Shown: positions 1 through 64,000 of the stretch, one piece after another | How the letters are laid out: every line of letters begins with the position of its first letter | Position numbering within the stretch: the stretch's first letter is position 1 | DNA from: Takakia lepidozioides | Taxonomy: Eukaryota; Plantae; Bryophyta | Assembly: GCA_030704615.1 (NCBI GenBank) | Contig: CM060733.1 | Coordinates: 57,908,001 to 57,972,000 of the forward strand | Direction of reading: 5' to 3' | Length of the DNA stretch: 64,000 nt | The notes under the pieces: generated by a model | What the model saw: the letters and a program-made list of their open reading frames with translations, nothing else | What the model was told of the DNA's origin: nothing | Databases searched by the model: none | Program-made: the position numbers and the translations under genes

Positions 1-973
1 GGAAGTCGTGGGGGAACTTCCTCCGAGGGGCACCCGCGAAGGAAAAAAGCAAATCCCTGTCCGATTTTCTCACAAAGTCCTGCCATTCCACCACCTCGGC
101 ATCAGTCCGCGGATGGAATCCCGTCGGATACGGTACACCCATCTCCTTGGGATCCCAGGGGTTCCGCTCGATGGCCAACCTGGTCACGTTCTCCATCTCC
201 GGCATGTGAATAAAGCTCGAGCCCCAGCCCGTCTTCCCCGACCGTCTGAAATCCCACGAAATCCTACCAATCATGATAAAATGGTCGTGACCCAAGTTCC
301 TCTCCCAGTACTCCTGCCCCCTCAACCACCCCAGCAGCTCCACACCCAACGCATCCCGCTGCTCCGACGAGTTGAACCACAGGTACCGCACAATATCCAG
401 CCCAGCATAGAACGGGATGTAGAACGTCGAGGCTAGCTCGGGATTCAACGTCCTGCACGGGTGGTGCAGCATCCGAGCATGATGCAGCACCTCCCCACTG
501 AACTGGTCCGTCCCATACCACGGCCCCTCTTCCTGCCACCCCAGTTGCACCAGCCATGGCGACGAGCTCAGCGGAGGCCCTAGTCCAGAATTCGACAACT
601 CTGTGCATATATCCGCCCAGGGATTCAAGTGCGCGCAGTCATCTAGCAGCTCCTGATTAAACCTCGGCGGAAGCTGGTACACATACACCCGCCGACCCTC
701 ACACTGGCTATGGCTTCCCGCAAACTGCACCGACTCCCCTCCATGATGATGCTTCACTATCGTCGGTCTCCACAACCACTTCGCCGAGTATGAACCATCT
801 AGCTGACTCTCCGATAGCGGTGAAGTCACCTCGATCCTCCGCCATAGCCACGACGAGCATGGAGTTCTCAGCAGCGCCAGAATTAGCACCTGCACCAGCA
901 ATAGAGAGAGAAGGAGAACACGAGCCGCCATTGGGAACGACAATCCAAGCCTCCCTCCCTCTACTCTCCTCAT
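1..973 (-). CDS. GT47/exostosin-family xyloglucan glycosyltransferase (MUR3/XLT2 clade), 3' end beyond window
   Basis: Absent from the ORF track because it runs off the edge. Manual translation from ATG 973 gives MRRVEGGRLG..VLLLSLLLVQVLILALL (type II TM anchor)..CEGRRVYVYQLPPRFNQELLDDC..NSGLGP..WYGTDQF..FYIPFYAGLD..GHDHFIMIGRISWDFRR..WG..MGVPYPTGFHP..LLFSFAGAPR, the typical GT47-A motifs. No stop or intron seen. Confidence 0.9.
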   Translation of the reverse strand, partial: MRRVEGGRLGLSFPMAARVLLLSLLLVQVLILALLRTPCSSWLWRRIEVTSPLSESQLDGSYSAKWLWRPTIVKHHHGGESVQFAGSHSQCEGRRVYVYQLPPRFNQELLDDCAHLNPWADICTELSNSGLGPPLSSSPWLVQLGWQEEGPWYGTDQFSGEVLHHARMLHHPCRTLNPELASTFYIPFYAGLDIVRYLWFNSSEQRDALGVELLGWLRGQEYWERNLGHDHFIMIGRISWDFRRSGKTGWGSSFIHMPEMENVTRLAIERNPWDPKEMGVPYPTGFHPRTDAEVVEWQDFVRKSDRDLLFSFAGAPRRKFPHDF

Positions 974-3843
974 CACTCTGCGCGGGGGGGCATGGTCCTC
1001 ATGGTCCACTGCGGGGCCCCGCCCGCCCCACTCACCCGGGATAGTCGCCGGCCCGCGATTCTTGCCCGCCGACGAGCCGCCGTCACCGGTTACCACCCGT
1101 GCTCGTACCGCTCACCATTTCCTGCACCTTGGATCCCTCCACCGGCGCCCGCCGGTCCCCGCCCGGCCACTCCCAGTCAGCGGGCCCGGTGGCCCATTAC
1201 TTCTCCCTGTACCCGATGCCGCAAGGACGATGCCTCATTATGACCCCATAATTTCGATACTGCCCGTCCCCGAATCCCCTCCCTCCACGTACCTGTCCCT
1301 CAGAATGTCCCTCCTTTTTTTATTATTTAGTTTCAATTTTAATTCAGGTTCTGTTATGGCTGTCCCAATCGGAAAACAATTATTTTGGCACTCAATTATG
1401 GGTCGGTGCCGGTCACGGGCCGTGTCCCCAATCGGAAAAAGACCTGTTTTACGACTGCTATAATTACGATCTGTGGCAGGTTTAGCCAGTAATAAATATA
1501 ACTATAGATATTGGGGGGGATATTTAGGTAATATGGCGAAACCGGTGACTGGGCCACCCGGCCTGACATGCGACCTGCCGCAGGCGGACCCGGCGGTCGC
1601 CGTCAGGGCACGTTGAATGGGCAGGATCATTAACTACGGCTAATTAGGTCTGATTAGCGCCTAACCGGACGCTAATAAGCGCGGTTAGGGAGCCGTGGAG
1701 GCAAGTTAGCGGTCCGCGATCTCAGTTTCCGGGAGTGCGGGAAATTTTGGTCGGTTTGTTATGACAGTTATGGGGTTCGATAAAGTCATCAGTGGAGGAA
1801 TGAGAATATGGTACCGCAATATAACCCCAGTCAACTAAGTTATGTGGGAAATGTCAAACTCGGTAATATTCCATTCCAATATTACAGGGTTGTGTATATT
1901 TGGATGTAAAGCCACTAACTTTAGCTGTCACTGGAATTTGGAGTGCTCACAACAGTCAACGAATGAATGAAAAAGTTCATGAAAACAACTTAAGTGGGAA
2001 TGACATCATCCACTCCCCCATTTAATGGTTATGTTTATAGTTTGTAGTTTAAACTTTATACCAAAGATATTAAGTGGAGAAATTCCTCTTAGTTTTAGAT
2101 GTCACCTGGGACCGCAGAGGAGAGTAACTTGTGTTGGTAATATTTATTTAAAAAAAATAAAAAAAATTAGAAAATAAAAGAGGAGAGTAAGTGTTGGGTC
2201 AGATTGATTTGACTTTGAGGTTGATTGCTAGTTGGGTTGGTCAGCTTTCTTGTAAGTTAAGTATCCCTCCCTCGCTTCCTCCCTCCGGGTTCTTCCGGGA
2301 GGTAATACTTAAGTAATACCCTTCATGCAACTTTTGCTTTGCTGTGTTTATCGTCAGAAAATAATGCATTGCTTCGGGAGCATAAATTTTTCCAGACACA
2401 ATCTGATTTTCTGATATTTGTGTACATAAAATTTCACTACATGATGGTGAGTAGATTCAACTGGCCTTTACTGCCCCCCAAAGGATTCAGAAAAGGGGCA
2501 TGGAAAAAGAACCAGTAAAGCTTCAGAGTCACAAGAGTAGCACATCCCAGTCAAAGGAAGGCAACACTAGAACAGCTGTAAAGAAAGAGAATAAGTGGAG
2601 GGCATGATTGCAGAAGAGTGCAGGGAGCAGGCTGCCACTCTCCCTCACACATGGGGGGCATGCACTGTGACAGCTCCAGCGCTCTGAAGACGGAAGCTGT
2701 CAAAATCTCTGGCAACCCACATGAGTCCTGGGCCAATATTTGTTCTATATATCTTTCTTTCTTTCTCCTTTTTCTTTTTTCTTTTTTGGAAAAAGGGATG
2801 GAGGCCTTGAACTTTTTTTTTTCAATTTGATATGATTAATGAATGACAAAAGGAAAAAACAACTTTGCTCAAAAGCCATGAAGGCTTACAATTACAGATA
2901 CTGCCCCATCTAGTAATTGTTTGTGAATACTCAAGTATTGCCAAGAGTGTCTTGGAGCCCTTTCTGTGAAGGTGGCGGAGGCAGGGGTAGCTGATCTCCA
3001 TACATATAACATACACATTGCAGTTTTGCATATACTAAACCATGATTTTCTCAATATTTTTCCTTTATTTTTATTTTTATCTAGTTTTACAGTGAAACCT
3101 GTGAGCTTTAAATTTTACTATTTTAAATTTTATCAATAATTTTTAAGAAAAAACTGGGAGCCAATTCATGTCTTACAAGAGGGGGAGAAATAACACCCTT
3201 CCATTTATGACCCATGGAGGCAAACAGGAACCATGCCACACACTGCAAGGTAGCAGGATTCGAGCCCCAAACCACCGGGGTGGCACACATTGCTGGTGGT
3301 TCTTAATGAATAAGGCGGATGGTGCACTGAGTGCCACCCAGGTGATTCTGGGCTCAAATCTTGCTACCTTGTCGATGCGGTAAAAATTTCCCCCAGTTCC
3401 CTTTCCTAAGCATGGCAGGTTATTAGGATGCCAGCTAGTGCCGAGTTTTTCTTTCTCAGTGAGACAGAAGGCCGCGTCAACAAGTTCTGGCTAAACCCTA
3501 ATATATTTTAGCCAAAATGTCACATTTTTTGTAGCCAAATAAATATATTGTTAATAGTTAAATTATTGAAGGGGGACAAAAAGAGTTAAATCCCAAAGGG
3601 TGCCATACAGCCTCAACAGTCAACCATGACGAAGAAGAAAAACGAAGCTTGGGAACAATTGCATGGCGGCTCTTGTTGGTCAGGGCTACTCAGAAATTAG
3701 ATGGCTGGAAGAAAATATGGGTGCAAAGGAACAAGTGCGGGGTCGGGGGCGGTGGAAGCTGAGCTCCTGCTGCTGACCTAAAATTCTCTTATGACTTAGC
3801 CGCATTTCCCCAGTCAGCATATCTCTGCTACATCCCCAACTAT

Positions 3844-4467
3844 ATGCTAACTTTTAGGTCATCTCTAAATATTGCTACTTTTCCGTCTATCTTAGTATAT
3901 TCTTTTAGCGACTCGGCTATTCTGAAACACGCTACCCGCTCAAGTATCCAACTATGGTGGCGATGCTCAACACATCTTTGTCTCGACTTCACACCCCCCT
4001 CTGCTTGTTGGTCATACATGAACAGGATCGCTATGGCAGGAACTCCAGCATTCACTATCTCCATTGACTTGGATAATCACGTCAGAACGGTCAGCAGCAA
4101 CTCTATACGAAATTTGCATATCAACGCGCCGCTATCAGCTACGATACGAAACAATGCACAACATCCATATGGCAGGAACGCTAACACAACCAGAGTCTTC
4201 ATACACCCAGATGGCATAGGCGCAGCGCTTGCAATTCCAACAACACATCACAACAACCAAGAACAAGACTCACTTCACATCGGATCTGAAGACAATAATA
4301 CAAGTGAGGAATACCCAGCAGACTACTCAACTGAGGAAGAAAGAGTTTTTAACGCGTTCTGTGCACGACATGCGCCATCGCGGCCCTCCAGCCGACGGCG
4401 TTGGTGGGGGCGTCGGCGCGGCGTCACATCCCCTTTTTTTCTAACTTGCCCGGGAGTCCCATTCTAA
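3844..4467 (+). CDS. Uncharacterised ORF, possibly a fragment truncated by the adjacent CACTA end
   Basis: 207-aa ORF with an acidic patch. The last part runs into CACTA subterminal repeats. No recognisable motif. Confidence 0.2.
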   Translation: MLTFRSSLNIATFPSILVYSFSDSAILKHATRSSIQLWWRCSTHLCLDFTPPSACWSYMNRIAMAGTPAFTISIDLDNHVRTVSSNSIRNLHINAPLSATIRNNAQHPYGRNANTTRVFIHPDGIGAALAIPTTHHNNQEQDSLHIGSEDNNTSEEYPADYSTEEERVFNAFCARHAPSRPSSRRRWWGRRRGVTSPFFLTCPGVPF

Positions 4468-4870
4468 AACCCAAAACATGTGGTGTAAGCCGGGTGGTAC
4501 TCCAAGCGAGTATTGGGCATGGCAAAAAAAACAGTAGGAGCAAGAGTCGGGCTCCGGGGGGGGGTTTTTTTGTACGCTTGTGTTGTTTTTATCAAAAAAA
4601 AGGACGTGGCGCAGGCAGGTGGCGGTCTCCGACGCCAGGGCGTTGCGGCTTGCGACCCCCGGACCAAAAAAAAACACGTCGCAGGGGGTATGGGGTTTGC
4701 GACGCCCGACCGTCGCGGCTTGCGACCCCCGCCCAAAAAACACGTTGCCATTGGCGACGTCCTGCAGTCGCGAGGATAGCCTGGGGGGGGGGGGGTTGGG
4801 GTGTTTTTGGGGGTGAATTGGGGGTGGTTTTTTGTTTTTTGCCTGGTTTTGTATTTGGGGATGGGAGGCC
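4390..4870. mobile_element. CACTA subterminal repeat region (terminus not identified)
   Basis: Clustered TGCGAC/GTCGCA repeats in both orientations with A/T and G runs, same style as 7290-7532 and 18423-18700. Confidence 0.6.
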
Positions 4871-4999
4871 TTACAGTTCCATTTCTCTGATTTAGCAGGT
4901 ACACAATTGAGCAAACATGAATCGAGGGTGAGGACGGTGCGACACATGAATAAGATGGAAGATGGAAAGATGGAAATATATTTACAGGAAATGAGCTGA

Positions 5000-6476
5000 A
5001 AAGCTCACAAGGGTTCAGTAGGCTGACCCTGGGACTTACACGGAGCATATTTTGCAATTTTGCCAATCGAGAGAACTGTAGGGTTTGTGGAGCGGTAGCT
5101 ATCATGACACGGGCCAGTAATGTGATGTGTTATTGGGAGGGGGCTAGATGTGGGGTAGTATTGGCAGTTACATTGGAGGCGAGGAATGGTAATGATGATA
5201 TGTGCTAGGCTGGCTGATAGTTGCGCCATGTGCTTCGAGAGAATTTCCCTTAATTGTCCAATCAAACAGATCACCAGTGGGTATTGTTGCCTTAGGTTCA
5301 TGGCATGGGTTGTGATGGATTTTATAGGTACTGTTGAATGTGGTATCAGAACATAGGTAATATTCCAATGCTATATCTGCATACAGTAGTTGCCAGGCAT
5401 ATGGGTATGTGTTTGTTTTTGTAGCATAGGTATATGAGGTGATTTTTGTGAGGGACTTGATGTGGATGCAGTTTGTATCAGTACTGGTTGTACCTGTTAT
5501 GGTGGAGCAGGGCAGTTGCGTGAGAGTTGATGTTGGATCAGCTGAGGTATTTTGTGGACATAGCTTTGTTGAGGAGCCTTGCCTTGTTGAGGAGCTTGCA
5601 ATGTCTAGACTGTGGGTTGTGTGGGGATTTAGCGCTGGCTCATGTGGGCTATTTTCTTGGTGTTCCATGGGAATTTCATGCTTCAGCCTAATTGCAACAG
5701 GTGGACCTACGTTGTTTCGCAGTTCTGGATAGCAGTGAGAATTTGCCACATTCCAGGAAGGTACCCACTGTGTGCTGGATGACGTTTGTAATTGGTGCTC
5801 AGTCTGCCTTAATTGTGCAATTTGCAGGGGCCATTTAATGAGGGCCAAGGTGTGTCTTGTTATAATTGGTATGTGGTTATATAACCGCCTGTGTATAGGT
5901 TGAGTGGTGTGTGTGGTGCTTAGAAGGGGGTTGCAGGCACTGAGATACAAATTTAGAAGTGATTCTGTAACGACTTTTTGTGTGGAGGCTCCTGCATTCT
6001 TTAATATGAAGAGGTTTGTGTTGTCTAGAAGTATTTTTGCTTCTTAGAGGGGGGCTTTGTGAATGAGGCCTTATTATGCCAAGGCAGTTGGGCTGTGGGC
6101 CACGGTAAGTGGTTTTTTTCTGATAAATAATGAACCGTGTGCATAGATGTGGGGGTCATGATGATTATGAAGAGGTATTGCTTGCTTGCAAGATTGCAGA
6201 TTGCAAGGATGTAAGAAATTGGGCATCAATGTCTCTGTAAATATAGGGGGTTACATAGTGCTTGTAACTGATAGCGAAGAGTTGGTTCCTTATTTTGGTG
6301 CCTACCAGGAGTAAGATCGTTAACATGGATAATGCTGCATACTCTAAACCTCCATTTTACGGGTTGCCTCTGCTGGATGGTAGTCCAGGCGTAGATAGCT
6401 GGTGATTGGTAGCTATAGATCTGAAGTGGTAGCCTTGGTGGATGCTTTCATGAGATAGAGGAGAATTGTTAGAATT

Positions 6477-6518
<42 letters not shown>

Positions 6519-7150
6519 TAAGGGGGAGTAATATGTGCTATTGTGATGAGTGCTGATATCGATTGGGGTTAGTATGTCATCAATGGAAACATAGTGCAGA
6601 TTCAAGACAAAGGTAAACAAGAGGTATTGCACACTATAGATCTGGAGTGGCAGCCTTGGTGGGTGCTTTCATGAGATTGAGGGGATTTTTTTTGGTTCTG
6701 CAAGGGGGAGTAATATGTGCTATTGTAATGGGTGCTGATATCGATTGGGGTTAGTACAATAAGGCAACATAAGATACAATAACTTTGAAGCGAGTTGTTA
6801 GAGAGGGAGAAGAGCAACTTGGCAGAGTAAGTGGGCGAGTGTTGTGTAAGCATACAATAAACGGTAGGAATGTGAAAGAGGTTACTGATTGCGTAACTTA
6901 CCAGGGGTTGCTTGTCAGTGAGGCGTAATATTGGGTTTGGGGAGTATGACACATCTAGCCACAAGATCCTTCGGGCAGGGTCAGATCTCAATCTCCCCTT
7001 GTTGCTCTTTGGGCTCCAGCTGAGAGGGATATCCCTGGCGATATATCGTTGAGGGTAGGCGAGGCCTGTACTTTGCAATATCTGAACATGCATTGTAACC
7101 GGGTATTGTTGTGGGTTCTGTTGGGCGCAGGTACGGTTAGCTTGTGTGGA
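5000..7150 (-). mobile_element. Degenerate C/A-rich 5' region of a LINE family (related to 8860-11750)
   Basis: Strong C/A skew on the minus strand. The segment near 5790-5830 (cagtctgccttaattgtgcaatttgcagggg) resembles 10870-10900 (cagtctgcctcaagcgtaaaattagcagggg). Confidence 0.45.
6415..6755. repeat. Local tandem duplication (about 120-165 bp), first copy with an expanded T run of about 40 nt
   Basis: atagatctg(a/g)agtgg..ccttggtgg..gctttcatgagat..aagggggagtaatatgtgctattgt..gctgatatcgattggggttagta occurs at about 6415 and about 6636. Confidence 0.8.
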
Positions 7151-7289
7151 GAATGGTACTTCTCAATTATAGCCACCAGGGTCCCAGCAGTCCGGTGCTG
7201 GTAGAGTCTGTAAGAGCCAAAAGTTTGCAGTTTGTGTGGAGCTTGTGTCCCTTTTACTATAGCCACCTGGGTCCCAACAAACCCGTGCT

Positions 7290-7532
7290 GGTTGAGACGG
7301 CGAGACGTCGCTCGAAGAGGCCCCTGCCATCGGCGCGGACGGCCTGAAAAAGAGACGTCCGGCAGTCGCGGGGGTTGGGGCGGGGGCTCGCGACCCCCAT
7401 ACGTTGCATTTTTGCGACGCCCATGCAACTGCCGGGCGTCGCAAAATTTGCGCTGCCGGGTGCCCGAAAAGGGCGTTTCCCGACGCTGCGGCGCGGCTCG
7501 GGCGTCGCAAAGGCCCCCCTTTTCCTGCAGTG
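7290..7532. mobile_element. CACTA/CACTG transposon terminus with subterminal repeats
   Basis: Ends in ..ccccttttcctgcagtg, which reads CACTGCAGGAAAAGGGG on the minus strand, preceded by dense GCGAC/GTCGC repeats. Confidence 0.7.
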
Positions 7533-7841
7533 TCTGGTATGGGGACATTAGCTTTGACACAACTTATATCAAGACAATGGACTCTGAATTGGAAGTAGTG
7601 CCTGCCTCTTGCAAGACGATGTAGAATTACTTTCTGACGTGGAGCATACCTTACCAGGCAAGTCATGGCGAGTGAGCCAGAGAGCAACAATAAGGCCAAA
7701 CATCGTGTTTAATGGCACCACAATGCCTGTCACTATCAGTGTCATCTTTACCTGCCATCCCTCCACCGCCCAGATATTGGTCCCCAATCTTCTGATACAA
7801 TTCCTAACTACCCACTAGGACTATATCATTTCCAAGACCAA

Positions 7842-8711
7842 GTGCTAGAAGACGAGGAGAGCATACTTCATCATATTGTCGACTCGGGGCAACCAACGAT
7901 AGTAAATCAAGCACAATGGATTGGAATCTCTGAGTTCTCAGCAGAAGACGGCGTCTGGCTAGATAGGTTTGAAGTACTGGCCGACTTGGTAACTGACAGA
8001 CTGTTCTACAAACTAACCTCCAAGGCCAGATCTCAGACACTTGAATGGGGACGGTACCCAACTACATCAGCCCTCAGCAGAGTCACAGCAATTGTTGACC
8101 AACATTTCAACTACAAATTATCCCCCACAGAAATCAAGAAAAAGTTGTTAAGAGGAGAGCCCCTGCTCTGGAGGGAGCTTGGACTATCCAAAGACATCTG
8201 CTTCGAAGACCATGATGGAGCCACTACGCACGCTGGCCAGCACCACAGAATTAACAAGCTATGGTTGGACAAATTCATCCATGGACAAGGAGCAACCCTG
8301 CTACGGTTCATGTGGTTTGGACATGGAGGATTGCTCGACATTGGATACCATCAAATGCTCTCCGGCATTCCTGCAGCACAAGCCCAAGCAACAGAAGGTA
8401 ACTTGGTCTTCTACCCAACGATTAAGTTTGAAGAAGAACGAGTATATAGGTACAGAGCCAACACTAGGCTTGATGGTCTTCCTACTGGCGCTGTCATGGT
8501 CCGTGAATGGGGATCAGACCCGACACATGTGGACTACTGGATTATGGGCACCACACACTGGCACATGGTCGTGGCAGCCACTTACACTACGGACTCACAC
8601 AATCTTCTACAAGCCACACATATGCAGGAATGGAAATCCCCAAATAACCAGACTGGGCAGCATATATGGTCATTATCTGTCGAGTTGCGAAGGCAAAGAC
8701 ATTGTTTCTAA
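7842..8711 (+). CDS. Uncharacterised 289-aa ORF
   Basis: Long ORF with normal globular-protein composition in a region of short ORFs. No motif recognised. Confidence 0.35.
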   Translation: MLEDEESILHHIVDSGQPTIVNQAQWIGISEFSAEDGVWLDRFEVLADLVTDRLFYKLTSKARSQTLEWGRYPTTSALSRVTAIVDQHFNYKLSPTEIKKKLLRGEPLLWRELGLSKDICFEDHDGATTHAGQHHRINKLWLDKFIHGQGATLLRFMWFGHGGLLDIGYHQMLSGIPAAQAQATEGNLVFYPTIKFEEERVYRYRANTRLDGLPTGAVMVREWGSDPTHVDYWIMGTTHWHMVVAATYTTDSHNLLQATHMQEWKSPNNQTGQHIWSLSVELRRQRHCF

Positions 8712-8859
8712 CCTGAAGTTACCACAAATTCCTGGAGCGTGTTTAGAGTTTGGTATCGTTCGGCCACCTCGAGCATTTTGGGCTCGTGTCGCACTCCATT
8801 TGACAGAGAGAACGCACAAGTCTCTTTCGATGGTGTGTAAAGAAATCCAAAATTAGATT

Positions 8860-11750
8860 GTGTGCGTAGGCTACCACATATAGGATTTCAGGTCGATCCC
8901 TGCGTTGTATGCCGCGTAGATATATTTGATGATCTGAGTAGTTGGCAGCCCTTCCATCGTTTGAGCCCTTGATGTGGAGGAAGCCAGTCTCTCGTGCTTT
9001 CAGTTTCGAAACTTTTTTTCAACTTTGCCCTGCACGGGATTGTCTTCCGCTAATGTGAGTATGAATGTTCGATTGTCCAAGAGCAAGTCAATGCCATCCT
9101 TTTCTGGATATTTGAGGCAGATCTTGATAAGACCTAACCACACCGTGGGGTATTTCTTATGTCCAAAAGCTGAGACAAGGTGCAACACCTCGTTACCAAG
9201 TGGTATTCCCATGTAGGATAGCCTTGCTTTTGTTTTTGCCGTGACTTCTATGCATTTCATGGGGCGCCCTTTCTCAAATCGGATTAGAATGTGATATCCA
9301 AATGAGAGCCTTCGCAGGGTTGCAGTCTGCGGTTTTGGGGAGCTGCGTGAGATGATAGAATTTGTCTTTCTCTTCTGTCCGACCTTTGTGAGGATACAGT
9401 ATCTGGCGAGTCCTGGTAAGGCCTTTGGACCACTGGAGTATTTCTACACTTCCGATTCGGAGATGCCAGCTGCAATAGTTCCATCGACAGATCTGCAGTC
9501 TTGTCCAATAGGGTCACCAGCTTCCCTTGCCAAGCTTTCCATAGTAGGATACCCCCAACCGAGGTGGACAGAGTACTGCATCTGTGTTTGTGGTGACTGC
9601 GAGTTGCTTCGACCTTTCTTGTTGGTGGTGGTGTGGTTTGATTAAGAGCTGTCATCGTCGTTTGTTGCTCGCTTGACGAGTATTGACTAAGCATTATTTG
9701 ATGTAAGCGTGTCTCCGAGATGGAGGTCATCGAGACTGTGTTTGAAGGTCACGAGCTCGTTGGGGACATTCTTTCATCTTGTAAGGGTGGAACATTGAGA
9801 GCAGCATCAACACCCCCGACCTGGTGCTTTGGTTTTTGTGTTCATGGTGAGCGATAAGGAGGGTGTGGTCGCAGAACTAGTGGTAAGGTGCAAGGGGGGG
9901 AGCGGGGGGATGAAGCATGAAGTGTTGCTTGGTGAGTGACTATGAGTGCATGTTAAGTGTTGAAGATAGAGCTTGCTCTCACCTTGCTGGAGGATAGAGT
10001 ATAGAGCTGTTTATGTCTGCTGTTGGGCGAAGTGCCTGACGGCGTTGTACTGGGCGCAGTTGGTTATCGAGAAGCACTCAAAGTGAGGATACTGTAGTAT
10101 TGATGGGTTGAATTATCAGCCAAATGGGGACATTTTGGATAGTTGCAGTGCATTGATTGTGGAGTGGACATTTGGAAGCCGAAAGCTACCCAAGTTAGTG
10201 TAATCTTAGCCAACCAGCAGTATGGTGGAGTGGGCGCTTGATTGTTGGGTCGAGAAAGGCTAAGGTGTGGGCGGGTTGAATGCTTAGATCGATATTTTAG
10301 GGTTAGGTCCAATATCTAATGATTCCAAGTCTGTCATTAGTGCTTTGTTTGTGTTCCTTTAACTGTATCGGCAAGCGCCATGCAACATTGCATCCATGTT
10401 GTGCGTGTTTATATGCCACATTAAGCAATATGATAGCGCTTTTGGCTGTCAACAGCACGGATTGCAGTTTCAGCTGGCAATATGGAACCGCTTGTGTTGG
10501 GATGCTTGTAGTTTTGTTTGCAGATTCTGGTATTGGAGGTAATAAGGGCTGTGGCCAGGATTGTACCGCATTGCGATAAGTTGTTTTCTATTTTCTGTTG
10601 ACTTATAAGTGAGGGGTATGCAATGTTGATTTAGAGAAAGGTTGTCACGGGGGGAGCAATCGAATTGTATTGGCAATATTTAGTATTAGCACGAGACCAT
10701 ATATTTGCAATTGTAGTGTGGGTTTTTTGAATGACATGTTGTGGTGAAAGTATGCATATGGGTGTATTTTGATTGTGATAAGGGGGGGGCTAAGGTTATC
10801 ATCTTGAGGCACATATTATGCAATTGGTTTTTGGAGTCATAGTGTACTTAGGAGTTTGTAATTGATTTTCAGTCTGCCTCAAGCGTAAAATTAGCAGGGG
10901 CTGCTTAATGAGGGTCGAGGTCTGTTCTTGGCATGGGGTTGTAGGTCATTTTGGGTTTCTTGAAGGGGTCATGTGACATGTTGTATATAGGTTGCATGAG
11001 GTGTATGGTTGTTAAGGTAATAATATTAGTTGTTTGTGTGTGTACAGATGCGGTGTTCAGGTTGGATTGCATTATCAGGGAGTCTGGTTGGGGGAGTAGA
11101 TCATAATACTTTGGTTTGCAAATATTGAGGGTTTGAGTGCAGTATTGTTGAGGTATATGATTAATGCTAGCCCTTACCTGATATGGATGTGTGTCTGGTT
11201 GGGTCTGTATAGGATGGGCGTGTGTGTGTTTAAGCAAAGCTGCATAGTTTTGTTGCATTATGGATTTATATATAGTGATGTGATGACTGTGAGGGTAGAT
11301 AAGTGGACCATGATGGGTATTACACACACGGTTTTGTGCAATTGGGCTTTGGTTACATGTCTTTAGTGTCCTCTGGTGCTGGCATTCAAGGGTTTGTTCG
11401 AGGTCGAGGTCATGTTGGTGTTCGAACCTTGGTCTATTATATGCAGTCATTGTTGTGTGTGTATAGTGGGAGCTTAGGGGAGTGGACTGGGTATTGATAT
11501 CGAAACTTAGCATGACTATGTGGATGTGATGATGTTTAAAGAGGTTGCTTGGTAACACTTGTGGTCTCCTGGTTTGAAAGTAGTTGTAAGTTGATCCTGT
11601 AATGAGGAGGTAGTAGTGTGTGCATGTTTTTGTATTTGTGAAGCTAAGTGGTTAGAGAAGGGGGGGGGGGATGCTTGGCGACAGTTGAGCTGGATTGTAG
11701 GTTTGGATGTTTTGGGGTGTGTGAGGTGTTGGCTCAAATGCCCAGATTGT
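8860..11750 (-). mobile_element. 5' part (long C/A-rich leader plus decayed ORF1) of a LINE, homologous to 44000-47150
   Basis: Minus-strand peptides KFYHLTQLPK..ILIRFEK and PVQGKVEKKF match plus-strand QYYPLNQLPK..FVIRFDK and PLQGKVEKAF at 46440-46740. Confidence 0.65.
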
Positions 11751-11759
11751 GGCTCTATC

Positions 11760-12200
11760 AGCCCAATAACTAGGCCTCAGGAGGGCCTGGGCTTTTGGCT
11801 CAGCCTTGAGACTTTCAAAGTTAGTAAACATAGGTACACGTACAATTCCCTTGATAGATTTGAAGAGAGCGTCTCTTTGGTGAGAGAACCCCGGACAGTG
11901 TATCAGAAAATGAGTATTGTCTTCAAATTGCCCACACAACGGGCAATTGTACTCTCCTCTTTTCCTCTCTGATTCTATTGCTGTTCAAAGGTAGGCTTCT
12001 TGCCCCGAGTTTTAATTTCAGACTAGTGCCGAGAGTGGGTAGACCCCACCCTTGAGGTCATCCAAGATGTCCTCCCCCATGTCACTGACTGGAAACAAGT
12101 TCAGGGAAGTTTTCTGCCTAACTTCATTTTCATTAGACAATGCAACAGACATGGCTTTGGACACTACCACCTCTAAGTCAATTTTATCAACCCATATTGC
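11760..12200 (-). mobile_element. LINE 3'-terminal coding fragment (zinc-knuckle CPLC..HFLIHC), copy 1
   Basis: High-identity reverse complement of 15120-15510 (CGQFEDNTHFLIHCPGFSHQRDALFK). Confidence 0.8.
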
Positions 12201-14193
12201 AGATCCGTACTTCAAGCAGGTCTATAATGCGACAAAACATGGTTTTCTAACCTCAGAGTTGACCCTCTGCAGAAAAATTTAAAAGAGAGAGGGAGAGGGA
12301 AGATATTCATGTCATGTCAAGACATGGACAAGACCACTAGGTCATTGTCAATTAAAGACATAAAAACAGCCCCCTGACATGTGGCACCATCTAACATTCT
12401 CCAGTCTTGTCATAACCACACCAAGTGACGCCACCCATTCAGTCTGATAAAACAAGGTGGGAGGGCGGGGTATGTTCATAATCAGATTCCTGTCATGTAC
12501 CCGAGTAACCCACTTGCACAATATAAGTCAGGTTGCAGCCTCAGATTACATCATCCATAGTAATCCATAAGATATGCACCATGCAAGATATCATGGGCAT
12601 ATAAGAGTATCTTGCCACATTACAGATCCAAGATATGTATACACAAGTACCTTGAGATGATCCAAGACAAGCATTATGCAAAGTAGGTAAGAACAGTCTG
12701 CCCTACAACACATTCAATGAGTGTTCACACCGGCAGTAGGAAGGACCAGCCTGCAATTAATTACACTTCGGGCCTGCCGCATGGTAAGCCATATTGCAGC
12801 TTCACATTTGGCCAAATGTAAGCACCCCAAAGCATGCATCGTGCAAGGCCTTCTGGGTATGTAAGAACAGCTTGTCATTGTATATATTCAGGACCTGTGC
12901 ACATAGGACTCTTGCTGCCCCAGCCTGCAGTAAATCAGACTCCAAACATGCAACCAAGTGATCACTTTGGGCATGACAAGACTGACTGCGACTTCATTCT
13001 ACATCATGTATAGTTGCCCCAAGATATACATCATGTAAGGCGTTTTGGCATGGAAGAAAGGCATGCCCTGTCACAACATCCAGATCTCGACACACATACA
13101 CTTTGAGTGCCCAAGACCAAGCCCACTTGGCCAAGATAAATCATACAATGCAGGTGGCTGTTCATATGGCAAAATAAAGTAAATAATCACTGCCAGAGTC
13201 CTTTAGAGCTTACCGTCACTGTTTCACAGGAGGCTAATGCCATGTTTTGCAAATAGAACCTCACTATGCTCCATTCCACAACAAATCCAGGTCTGAAAAC
13301 GGCCTGTCATTGCCTTATCAGGCTGTTTTCTTTAACAAACTGAGGTCTCCTCATCCTTAGAGCCAAACAGCCACTTATGACTTTTCCCTTACACCATCAA
13401 TCCTCTTTTAAGGCCAAAAAACAGGGGAACCTAGTCTAAAAATCCACAGGCAAAGCTGTCAAAGATTCAAGACAGGGTGGATTCACATGCAGTGCTGCAT
13501 GAGACAAAGCTGCCAGGCCGAAGTGCTCCATCAACAACAGCAAAAGATAAGTCAAAAGCAAGCATCATCATGTCAAACCGGGAGCAAGCGGGCCGAAATC
13601 GGGGCTGCAGGCAGCAGCAGTATATTCCTTTTGCACACATCCTTATCTGCAAGCTCAAGAGAATTCAAAGTAGGTAGGGATCCTCACCTGGTCCCATCAC
13701 AAGCCCCCACAAAAAACCAATGGGTTAGTGAGGATTGTGGAACCCAAGTGAATCACAGACCCCTACACTTGTTATCGATGTCAACTAAGAACCCCAAAAA
13801 CAAGAGAGAAAGATATGAAGTAAAAGGAACCCTAATCACCAAAAGCACCTTGAGCGATTGGGGAAGGTAACACTGCGCCATCGCCACCAACACGCCACCT
13901 CCAGCACAGCTAAGGAGAAGCGAAGCATACAAATGTTAGGTTTAAGAAGGGAGAGAGAGCGATATACTTCCCCACCCAAGTGCCGCTGCGAAACAAAAAA
14001 AGCCAGAGGAAGGAAAGGGACGATGTCATCACAACGGGTTCTCCCGCCTGTGAGAAGAGACAAGACGCCGCCATTGCGCATCCCCAGGAGCTCGTCCGGC
14101 ATGAAGCAGCAGACAGGGTAGCAACATAGCTCAGACGTCATAACTCGCGAGCTCAGCAACAACCGGAGTGCAGTTGACAGCGAGAGAGACACC

Positions 14194-14927
14194 CTAGGGC
14201 AGAGCCGATTTTTCATCCAGAGGATGAATAATCAATACCCTTTATCTCAAAAAACCGGCGGATGTCATCCGTTAGCTAGGTTTAAACAGTAGATTATAGG
14301 GTAGGAGTTAGGGTTTCACTCCTTAATTAGCAATAATTAAGGGTAATTAAAAAATTCTCCATGGCCATCATAAGCTGTTTTTTTCATCCGGTCCAGATGA
14401 AAAAATAAATAGGTTCATTTATTTGGATGAGGTCCATCAGCAGGATGAAAAAGTAGTATACATCATCCAGGGCAGCGGTTTCTCATCCTAACAGGTAATT
14501 CATCATCCCTTAAGAGAAAGCCTCATCCAGTACGGAAAAAAAGGCATAAAGGAGGAATAAAACAAATTCAAATCCTGGTATTTTTCATCCGGCATGGATG
14601 GAAAAATTATAGATAGGATGCCAGTATCATAACCCCTACGGAGGTAATTCCTCATTCTCTAGTGACTCATCTGATATAGATGAAAGTCAATAAAAGAGGA
14701 ATGAAAAATTATAGGTCATTTTTAAAGGTGTTTTAGTGTCCACCCAGGTAATTCTTCCGGTATGGATAGAAAACCTTTACAAGTCGGGTGAAAACATCTT
14801 TTAGAGTCCATCTGGTATAGATGGAAAATCATGAAAAGAACATTGATGCAACCGGCCAATTCCAAGGAGGGAGACAGAGGGAGAGAGGGGGCAACAATGA
14901 AAAAAAATGGGTTGGGGGGGGGGGGGG
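14194..14927 (-). repeat. CATCC/GGATG-rich non-coding repeat, inverted relative to 15740-16187
   Basis: tagggcagagccgatttttcatccag (14194) matches the reverse complement of ctggatgaaaaatcgggcagttttgcccta (about 16157-16186). The G-run/GA-rich inner ends also match in inverted orientation. Confidence 0.7.
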
Positions 14928-15660
14928 TCAGATGGTGGGGTTAGCTGCAGTATATGTCCAACACCAGATATCCTAAGTTAATCAACTCTATATCTTGGAA
15001 ACAGGACCGCCCACCGACCTGTCAAACAGGCTAAGTCCTGGCAGAAGACAGTAGAAGAGATTCTCAAGGACCTGGATCTTCACCCTGCTGGATAAATCTG
15101 ACTTAGAGGCTGTAGTGTCCAACCATGTCTGTTGCCATGAGATTGTCTGATGAAAATGAAGTTAGGCAAAAAACTTCTCTGAACTTGTTTCCAGTCAGTG
15201 ACATGGGGGAGGACATCTTGGATGACCTCAAGGGTCTATCCACTATCGGCACTAGACTGAAATTTAAACTCAGGGCAGGAAGCCTACATTTAAACAACAA
15301 ACAGAAGCAGAGAGGAAAGGGAGAGTGCAATTGCCCGTTGTGTGGGCAATCTGAAGACAATACTCATTTTCTGATACACTGTCCGGGGTTCTCTCACCAA
15401 AGAGACGCTCTCTTCAAACCTATCAAGGGAATTGTGCATGTACCTCTGTTTACCAACTTTGAAAGTCTCAAGGCTGATCCAAAAGCCCAGCCCCTTCTGA
15501 GGCCTAGTTTTTGGGCATCTCACACACAGCAGATTGATGTTTGTGTGAAGGGATTTGTAGAGGATATCTGAAAAACCCGGATTAATTCTATATGTGAAGG
15601 TAAGTCTTACTACCAACGTCAGCCGCTGATAGAGGTAGGATCTGTCCCTTTTGTTTCCCC
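14928..15660 (+). mobile_element. LINE 3'-terminal coding fragment, copy 2
   Basis: ORF 15125-15571 reads TRLKFKLRAGSL..CPLCGQSEDNTHFLIHC, a CCHC knuckle typical of non-LTR C-termini. Confidence 0.75.
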
Positions 15661-15668
15661 AAGAGAGA

Positions 15669-15782
15669 AGGCAGCAAAGAGAAAAAAAAAAATGTGGGGG
15701 GGGGGGGGGGGAGTGACTGAGTAGCAGCAGCTGCTCAGTCACTCCCCCCCCCCCACCTTCTTTTCTTTTCTTTGTTGCCCCC
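15669..15782. repeat. Hairpin/palindrome
   Basis: G-run + GAGTGACTGAG, 12-nt loop, CTCAGTCACTC + C-run. Extended by ggcagcaaag..aaaa on the left and ttttctttgttgcc on the right. Confidence 0.85.
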
Positions 15783-17349
15783 TGATGTCTCCCTCTCACT
15801 CCCTCTCTCCCTCTCCCTCTATAAATCTTTGGATTTCATCTGGCCTTATACTTTTGAGGTTATTTAGTTTTTCATCCCTAATTTTTTTCATCCAAATCTG
15901 GATGATTTTATTATTGGATGATGAAACTTAATATACAGAAAGCTAGAGTTACCATCTATTTTTTTCATCTAAACTGGATGATCTACATAAATAATGGTTA
16001 CCTATTATAAAATCCAAGAGAATAATAAAACTACCATCATAAATGATGGTAGTTATTAAACCTAAACCTATACCATAACCCTAAGAGATACATCTCTATG
16101 GGATGTCATCCAGTGACAAAATGCCTATCTTGGTAAAATGTGATATTTCATCCAGCCTGGATGAAAAATCGGGCAGTTTTGCCCTAAGCAGGCCGACACA
16201 CTTTAAGCACTGAAATCGTGCTTCAGTGAACTTTGATGATGCGCCGTATAAACCTGCTCCCCTGCTGCTACATGGTACTCGTGATTGCTGGCTCTTGGGA
16301 TGCGCAGAGGTGGTTAAACAGATTCTTCTATGGCAGACGACAAAGCCGTGATTGCTCTGATCAGGAACTCATGGTTCTTTATTTTGCAACGGCGCTTTTA
16401 CTCCTTGTTGGGAAGTACTCTATCCCTATTTATCTACAGATTACTTGTTGCTCTCTCTTTGTGTATGAGCCACTCTCTAGCTGTGAACGCTTCTACTCTG
16501 ACTGCGTTCTGTTGGAGACAATCTGTTGGAAGCCATGGCGCAAGGCATACCACAAACACTCAAGGTTTTTTTTGAGTTTACCATTGCTTGAACTGTCATC
16601 TGTACTTGCTTTAGAATTCAACACTGACATGGATAGCAACTGTGAAGACCTGCCACTTACCTGCTGCATCCTCACTAACACACATCGCTATGTGGTGGTT
16701 TTTGGGACGGGCACAGGTGAGGGTCTTCACTTGTCTTGATTTCTTGAAGCTTGCAGTTCCCGTTCTTGCAAGTGTGGATACTGCCGCTGCCTAAGCTGCT
16801 GATGCCATCTGCTGTTTCGAACTACCTCCATGCCACTTCAGACCTGCGGCAAGATTGCTCCAATGAGGATCTGTTTCTCTCCTTACCCCTGTTTATGGTT
16901 TTTTACAACCACATTTGCATGTGTAGGAGTTTAGCTATGAAGGATACAAGGATACAAAAAAGTAGTTATTACTATGACTGCCTTGATACTTGGCAAATGA
17001 GAACTCTTGGTATGACTCTGATGGATCAAAAGGATAGGCTTTGATAGATAACACACATTCTTCAAGGCCCTCATATCATTTTGGTTTCATGGCTTGATAA
17101 CAAACTGGGGTTTTGAGCTGCTCTTTCACCTTGGCAGAACTACCTTATGTGGCCTTAAAATACCATTTTAGGCCTATACATGCTTAAGGGGGCTCTACAC
17201 TGATGTTTCTTCTTCTTTTTTAAGAATCTTGCTTATATCTTGGTTCTAAAACATCATCTTCAAACCAAACCTGCAATCTGGTTTTTGAAATGAGTTTATA
17301 ATGGATTCTTGAGACGATGATGTGTACTTTGGTGCTTTCATGATATGAT

Positions 17350-18000
17350 TGACCTGGAATCCCACCCTCCCGCCCTGTTTTTTCAGAGACCCTGAAATGT
17401 AATTGGGTATTCAAATGAGATTGTAAACATGAAAGAGAATGTTAGATGGTGCCCTGTAAAGGGCTGTTTTGTCTTTCAATGACAATGACCTTAGCAGTCT
17501 TGTCCATGTCTTGACATGACATGTATATCTTCCCTCTCTTCTGTGCTGCTCTCTTTTAAGCTCCTGACACCCTAAATTCAAGATCAGATGGTGGGTTCAG
17601 CTGCAACATATGTCCAACACCAGATATCCTAAGTTAATCGACTCTATATCTTGAAACAGGACCGCCCTGTCAAACAGGGTAGGCCCTGGGAGAATAGAGT
17701 AAAAGAGATTCTCAAGGATCTGAATCTGGACCCGCAAATCTTGACCTTGCTCGATAAACCTGACTTAGAGAGTGTAGTGTCCAAAGCCATGTCTGTTACC
17801 AGAAAATTGTCCGATGAAAATGAAGTTAGGAAGAAAACTTCCCTGAACCTGTTTCCAGTCTGTGACATGGGGGAAGACATCATGGATGCGCTCAAGGGTC
17901 TATCCCACTCTTGGCACCAGACCTAAATTTAAACTCAAGGCAGGAAGACTACCTTTGAACAATAAACATAAATAGAGAGGAAAAGGGGAGTGCAATTTCC
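17350..18000 (+). mobile_element. LINE 3' fragment copy 3 plus upstream flank, inverted relative to 11940-12470
   Basis: 17585-18000 matches 14928-15330, and 17430-17560 is the reverse complement of 12280-12400. Confidence 0.75.
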
Positions 18001-19847
18001 CTGACGTACCTCTGCTGTTGCGGCTGCTGGTGCTTGAAGCGAGCTGGCGCGGCCAGCTGCTGCGGTGCTGTCGCGGCTACCAGCGGCACGGGCCCCCGCT
18101 GCTGCAGGGCGTCTCTCCCCGCTCACCACGGCTCTCTCTCTCTCTCTTCAGCTCGTTAGGTCGCGCCTCTGCGTGGCGTTCCTACCACACAGGGGAGAGA
18201 GACATCAGCCCGTGCTTAGGGCAAGAAAGCAAGACAGAAAGTGAGGGAGGAGGCGGTGCTTACCTTGGGCGTTGGAGCGGCATTGGGGCAAACTCCTTGG
18301 GGCCTTGCGACCACCTCGGGCTCATCAGCAGGTGCGTTTCTCCTCCACCCTAAACCCCACTCTCTGAACTACCTCTCTCCCAAAGAACAAACGAAAACGG
18401 GAGGGGAAAAAGATGTTGAAAGCACTTAGGGAAAAAAAAAAAACGCGGCGCCTACGTGCGACGCTCGGCCGTCGCACGCATGCGCCCGCCCTTTTTTTGA
18501 AATGTAAAAATGAAATTTGCGGCGGCTGGCCGTCGTTTCTTGCGACCCCCGGCCCCATAAATATAAAAACATGTCGCCCCCCGCGACGGCTGTCCGTCGC
18601 GGGGTGCGACCCCCAGGTAAAAAATTGAAAAAAAACTCGTCGTCAAATGCGACGCGAGGGTGTCGCAAGAGGCGACGGCCGACCTTTTTGGGTTTAGTTT
18701 TTATTTTTTATTTTTTATTTTTCATATGGTACTGGGTTAGGGTGTTTGCTTTTCTTTATGGTGCTGGGTTTTGGATTGGCGGTTTTGGTTGTGGATCTTG
18801 GGTTAAAATGATAAACGGTATAATTAGGATTCACGTACCCAAAATGTGGTTCAATCTGATAATCGCAAAGCGCTGGGTCTCAACAAATTTTTCCATGGTG
18901 TGGGCATCATGAAGGTAGAACGAGAGGAAGAATTTATTGTCTTGGCTCTAGCACCATAGGGATTGCTCCGCCTTTGGTTACCAATTTTGAAAGCCCCGAG
19001 ACTGAGGCATAGGGTTTTTTTGCCAACGATTTTTGAGAAATGAAAGTGTTGGTGGTGTGTGTTAATTAGGATGGGATGGTGAGGAAACATCGACCCGTCT
19101 CCCTCGAGGATGGGGAGGTAGTACCACATATCGATTGTGGTCCTAGAGCGACCATTTTTCGTGGCGAGGAGCCACCCATTGCATCTGATCCAATACAAGC
19201 TGCTGGGCACAATCGTAGAAGGGACCGGGGCCAAATTTCAGGTGATGCGGAGGATGTTGACACTCCGGGATCGAGTCGGGCGCGCCGCGGGTTGCTCCCT
19301 CGCGGGCCACCCCGTCCAACCACGTCCACCTTTGACACCCCCCCCCCCCCCCCCCGACATGATTGAGTGTTGGTGCACTAAGTGTTGGGAACAGATACCG
19401 CCGGGCGGCACCAGACCACCGAGGTGGCGACCGCATGTTGTCGAAAAACATTACAAGAAGAACAAGATTGCGGATGCGGCAAAGGTGAGTGTTTTTCCCA
19501 CCCCTCTCATTAATATTCATTTAAGGTACATTTAGGTTTATCTAATAATATAGTATGATTGGTAAGCATACATGAATTGAAATTACGACATAAGTATTGT
19601 TGCGTCGTTCACTACGCACATTGCAGCCATGACTTGATGCCGAAGCTCGCAATCACATTGCACAGGAGGCATTTCGCACCGGAATTTGTGCCAGAGCATG
19701 TGCCCGATGTGACCAGTTGGTTCCTCCAGCAGCACGTAGATGAGATGCGTAGGGTCGAGGGGTATTGTAGGTGTCGTAGGCATTATGGCCAGCGACGAGC
19801 AGGCCCACCCCGCCCCCCTCTAGTTTCCTCAAGCGATCCCCCTGATT

Positions 19848-20756
19848 GTGGCCTACCCCCCCCCCGGGTCTGTTTCTTTGCCTGATCCGGACGTTGTACC
19901 CGCGGCTGCACCTCCGACATTACATCCTCAACCACCTCCACTTTCATCTCCTCCGCTAGCAGTACCACCTCCACCTCCACCTCCACGTGCATGTGCCCCT
20001 CGAACCCCTAGGAGGGGTCGGCTTCGCCCTAGGTTACCCATTCGGCTTGGGTGGCCTCAGCCAGATCCTCGCCCCCGATGGGAAGCGCATAGGACTATGT
20101 TATTGAGGACCGTCCAGCCTCGTTGTTGGGGGAATCATCTCGACCCTCCCACCCCCATCCGAGAAAATGTGGAGTTCGAGTATTGGGGGAGACGGTATGT
20201 TGTGAGAACCGCTACAGACCCTGCTATGGGTCGGGGTTTATTCACGGTCAATGATATTGTGGTTCCTCCTCGGAGAAACAGCATGGTGAACTTGTTTCCC
20301 TACTACGGTCCATACTACACCTCCGCGGAGTTCTGTACATTATGCCTCGAAGCCCCATACATCCTACCCTACATTTTGTGTGTCAACAGACATGATGTAC
20401 GTAGACGGGGGTTGTCTCCCATTGAGATCAGATTTTGTGATGGTGACCCCGACATCTTCGGCAATGTTGCCCTGTTGGTCAATAGTTCTTTTGGTCATCC
20501 TAGGAGAACCAATGTAGTATGGGATGAGCTAAGCGATGGGCATGAGAGCTTTTGTGGTCATACGTCAGTATACTGTGAGGGGATGCACATGTTTGTGATG
20601 ACATGTGCTAGTAGGACTATTAGGGCTGACAGCGACCTATTTGCATCATACGAGTTTTCCCGGGATGATTGGGACCTCCGATTACAGCGTGAGTGGGATG
20701 TGTATGATAGAAATAGGGTTCCTTTGAGACAGGGATCGCAGAGAGGGGCATGGTAG
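19848..20756 (+). CDS. Pro-rich linker plus SET-domain protein inside CACTA (probably an exon of a spliced gene)
   Basis: GRGLFTVNDI..PYYGPYY..Y..CDGDPDIFGNVALLVNSS..N..ASRTIRADSDLFASY follows the SET pattern GxGLFA..Y.G..D...GN.ARFINHS..N..A.R.I..GEEL..DY. Confidence 0.7.
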   Translation: MAYPPPGSVSLPDPDVVPAAAPPTLHPQPPPLSSPPLAVPPPPPPPRACAPRTPRRGRLRPRLPIRLGWPQPDPRPRWEAHRTMLLRTVQPRCWGNHLDPPTPIRENVEFEYWGRRYVVRTATDPAMGRGLFTVNDIVVPPRRNSMVNLFPYYGPYYTSAEFCTLCLEAPYILPYILCVNRHDVRRRGLSPIEIRFCDGDPDIFGNVALLVNSSFGHPRRTNVVWDELSDGHESFCGHTSVYCEGMHMFVMTCASRTIRADSDLFASYEFSRDDWDLRLQREWDVYDRNRVPLRQGSQRGAW

Positions 20757-23700
20757 ATATTCTCATGATGTACTTTGTATACATCCGATTAATCGATTGA
20801 TGTAAAATTTTTTCTTGTTGCTCGTGTGGGTTGCATCTTTGCATATGTGATCTAAACATACTTATGCACATGTGGACCAAATATGAGCTTGAACCAAGTT
20901 GATTCAATGGGTCATTCTAGTGTTGAACGCAGCTACGTGTCATAGAGACGGAAAATTGTGTTTCGCCTGCAGATGATTTTTTTTTTATTCCATTTTAAGC
21001 CATATGCTTAATGATAGCATATGCAATGTGCGTGCAAAATTTGGGAGTATACAAAAGTCATTTGGACCCATAACCAGATTTTGTTCTCTCATTTGCACTC
21101 CAAAGTTGAGTTATCTTCAACTTCATGCACTCTTCATAGAGAATTCTGCAAAAGTGACCCTAGAAACACACTTATTTTTTTTCCACTTTTTTTGTGTCTC
21201 ATTTTTTGCATGGATGTAGTGGTGCAAAGCCCGATGTCACAGAACAAAATAGAGCTAAAATAAATCATTACGCCCCTCAAAACTGCAATCATATATTTTC
21301 TAAATGCAATTTATTATTATTATTTTAAATTCATTTAAATTCGATTTAATTCAAAATTGGTGCAAGGGTGAGTGCGTCGTTGGGGGAGGTTTTTTTTTTT
21401 TTTTTTTTTTTTTTTCGTTTTTCCCTTCTGCTGGATCTTTGTACAAGTGTGCACACATATTTAAGCACATGTAGGAAAAATGAAGCTTGAGCCACATCCG
21501 TTTGTTGGGTGCAATGGCATGAGAGAATTTTCTTTCACATTAATAAACAAAAATTGATTGATAGGGTGAACGCGTCATTGGGGGGGGCAAATGATTTTGT
21601 TTGGGTTTGAAACTTTGCATGTGTGTACATGCGCACATACATGTAATTATTGAATGACTTTTTTGATGCACACACACATTGAAGGTTGTTGTTTGCATTT
21701 CGCTTATAATATATGTCCATATGTTCATTTGTTCGTATCAGGACTTTGTCCATCCCTTCCCGGTCTTTTATCTTGGCACCCCATCCGAAAACAACCCAAG
21801 TACATCAGGCGGGAGCCGTGGGCGAGACGCCGCCCCCACGATACCGGACGATGATGACGATGACAGTGATAGTGACAGTGACAACAACAATGAGCATGGA
21901 ATTAACCAGGAGGATGTGCAAGCCATGGAGGATCTCTTAATGCATCATGTGGGCGCTGATGCATCCCATGAAGAGGGAATCCGGCCAATCGATAATCCTG
22001 AAATGGCCCCCTCAAATGACATGGAGAGGGAGGCGAGAACTCCCTTGTACGAAAAGGCGAAAGTGAGTCGACTTTCAACAATCTTACTTTTGCTCAATTT
22101 TCAAATTCGATTTGGCATAAGTAATGTTGGGATGTCTGCCATAATGCGAACTATTGCAGACTATATCCTTGCTCCACACTTGAAACCCCAAGATGTCACG
22201 GTTGCCGAAAGAGGCGCGCGGAAGTCTTGGACTCTGTGGGGATGGGCTATAAGATTTTTCATGCATGTCCATGTGATAAAACCCTATACTACGGAGAGGA
22301 TTTGTATCTCACCAAGTGCCCAAAGTGCAAGAAAGACCGATATCGGGATGATGTCCAAGGGAAAAAAGTACCACGCAAGATATAAGCGTCATTCCCCCTC
22401 GCAGATTACTTTCTTTAATCTTCTCAATGTATGTAAAGTGTATTCCACAAAGTTTAGGGTTTAGAGAGTAATACTCATACAAGATCTGATTGTGGTTTTG
22501 GAAGGAATGAGTGAGGAGTGGAAGGAGCGACGTTCGGTTTTGACCATTCATACCCAGGCTGCCAATGTGCCAGATGAGTGTACTCATTTCATGTTTATTA
22601 TTGTCTTAGACTTTACATTAAACTTTTGATCTCTGACGCAATTCAGATGCAAGATTGATGAGTGACATAATCATGGAGTAAGACGTGTAATTCATTTTGT
22701 AGTATAATTTGCATATTGGTGGAGCATTGAAACAATGATATGAATGTCTCATAGGAAAAAAACAAGTGGCAAACATGGACACGTACTTGCGACCTCTTGT
22801 TGAGCTATGGAGGGGGGTCCCGACATTGGATGCTTCACTTGACCCTATGGCTGGACAATCTTTTCAGATGAGGCATCTTGCTTTGGACAATGCATGATTA
22901 TCCAGGTATATTATGTTCCCCATGAACAACCCGCGTACATTCACTTGTCAATGTCGGATAATATCGATGATGATTGGGATTGATTGAAGTAGCGGCGACA
23001 GTCTTGTGCACCGTAGTGGGGTAGATGGCATTATGGGCCATGCACATGACAACTTTTTGTTTTTGCTAATGTGGCGGGATGTGTAGTACATGACTAACTG
23101 TTTGCTCGGGGCTAAGCACCAAATAGTACCATGCATGCTTGCATTGTGGCGATGATCTTGATGCACATAGCTCCCGTCATCTTCACAAGATGATGTATCC
23201 CAACTACCGCAAATTTCTTCCTATGAGCCATCGATAGAGAAGAAGAGAGAAACACTTGTTTGATGGCAAAGAGGATGAAGTGGACGTGTCCGGCATGAAA
23301 CGACTTTCAATCTTCTACGAGTTGCCATATTGGGGGGTACATATTCCACAAAAACACCGTCAATATCCCTATGCATGCATGTGATACATTTGGTATGCGT
23401 TGCATTGTCACTTTCACGTAAATTTTTTTGTGTAAGTCTTTGTGGGTGGGGATATATATAGGACCTGAAGATTCGCCATCTTCTAGATCCCATGCATATT
23501 GAGAAGAATGTATGCTCGTGCTTTGTCAATCATTAATGCATCCCATTAACGAGTGCATACTTAATTTAGGGTTCGTGTTAGACAGAGCTAGGTTAGGTCC
23601 CGAAGGCGCCGCCTAGCCCCGAGGGTGCTGCTAGTTTGGATTATAATTTTTCTATGTTATAAGTGTTTTGCGTCTGTAGTTTGTAACCAACAATTAGTAC

Positions 23701-24614
23701 TATCTCACTAACGTATTTACGGAAACAATAGTCCAGGAATAAGCAATGCGAATGTATAATTATCCTTGGTATAAAGGTTATGTTATTTTAGAGGAGGGAT
23801 ATTTAGTGTAAATATTAATTATTCAGCAAACAATAACAAATTAATTTCAATTAATCAACTTTAGTATTTTTATTTTATTTTGAATAACTTTATGTATATG
23901 TTCAAAGATAGAGATACGGATTTATTTAGTTCTTACTAGTACCCATTAATCTAGGTGAGTTAAGAATATAAAATTAATTAGATCATTTTGAGGAAGAGAT
24001 CAACCCAACCAACAATATTACTATAACCAAAATAAAAGAAGAGAATAAAACTAATTATAGAGAGCAGTGTGGCGGCTATTGGGATTTGAAATCCCAACCT
24101 CGACTGTGCAAGCAAAATTTCTAACTGGTAAGTCCCTCAAGTTATATTCAAGACCAACTTGTCTATTTAAGTACTTATAAAGCTATTACAAAGGTTTTTT
24201 TTATTACAAGAAGTATAAGCAAAAACTAACTCAATTTTAACAAGCGAGAGTTAATCCCTCAACCTTGGCGATGCAGCGAAGGTCCCTAACCAACAGACCA
24301 AGATGGATTTGTGAAGATACAAGCAGTAATTTAACTATTTAACATTCATTTCTAAGATCTATCCAAGGAATCTTTAAAAAAAACTAACTACAAGGAAATG
24401 ATGTAGGAATAGGGTTTGAACCTTTGACCTATGATGCACAAATAATTTCCTTAACCACTAAACCCAAGTACCGTTCTTGTGAAACTTGTAGTGTATTAAC
24501 TCTTTTAAACTGTTGTTTCACAACTTCCAGTGATTAACGTTTCTATCAGCAGATCGTTTCACGAACCTTCGGTCTTCTTCTTGAAATTCTAGCATTCCTT
24601 CGTTCAGTCCCGAT

Positions 24615-24900
24615 GATGCTACTACCCTCTTCACGGTATATTTACAAGCATTTCCACTACACATAGAGTACACTGATCGCTGGTCCTTCAAATCAGATGC
24701 TACTACCCTCTTCACGGTATGTTTACAAGCATTTCCACTACACATAGAGTACACTGATCGCTGGTCCTTCAAATCAGATGCTACTACCCTCTTCACGGTA
24801 TGTTTACAAGCATTTCCACTACACATAGAGTAACACTGATCGCTAGTCCTTCAAATCAGATGCTCCCGCTTCACCGTGTATGTATAAGCACTTCAACTAC
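24615..24900. repeat. 81-bp tandem repeat, 3 copies plus a partial fourth
   Basis: gatgct(actaccctcttcacggtat..) starts at 24615, 24696, 24777 and 24859. Confidence 0.95.
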
Positions 24901-24968
24901 ACCTTCTACAATCTATGACAACCTCTTTCCTGAACTATTGCAAGGCAGACACTCAAGCTACTACTGAT

Positions 24969-25026
24969 AAGAGAGAGAGAGAGAGAGAGAGAGAGTGAGA
25001 GAGAGAGAGCGAGAAAGCGAGAGAGA
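24969..25026. repeat. (GA)n microsatellite
   Basis: Direct reading of the sequence. Confidence 0.9.
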
Positions 25027-25639
25027 CTAGAATGTGAGAGACTAGAATGTCACGTTCTCTCTTTCGCCGGCTGATTTATATCAGTCCGTCGCCCTACATC
25101 CGTCACTTATTTTGACCACTTTCATCCATCCTTTAAAAAAAATAAAAGTGCATTTAAGCACCGACACCTAGTTAGAGTTTTTAATTAATTTTCCCTAGAG
25201 TGTTCATTAATATAAGATATAATCTTTCTTTGTTTTAATCCTTCAGATCTGCGCCCTCCACCTGAACGGACCAGATCGAACCACGTGTTTTTCCTCCATC
25301 CATTGTCATCTGTCCAAAAATCCAGTCAATAATCCATTCATCCATGGTTCCATCCGCTGATTTCATCCATTTTCATCCTTCCTCATAATTTTCATCCATC
25401 TGTAACTTTCATTCCTCCAGGGACATGACCAACTTAAATTGATACATGAACCGTTTTAAATCCTCATGAATGTTGCTCCTCACCCATGTCATTCATCCAT
25501 TTGGGAAGTGGGGATTGCTACCATTGATCAACCAATATCCAACGGTTCACATTTATCTTGTTTTCCCATTAGCTCCCTTTCCCTGCTATGTTGAGATCGG
25601 GGAGAGGTTCCCATGCTTGAAGTAGCGAATTGTAGCATT

Positions 25640-26208
25640 GTTCTGAGAGTCGTCTGCTGGTGAAATCCTCCAGCAAGATAAGCATATTTTCCTGCATTTG
25701 CTAACTTACAAAGACATCGATCATGAATCATTCTTGGCGCTGAAGACTATTCATGGATTTCTAGATCATACCTCCATACCATGTAATCTCTAGAGTATTG
25801 TCCGCAAACCAAAAGCTGAGTTCTTGTAACTGCCGACTCTTTGTCAGAAACTTCAAAGGTATAATCCACAGGGCAGCCTGGCAGACAACGCCAACGCCAA
25901 CGCCAACACGTACTAACGGAATCAAACGCCCACCACTTTCGTGTACTTATGTGAGGCTGTACATTGTGTGCAGGACCAGCCAACATGTAAACCCATTCCT
26001 CCTTGATCTTTACCCGTTTGTGAGTCTCAAGGACGTCGATGCGGCCTTCGTCATCAACCACCGCTAGCGCATTCTGCCATTCCTTACAACCACCTGTCAA
26101 CGGTAAATAATAAGATTGAGGCACCCGTGCAACGCATTCTAGTGTCACATGGTCTGTCAATCCCGGAATCAAGGAGTTGTCCTTCGATTGGTCCTCTGTC
26201 TTTGCCAT
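25640..26208 (-). pseudogene. F-box/Kelch-repeat gene fragment (SKIP11-like)
   Basis: LIPGL..TLECVARVP (F-box)..EEWVY..WWAFD..SDKES..LLVCG..VWRYD, an in-frame TAG, then RC..AGKYAYLAGG (Kelch). Decays after the first repeats. Confidence 0.8.
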
Positions 26209-28459
26209 TGCTAGAATTCTATTTTATTTATGATTTCTTAATATGATTTCATACTAAACTTCATAAAATATATACTAATGTACATCAAATGTGCTATTCT
26301 AAATTATGATCCGAAAAAAGTGATCGACATCCTTTTTTCGGGTTCTTCATGGCACGCCTGTGAAGAAGGGAGTGGCTGCAAAAGGAGATTCTCTCAGTGT
26401 TAGAAAGGAGCTTGAGGAGCAGGGTCACATGCGCCATCTATGGGCCGAACAAAATGGTGTGGACCCAAAGGGTGTTGTACGGTGGAAGTATAGGTGCGCA
26501 CCTTGGCAATGGACAAAGGAGGAATACAAGAAAGTGATAGCCACCATAAGTGTTGTCCGAACACCAACTGGTTATGGGTCATCCCTCCGTATGAAGTTCA
26601 GCGAAGAAGACGGGGTCCATGGTTTGAAGCCTCATGACTACCACAATCTATTGCAAGACATCTTGCCCATTGCAGTACGTGGGACATTGACTCCCGAGGT
26701 TCGTGAGACAATCTATAGATTGGGAGGCTTGTTCTGGTGGATTTGCTCAAAAGAGTTGGAAGAAGCAGATTTTCCACGCATGAAGAAGGAGGCGGCGGAG
26801 GTAATGTATATGTTGGAGATGCACCTTCCTCCCTCTTTCTTTGACATCCAAATGCATTTGGTAGTGCACTTAGTGGAAGAGGCTTCGATTGCTGGCCCCG
26901 TTCATTCTCGGTGGATGTACTTCCTTGAGCGTTATATGAAAAAGGATTTGTAAGACAAATGGCGCACCCGGAGGGTAGCATGGCGGAGGGGTATACGTTG
27001 CAAGAAGCTATGTTCTATTGCACGGAGTACATGGCAAGGGTGGATATGGAAGGAAGAGGAGGATGCACGAACCAAGGACATCGTTTTACCCAAAAAATTG
27101 AAGAGGGTAAAATTGTCGACCTTGGTGATTGAGCAAGCGCATGACTTTATACCGAAGAACACCCCATCCATACATGAGTGAGAGACAAAGATACAATAAT
27201 CTTGTTCAGCAACAAGAGGAGGAGACGTTTGCATGGAGGCGGAACCATCTAAGGCCGGTTACTAGACGCCCACGACAAGGAGCGAGCCGCCGGAATGTTC
27301 CTTCACAAAAATTGCCCATGGAATTGCAGCCTCTAAGTTCATTCCAACAGTGGCTTTGGACTACAGTTTATGACGTCGTTGCTCAAGGAGAGGTGGTTTC
27401 AGATTTGGTGCAAGACATTGCAAGGGGCCCCTCTCAATTCGCGACCTCATACACGACAGTTTGGGTTCACGGTCGTCATTTTCGCATTCGTGCTCTTGAC
27501 ATGAAGCGCAAAAAACAACCTTTGATTCTGGCTTGTGTGCCATATATTGGCAAGACTCCATGTGGGGCAAGGGAGATACACGACCTGCTATGAGCAAACT
27601 TGAGTACATTGGAGAGCTTGAGAGCATACTCCAACTTCAGTATACAAGGTATCGACCTCTTCTCTTCAAGGGAAGGTGGTTCCAGCCACATCTTGTGGGG
27701 CCTCCGCAACACTAGTGCAAGATGATTGTGGTTTCATGCGCGTCAATGCAGATAGGCTCAACCCTACTCATCGTCCCTCCGATGAGCCTTATTCACGGCC
27801 TTCAGACATGGAGCAAGTTTTCTTCTCCGATGACAAAACAAGAGGGGGAATTGGAAAGTGGTTATGCATGCTCAGCCAAGATGAAGACGTATCTATCATG
27901 GTCTCGGATCTCCATGGGGTGAGGCAATTGCGGTGGACTGAGAGACTGGTCATAATGATGCTGATGATGGAGGTTGGGTAGAGGGGGTAGAAGAGGATGA
28001 TGACGCCCCGGACAATGCATCCTGGACCCTATATGATGAAGCTCTAGAAGATATGGATGTTGGAGAAGGAGACGAAGACACGGCCATTGACAACGAGGTA
28101 GAGGATGATTCGGCGGTGCCTTTTGAGGGCCAGGCCATTTATGACGATGACTCCGATGACCAAGAAGACTTGCAGCTTGATGAGGATGAAGAGGCTCCGG
28201 ATGATGATGATGTTGAGGTTGATTAGACACAAAATCAAAGCTACATAACAATTCTCGCACCGAACTGGACCCATCCCTTCGATTGATTGTACATGTACAT
28301 ACATATTGTACTTTATTTCTATGATTGATCAAATATGGCTGTGGCTGGTAGTCTTTCAAGAAAGAAGACAGAGGCAATGAATATGTTGGAGCAACACATA
28401 CAGATGTGGTATCAAGAGAATTATCAAAATGAATGTCTGGCTCTGCAACGTCACTAAAT

Positions 28460-28908
28460 ATTATCCATATATTGAATGCCAAATACAAAATACCATTGTT
28501 CATACCCTCGGGCCCCCAAGCAGACTACAAATACTGTCAAGCAGTTATTACCACATGCAGGTAGCTCTGTGTCTATAACTGAGACAACACCCCCTCCCAA
28601 GCAACTGCCCTGCTACGACACACATCAGTTCTGTAGGCCACAGATTCCTTATATCCAAGGGTACCTCACATTACAACACAACCAATGTGAACTAACCCCT
28701 CCTGCAACACTTAAAATAAGTACCTACCCTCTGAGGAAAAACCAAGAAGGCAGCTTGGTCTTGGCCATGCTGATGCTAACCATCACACACTGCCCCCTCA
28801 TGTCCATTTCCAAAATCTATCCATATACACACTGCCGCCACAGTTTGACATTCAACAAGAGTTCATACCAAATAAAATAGGGCACTGAATATTGCTCATG
28901 CGCTGCAA

Positions 28909-28944
<36 letters not shown>

Positions 28945-31900
28945 AATACACAGATCCAAGTTAATTCCACTATACTATGCCCGACACCAAAGTATCCAGC
29001 AAGATCCCCCTTACTATTCACCCTGACTAGCACCTCCGACTACACAGCGCTAGCAAAACCTAGCCACATTATATCTAACACTAGCCCGCAGGGTCTTGGC
29101 AAGCCATAACACAAGCAGCTATGCTCACCAAAACTCTGCCCCCGAGATAACATCGCTACCATCCCTCACAGACCCATGCTGGCTATAAGTATCATTCCAC
29201 CCTTACTGAACACAGAGAGCTATTTATGGCTGTATAATATAAACGCTACATACCCTGCTTCACGCTGCACGAGGCAGTCAAGGACATTAAAAGTTACAAC
29301 CACATAAAGCACCCCACAACAATCAGCTTGTATACTTATGCTCCACACCCTCACCATTCTCAAAACTCATTCCTGAATACCAAACCACCACAAAGTGTCA
29401 AGCAGCAGATACTAACACCAATTAAATTATGGCCTCACACTACCACTAAACACCCCCCAAACTGCTCGACTCAAATAAATATCACCAAATTGCTCACATC
29501 CTATCATTATCTCCCTCTATGCTATAAAAGAAATTTAGTGCAAGGCACTCTAGTGACAAATAAAAATGTGCAACCAATGAACATCAAAAACCAATATGGC
29601 TAGCAATCATACACACGCCAAACATTCGCAATTGCCCCACTGTAATAGAAAACAAATGCCCCCACAGCTCCATAAAATTGTTAAGACTGAACCTGTGGGT
29701 CAGCTAACCTCTCACCCTTACACTACACACAGGTTTTTGGCACGCACTATTACTACCAAAATCAAGCACATAACAATCCAACTGCTAAACCTTTGCCCAA
29801 AAATATTTGGGCACATATTAAAGCAGCCAGATCCACATGGACAGCCTTACTGTGAGTTACATCTGATACCTAATCCATGCATTGCCCCACAAGAGACTGC
29901 CCGCATAATCACCACCTCATACAATCCTTGGCTACAGAATAAAGCATCTAGCTCCCCTCAGCAAACCAACCTCATCATACAAGCAAATGCCTATATACCC
30001 CCTATGTCCAAAATCTACACATACATGAATACGCCCTTATCAAGTATCCAATCAATTAACACCAAAGCCTATAAACACACGAAAGTCAATTTCTCCTTTG
30101 TAACAGAGCCCATGAACAGTCTACTCGGCATATTGGCTTACCCCCACCAGCATTATAGACTCCACAAGCTCGCACCTGCCATCCCACACCCCCCAAACAT
30201 GCACCTATTCCCCACCACTACCGTAAAAACTCAAAAAGTATACTACTGCCAACCCCCTCCAAAAATGCTGAATTCCACTCATTTTGAATCACATCAATAC
30301 TACCATCATACTGTGACTCGTCCTCCCGTAGCATTGGGCCACTGGACCCACATAACCAAAACCCCTGCCCACAACGATCTGATCTCTTCTTCCAACCTCT
30401 CTACATCAATATCACAAACCTATGACCAGCCCCTTAAAATACCCCAAACAGACATACACATTGACCAACCATCGCTGCAAGGATTGCAAATATGTAGAAT
30501 TACTTTACACGTTGACCAACCACAAATCATACTAAAAAAACAACCAAGATACAGAAAACACGAGCTTGCCATACTCGTCTACCATCAAGAAAATACCAGC
30601 AACCCTGGTACAAGCCACGCTCACATATATCCTACCGCTGGGCCATTACAGAGGCTTCTGTCAGCAGGGAAATGGCCCAAAATACAACGTACACATTTGT
30701 CCCGCTGGTGCTCACAAGGATATTATACTATGCATGCCACAAAGAATAGATACGACGTACAAGCTGCTCACAAGGCTGGATATCAGCCTATATTCTCATT
30801 CAAATTCGCTCTCTCACAAGCAAATTAGAAAGGCCGTCCACTGTAGTTGCCACTCATGCCCCACATTCAGATTGCACCCCCCCACCAGATGGCTTCACAG
30901 AAATCAATCGGTCTCCTTAACAGCCCATCACATTATATGCTCTGGCCATGCCAATAGCCCACGATACATAAACCAAGCTGCGAGCCCTGGCTATTTCTCA
31001 ACTACCACGGTACAAGGCAAGTCCTTCAAACGAACCCACAGGATCACAACTCTTGCGCTTGACCTGCGACACATACATAAGCCCTGTGGCACGAATCCTC
31101 GAAACACACTACATATACACTTGGTTACGCATATGCCTCTCTTCCCAATGTGCTATGCGCATGATCAGAAATGGTACATCTATCGTGCTCAATCGTTTGA
31201 TATGCCGAGATTCCCATGTGAATGCCCTCTAACACTCCCCCTTCCTCTGCAGCCCAACACACAGGTGAGCACAGACGGAAGAAGCCACACACTCAGCAAA
31301 CAGTCCCCGCGTAAATTAAAAACAAAATGATTATAAATATAAATATAAATGTAATATCACGTTTTTTACGCTCTATGAACCCCTCCCCGCTGGCAAATGA
31401 CCACACCCCGCTCAAATCACACTTTACACTTCATAATTACTCTACACCATGCCTCAAACGCCTTATATACACAACTACACTCACACTAACTGTACCTAGT
31501 AAATATAATTTAGCCTCAAATTATAACCCCCTATATCTGCTGCCACCATTTAATTGCTACAGAATCACCCAGCTAAGCTATTCAGAACAGCCCCTTTACA
31601 ATAGTCTAAAAACGCCACCAAATATCGTTTGGCCGTCAAAATTAATGCAAACCATTGCTCGCCCAACACTATTAATAACTGCGTCTTCCACCAACTACAC
31701 CATACTCAATGTATCACAAATGCCAAAAAATATCCATTCACTTAGAGCCACACACCCATCAATACAACATCGAAACCTTTCTACAACGCTTTTTAGTAAT
31801 CGCCCTCCACACATATACGAACATCCACCTTCACAATAGTCTAAAAACACTAGATCCTCACCCCAATATTCCTCCACAACCTCTCTTGCTATCTGAGCCA

Positions 31901-34900
31901 ATCCCACATCTCTCCCACTCCTCATTGCCATGCCAATCCTTTAACTACACCATCGGTGCAACATCCTACGATAATTTCCATCATAGACATGGCATTTGGG
32001 GGAGACCGAGGACAACATACAATCACCGTCAAAGAAAAACATTCCACAAACATATTTATTTTTTATTCAACAAGCCACAACAAATCCCACAAATACCCTC
32101 AGGCAGACTGTATTATGCTCCAAAAATCTCCAAACAAGCTAGACGCAAAACTGCAAAAATGGATGCACATCCACAAACACGCGCAACTTCATCTAATGCT
32201 CATGCGATGTGGGGACATCTACCAGAACCCGGGCCCCTGAAACAACCACCATCATACCCAACAGAACACACATAATCCAATACAAACTGTTGTAAATCAT
32301 CTCCCTAAGGCGGCAAAAGCTAGGTACACTTTATACTTTTATCCCGACACAATCTCTCTAAAATTGGAGTACATTCATCTACACAACCTTTTCAATCCAT
32401 ATCTACCCAAAACCACTTATGTTTTGGATCCGGACGCCCTAGAAGCGCCGCCATATGGTATAACCACCTCTGAGTACCCAATCCTTGCCCATAATAGCTA
32501 CAAACTGCGATCCCACTCTATAGATCATGTACTATTTGTATACATTATTTGTATATCTCCAAAGCCTAAATCTTGTAATATCATGTTATCCGAAAGCTTG
32601 GAGACCCGAATAATAACCACGCTAACAAAACTCCAAGGGTTACCACATAACTCCTCCCACTACAAAGCCCAACTGCACCCACTCAATTTTGTTCAAGATT
32701 CCCTTCACCTTCTTCAAGCCCCACCGGGCCATATACACCAGCTACTTACGACATATATCAAATCTCTACCTCCAACAGTCCACCCTACTATTCAGGATAT
32801 TTCTACAGCATTTCCTTTCATCTCGCATGACATTTTATCTGCCACGCTAAATACCCTTACATATCTACCCGATTACCAAACGACCAACCACACACCACAG
32901 TGTGACAATGCAGTGCCCACTGTACACCAACCTACACCACCGCCACTCTCTTATACCCCAGACAACCCACAAGACAACCTTATAGACCAACCCTTAATAT
33001 GCCTTACGTGGAATGTGGGATCCATTGCCTCCAGCTTGCCAACCCTTTCACTTATTCTTCAAAACTCAAACCCTCCCCATATTATTCTACTCCAAGAAAC
33101 CAATCTCAACTCACACTCGCCCAACACATATATCAACAAAATACTGCTTGACCACCACATCATCTATGGGAGCCCCCCATCGCCAGGAAAATATAATAGA
33201 CGACGCTCACTACCATATCAGCCGGCTCGTGGAGGCCTAGCCATTGGTATACATAAATCCATGCACTCACGAGAAACAACTACAAATGCCCACATCCCTA
33301 CGCACCTTAAAACTCACCTCCAAATTGTTGAGATTCACCTCAGCCCTTATCCAAAACTACTTATCATTCATTTATATATGCCCTCACACCCGGACGATAT
33401 AGCCCTTACCCCCAATATTCTACAACAAATTGTGAGCTTTGCTAACAACCCACTCCATTCCTTATCCGCAATCCTCCTTGCAGGTGACTTCAACAGAGAC
33501 TTATCTATGCTGGGCAGATTACATGACGGTGTACATTTCCCTCCCTCTCCAAAAGACATACAATGGACAACCTTTACCCAAACGCATGGATTCCAATACA
33601 TCACTACAAACCAGGCTTTCTCTAGGCAAGGAGGACTAAACTATACCTCGCATAGCCTCATTGATGGGTACTACCTCAAAATGCCTAGAAATAATCCCAC
33701 ACAGCTGTATAGTACAATCCTGTATGATCCCATATATAACTCTGACCATTACCCAGTTATTCTCCGCATCCCCGCGCATATAGTACCTATAGGTCCAGTC
33801 CTAAATGGCCCCTCGCTAGACACAAGGCCACGTATTCCCACTCCTATTCCCCCCTCCTCTATTCTGGCATTCCAAACCAAGTTTCAATCCATTTCCGGTA
33901 CAGTTATATCTGATTTTGAAACAATACTAGATCGATATTCAGCAAACCCCACCCTTCAAATTTGGGAAGATGCAAGCTCCAAGCTAGAACAAATATTCAC
34001 TCAAATTACAGAATCCACGCTACATACATGCACAAAGTTCCCCGATCCAGTACAAACTGAACGATAAAAAATAAACGGAGGATACTTGACAAGAACACAA
34101 CAGAGAAAATGGCAAACACAATTAATAATCCACCACAAAATCCGCAAAGCATTACAATCCTCTCATCTGACCCACGAGACCCCCAATGGAGAAATACCCC
34201 ATCTATTGTAGACCTAAACACAATAGTAGCTTGCAGCACAGATTTCCCGATACCCCAAAATGATGCAAACATACATACATGGCTCATATCTCTATCCCGA
34301 ATTGGTCGAGATGAAAAAAAAACACTTACAATATCACCAAACAACAATCCAAAGACAACCAGAAGAAATTTGTTCAATCATATTGTAAGATGCTACAAGA
34401 CAAGCCTCGCCTCATATATAAATCAATCTTCAACCCTTCCCCCTCTCTTCTTTTGGATGCGATATGAGACAACGCAGGAACTCTACACACATCTCCAGCC
34501 TCTATCAATAAAATCGTCTTCCAGCAAGCTAAGACCACATACCAACCACAAGCACATGCATGTTTCCAGCCATCGCATCACATACAACACTGTGCATGCC
34601 AAGCCAGACATTATCATTGGCATGATATGGACGGATTTAAACTCGAGCGAAGGGGACCCTTACAACTCGACCTAAGCGCTTACCTCACCCCAGAGGTCTA
34701 TCATTCATGCCTCAAATCTCTTTCCAACTCCAAAGCGCCAGGCCCAGACAACATACCTAATGAAATACTCAAGGCATTGGACCCACACTTCCATCGATTA
34801 ATTCATCGCTTCTTTGTGATGTGCTATCAGCTCCATAGAATTCCCAAAGGCTGGAAAAACAATCGTACAATACTAATTTACAAAAAAGATGACCCTACCC

Positions 34901-37900
34901 AATTAGGCAACTACAGACCTATAGCTCTTGCTAACACCCTTTACAAGCTATTTACTAGCACGTTGACCACCCTTCTCACATCCTTCGGAGAACAACATCA
35001 TATTCTTAGTGACTCGCAAGAGGGATTTTGAACTGCCAGAAGCACAAGCCGGCAAATCCAACTCATTATTTCGGCCTTAGAAGATGCACGTTTTACTCAA
35101 CAAGACATATTTTTGCTATACATTGACTTTAAAAATGCATTTGGCTCAATTGACCATGCGCGTCTACTAGCCGTCATGATTGATCTAGGATACCCGTAAG
35201 ACGCAGTCATGCTCATTGACAATATTTATATTGAAGCCACCACCACATACTTCGGGCCTTCATTTGGCAATACATCACCTATACCAATTCACAGAGGTAC
35301 CATACAAGGGGACACACTTAGCCCATATATTTTTATTGTCTTTCTAGAACCCCTACTTCACTGGCTCGCTTGAGGTAACATAGGATACCAATATATTACG
35401 TCTCCCAATAACATCCCAGCAGTTGCCTATGCAGATGATCTTGTACTACTATCCAACAAATCCAGTCATTTCAATCGACAAGTGAAAAAACTAGAAAGAT
35501 TCAATAAATGGGCAACAATGGAACTAAGTTTACATAAATGTGCTATCACGGCGATCAGCCATCATACCAAACACAACACACAAGCCCTCTCAAGAATACT
35601 AAATAACATGGTGCTATATAATACCCAACCCTTCCCATATTTGGACCAAGACGACCCATATACATATTTGGGTATACAATTGACACCATCTCTTAAGTGG
35701 AGTGCTCAAAAAGACATAACCCAGAAAAAACTCATCTCATAAGCATCTGTCTTATTGAACTCGCCAGCCACAATGCGTCATAAATTATTTATTCTCGACA
35801 CAGTACTCAGAACTTCTATAGAATATCCTTTTCATGCAGCACCATTCTCTATCCCAGACATAAACGCACTGGATAGAATCATTATACGTTTATCGAAACA
35901 AATATGTGGACTCCCAAATAGCACCCCCAATGCACTAGTGCAGTTATCCAGGAGCCTCTATGGTATCGGTACTACAACTTTAGCTGAGGCCTACGCTAGA
36001 ACGTTGGGAACGCAGCTGCAAGAAGCTCTAAACGATGTTGGTAAACTGGGGAATATTTATCAAGAACTCCTTAAGCATGTTGCCTCGAAATTTGGTGGCT
36101 TAGCAAATTTACCGGCTATCAACCCCATTGCATGCACCCACTCCCATCACCAGACCCTCTTCATACTCAAACATATGCACATTACTCTGGACACTACTAT
36201 GCCCACAATCCAACTTCATTACACATCCCTAGAAAATGCTTGGGACACAAGCCCACAAATTCATCTCTTCAACCCAGACAACATACCTCGTAAACAAACC
36301 TCTGTAAAATTCTTTATGCAATTTAACATCACCACAGTCAGACAACTTACAGATGCTAATGGCACCAAACTTATTGACCCACATGCTTTTCGACTAAAAT
36401 ACCCTAAACCATCATCGCGCTCCCAACATGTTCATTTGCAACACCTCCAAACACTACTATGTTTTCCCACTCCTGCTTGTCTAACCCACACATATCCTTG
36501 ACAATGTAACTCTTCGCCCCATCACCCATGGGAGCTACTCCCTCGCTATTCATCGAAAAAGCAAATCCAATCACTATTCCATGGCTTCGCCCTAAACCCA
36601 ACAAGCGTCCACCCCACACAACCAGCTCAAACACCCAGCCACCACAACCAAATACTATATCGTCCCCACTTGCTATTCAACCCACAGGACACCCCGTAAC
36701 ACCCGCCCACACATTAGAGGAAATACAAGGCATAACTCAAAACATGTCCTTGGATCAATATGAAGCCACATGTGTCAAAACTCTATACAATTGTCAATGG
36801 AAGAGATCAGCCCCCAAACGTAACACCTGGGAAAACAATGACCAACTTTTTAGCATCCATGGTAACCCAAATCTACACCATAATATTCAAATGGTTACCG
36901 AATACCACCGATGAACCAACACCCACTACTTATCGCATATTCATACCCAACATGCGGATGAACCACAAGCCAACGATAGACGTTTCATCAGCCCGCCACG
37001 AAGTATCCCAAATCTACACATCTCTATAGCTGAATGTAACCCAGATAAAGACATCATGAAGTCCCAGGCCCACATTCACACTCACAATAACTTGGCATAC
37101 ATATATGGACCACTAGGGTATTACATTGGTAACATAACACTCCAAAGATTGGAGTGGTTATGGATTCAAAAGATTTCATTCCAACCCACTCCACCTCACA
37201 AACCTGCATACACCATCAGCATTTGCAGTACAAGTCTCCAGACTCATCCAACGCTACGCTCAAGACCTACCGCCCAAAACACCCACGACAACAAACAAAC
37301 TTTCACTTGCACACTCCCACTCGACCCTCCCCACACTCCTTCTAGACTTCCTCACCACGGAGCTGCAATTCACCCACTCATACTACTCTAACCCTCTCAC
37401 ATGCCCATTGGGTTTATCTACTTACTCGAGCTTACACAACATTGATCAGCACTTTGGATCCCTGGGGGCTGCAAGGTCCCACCAATGGCAAAGGCGAGGG
37501 TTTGCAACACCCCCTAATGTCGTCTTTGCCAGTGAAGCGCTTCATTGGGCGCGCATTGCTGCACATATGTCACCAGAATCATTCACCATTATTTGGTCAC
37601 ACAGCCACGGTTCACCCGCCTACCAAATTCCCAACAAATATCCCCGAAACAATCCGGACAAGCCATGGAGACATGTGACCCCTAGGCCTCTTTGGGCAGC
37701 GAGACCAAAAACCTTTGCTATACCACTCCCAGATTTCACGGAACCCACAACCTTAAAATTCCAACCACAGAATTGCATATATACTGATGGCTCTTTAAAA
37801 GATGCCCAAGCGGGTTATGGTATATATTTGGTTGGCACCAATACCAAAATATATAGCTGTCTCCCTGGTTGCCAGAATATCCTACGAGCGGAGCTTATGG

Positions 37901-38890
37901 CTATACATGATGTTCTCAAGTCTCTCCCCTACCAACCTACTTCAACATACTATTTACTTACAGACAACTTGGTCTCCCTATACCTTCTCACCAACCAAAT
38001 TTGCATGCCATCATCACAGATTCACCATCATGATATTACACTTATAAAAGGAATCGTCGATGTTGTATCATCTTTACCGCTGCAAATCCATATACACAAA
38101 GTTCGATCTCACACAGACATAATAGGTAATGATATAGCAGACCATCTTGCCCAACTTGGTGCTATTCAGCCAATCATCAACCCCTCGGCCAGCCCTATCC
38201 ACCGGTTGCACACATACCCGTTTTGGCTCATATCAACAAGGGCTAGATTCCCAACCATAGCACCTATACGGAATTTGCACACACACATTCAAGGCGAGAC
38301 CAAACTACTCATAAAAGAATCTCGCACCTACAGAAATTCGTACATATCTAAGTGGGTCTCGTCCCCACACCTGCTACATAGTATGTCCAATCATTTTTGG
38401 ACATCCCTTAGGGTTACCTATGCACAAATCAAACAAACTTTGAAATTTTGGTATGGTCAATACAGGGGCAATCAACGACAGAACTTGTTCTGGCCATTAT
38501 TATACCCCAATAAACACTGCGTGTTATGTTCATCCCAAAATCCCCAAATAGATACATGGCCACACTTACTTCTCTACCGCAACCATTCCATAATACATGG
38601 GTTGCGGGTAACCAGACATAACCAAGGGGTTAGACAACTCCACAAATTCTCACTTCACATCCGAAATCCAGATGGTTTAACCTCATCAATGCAGGCACAT
38701 TCCAAGGTCGCCCACCGGACCACACCATATCCCCATGGCTGCTACCGTGTATATGCTCTCAAGGACGCCCGTGCCTTTGTCTAGCAAGACTATGTCCTGA
38801 TATTTTGCTAGTCCAGGGACTTCTTATACAGGCATTGCCACCGACAAAACCGCTTCCATCTCTCAAAATATATTTTTTGGAATTTGCATT
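28460..38890 (+). mobile_element. Dualen/RandI-type LINE (APE + RT + RNase H + CCHC + RLE), decayed, 3' truncated; 5' boundary approximate
   Basis: C/A-rich leader. APE: LTWNV..LLQET..GGL..AGDFN..SDHYPV (33000-33770). RT: KAPGPD..NYRPIAL..DFKNAF..QGDTLSP..YADDL..YLG (34700-35700). RNase H: YTDGS..RAEL..TDN..KVRSH..GNDIAD (37775-38160). CVLC..H..RHN (38518-38622). PDILLV..LEF (38796-38885). Confidence 0.85.
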
Positions 38891-39495
38891 CTGATACACT
38901 GTCCGGGGTTCTCTCACCAAAGAGACGCTCTCTTCAAATCTATCAAGGGAATTGTGCCCCACGGATGTGAGCCGAGTTCGAGCTTTTATGGGGTTGACAA
39001 ACTATTATAGACGGTTTGTCAAGGGATTTAGTGCCATGCACGTACCCTGTCACACACCATGCATCTAGCCACGAAGTGTTACACCTCTGTATGCATACCA
39101 CGCCACCAATACTGCCCCTGCAGTAAACTGTGAGTGCGTCGCACTCCAAAATGCCCCAACTCCTCATGGGCATGCCGCACTAACTGTGCACACTGTACAC
39201 AACCGAATCCTCATGTATATCTTTGGTACCACCTGGCTCATCACTAGCCTCAGGGTCCTCAGACACTCCGTTTACACTCATCCTTGTTGTAGGTCCAACC
39301 TGACCTCCCGATGCCAAGATACACAAAAAGGCAGATCATTGTCATCCCGGCACCATCTCCTCATCCGTCTCACCATGCCACCGAGCTTCAGTGTCATCCT
39401 GCTGGCTCGTGCATGGATTGCAACTCAATCCATCCGCATCCCGATTGACCAAATCCGGTCGATGCACAACCTAAAAGTCATACTCGTAATGCTAA
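38890..39495. mobile_element. Patchwork of short TE fragments
   Basis: 38890-38955 matches the LINE fragment at 15370-15435. 38955-39035 (+) matches Gypsy RT 57660-57740. 39045-39490 (-) matches Gypsy RNase H/integrase at about 58060-58650. Confidence 0.8.
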
Positions 39496-41440
39496 CGGTC
39501 GTCCATCGATGACTTCAACGGGGGCCGATAGTTTCTTCTTTAGGAGCATTAAATTGTGTTGTTTCGCAAAGTTTTTGTCCATAAAACAAGCTGAAGCTCC
39601 TGAGTCCAAAAGTGATTCTACAGAAATATCTCGATTTTGCACTCTGATTTTTACCGGAATTATGAAGCAAGGTGCAGGGTCTGGAGCTAGAAAGAGACAT
39701 GTTTTCGGTAAGGAATTTGTGGTGTCCAGCCGCATGGTCCCTAATATGACTGGACATCTTCGTTTTCCGACCTCCTCGTATCGAACACTTGAGTTGTGCT
39801 CTGAGCTTTGAATCTTCTCTTGTTGGGGCAGTTTAATGCTTTGTGATCTTCTTCTCCGCAATAGATGCATAATCCATTCGAGCGCCGTCTTTGTTTTTCT
39901 TGTGGCGTCAATGGCTTGAATCGGACAACATCAATCTGCATATGATCACTACTGGATGTCTGATGGATTGTTGTGTTTGGTGCCGTAGTAGCAGTGATAT
40001 GATGCGTCGTCGACCATCCAGATTGCTTCTCTTGACGTCTTTCGAACAAACGATTATCGCATGCAATGACTTGGGTGATGAATTCACTCAGTGTGCTCAC
40101 GTTTGACATTGTCAGCAACAAATCTTTTACATCATCTTTTAGTCCATCGAAACTGACTAATGAGGCTCTTCTCATTCCAGTCGAGGCGTACGCAAGTTGT
40201 CGAAATTCGGCAGCATAAACGGAAGCAGGACGTGCTCCTTGTCGAAGATTTTGCATCTTTGGCAACTCTCTCTCTATCATTCTCTCCAAACGTTGCAGTG
40301 AACTCGGACATGAATGCTTCAAAATTACATAGTAAAATGTGATTTTTTTTTTCTAATAGCGGTGTAAACCAAGATAGGGCAGTGCCTAATAGAAGGGTGC
40401 CCACGAATCCTACTTGAATACCTTCATCGGGATAACGTTGTGGATGTAATCGTAAGAATAATCGTACTTGTTGAACAAAACCGCGAAATCTTGATCTCGT
40501 CCCATCAAATTTCTCGGGCATGCTGATCTTTGGTTATCTCGTAATCTGTTGACGAGGAACTGTCGCAGTATGAGCTGTTGTAGTAAGGACTCGTATGATT
40601 GAAGATCCATTATTCGACTTTTTTAACTCTGAAATTTGTTGTTGCAAATTGTGGAGAGCGTTGTGAAGATCTTGAGACTGATCAGCTTGCAATTGGGCGG
40701 TAGAGGTACGAAGTTCTTGCATCTGGAGCTGAAGACTCTGCAATGTGGCGAACATTTCCGCAAATGTGCCTTCCATCCTAACTAACTAACGAACAAACTT
40801 TAGTCTCGCCAAACTGTCAAGGATGAGAACATGACTGAACACATATAAGATATCAGACTAGAGGTACAAGACTAGACAAGAAGTCAAGGTCGGCGTGGCC
40901 GAATGCATGATGGGTAAACATGAATCAAAATGATATTTATAACAATGGACAAGAGTACAAGATACTGGAACTCGACTCGAATACTGGAATGCTGGAAATT
41001 CGACTGGGGTACCAGATACTGGAAACTGGGCTAGAGTACTGGAAGCTAGACTGGAGTACTGGGACAGGGAACAAGAGTAGCTTGAACTTGTGTTGGCGAG
41101 ACTGAAGAGTGTCTAGTCTCGCCTCCTATATATACTGGCTACTAAGAAGCTTCCCTAAGAAGCTTCCCCTATAGAGGTTGTTTGCTGGAGAAGTTTCCAA
41201 GATTAAACAAAGATTTCTTGATGGAGAAGCATCCTTAAACAAAAGAGGTATCTTGATGGAGAAGTTTTCTCCAAATGAAGCTTCCTGAGCAGTTTCCCAA
41301 GTTACTCTTTGATAATTTGGTAAACTCCCGATAACTTGGTAAGTAATGGTAAATCATGGTAGATCATGGTAAATCACGGTAAGTCATGGTAACTTCTGGT
41401 ATTTACTCCTGGTAAGTTCCTCTGGGCTATGTCCGTGACA
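39490..41440 (-). mobile_element. Tcn1/chromovirus-like Ty3/Gypsy, 5' LTR + gag + protease, truncated
   Basis: gag: PEKFDGTRSRFRGF..LLLGTALSWF..LRQG..YAAEF..MQID..CIYCGEEDHKALNC. Protease: LLDSGASACFMD. Frameshifted. Confidence 0.9.
40815..41440 (-). repeat. 626-bp LTR of the Tcn1-like element
   Basis: TGTCACGGA...TCCTTGACA termini on the minus strand; TATATATA at 41127-41134; PBS-position sequence at 40802-40812. Confidence 0.85.
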
Positions 41441-42615
41441 CATACTTTCAATCCAAGACAACAACATCCGATCTTTCCCTCGCAGTCCACATACCCCTAT
41501 CAGCATCTGCTGCTGGACATCCCCAACCAAAGACACCAACCCGCAACCCCCCCCAACCAACCTCCTCTAGCATGGCTAGCCTCCCAAAGGTTTGTATGGA
41601 TCCTTGGCAGGCCTCTTCCAGAGCTAGACTTCGATCCGCATGAATGGTCTTGGAAACTAACCCGTAACACTACCTCATTCTTTACATACACAACTAAAAA
41701 AAGGTATACAGCCCTATCACAAGCCCCTCCCATTCTGGCGAAATGGAACGAAAAGTGGAGTCACTTCGACTTTCACAATGAAAACTGAGAATCGATTTGG
41801 AGGATCATCTGGACCAAAGCCAGACCGGCCAAGATGGCGACATTCTTGTGGCAAATAGCAAACAGAGTTTTGAAGGTTGGTGAATGGCTGGGGTTTAACG
41901 ATGCCCTTCTCTGTAAATGTTGTTCAGCAGCTATCATGGAATCGCAAGAACAATGTCTTCTTTACTGCCATGCCCCAGCATCGATATGGCCGCACATCCG
42001 CTCCCTCGATGGCCGCTGGAACGGCATACCCCTAACCTCGCTTGGATTATGCTAAACTATGACAAATCCTCAAAAAGCAGAGCCAATGATTGTCCAGTCT
42101 TCGACACTCTTAGATGTACCACCCTCTAGCACTTGTGGAAAACGAGATGTAAACGAACCTTCTCTGGAACCATCTGCTCAGTATCAGCATTTCTTTCAGC
42201 AATATACTATGACTTACAAATTGAATCCAGGAGAGCCTGGATCAAACTAGCAGCTGACATGAAAAAGAAACCACGGATTGCAGGCCAACTGCACTCTGCC
42301 TTCATCTCTACCTGGGCACATCAAGGCATTATCTGCAGAAGCGTCTCCAGCGATCACTGCGAATGGAACAAGCTGCCACCGCCCCGCTGGAGCAACATCA
42401 ATACCACCATCCACCGCATCGCCAGAGTTTGACAAGGACATAAACTGGAAGCACGTCAAGGGGGGCGCCAAACAATCGAGGCTCCACTTTCGCTGATGTT
42501 TGGTAGCTCTGAAGTATGGCCGAGCTGTAATCATTCAATTGCCTCCAGGATACACCCACGTTCTGTGATGCAGCTACTCAATAATAAATCCCCAGGCGTT
42601 TTGCCCTGGGGATGC
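41441..42615 (+). mobile_element. L1-type LINE 3' end (zf-RVT region)
   Basis: WSWKL..IW..IW..PAKMATFLWQIANRVLKVGEWL..CKCC..ES..CLLYC..IW..WKTRC. Ends near aataataaa plus a short hairpin (cccagg..cctggg). Confidence 0.75.
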
Positions 42616-43999
42616 TTTGATAATTACAAAGCAATTACTAGCAAGGTTTTATTTACTCAATCAGAGTAGTATGGTTCGCTTATACTCGACCAAGAGTAGG
42701 AAAGTTCGTATTTCACTGACATCGGTGTGTGTGCCTTATGGTGTTCCCGAGGGTTTAATGTTTTCCCTCTAAATAATTCCAAATAAAGTGAAAAACAGGG
42801 CCACTGCCCCTGTTCTAAGAAAATCAAATAAAAAAAAATTCAAGCCCAAAAGGTCGAGTGTACTCCAATTTTTCAGTGAAAATACTGTTTGACCCAGCAT
42901 TTGGCCTACCAACCAATTTTTCATTGGTATAGGCCACTCAGGTTCTAATCATGTGGCACCTAAAGCATGTTGGCCCTAATTCTCCGTGCCCAATTTTATC
43001 TGATGATTCTACATTGTGGATAGATTTGGACGCAACCCCGCATTTCGGGTTGCGTCCTCAAATACGGGGTTGCATCATCCATTAGGTTAATCATTGGACA
43101 ACTTTGCCAAGAGAGATCATGGAAGGGGCAGTAAGAGGCCTACATTGAGATCCCTACATAGCTTCTTCAGAGTTTTGGGCTTCATCTCAAACTGATTCTC
43201 CGTGTTTTGATGTCTCTTTGAGATATCCATAGGAGGAATCTTAAGATAGATTGAGGTAGATCAACCATCATCTATTTTACAGATTCGGGATTTGTTATGA
43301 CAAAACTCCTCCAGGACTCTTATGAAGTTGTTGATTGGTGATAGAAAGATGAATTGACATCTATGAATAGCTCAAATGGCCTAAGGACTGTGTACATACT
43401 TATATGTTGAGCTCTTATGAAAGTGGATCATTACAAGTGGGCCCATCCTGTGCAGTCTGAAAATCCGAATCACCAACTTAAAGGTACACCCATGCAAACA
43501 GCTTGTATCGAGCTCCATCAGGTACCCCACTCCTCTCTCTCTCTCTCAGATTATAGACCCATCCAACTAGGGCAATTGCATCCTAGTTATCACTCCAAGT
43601 CCACTCTATCTCGGAATGATTTACCTCTAAAATTTCATACGCAATCTCCTCTACCTCTCAAATCACAAACTACTTCCTGCCAACACACTCCCCCCCTCTC
43701 ACACAGCTCCCTCTTCTCCCTAACAGTGGTATCATACTATCAATATGGGTTTCATTCAGTGCCCCAGAGCCTAGGTTCTGATGCTCACTCGCAGGTCAAT
43801 TGCAGGCAGGGGCACAAGATCCAGTCACAAACCCAAGAGATCCCACCTTCGCCACTACACCCATAGAGCAAGTCATGACGCACCTCCACAGAAGGTTGCC
43901 TCTATACCTCTCCCTCTGTTGATCAGATAACTTAATCTTCTCTCCCTCTCTCCCACAGTTGGTACAGAGTCTACAGTAAAGTGTGGCCTTCGACACCCG

Positions 44000-46900
44000 T
44001 GCTGCAGCCTACCCACTACCCCCCCAACCAATCAGATATCAGGTGTGGACCCTATGCCCTACCTCTCCCAATCGCTATACCCTGTTGTAAATGGTTACAC
44101 AATTGGGCATCTTGGTCCTCCTGAGTCATTATTCCTTGCGTTCTGCTGCAGTAGCCCACCAGAATATTCATCTGACTCATCACTATATGGTTGCCCTGCA
44201 GTGACATCTCACAGATGACTTTCCCTCCACATGTCAAGACCACAACAGGATACGAAGGATACCCACCACAGAGGCAACACAATCATATAGTACTGTAAAC
44301 ACAACTTTCCCTTGGCCCAGCCAGGGCCAAGCGGTGACAGACCTTACAAATCACACTATCGTAAAGGCCACCCCCGGTGGCACTCAAAGTATACTCATAA
44401 CAAACAAAGAAGTACTCCCCCACCCCGTGGGCTATGTAATTTGTGTTCTTTACTCTGGCAACACACCAAGGTCATCCTATATCACCCCCACAATTCTCTA
44501 GGGTGTTGGATGGCACACCCATCTATAGTTGCTTGCTCACAGTTCAACTATCTATTATCATACAAGTATGTCATTATTTACACACTATCTCGCACCACAC
44601 CCCTAGGTGTGAGCCCCACGCTCTTAATTAATCCTGTAAAAGATATGGGGGTCCCCCCCATCCACCAATATCTAAGTTGGCCACCCTCATCTCTGAAACA
44701 TCATATACAATATACTCAAAACAGTGCCACAACCCGAACCTCCGATAAATCTCTATGCTACTGTTCACGTGGCACACCTCCATTAAACTCACCCTTACTG
44801 CACACAATTGTAACCACTGAGACACCTCTTGAAGTTATAAAATCTGGCACTCTGGATATACACAATCCTGCAACATCCAGACAAATACCCCCAAGCACCC
44901 CCTACTGCACTACACAGTTAACAATCCAATACTCCATACCCACCCATATATACAAGATGTTTACATACATATGTACCCCCCTAAATAACCTCACCTACGT
45001 CAACACAGCAGGTGCTCCTGCACCTAATGGCTTGCCACAAAGCATTAAAATTACAACAAAGACCTCCTCATATATGGTGAGCTCATCAATGACACCTCAA
45101 CCCTCCCTGCAGTATCCACCCCCACTTACTCAGCAACCCATCCAAAGGCCCATCTCACCAGTCACCAAATCACTGGATGTTCTCCATTACACCCCATTAC
45201 ACCACAACAGTTCTACTACACCCCCACCAATCCATATTACCCCCATAACACAGTTAGCTCCATAAACAACATTTGCAAGATTTGACGCACCCCCCCCCCA
45301 AACGGCTTTACCCCTCCCTCCCATACGTAATGGCAAGGCTAGCGGCAGATATATCCTCTGCCCCCGCACGTTTGGTGTCCCCTTATACCAATGCACCTGC
45401 CAGTTCCCTCGTACTTATCCGCCACCAAAATAACCCACGACACCCTCTATCCCATACAAAATCAGGGCATCAGCCGTCTCTGCATCACCACATAACTACC
45501 TCTCTTAAAACTCATCACTCTTCATACCGGCTCTAGAATAAAGGATCTGTCCCCATGACAACTACAAACTATCTGGTGACACAAGGCGCCACCCCTCTAT
45601 ATAGTGACAGCCAAATGCACCAAGGTAGCTTCCCTTGCCACAAGCCCTCGCTCCCTCATCCTCTCTACGACATCACACCATTGTTTCGCACCAAACTACA
45701 CGTCGCAGCTCCCCCGAGCATACTCTATCACTGCATTGAACTCTCTAGCATATCCAGGACTCAATCAAAGCAAATTCAGCTGAGGGTAGATAGCGTTTTC
45801 CATCATCCTCACACCAGCACCCACTATCTCTGTACCAAACAGGCCCCGACCACAATGAATCACCAGGAGGAGGGCTCGAGAACGCGAATCAAATCGTCGA
45901 GGATGAGGACATCAGCGACATGCACGTCTCAGACGAACAATTCTTCGCCGACGAGCAAGTTTTCCAAACCAAGTCCTCTCAAGACATGGCCGAGACCACG
46001 AATGATGGTGTCAGCTCACCCCGGAGCAAAGGTCTTACAAAGTCAGCCCATCCACCCAGCGGAGGGCCCCTCCGTTAGCGGAAACCAACAAGACAAGTGG
46101 AGTTGCGCAAACAAGCCCCAGCATCAAAAGGCTATCCAGCAAAATCAACAGTGACGAGTGCAGCTCGCACTTCGACACAAATAATCCAGGGGTGCCCCCC
46201 CAGATATTCCACCGCCAATTCTCGAACACACCAACCATAGACCTTTACTACAGCTATGGATGGGCTACTCAGTACTCCAGCAACATGCACTGGACACAAA
46301 TTTGCCAATGGTCAACAGAAACGCGCTCCACAGTGGAACTCCAGCAGCTGGGTCTCCAGGCTCAAGAAATTCATGAGCTCAGGTATTGCTTAAAAGCATA
46401 CCCCCATGTACCAAAACTGTACTTCCCTGCCACAAGGAAGGACGGGAAAAATGGGCAGTACTACCCGCTCAACCAGCTCCCCAAAGGAATTGAGGTTGAT
46501 CCGGCATCAGGTCTGTCGGCAACACACCACCACTTTGTCATTCGATTCGATAAAGACACAGATATGCCCCAAGAGCAGGCACTGTACAGAGCAAAAAAAA
46601 AGGTTGGTCGGGCATTCTCAGGGTTAAGCTCCGGCATCCGGCTACAGACGGCATTGCCCTGCTCAAAGGCAACAGAGCATTTGTCATGGAAATGGCGACG
46701 GGAATCCCACTTCAAGGTAAAGTAGAGAAAGCGTTTGACTTACTTACAGCCTCGGATTACCTATTTCTCTACATGGACAGTGAAGTTCTGCTAGGCACCA
46801 TCAGCTACAAGCTCACAATCACTTCATAATGGACATGTATCAGCATGGGGACGAATTTGAGGTTATGAACGTGTACAAGCCAGGACCCGAGAAGAAGTTC

Positions 46901-48804
46901 TGCTTCATCTATCTGGCCTCCATCGACACAAAAAAACGTCTGCTGGAAATGGGTATCCGAATCAATCGCATACTTATCAAGCCACAGTTGCGCATCAACC
47001 GCGGAAGCACGACAGGTCTTGCAGCTACCCCCCAGGAAGTAGTGGCAGAAAGGGACGCGCTCACGTTAGTGGTCAAAAAGCCTTAGCCCCTTGCACACCC
47101 AGGCAAACACGGAAGCGGCATTGAGGGAAGTCTTCGGCAAAGACAACGTCACTCAAATCCACTTCAGCAAAATCGCCCCAATGGAGCCACTCCTGCCAAG
47201 CAAGATCACTAGCTCCAACGGGCATGGCGAATCCAACAACCTGCCCAACACTCAAGCTGGCGGTTACAGGCCATTGGCCCTCCTTGAGCTCAAGCACGAT
47301 GGACCCCGCAAGCTCGGCACTACAGGCCTTCTAGGCGCTCAACCCACCCCCGAGCTTGGACAAGCAGGCCACTTGTAGACCTCTTATCTGTTATGCAAAA
47401 GTTACCTCTCTATGCACCTCTACGGTTCTCCGCTCAGCTCAGCTCTCTCACTACACTACCCCTACAACCTCTACACTTGAATCTCTCTATGGGGTACCCT
47501 ACCCCTTCCCTAACATCAAATATACATGCGCAAACACACCACGCTCATACACAACGAGCTAACAACTCTGCCCGACCACTATGCGTTGCAAAGCAAACTC
47601 CACCCTCTCTTCCGAGCTCGAAGTACCTCTCCGTAAGCCACGACCCTGTTCTGAACTACTCCCAACCTCGGTCGCCACATCGCTGCTCCCATACTTAACC
47701 CTTGACACCTGTCCCACTCTCTTATATGAATACACCTCCCACTACAATTCCAACCCACAACCAACTAATAATAAAACACTCCCTCACATTGGAAGCCAAC
47801 GGTCCCTTCCGCCCGCCCCTCGACACAATGGATTGGATGTATGCAATCCATCCAGCCCACTCACACCTCCTCAGCCTTCATCCATCCCGCCCCCACCTCA
47901 CCCTCCTTAATACCCCCATATGCAACCATGTTCATTCATCCACATCCGTTTATGCAAATCATACTCTCCCCTCACTCAAAACCCACACCCACTATTCACC
48001 AACTACATGATATGTCCGGGCTTAGCGTTATCAAAATCAGAATCAAACCCCCCATACACACCCCCCATACACACCCATGCCACTAGTTCCACTCACGCCC
48101 AAGACAATCCCACCAATACCACCCCCCCCTCCCCATACACCCCCAAAGTAGATACTTCTTGCGCATCCCCGTCTCTAGACCCCTAACACACCACCTCGTA
48201 ACACATTGCCCACATGGCAGATACCATCAGAAACCCCTCGCATCCAAACACTCATCCCACCACCCACCGTCCCACTTTAAAACTCATGCAATTATACACA
48301 AAAAGCTGCTCCTCTTACGATGTGGAGACATCCACCCAAACCCAGGCCCTCCTACCATCACCAATATTATAAACCACCACCCCAGGGACCACCAAGAAAG
48401 ATATGGGCTATACTATGGCAAACCAGATCCTCAGTGACCCTCAAGAAGGATTTTGTGCCACACGTAGTACAACCCGACAAATCTAATATGTTCTTTCTGC
48501 CCTTGAAGACGCTAAACTCACCAAGCAAGATATTGATTTAAAGAATGCCTTCGGCTCCCTAGACCATGCCCGGTTATTAGCCAAAATTGAGCTAGGTTAC
48601 CCCACTGATATTGTCCAACTAATCGGTAACATATACACAAACAGTACCACAAAATATTTTGGCACATACTACAGCTCTATCCCACCCATCCCCATTCTTC
48701 GGGGCACTATTCAAGGTGACACCTTAAGTCCTTACTTATTTATTATCTTCCTAGAACCCCTGCTCAGGTGGCTCGCCCGAGGCAAGCTTGGGTATCATTC
48801 CAAA
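44000..48804 (+). mobile_element. Second Dualen-family LINE copy (leader, ORF1, 2A-like motif, internally deleted RT)
   Basis: ORF1 remnants at 45850-47150; CGDIHPNPGP at 48321-48350; ALEDA..KNAFGSLDHARLL..RGTIQGDTLSPYLF (48470-48790) matching 35040-35370. Confidence 0.75.
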
Positions 48805-49420
48805 TCACCCCCTAGTGTATGGGATGATTAGGGGGCTGGAGCTGATGCCATAGTTATCGGTTGGGAGTTGTGTAAGGGCATTAGGGGTACTATTAGGTAA
48901 TCCACATACACACTTGGTAAGATGAATAATTTTCTTATCAAGTTTTTTGACGTCAGGTATGGAGAAAGGGGCGGCGTGGAATGAGTATTGATTTTGTGTT
49001 TGTAATATTGTTTTAATGATTGATAGTTTGGGACGAATGGCGATCGGAGCTTTAAACAAGGCTAGGCTTTTGGTAGTTAATTTGGATGTCGTAGATTCCT
49101 TCTGGATGTGTCAGGTGAGGGAAGGTACTAATTGGATACCTAGGTAAGTGTATGGTTCATCTAGGCCTAGAAAGGGAAAGGGTGTATTTTGGTAGTGTAC
49201 ATAGAGTTTACAATGAGATGCCATGGCAGTTTTGGTAAGTCAACTTTGGTGTGTGGCGGCTGTAATGGCACATTTGTGAAGACTAAGTTCCGTACCTGAC
49301 CATTGGTTGAATCTGGATAGCTTAGTGACTTGTCGGTTTAGGTATTGTGGTTTATGTGCAAGGATGGCTAGGTCATCTGCATAGGCAGCGGCTGAGATGT
49401 CGTTTTTTGACGTAAATGCG
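48805..49420 (-). mobile_element. Inverted continuation of the same LINE RT
   Basis: AAAYADDLAIL..ELSLHKCAIT..YTYLGIQL..FHAAPFSIPD..CGLPNSTPNAL matches 35410-35990. Confidence 0.85.
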
Positions 49421-49754
49421 TCATTTTTCCTGTACATAGTTTGTTGGTTTTGATCTACAATCTTACATTTCTATGAAATTTCTTAAAAAGGACACAACAT
49501 TGTACCTATCTACATGTAGTATCTACCTTCTCAGACTTGCCCCCAAAAACCGTTATCTCTAGAAGTGATGGACTTTTTGAAAAGTCCATAAGCTTTTGTT
49601 ACAGTCCATACAAAACTTGTTATGGACTCATTATCTGTTAGATTTTGTAACATAATTGGAATAAGGGACTTGGCCCTCCCTTGCGATTATGATAAAGAAT
49701 CTAGTGTGAGAATTTTTTAATATTTTTACTTATTAAATTAAATTTTATGTACTT

Positions 49755-50102
49755 TGTCATGGTTTTGTTTGTGATTAGTTAGAAATAGTTATTTCTAGCT
49801 AATTAGGACATTATACATTTATATTTGTATTTTGTTGGCATTGGAACTTCATTTAGTTCCATGTGTCAAGTGAGGTGGTGAACCTCACTTGGGACGTGAA
49901 GAGGTTATCTTCACGTGAGACGTAGGCAGACTCGTCTTCTACTAGTCGAGCCTCCCGAGGCCTCTCTCGCCGCCATAGCTCTAGTATTTGAGATGGAGAG
50001 TGGGTGAGATCTGTATGGTGGAGTTATTTAGCAAAAGTGCCATTGGCTTGACTTATATAACGTGATAGAGTGGTTTCTCCTCTTTTCACCATTTCCGTAT
50101 CA
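49755..50102 (+). repeat. Terminal repeat A1 (348 bp)
   Basis: About 16 mismatches by eye versus A2 (60115-60462), no indels. TATA-like ttatataa near its 3' end. Confidence 0.95.
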
Positions 50103-50989
50103 CTAGAAGAAGACCTGCTTACATCTATGAGTGCAAGGTGTTAGCATAGTTAGCACTTGTGTGTGGAAGAGAACTTGATAGATAGCTCTTAAGTTACAAG
50201 GTGTTGCAGGGTTTGCAAGAAGAAAGACTTGTGGTGTTTATGTACAAGAGGAGGTCTTCAAGGAGAGCCCCATTGAAAAGTTTGAGAGCTTGTGAAGAAG
50301 CTCTTGTTCTGCAAGTGTTGCAGGGTTTGAGGAGTTCAAGAAGAGCTCGGGTGTTAAGGAAGCAAGCGGTGCATGTGTGGAGCATGATTTCAGCTTGTGG
50401 GAGTCTTCAACTTCAAGCTTAGGAGGGCTATGAGTGGAGGTAGACATCTGATTTCTCTTTGGGGCAGAATAGTGTATTTGTAGAGCATGCTTTGAGTTGG
50501 GGTTTCAATCCCAAACTTGGGGAGAGCATGTCTATGGAAATGACAAGTGCAGGGCTGGATTAGGAGCTCTAAGAGGTGCACTATGGCCATGGAAGGAAAC
50601 ACTATGAGTGCATGCGATGGCTAGAAAAGGGTATGCCATAGAAAGCTCAATAGCTTGTTCTATGCTTGTTTCAATAAGTTCTATAGAGAAAGAGAGCTTG
50701 TTGTGTAGCAAATAGCTTGCTCAGGGAGTTAGAGGCACTCTTGGTGGTCTATTGATGCTCAAGAAACCAAGAACAACACCTCTGGTTGCTCCATAGAAGC
50801 CATAGCTCGTTGCAGCAATCGCAAAGGCAAAGCGGCGCAAACCCTAGCTTGGGAACGCTTGGGAACGCGTGGGAACTCCTTGGGAACTCGTGGGAATGCA
50901 TGGGAACGTGTGGGAATATTGCCCCAGAGTTGGGAGCATCACCATTGTCCAATCGGCACTATTGAGCCAGTGGAATGAAAATCGGTTGC

Positions 50990-51240
50990 AGTGGATGAGA
51001 ATCGGTTGCAGTGGATGAAACTGCACCAGCGGATGAAATCTCGCACTATCGGATGAAAAATTGCGGCGACGGATGAAACGGCGTCAGTGGATGAAATCGT
51101 GGCAGCGGATGAAGTATCGTGCCATTGGATGAAAAATCGCGGTGACGGATGAAATCGCGCCAGCGGATGAAATATCGAACCTGCGGATGAGAAATCGCAG
51201 TTTTGGATGAAATTTGGTTAGCGACGGATGAAAAATCGAC
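50990..51240 (+). repeat. GGATGA motif array (13 copies, 18-21 bp spacing) in the 5' leader
   Basis: GGATGA at 50993, 51013, 51031, 51051, 51071, 51089, 51107, 51127, 51147, 51165, 51185, 51205, 51226. Confidence 0.9.
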
Positions 51241-51254
51241 TAACTGTGGATATT

Positions 51255-51760
51255 TTTGGAGCCTTCTAGGGGCTTGTTTGAGGACTATTTGGGGTCTATT
51301 GAATTCAATATCTTGCAGGCTTGTGGAGCCTGCTTGGGGCTGTTTGAAGGACTATTTGGGGTCCTTTGAGGCCAATGTTTTGCAGGCATGTGGAGCCTTG
51401 TAAGGGCTGGTTGGAGGACGATTGGAGGTCCTTGGAGGCCCATATTGGGCAGACTTATGGAACTTTCTAAGAGCTCTTTGGGGGGACTATTGGAGGTCCT
51501 TGGAGGCCAATACTTTGCAGATTTGAGGAGCTTCTTAAGGGCTGGTTGGGGACTGTTGGAGGTCCTTGGAGGCCAATACTTGGCAGATTTGAGGAGCTTC
51601 TTAAGGGCTGTTGGAGGACTGTTGGAGGTCCTTGGGGGCCAATACTTGGCAGATTTGTGGAGTTTCTTAAGGACTGTTTGGAGGACTCTTGGAGGTCCGT
51701 GGAGGCCATATTGAGCAGGCTTGTGGAGCCATTTGTGAGGGCTGGTTGGAGACCGTGGAA
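51255..51760 (+). repeat. About 66-bp degenerate tandem repeat in the 5' leader
   Basis: tggaggtcc starts at 51491, 51557 and 51623; more diverged units flank these. Confidence 0.85.
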
Positions 51761-52710
51761 GCCACTAATTGGTGGGCGCCTAGGGCCTTTTGGTGGACTG
51801 TTTAGAGTCCAAGTTTGCGAACTTCTTGAACCTCGGTGGGTCTATGTGAGGGGGGCTGATTGAGGGCAGATTTCAGAAGTTCATGGCAATAATTTGAGGG
51901 CTCTTGAGAGTTATTTGAGAGGTTTTTTAAGGATAGTCTTATCTATTGCTTGAGCAAGAGTGAGTGTGAAGATAGGGGGAGTAATGGGATGAGAGCATTC
52001 CGGGCTTAGAGATTGCTTTAGCTTCCCTTCTCTATAGTCTTCCATCATTCTTGTAGGCCAAAGCTTTTCCGGAGGCAGAGCTAGTTTGGATAGAGACTTG
52101 GACATCTTGTGGGTTTATTGAAGCCGCAAGGAGATCGATTGAATTAAGCTGTGGGAGGTGTTGTTGTTTGAGTTTCATGTGTTTGGATCCTCCTCCCACA
52201 TATGCATGCTTGACTGTGCGCCATGCTAGTTTGGTTTGGGCGCTTGCTTTTATAGGTGGTTGTGCCAGAAATATTGTGGCCGGCCAATCCTAGAGCGTGC
52301 TGTCGGTGGTGAGGCTGGGGTGATGACTACCAGACCATCATTGTTTCTCTTATGGTGAGGCTGGGTTGATGACCAGCAGACCATAGGAGTGCCTGCGGTG
52401 GATGCAGGTGTAGGTGCAGGTAGGAACCTAGTATTCCAAACCATAAGCCGCAACAGGTTTTCTACCCGGTTACCTTGTGGAAAGGGGGCTTAGAGGCAGA
52501 TTGATAATCGGTTTGAGTGTGAGTTTTCATCATGGAGGTGCCACTAGTTGCTGAGGAGAGTGCCGGTACGAGCACCAACGATACTAGTGGGTATACAAGA
52601 TGAGGTGTGCGGTTTAGGCCACCTTCACCTTCAGTGTCTTCTGAGGAAGGTTCAAACTCGGAGTTAGCTGGATTCTCGCCGAGGGTGCAAGCCATTTCCG
52701 TGCCATTGTT

Positions 52711-53934
52711 GTGGGATACGATAGAGGAAATGTATGGAGCTACCAAGGGGCCATGTCGGTACTCGGGAACTGTGGCACCATCGAGCTTGATGATTTCATA
52801 CATGAGTTTGATAGTTGGTGTGATTTGCAGCAGATGCGCAATCCACAACTGTTTACGCCTTTTATGGCGTGGAAGGGGCTGTTTCAGCACCTTGAGGGGC
52901 CGCATATGGATGACTATCATGAGTTTAGGCGGGGAAATGAGGTGGAGATTAAGGAGTGGCGACAATATTTGTCACCTGACTATGTCTCCATCACTAGAGG
53001 CACAAGGGCAGTGACGATACCAGCAGCTACACCAACATCCCCAACTGCAAGCACTAGTAGTGGGACAAGTAAAGATGGAGTTGGGAAATCCACCCAAGCT
53101 TCTACTGTAGCACCAGCACCCGTGCCTGCCTTTAACCCAGTTGTGGAGTTATTCGAGGAGTTAAGGAGAAACTACCAGGGGCTAAGGACGGAGAAATTGC
53201 GGAGCTTGTAAGAGTTCCAGCGCAAGCCTACTGAGAGTTTGAGAGAGGATTACACGCGCATGAGGCGATTGATAAATATAACCCAAGGGGTAGCGGAAGC
53301 TCAAGCAGTCCAATTCTGGTATGGGATATTGGACAAGGAGCTGAGGAGAAGGGTGCGGGATGCAACTCTCCTAAAAGTGGACCAACCCACCTTAGCAAAC
53401 GTGTTTTTGCTGGCAGAGCGGATAGAGCTCAATATGGTGGAGGAGCGAGTGGTCATGGTGGGGTTTGGTAAGGAGACACAACGAAGTGGGCCTCCTAGCC
53501 AACAACAACCACTACCCCAACGTGCTCAAGGCAACAAAGGGGCTCAGACGAAGCCCAGGGAAGGACAGAGAGGATCTCAATTGCAGAGGTCACTTCCTTC
53601 ATTCTCAGGCCAACAACAGTCGGGTGTGACATGTTGGGATTGTGGAGGACCTCATGTTAAGAGAGACTGCCCGGAGAGAGGCAAAGGGCCGGCACAGACA
53701 CAGCCTACACAACTACAGTGTGGGCATTGTGGCAAATATGGGCATGAAGAGGCCCATTGTTATGACTTGCATCCTGAGCTACGGCCAGGCCAGTTCCAAG
53801 GGAACAATTGTGGCCGTGGACGAGACAAGGTAGAGGAGGCAGAGGTCGTGGTGGAGATCGTAACCAGAACCAAGGAGCACAGGGTCAAGGTCAAGGTCAT
53901 GACCAAGGCATGGTGGATAGGCTTGCCTAGCTAG
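52711..53934 (+). pseudogene. gag with two CCHC zinc knuckles
   Basis: Two same-frame ORFs split by TAA at 53209; CWDCGGPHVKRDC and CGHCGKYGHEEAHC. Confidence 0.85.
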
Positions 53935-54578
53935 AGCAACGTCTTGCTGCCATGGCCATTATTAATGTGGCGCCAGCTCCAAGGCCTGAAGTTCAAGCCC
54001 CACCTGCACAACCTCCTATGCCTAGGGAAGACTAGATTGGTATGGGTTTCATGTGTAGAGCCGCACTTGCTGGACCATTGCATGTGGATTTTGCAGCTGC
54101 TGTCACTCGAGCAGCAACTCGTGCTCCTGAGCCAAGAGGAGCGGATGTGGATTTTGATCCACAAAGGGGGGAAGCAAGTCGACAGACAAGGCTTCCACAG
54201 TCTTTTACATTGGTTGAGACAGTGTCAACTACACCATCGATGGTACCCGCTCGCCCAAGTGTGTCAGAGGTAGAGCCACGAGTGCCATTGGGGAGAGTTG
54301 GTGTGGCTCGGGAAATGCCAGTGGGTGGTGCAAAGCAAGGTGCAACCAGTACATTGTTGGGGGCGGCTATGGCGGTTTGCCAAGCTCCATTGTTTTCTGC
54401 CACGACAATTGCAATGTCGGGGATGCGGCCAACTGCAGTATTTAAACTGACAGTCTGTGAGAGTGGTGATGCATTGGCACTATCTGCGGGGATAGCAGAT
54501 AAGGTGCAATGCATGAATGCCCTGGATTCAAGGATGAAGACAGCCACAGCTGCGCCATGACAAGCGGCAGCTGCAAGG

Positions 54579-55319
54579 TTGCAAGAGTTGTCAGTTATGC
54601 CAGCCATTGAACGCAGTATGGTGACTCCTGGGGTAGTCATGATGGACATTCAAGATGGTGTGTTTCAGTTAGGTGGCCCAGCCGGGAGGAGGTATAGGCC
54701 ACTACGGGTCTTATTGGACTCGGGAGCACAACCATTGATGTTGGGGAGAGCAGAAATTGCAGGCTTGGGCCTTACAGAGGCGGATTTGGAGCCTTGCCCT
54801 TTCCAAATTCAAACATCTTTGGGTGGTTCAGATAAGGCACGAGGGATTACACGCCATGAGCTTTTCATTCGATTGCAGCCGGATCATCCTACGGACGGCT
54901 CAGTCATGAGAGCTAAAGTCATTGTTACGGACGCGATGTCTTATGATGTGCTTGTTGGTGGGGCAGTGTTATACCCCATGGGATTCACTTCGGACTTTTG
55001 GGAGGAAACGGCATCCTACAGGCCGGAATGGCAGTCAGGAGATGGCCGACGTGCACTGCTCCCACTGCGGTTTATTGGGAATGTAGCGGTGGATCATAGG
55101 AACATGATGCCCACATTCGCTGCATTCTCAGGGGTGGTGGCTTGGGGTGGTGAGCTCTTGGAGGGCAATAACCACGCAAATGATAGGCCATCACCTGATG
55201 AGGACAAACAATTGGCATACAAGGCTGATTTGCTTCCTCATGTGCCTGTGCATAATTCACTGTGGGATACGGTTGGGAATTTGCATCGATTAGCAGGCGA
55301 GTGTATGCACCAAGCATGA
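54579..55319 (+). pseudogene. Aspartic protease domain
   Basis: RVLLDSGAQP..YDVLVG. Confidence 0.85.
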
Positions 55320-55334
55320 CAGGAGGCCTTTCCA

Positions 55335-56519
55335 TTGGTGAGTGAGGGGAGTTCGGTGACATCACCTGGACCTCCTGAGTTAGCTCATTTGGACACAGTG
55401 CCCATTATCTGGCAACCACCTGACTCAGGGATTTGTTTGCTAGACTTGTTTGGAGGCATGAGCACTGGGCTTGCAGGAGTGTTGCAAGCAAGGATCAAAG
55501 TACGCAAGTACTTGTATGTGGAGAAGGATGAAATAACTCGACGTATTTCTATGCACCACATCACCTTGCTTACACATCAGTATCCTGAGTTGTTGTCTCT
55601 CTTAGCAATTCAAGGGTATCAAAAGGCCTTGCCAGCAGACATTACCTTGCTGGGGGCGGATGATTTGGATCGGCATGGTTCCATTGACTTGGTGATAGCC
55701 GGATGGCCTTGCAAAGGACACTCTCCCGCATGTCATGGGAATGGCTTGCATAATGCACGATCGCATTTGTTTTGGGAGATGTTGCGAGTGTGGCGGGACT
55801 TGCAGACGAGGCAAGTGCAACCTCTAGGCTATATCTTGGAGAATGTTCCTCTTATGGGGTATTCTCGGGCCAGGGTTGTGGCCAGTGTGCATAAGGTGCA
55901 GTCTTGGATTGGATCGGCGGTGCTATTGGATGCAGCAACGGTGGGATCACGCGCGCATCGACCTCGATTGTGGTGGACCAATCTTGTACCACCAGAGCTG
56001 CTCAAGAGAGCATACGATTCCATTCAACGGCCACCCAATCTCACGGTTGAAGGCATTTTGGACCAAGGGAGGCAACCACAAAGAGTGCAACATGATGATC
56101 GTCCACATCTAGCGATGGTCAATCGAGTGGGGCAGCCACGTGCGGCCTTGCCTACGCTCATGAGCTTTCCCTCGTCTCATGCTTTCTGAGACAATGGTCC
56201 TGGGTTGATTTGGGACAGTGTGCTACAGCAATTGGTGGAGCCCAATGTGGATGAGCGAGAGCGGGCAATGGGATTTGCCACCGGCACTACAGATGTGCCA
56301 GCTCTGTCAGAGGCATCACGCCGCCAATTGTTGGGTCAAGCAATGGATCTAAATTGCTTGGCATGGGTCATTGGCTTGTGCATGGCTGAGCAACGGAGAT
56401 TACAAGCATTGATGGCTACTTCTGCACTCTCATTGGATAGTGCATCTTCCATGCCAACCGGGATGGTTGAGGCAGTGAGTAGGGGTGAGCACAGGATCGT
56501 GGGTTGCAAACACCCATGA
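55335..56519 (+). pseudogene. DNMT3-like C5 cytosine methyltransferase domain within pol
   Basis: Motif I LLDLFGGMSTG; II YVEKD; III ADI; IV IDLVIAGWPCKGHS; VI ILENV; VIII AHRPRLWWTNL; after one TGA, IX ERERAMGF and X RRQLLGQAM. Same frame as PR and the start of RT. Confidence 0.92.
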
Positions 56520-56864
56520 CAGATGTGGGATGAGATGCGCAAAGAGAGAGTCATTGGATCTCTCAAGCAGCAGTATGAGGAGTGGGGAGAGCCATGGACT
56601 AAGGATCAGTTGGAGGCCAAGGTGGCCAAGGTTTTTGAAGAGGTTGAGAATGTTTCTTGCTCAGAAGATGTTCTCAAGGTGGCTATGGCGGAGCAAGTGG
56701 AGGCTACGCCACAGTCAGATTGGGCGGACAAGGCCCAATAGGTTGCTATCTAGCAATCAAAGGATTCGTCTCCTATCTCCAAGCCTGGTGTACCCAAGGT
56801 TGAAGTCACTGAGGACAATTGGGAACCAAATGTTGGACCTACAGTCACCGGAGGAGAGAGACGG

Positions 56865-58140
56865 ATGATTCAACGATTTCTAAGGGCTTATAGAAATTGC
56901 TTTGCCTTCGGTTTGAAGGATTTGGGGAGTTTGAAGGGTCAGGAGATTTATATTGATTTGGCAAGTGACATGCCAATCTTTCGAAGGCCCTACCGGTATA
57001 GTGACATGGAGAGGTCATTGATCCAGTCACGGACTATGGAGTTGTTCGAAGCTGGATTGGTAGAGTTGTCAGGCGGGGAGTATGCCTCAGCAATGGTGAA
57101 GCCAGCTAAAAATGATATCTATGGCAATTGGACAGAAAGAAGGATGTGTGGGGACTATCGTCCTGGGAACCGTCAAACTAAGTCCGATAGATATGTCATG
57201 CCAACTCCAGAGGAGATCTTTGATGCTATTGGGCATTTTGTTTAGCACATTGGACTTGCGATCAGGTTACCACCAGTTGCCAATCAAAGAGGCTGACAAG
57301 CAAAAGACGACGTTCTGGGGAATTGACCAACAAGAGAAGGATTGTTTGTACCAATGGCGGCTCTGACCGTTTGGGTTAAAGAATGCTCCTGCAGAGTTTC
57401 AGAGGGTCATGGATAGGATTCTCGCGGGGCTAGACTTCGTCCGGTGCTATATTGATGACATCATCGTCTTTAGTACTACGGTTGAGGAGCATGAGAGACA
57501 CCTTCAAGTGTTGTTTGAGCGCTTGAGAGCGCACGGGTTGAAACTGCACCCCGGAAAGTGCAAGTTCTTCCACAATCAGATTGAGTATCTGGGCCACATG
57601 ATATGCCCTGGAAGATTGGGTGTTCAACAGACAAAGGTAGAGGCTATTGCATGCATTCCACGCCCCATGGATGTGAGCAGAGTTCGTGCTTTCATGGGAT
57701 TGGCAAACTACTATCGACGGTTTGTCAAGGGATTTAGTAGCATTGCAAATGCTCTTACCAAGTTGACCAAGGTGGGTCAGGAGTGGCAGTGGGAGCAGGA
57801 GCAAGAGGAAGCCTCACACAGGTGGATGATGAGGGAAGAGAGTTCGTAGTAGCATATGCTAGCCGCTCAAACAATGATGCCGAGGCGAAGTATAGTTCCT
57901 ATGAAGGGGAGTGTCTAGCTGCGGTATGGGCAGTGGCACATTTCAGATGCTACCTCTATGGCAATCTCTTCACCCTTGTCACGAATCACCAACCATTGAA
58001 GTGGTTGATGGAGTCAGACAAGCTACAGGGAAGTTTGCACGGTGGGCACTTATGCTTCAAGAGTACGACTTCCAGGTGGTGCATCGAGCCGGTATTGTCA
58101 ATCGAGATGCAGATGGATTGAGTCGTAATCCATGCACGAG
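56865..58140 (+). pseudogene. Reverse transcriptase and RNase H (frameshifts; RNase H N-terminus deleted)
   Basis: RMCGDYR..STLDLRSGYHQ..PFGLKNAP..YIDDII..YLGH..FMGLANYYRRFV; VAYASR..YSSYEGECLA..TNHQPL..DADGLSR. Confidence 0.95.
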
Positions 58141-58329
58141 CAAGCATGATGATACCGGAGCTCGGTGGCATGGTGAGACGGATGAGGAGATGGTGCCAGG
58201 ATGGCACGCATCGGCCTTTTTGTGCATTCTAGCAATGGGAGCTCAAGCTAGTTCATCCCATGCGATTGGTCATGTAGATAGCGTGCATGACTTTCCAGAG
58301 ACTAGTGAGGAGTTTTGGTGGTGCTAAGG

Positions 58330-59560
58330 ATGTGCATGAAGATGCAGCAGTGTTGGCATACCTTCGTACCGGAGAGACAGCAGCCAATGTGACTGCTAAA
58401 GAGAGAGATCGGGTCCTACAACGAGCCAAAAGGTTCAAGTGGGAGGGGACTCACCTACTTCGGGTATGGGATGATGGACGAGTGAGGATTGTGCCTCATC
58501 CAACACAACGAGCGCGATTGGTATGTCATGTCCATGAGGAGTTGGGACATTTTGGGGTACGGCGCACTCATAGTTTGTTGCAAGGGCAGTATTGGTGGCG
58601 GGGCATGCACACGGATGTGCAACAGTTAGTGGCAAGGTGCATGGTGTGTGATAGAGTGCGGGCTTGTTTCAACGCCCCTACTCCACAATTGCATCATTTA
58701 CCCATTATGGGTTTGGGCTATCGTTGGAGTCTTGACTTCACAGGACCATTGCCACTGACGATTCGCCATAACAAGTATGTGCTGGTGATGGTAGAACACT
58801 TCTCCAATTGGATTGAACTGGTGGCATTGCCTGACAAGGCAAGTGAGGGGGCTGCGTATGCATTCTAGATCGAGTGCTTAGCCATTTTGGTGCTCCAGCC
58901 GAGGTACTCACGGACCAGGGGAGAGAATTCTTGGGGGAGTTTTAGACTTTGTGTGAGCAAGCCTTGATAGATTACTGCACTACTTCTCGGGATCATCCCG
59001 AGGCTGATGGCTTGGCGGAGAGAGTTGTTCAGACAGTCAAGAGAGGTTTGCGCAAGTACGGTTTATAGAAGTGATACCTAGGAGATTGGGACCTTCAACT
59101 GCCTTGGCTAGCTATAGACTATAGGTTTAGCAAACAAGCTTCACTTGCCTCTTTCTCACCTTACTTTTTTCTCTTTGGCTGAGAGCCGGATTTGCCTGCA
59201 TCTATTCGCAGGGAGGCTACAATAGTTCTCAACCTTGATGATCCGGATGTGTGGACACAAACATATGCCCAGCGGGCAGAGTTGTTCAAGAGAGTCATGC
59301 TTTTAAAAACCTTGCAATTGCCCAATACCGAGACACATTGAGGTACGTCACTATACGTGGAGGGGATATCGGCCAAGTGTTTGGCGTTTCCACCCTGGGG
59401 ACTATGTATATTTGCAGCAGACAGCACCTACGACCTTGGATGTCACAGCAGGACGTGTGATTCTAAGGGTCAGGAAGGTGTTGCCTTTAGGAGTATTGAT
59501 TCTGGAGGGTCGAGATGGCATGGTATGGAAGGACCATGTGCGCAATTGTGTGTCATGTCA
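58330..59560 (+). pseudogene. DDE integrase
   Basis: HHCC: HEELGHFG..YWWRGM..CMVC; SLDFTGP; TDQG; GLAERVV. Confidence 0.9.
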
Positions 59561-59617
59561 CCTTCCACATGTGGATGGAGGATAGATCCCAACCTTGTAG
59601 TCGTACCTACAGGGTTG

Positions 59618-59770
59618 TGTTGCATACTATGTGGGCATGCTGGTGGCGCCGCAACCATGTTGGTGTGTGACAAATGCACAAGGGGGTGGCACACGGGATG
59701 CTTGACACCGCCACTTGAGGAGGTTCATATCGGAGAATGGTTGTATCCACGCTGCCTTGGACAGAGGTAG
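59618..59770 (+). pseudogene. C-terminal PHD finger
   Basis: CILCGHAGGAATMLVCDKCTRGWHTGCLTPPLEEVHIGEWLYPRC fits C4-H-C3 with the seventh ligand changed to Tyr (TAT). Confidence 0.85.
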
Positions 59771-60027
59771 TAGGCATGACAATGGTGAGGCGGACAAGTG
59801 ATTCAAGGTCTAGCTAGTGGGGCTCAAATGCCATGGATACTCAACTGAAGATCATGGATTGCATAAAGGCGACTAACGTTGGGGCTACGTTTGCACCCGG
59901 CCTCTTGATTTATCGACTTCAGGTGTTGGGACTTGTGCGATTGAAGACCAAGCGATGATCTTATTGGGGTGGATACTTGCAAGCTATCCAGTGTTAGAGG
60001 GACCTAATCACCAGCTAGGGGGACGTT

Positions 60028-60548
60028 TGTGGCGTGGCTTTCTAGGACTATATGCTAGGAAGTGTGGTTGGACAGCGATGTATGTTGTGGCACGATGCTT
60101 AGGTGCACGACAGCTGTCATGGTTTTGTTTGTGATTAGCTAGAAATAGTTATTTCTAGCTAATTAGGACATTATACATTTATATTTGTATTTTGTTGGCA
60201 TTGGAACTTCATTTGGTTCCATGTGCCAAGTGAGGTGGTGAACCTCACTTGGGACGTGGAGATGTTATCTCCACGTGAAACGTAGGCAGGCTCGTCTTCT
60301 TTTAGTCGAGCCTCCCGAGGCCTCTCTCGCCGCCATAGCTCTAGTACTTGAGATGGAGAGTGGGTGAGGTCTGTATGGTGGAGTTCTTTAGCAAATGTGC
60401 CATTGGCTTGATTTATATAGCGTGATAGAGTGGTTTCTCCTCTTTTCACCATTTCCGTATCATTGTGGCGTGGCTTTCTAGGACTATATGCTAGGAAGTG
60501 TGGTTGGACAACGATGTATGTTGTGGCATGATGCTTAGGTGCACGACA
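60028..60548 (+). repeat. 3' terminal B1(60028-60112)-gc-A2(60115-60462)-t-B2(60464-60548)
   Basis: B copies are 85 bp with 2 mismatches. A short purine-rich AGGGGGA tract lies just before B1. Confidence 0.95.
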
Positions 60549-60981
60549 ACTTTATCAACCTATCAATAATAGCCATTTTCATAAAGTCCTTTACAATATG
60601 AAAACCAAAACACCCCATGAGCTGTCTTCATTAAATACAACTATTTATTATAGATGAAGGGTGGACCAAGGTCAAATTTTCAAAAACATGTATTTTTGTG
60701 ATTATGGTCAAGTTTGGATTACGTCACCGACGACACGTGACGTCATATATCCTCCATAACATCTTTCTTTTTCCTATTTGAAATGACAGTATCCCAACAA
60801 TAGACGTTCCACATGATATAGTACAGTGAATCCATGTTTTTTTCACGATTTTTAAAAAGAAAAAAAAAAATCTTATGTACTTTTATATAGGCCACATCTT
60901 CAACTTTTTGGTCCACTCACATAATTAAAAGAAGCGCTCAACCACCATGGTCGGCTAGGTATCATCTACCTAAAACATATT

Positions 60982-61214
60982 TAGCTTAGAGATATAATTC
61001 CAACCAAAGTCTCTTTAAATAACTCATCATCATCATCTTCTTATTTTATTGCAGCACACAGCTCACTTTTGACTTGGACTTTTGGCCTAAATTGGGATAA
61101 AACTTGAAGTATGACAATATTTGAGTTTTATTGAATTAATAAATAAATATTATTAAAATAAATATATATTATCTAGTTAATCGTCTCAGAGAGTTACGCC
61201 GGTTTCGGCCGGAG

Positions 61215-61262
<48 letters not shown>

Positions 61263-61458
61263 CGATTAACTAGATTATGTTTATATTTTAATAAGGTTTA
61301 TTTATTAATTTAATAAAAAATAATATTGTCGTTGGTCCCAATTTAGGACAAAAGTCCAAGTCAAAAGTGAGCTATGTGCTACAATAAAATAAGATGATGA
61401 TGATGATGATGATGATGTTATTTATAGAGACTTTGGTTGAAATTATATCTCTAAGCTC
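60982..61458. mobile_element. Foldback MITE with about 210-bp TIRs and a central (CT)n
   Basis: agcttagagatataatt..caaccaaagtctct.. mirrored by ..agagactttggttgaaattatatctctaagct. Flanking direct repeat AACATAT at 60974 and 61459. Confidence 0.85.
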
Positions 61459-61632
61459 AACATATGCACTACTGCAAGGAAATCAGGCAAAAGCCCTTTG
61501 GAGTGGAGTTACGTCTACTTTGGCAAGAGTCTTTCTCTCTTCCTCCTCCAGCACACGAGTGTAAAATTGAATCTAAGTATTACTTCTAATATATTAACTC
61601 ATCTTCTTCTTAGCGTGTATGTGTATGTACAA

Positions 61633-63717
61633 ATGACGAGAACGCAATGTTTATCTCCTATATCAAACCATAGGACTGATATATTATTATTCACTTTTGT
61701 TCTACCAATCATCATTATTGGATGTCCCTCCCTAGTATCAGCAGTCGATTACGGGGTCGGCATCGCTAATTTTCTGAATTACCGATTGAGTGTTACTTGC
61801 ATATTAAATAATCCTATGCGAACGACCACGTCATTTGTAAGAACTCTCTATCCGATTCCCGAATATCACCTCATAATTTGTCTTGTTTATTATCTAATGA
61901 ATTGAACATGAGTGGATTTAGGCCAATTCATGACTTGTAATTTTTTTAGAGTAATGCATTATCTATTTTAACCCTTAAGTGCCCATTCGGCATGTTTTGG
62001 GTCTTTGTTGTTTGTTTTTCTAGTGTGGTTTTCTCATATTTCAAACAAATGATCCAAAATTTTGAGCTATTGATGCCATCCACATGTCATCCACCTGGCG
62101 GATAGGAAGTGTGATTTGTAGGATTTTTTGTTTAGCATTTCAATTTTCCAAATCAAAAGAAGAGAAGTCTGGTTTGTGGTGTAAGAAGTTAACATCCCCT
62201 GACATGTGAGAAGAGAGAGAGAGAGGTAACTAAGAGCCACTTCGCCTTGCGGCTACTGCCCCCTTTTGGGGGTGAGCCCTATATGGCATGTGAGAAAACT
62301 CTCTTCCTACATGAGAAGATGTCTCCCACAATATTGACCCAGTGTGGTATGACCAATATGTCATCATCCCATCTTTTGCCCGGAATGCATTTTGTTTTTT
62401 TGGAATGGATGCAAGATCACACCAAGGATAGATTGGGAGCATATTCAATTAATTCGGAAATCATTTCATCACCCAAACCTTAAAAATTGGAAGTCCCATT
62501 TGTAATTTTGGTGTGTGCGGCCCAAAAATAGGCCCACTTGCAAGGGTGGGTTTTTCTCAATTTTCACCTGAATGCCTTACAAATTGGCAGATTCCTTTAA
62601 CAGGTAGGTATGGTATGGTATTGTGCGGTCGTAATTTTAAATTTGTGTTTTTTTTCACAATTTAGAAGGCTTTTTCAGTTTAAGATTGGGGTTTTGGAAA
62701 GAAAAACAAATGACTACTAGGCACTTACGGTTTTCGCGACCGTGGCATCTTGGGTTTCAAGTGTGGAGCAATGATATAGTCTACAATAGTTCGCATTATG
62801 GCAGACATCCCAACATTACTTATGCCGAATCAAATTTGAAGATTGAGCAAAAGTAAGATTGTTGAAAGTCGACTCACTTTCGCCTCTTCGTACAAGGGAG
62901 TTCTTGCCTCCCTCTCCATGTCATTTGAGGGGGCCATTTCAGGATCATCGATTGGCCGGGTTCCCTCTTTATGGGATGCATCGGCGCCCACATGATGCAT
63001 TAAGAGATCCTTCATGGCTTGCACATCCTCGTGGTTAATTCCATGCTCATTGTTGTTGTCACTGTCACTATCATTGTCATTGTCATCATCGTTGGGGTGG
63101 CTAGATTTGAGAAACTACCATATCTTCATGAGGTACAGTTTTTGACTTTACATGATTAGTTATTATCATTATTATTATTATGTATATAGGGCCCACTCCT
63201 GAAAGGGGGCAATAGCCGCAAGGCAAAATGGCTCTTAGTTATGTCAGCTTCGGTCGGAGTCATCTCTCTATCTTAATATTATTTTCTCTAAAGCATGTTT
63301 TCTAACTCATTTTGAATCACTATGTCTTTTTCCCCTCTCCTAAGAATAGGAATCAAAATTCAAATGTGTGATACATTGTAAGCTAGATATTATAAACCCC
63401 GTAGTTTGTAGTTTTTATACATGAAAAACCATATCTTCGTTGCATAATTTTCTCCATGACAGTTTCAATTACGAGCATTGCAGATTGTTGATCCAACCTA
63501 TCAAAACAACGTAAATGTTGACTGGGGGACGGCCGGGTCGTTGCTTACTTGTACGGCTACATATACCGATTCAAGAGGGTTCAATTACACTCACACATGA
63601 CAAGCCGCTGGAAGATGGTACCAAGGAACGTTAGTTTCTTGGGAAATTGATTTCAACGGTGCTTGTTATTATCATGGTAATGACAAGGAAAACTGTCGAT
63701 CAACTTGGTCTTGGTAG
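61633..63717 (+). pseudogene. Two-exon small secreted protein, S-protein-homologue (SPH)-like, with a premature stop
   Basis: Exon 1 (61633-61836): hydrophobic signal, VGIANFLNYRLSVTC, then a GTAAG donor. Exon 2 (63484-63717) follows TTGCAG in phase 0: IVDP..LLTC..*..SWEIDFNG..C..TWSW*. Premature TGA at 63598. Confidence 0.5.
62229..63239. mobile_element. Non-autonomous TIR element with TA TSD (Tc1/mariner-like) carrying a CACTA fragment
   Basis: TA|ACTAAGAGCCACTTCGCCTTGCGGCTA.. and ..TAGCCGCAAGGCAAAATGGCTCTTAGT|TA form TIRs of about 55 bp. 62725-63092 is a reverse-complement copy of about 21845-22215. Confidence 0.7.
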
Positions 63718-64000
63718 GTTGTGAACCATGTGATATCTAGGTTCAGAAGTGAAAAATAGCGTGATAGACCAAATATTCTAGCTGGATGTTGTGAATTGTG
63801 AATCAGCTTCAATGGAAATGGTCACAATGGTCGATGGAAGGTGGTCAAGATGAAAAACAAATAGACTTTCACTTAAGTGGGGGATGGGGCCCAAGGTGCA
63901 TGCAACGATGTCTGACTAGTGGTAGCACATGATGCGAGGTAGACACTTAGAGCAGATGTTTTTAGTAAGTAGGTGGTTGCATGAAAACTAAAAGTGATCT

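Follow-up and report, generated by a model that had tools for sequence, protein, structure and literature searches.

A SET-fold exon of a non-flowering-plant CACTA lineage, in a probably dead copy from Takakia lepidozioides

What is a SET-like reading frame doing between the terminal repeats and the transposase gene of a plant DNA transposon? The question is raised by a 64,000-nucleotide stretch of the Takakia lepidozioides genome (contig CM060733.1, forward strand; hereafter the window), in which an initial annotation placed a lysine methyltransferase-like open reading frame inside a CACTA transposon and suggested that it encodes a chromatin modifier or anti-silencing factor. We find that the frame belongs to a real SET-fold exon of a non-flowering-plant CACTA lineage, in a copy of the element that is probably dead.

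Position of the frame in a decayed CACTA/EnSpm element

The element that holds the frame is a decayed CACTA/EnSpm transposon, and its parts in the window were assigned as follows.

18423-18690, plus strand: probable 5' end of the element, with CACTTAGGG, an A12 run, and palindromic GCGAC/GTCGC subterminal-type repeats
19076-19484, plus strand: probable exon 1, with a low-complexity N-terminus, a C18 run, a CxCxxC...H finger, and a phase-0 donor (AAG/GTGAGT)
19485-19626, plus strand: probable intron (GT...TTGCAG) of 142 nt, GC 0.34 versus 0.58-0.59 on either side
19627-19823, plus strand: probable start of the SET exon (linker), GC 0.58, with a stop at 19630 and frame changes
19824-20756, plus strand: stop-free frame of 310 codons, comprising a proline-rich linker, the SET domain, a short tail, and its own stop codon
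20139-20660, plus strand: SET domain without a post-SET cysteine cluster, from homologues, the structure model, and Foldseek and VIA-align matches
20757-21741, plus strand: AT-rich spacer (985 nt, GC 0.35), probably the rest of the first TnpD intron, with acceptor ATCAG before 21742
21742-22379, plus strand: TnpD exon 2, encoding an acidic stretch, a helical motif, and a Cys cluster; it continues the frame of exon 1 and is frameshifted later
22640-23530, plus strand: remains of the Transposase_21 core (PF02992), with stops and frame changes
26324-28226, plus strand: 3' part of TnpD (PF13960), with DUF4218 split over two frames and an acidic tail
62732-63092, minus strand: sister-element fragment covering only TnpD exon 2, 94.8% identical over 363 nt

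The frame lies between the subterminal-type repeats (18435-18682) and the remains of TnpD on the same strand, in agreement with the initial annotation. The 5' end begins with CAC at 18423, and its palindromic repeats occur in both orientations and on the 5' side only; no other bin of the window is as dense in GCGAC/GTCGC as 18500-18750, with 8. Neither a 3' terminal repeat matching this end nor a target-site duplication of the element was found in the window, and because no partner end was found, the 5' terminus is given as probable. The repeats at 50848-51756 were considered as a CACTA 3' end and rejected, since they belong instead to an LTR retroelement (49755-60551; repeats at 49755-50102 and 60115-60462 ~95% identical), which holds 10-, 20-, and 67-bp tandem arrays there. 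A C-rich LINE-like element at 28470-39000, after TnpD, gave an endonuclease match (PF03372, E 3e-10) and weak reverse-transcriptase matches, and it may have cut off the CACTA 3' end. Upstream of the element are three non-LTR-type 3'-end fragments (11761-12401, 14928-15571, and 17435-18001; 81-89% identity), with one weak zf-RVT match (E 0.039) among them.

The TnpD domains PF02992 (E 1e-10) and PF13960 (E 3e-19) were recovered in pieces, and TnpD is broken, with in-frame stops and frame changes inside the Pfam matches. Positions 56-123 (E 0.012) and 134-194 (E 1e-10) of PF02992 were matched and positions 1-55 were unmatched, while positions 1-67 and 68-104 of PF13960 lie in different frames. 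TnpD exon 2 has one extra base at 22186 relative to the sister fragment, which itself carries an in-frame stop, and the exon ends in AAG followed by ATATAAG (22379-22385) where a GT donor is expected; a splice donor appears to have been lost at this site. The two TnpD halves are separated by ~2.7 kb of unrelated sequence. This insert (23530-26320) contains an 81-bp tandem array (24615-24864), an (AG)n tract, and, on the minus strand, a 158-aa frame (25747-26223) that by eye resembles a piece of a plant F-box/kelch gene; the frame matched nothing in Pfam or PDB.

Within this setting, positions 19848-20756 (plus strand) encode 302 aa followed by TAG, and the motifs on which the SET call had been based, GRGLF (20229), LFPYYGPYY (20292; previously given as YxG), GNVALLVNSS (20460), and RTIRADSDLFASY (20613), were all located in the frame. 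The description of an uninterrupted 302-aa open reading frame holds from 19824 onwards, but the codon at 19848 is GTG, and the earliest in-frame ATG lies at 20097. A C10 run occurs inside the frame at 19856-19865. On base composition alone, the chance of 310 open codons is P ~3.5e-6; 6 of the 52 frames of at least 150 aa in this transposon-rich window exceed 310 codons.

The SET fold of the predicted protein

Direct searches with the window protein alone gave no Pfam match and no PDB match, and a word-based homologue search returned none among 47 candidates. A full HMMER scan with the same protein yielded 56 matches at E<=1e-3, of which 16 reached E<=1e-10 and the best had E 2e-17 and 40% identity. 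The family alignment comprises the window protein and 47 of these matches (48 members); left out were eight short or partial matches and one repeat protein (P0045), whose match was treated as chance. PF00856 was found at E<=0.1 in 34 of the 48 members (best 6.5e-9), the window protein not being among them, so the domain assignment of the initial annotation is carried by 34 of the 47 aligned homologues but not by the window protein itself. Three homologues (L001, P0058, and P0068) scored above the PF00856 cut-off of 22.4 bits, L001 with 26.7 bits. No methylase family was found in the window frame or in its homologues, and longer fused forms (878-2505 aa) were absent from 6993 candidates, which is weak evidence.

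Searched against PDB, the family profile had its best match in LegAS4/RomA (E 1.5e-5), with EZH2 and MLL domains weaker, and an Atlas search returned, at 0.95, two unnamed clusters and a SET cluster with PF00856 in 52% of its members. A single-sequence fold model was discarded (pLDDT 31.9); the alignment-based model of the window protein reached pLDDT 85.1 and pTM 0.79. With this model, Foldseek gave 133 matches at E<=0.001, and among the matches listed all were SET/PR proteins. The top VIA-align match was SET8 (Z 12.7, rmsd 2.4, 125 aligned), tied with Set1, PRDM3, PRDM5, and SET7/9. Homologues, model, Foldseek, and VIA-align thus agree, and the SET fold of the protein predicted from the window frame is settled, as the initial annotation had proposed.

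Relatives, splicing, and the state of this copy

How is the frame joined to the rest of the element? The CxCxxC...H finger of exon 1 (GC 0.59) starts at the ATG at 19359, just after the C18 run (19338-19355) with its likely frame change, and the phase-0 donor after 19484 is the only MAG/GTRAG site between 17 and 29 kb; the upstream exon proposed earlier (19339-19483) is therefore corrected at both ends. In frame with this finger exon, the acceptor before 21742 opens TnpD. No homologue matched the linker in tblastn searches, and for this reason we infer its true frame. The finger of the window was recovered by neither Pfam, nor Atlas, nor an HMM of four homologous fingers, and the CxCxxC pattern occurs 17 times across the six frames of the window. 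Within the spacer, the segment 21360-21600 also has a second donor-like site, which follows 21367, as well as a T26 run and, at ~21560, a near repeat.

The arrangement recurs in a relative. Two relatives, the short genomic loci L001 and L002, were found among 274 pattern matches. Genomic context for the family comes from these two loci and, indirectly, from gene models of Riccia. L001 has, in order, short terminal repeats, exon 1, a 144-nt phase-0 intron, and a SET exon with its own stop, followed after 189 nt by a phase-0 acceptor into an acidic exon; it ends before the transposase core. At ~30% protein identity, L001 has position and splice phases as in the window. Exon 1 of L001 matches PF13963 at E 5e-4, below the cut-off, and its third (acidic) exon, without a Pfam match, ends like the TnpD exon of the window by eye only. 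The SET-exon linker of L001 contains a TGA (1135-1137) where its close homologue P0047 has Arg, and thus L001 has decayed too. L002 has a 136-nt phase-0 intron ahead of its SET exon, and a finger precedes SET within one protein in the homologues P0005, P0013, and P0033. From the splice signals, the GC steps, and the layout of L001, one shared Cys/His-finger exon 1 is very likely spliced in phase 0 to either the SET exon or TnpD. The SET frame probably forms the last part of an alternative terminal exon within the first TnpD intron and is not a free-standing 302-aa gene.

Named sources among 20 clusters looked up were Riccia sorocarpa, with seven gene models in five clusters, as expected for a multicopy element, and Ginkgo biloba and Psilotum nudum, with one each. 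In the tree (48 rows), the window protein falls in a supported nine-row clade (95/87) with Psilotum and Ginkgo sequences. In Riccia, model P0029 continues past SET into a segment like the N-terminus of TnpD, and its C-terminus resembles TnpD exon 2 of the window (pairwise E 5e-6). In the Riccia models P0006, P0029, and P0058, SET is joined to an acidic TnpD-like segment and the terminal Tyr is dropped; these joins reflect either an artefact of gene prediction or a third isoform. Viral contigs yielded no relatives among 157 and 22 pattern matches, and prokaryote genomes none among 68; viral SET models match by fold only and so have no bearing on origin.

These relatives speak to whether the stretch is a piece of a host SET gene passively captured in the manner of Pack-CACTA, without any function for the element. 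CACTA elements often capture genes, and the same element holds the apparent host-gene piece at 25747-26223, kelch/F-box-like by eye only. We nevertheless consider passive capture highly improbable: position and splice phases recur in L001 at ~30% protein identity, the family is multicopy in Riccia and spans liverwort, fern, and gymnosperm, and no named host SET gene was present among the 20 clusters. At the family level, the L001 layout and the SET/TnpD-like join of Riccia P0029 likewise support the view that the frame is not a single-copy host fragment, the alternative named in the initial annotation.

Does the window copy still make the protein? The initial annotation noted that the frame had stayed open while TnpD broke. 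TnpD is indeed broken, and the SET frame has 930 open bases versus at most 637 nt in the TnpD pieces, but the contrast is modest, because TnpD is open for up to 637 nt and because of the six longer frames counted above, and the probable start of the SET exon carries a stop and frame changes. The Poisson probability of finding no defect in 0.66 kb is 0.02-0.14 at assumed rates of 3-6 per kb, a figure that serves as a guide only. Upstream of 19824 the frame is not uninterrupted: the best acceptor (19627) opens on CCA-TGA, in another frame, so that splicing there would give a single codon before a stop, and the linker continues in other frames until the C10 run. The homopolymer runs C18 and C10 may be assembly errors. 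In-frame alternative acceptors precede 19824 and 20061, the former T-poor (2 T in 20 nt) and unlike the other acceptors in T content.

The protein itself is divergent. Its residues W65F, G112L, G164D, and E166D were seen in none of the 47 homologues, it ranks third among 35 near-full rows in departures from conserved columns (8 of 33), and its leave-one-out score of 148 bits is seventh lowest of 43. Its branch (1.06) is twice the median, but similar to those of its clade-mates, and the window-specific residue changes may represent decay or subfamily drift. A copy still making SET protein under selection, either by splicing to 19824 (352 aa, starting at ATG 19359) or by starting at ATG 20097, would accord with the length of the open stretch, the in-frame acceptors, the retained core residues, and the branch length. 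It is nonetheless quite unlikely given the T-poor acceptor, the four substitutions, and the longer open frames in other decayed elements of the window. With four conserved residues differing from every homologue, selective preservation of this copy, as the initial annotation implied, is not supported, and the window copy likely no longer makes a SET protein.

Predicted catalysis and a possible role for the element

If intact members of the family do make the protein, would it be an enzyme? The canonical Arg and His of RxxNHS are both absent from the family: all of 46 homologues have Gly or Ala at the Arg position, and the His position is Ser in 45 of the 46 with a residue there (Ser or Asn in all 46) and His in none. 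In the window protein these two positions are Leu and Ser, and the G(D/E)E of the GEEL turn reads DSD. NSS is hence a family trait, and the NHS-to-NSS change that the initial annotation had ascribed to this copy, with a possible effect on its activity, is not one of its own. Other catalytic positions are conserved, with the GxG glycines kept in 45 and 46 of 47 homologues, the Asn of the NHS motif in 39 of 46, and the terminal Tyr in 36 of 38; the window protein retains G31, G33, Y55, N115, and Y171.

The missing Arg and His, together with the PR domains among the top structure matches, would suit a SET-fold protein without methyltransferase activity, kept by the element as a histone-tail reader, decoy, or scaffold. 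The retained GxG, Asn, and terminal Tyr argue against such a protein, as does the bacterial LegAS4/RomA. In its alignment to the family profile, Phe occupies the His position and Gln the Glu position, and yet this enzyme is reported to trimethylate H3K14 (PMC10653858). Loss of the His need not, therefore, abolish activity. We regard an inactive fold as unlikely, and the kept GxG, Asn, and terminal Tyr make it fairly likely that the family is catalytically active.

The target of such an enzyme is a separate matter. SET8, SET7/9, Set1, and LegAS4/RomA share with the family the SET fold, GxG, Asn, and terminal Tyr, but they are only 12-22% identical to it, and the family lacks the RxxNHS Arg or His; no SET subfamily stands out, and thus no substrate can be assigned. 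Nor can a substrate be read from the structure, because VIA-align matches for different marks were tied within 1 Z unit. An active enzyme might then write a repressive mark, as a form of self-restraint, or methylate a protein other than a histone, for instance TnpD or a host silencing factor. The closeness of SET8, Set1, SET7/9, EZH2, and SUVH6 (within ~1.5 Z units) is compatible with this, and SET proteins are described as methylating both histone and non-histone targets (PMC10653858). On the other side stand the plant accessory factors VANC and TnpA, which are reported to relieve silencing of plant DNA transposons (PMC12730594; 10.64898/2026.08.24.746577), although this is an argument by analogy only. 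A repressive or non-histone role seems to us rather unlikely.

We lean towards a decayed CACTA/EnSpm element whose SET stretch is a built-in alternative terminal exon in the first TnpD intron, and whose intact relatives would encode a methyltransferase acting on their own chromatin. The order of 5' subterminal repeats, SET-fold stretch, and TnpD is observed. Beyond this, one first exon with the Cys/His finger would be spliced in phase 0 to the SET exon or to TnpD, and intact family members would thereby produce a small active protein-lysine methyltransferase. The shared N-terminal finger could bring this enzyme to the element, where it might write a permissive histone mark and offset silencing, and the SET isoform would then fill the accessory slot held by TnpA in flowering plants. 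By analogy with En/Spm, we offer the finger-targeted permissive mark and the equivalence with TnpA as a tentative hypothesis.

SET cargo is not new to DNA transposons. HarbingerS and oomycete MuDR elements carry SET genes (cited in PMC12730594), and so does the PAG2 gene of red-algal Plavaka elements, members of the EnSpm/CACTA superfamily, with Helitrons also named (bioRxiv 10.1101/2025.02.11.637652). For land-plant CACTA elements, no paper on a SET exon was found in a search that Repbase Reports, subscription journals, and supplements, which may describe one, lay outside, and the consulted part of PMC11982613 contains nothing on a SET exon in CACTA. Like the window element, HarbingerS and oomycete MuDR have SET histone-methyltransferase cargo, but they belong to other superfamilies and hosts, and their SET is described as separate genes. 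Plavaka likewise combines a CACTA-superfamily transposon with SET and a proposed modulation of chromatin. PAG2, however, is a gene in its own right, with SET joined to an N6-adenine methylase, in a three-gene PAG1-3 cassette, whereas the SET of the window, compared by description, stands alone and is likely an alternative exon of a plant EnSpm TnpD gene.

The nearest parallel in gene organization is En/Spm, where one Spm gene yields TnpD and the anti-silencing TnpA by alternative splicing, as reported (10.64898/2026.08.24.746577), and one transcription unit giving a transposase and an accessory regulator is also what we predict here. TnpA is a DNA-binding factor causing hypomethylation, whereas the predicted accessory product of the window has an enzyme fold and, unlike in En/Spm, is encoded by an exon ahead of the transposase core. 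According to PMC13547354, domains resembling TnpA are confined to flowering plants. A speculative and doubtful extension is that CACTA elements of non-flowering land plants (liverworts, mosses, ferns, gymnosperms) make a histone methyltransferase of their own by alternative splicing of the transposase gene. Such an isoform would be targeted through the N-terminal finger held in common with the transposase, would write a protective mark on the element, and would be the enzymatic equivalent of TnpA.

The window copy contributes the clade that groups with fern and Ginkgo sequences and is itself a poor subject for experiments. The known plant anti-silencing factors VANC and TnpA are DNA-binding proteins. 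A transposon-encoded writer of histone marks, tied to the transposase by splicing, would, if true, be a different strategy, and tractable liverworts and mosses allow this idea to be tested. The family also suggests that some gene models annotated as "SET domain-containing", seven of them in Riccia, are transposon exons and not host genes.
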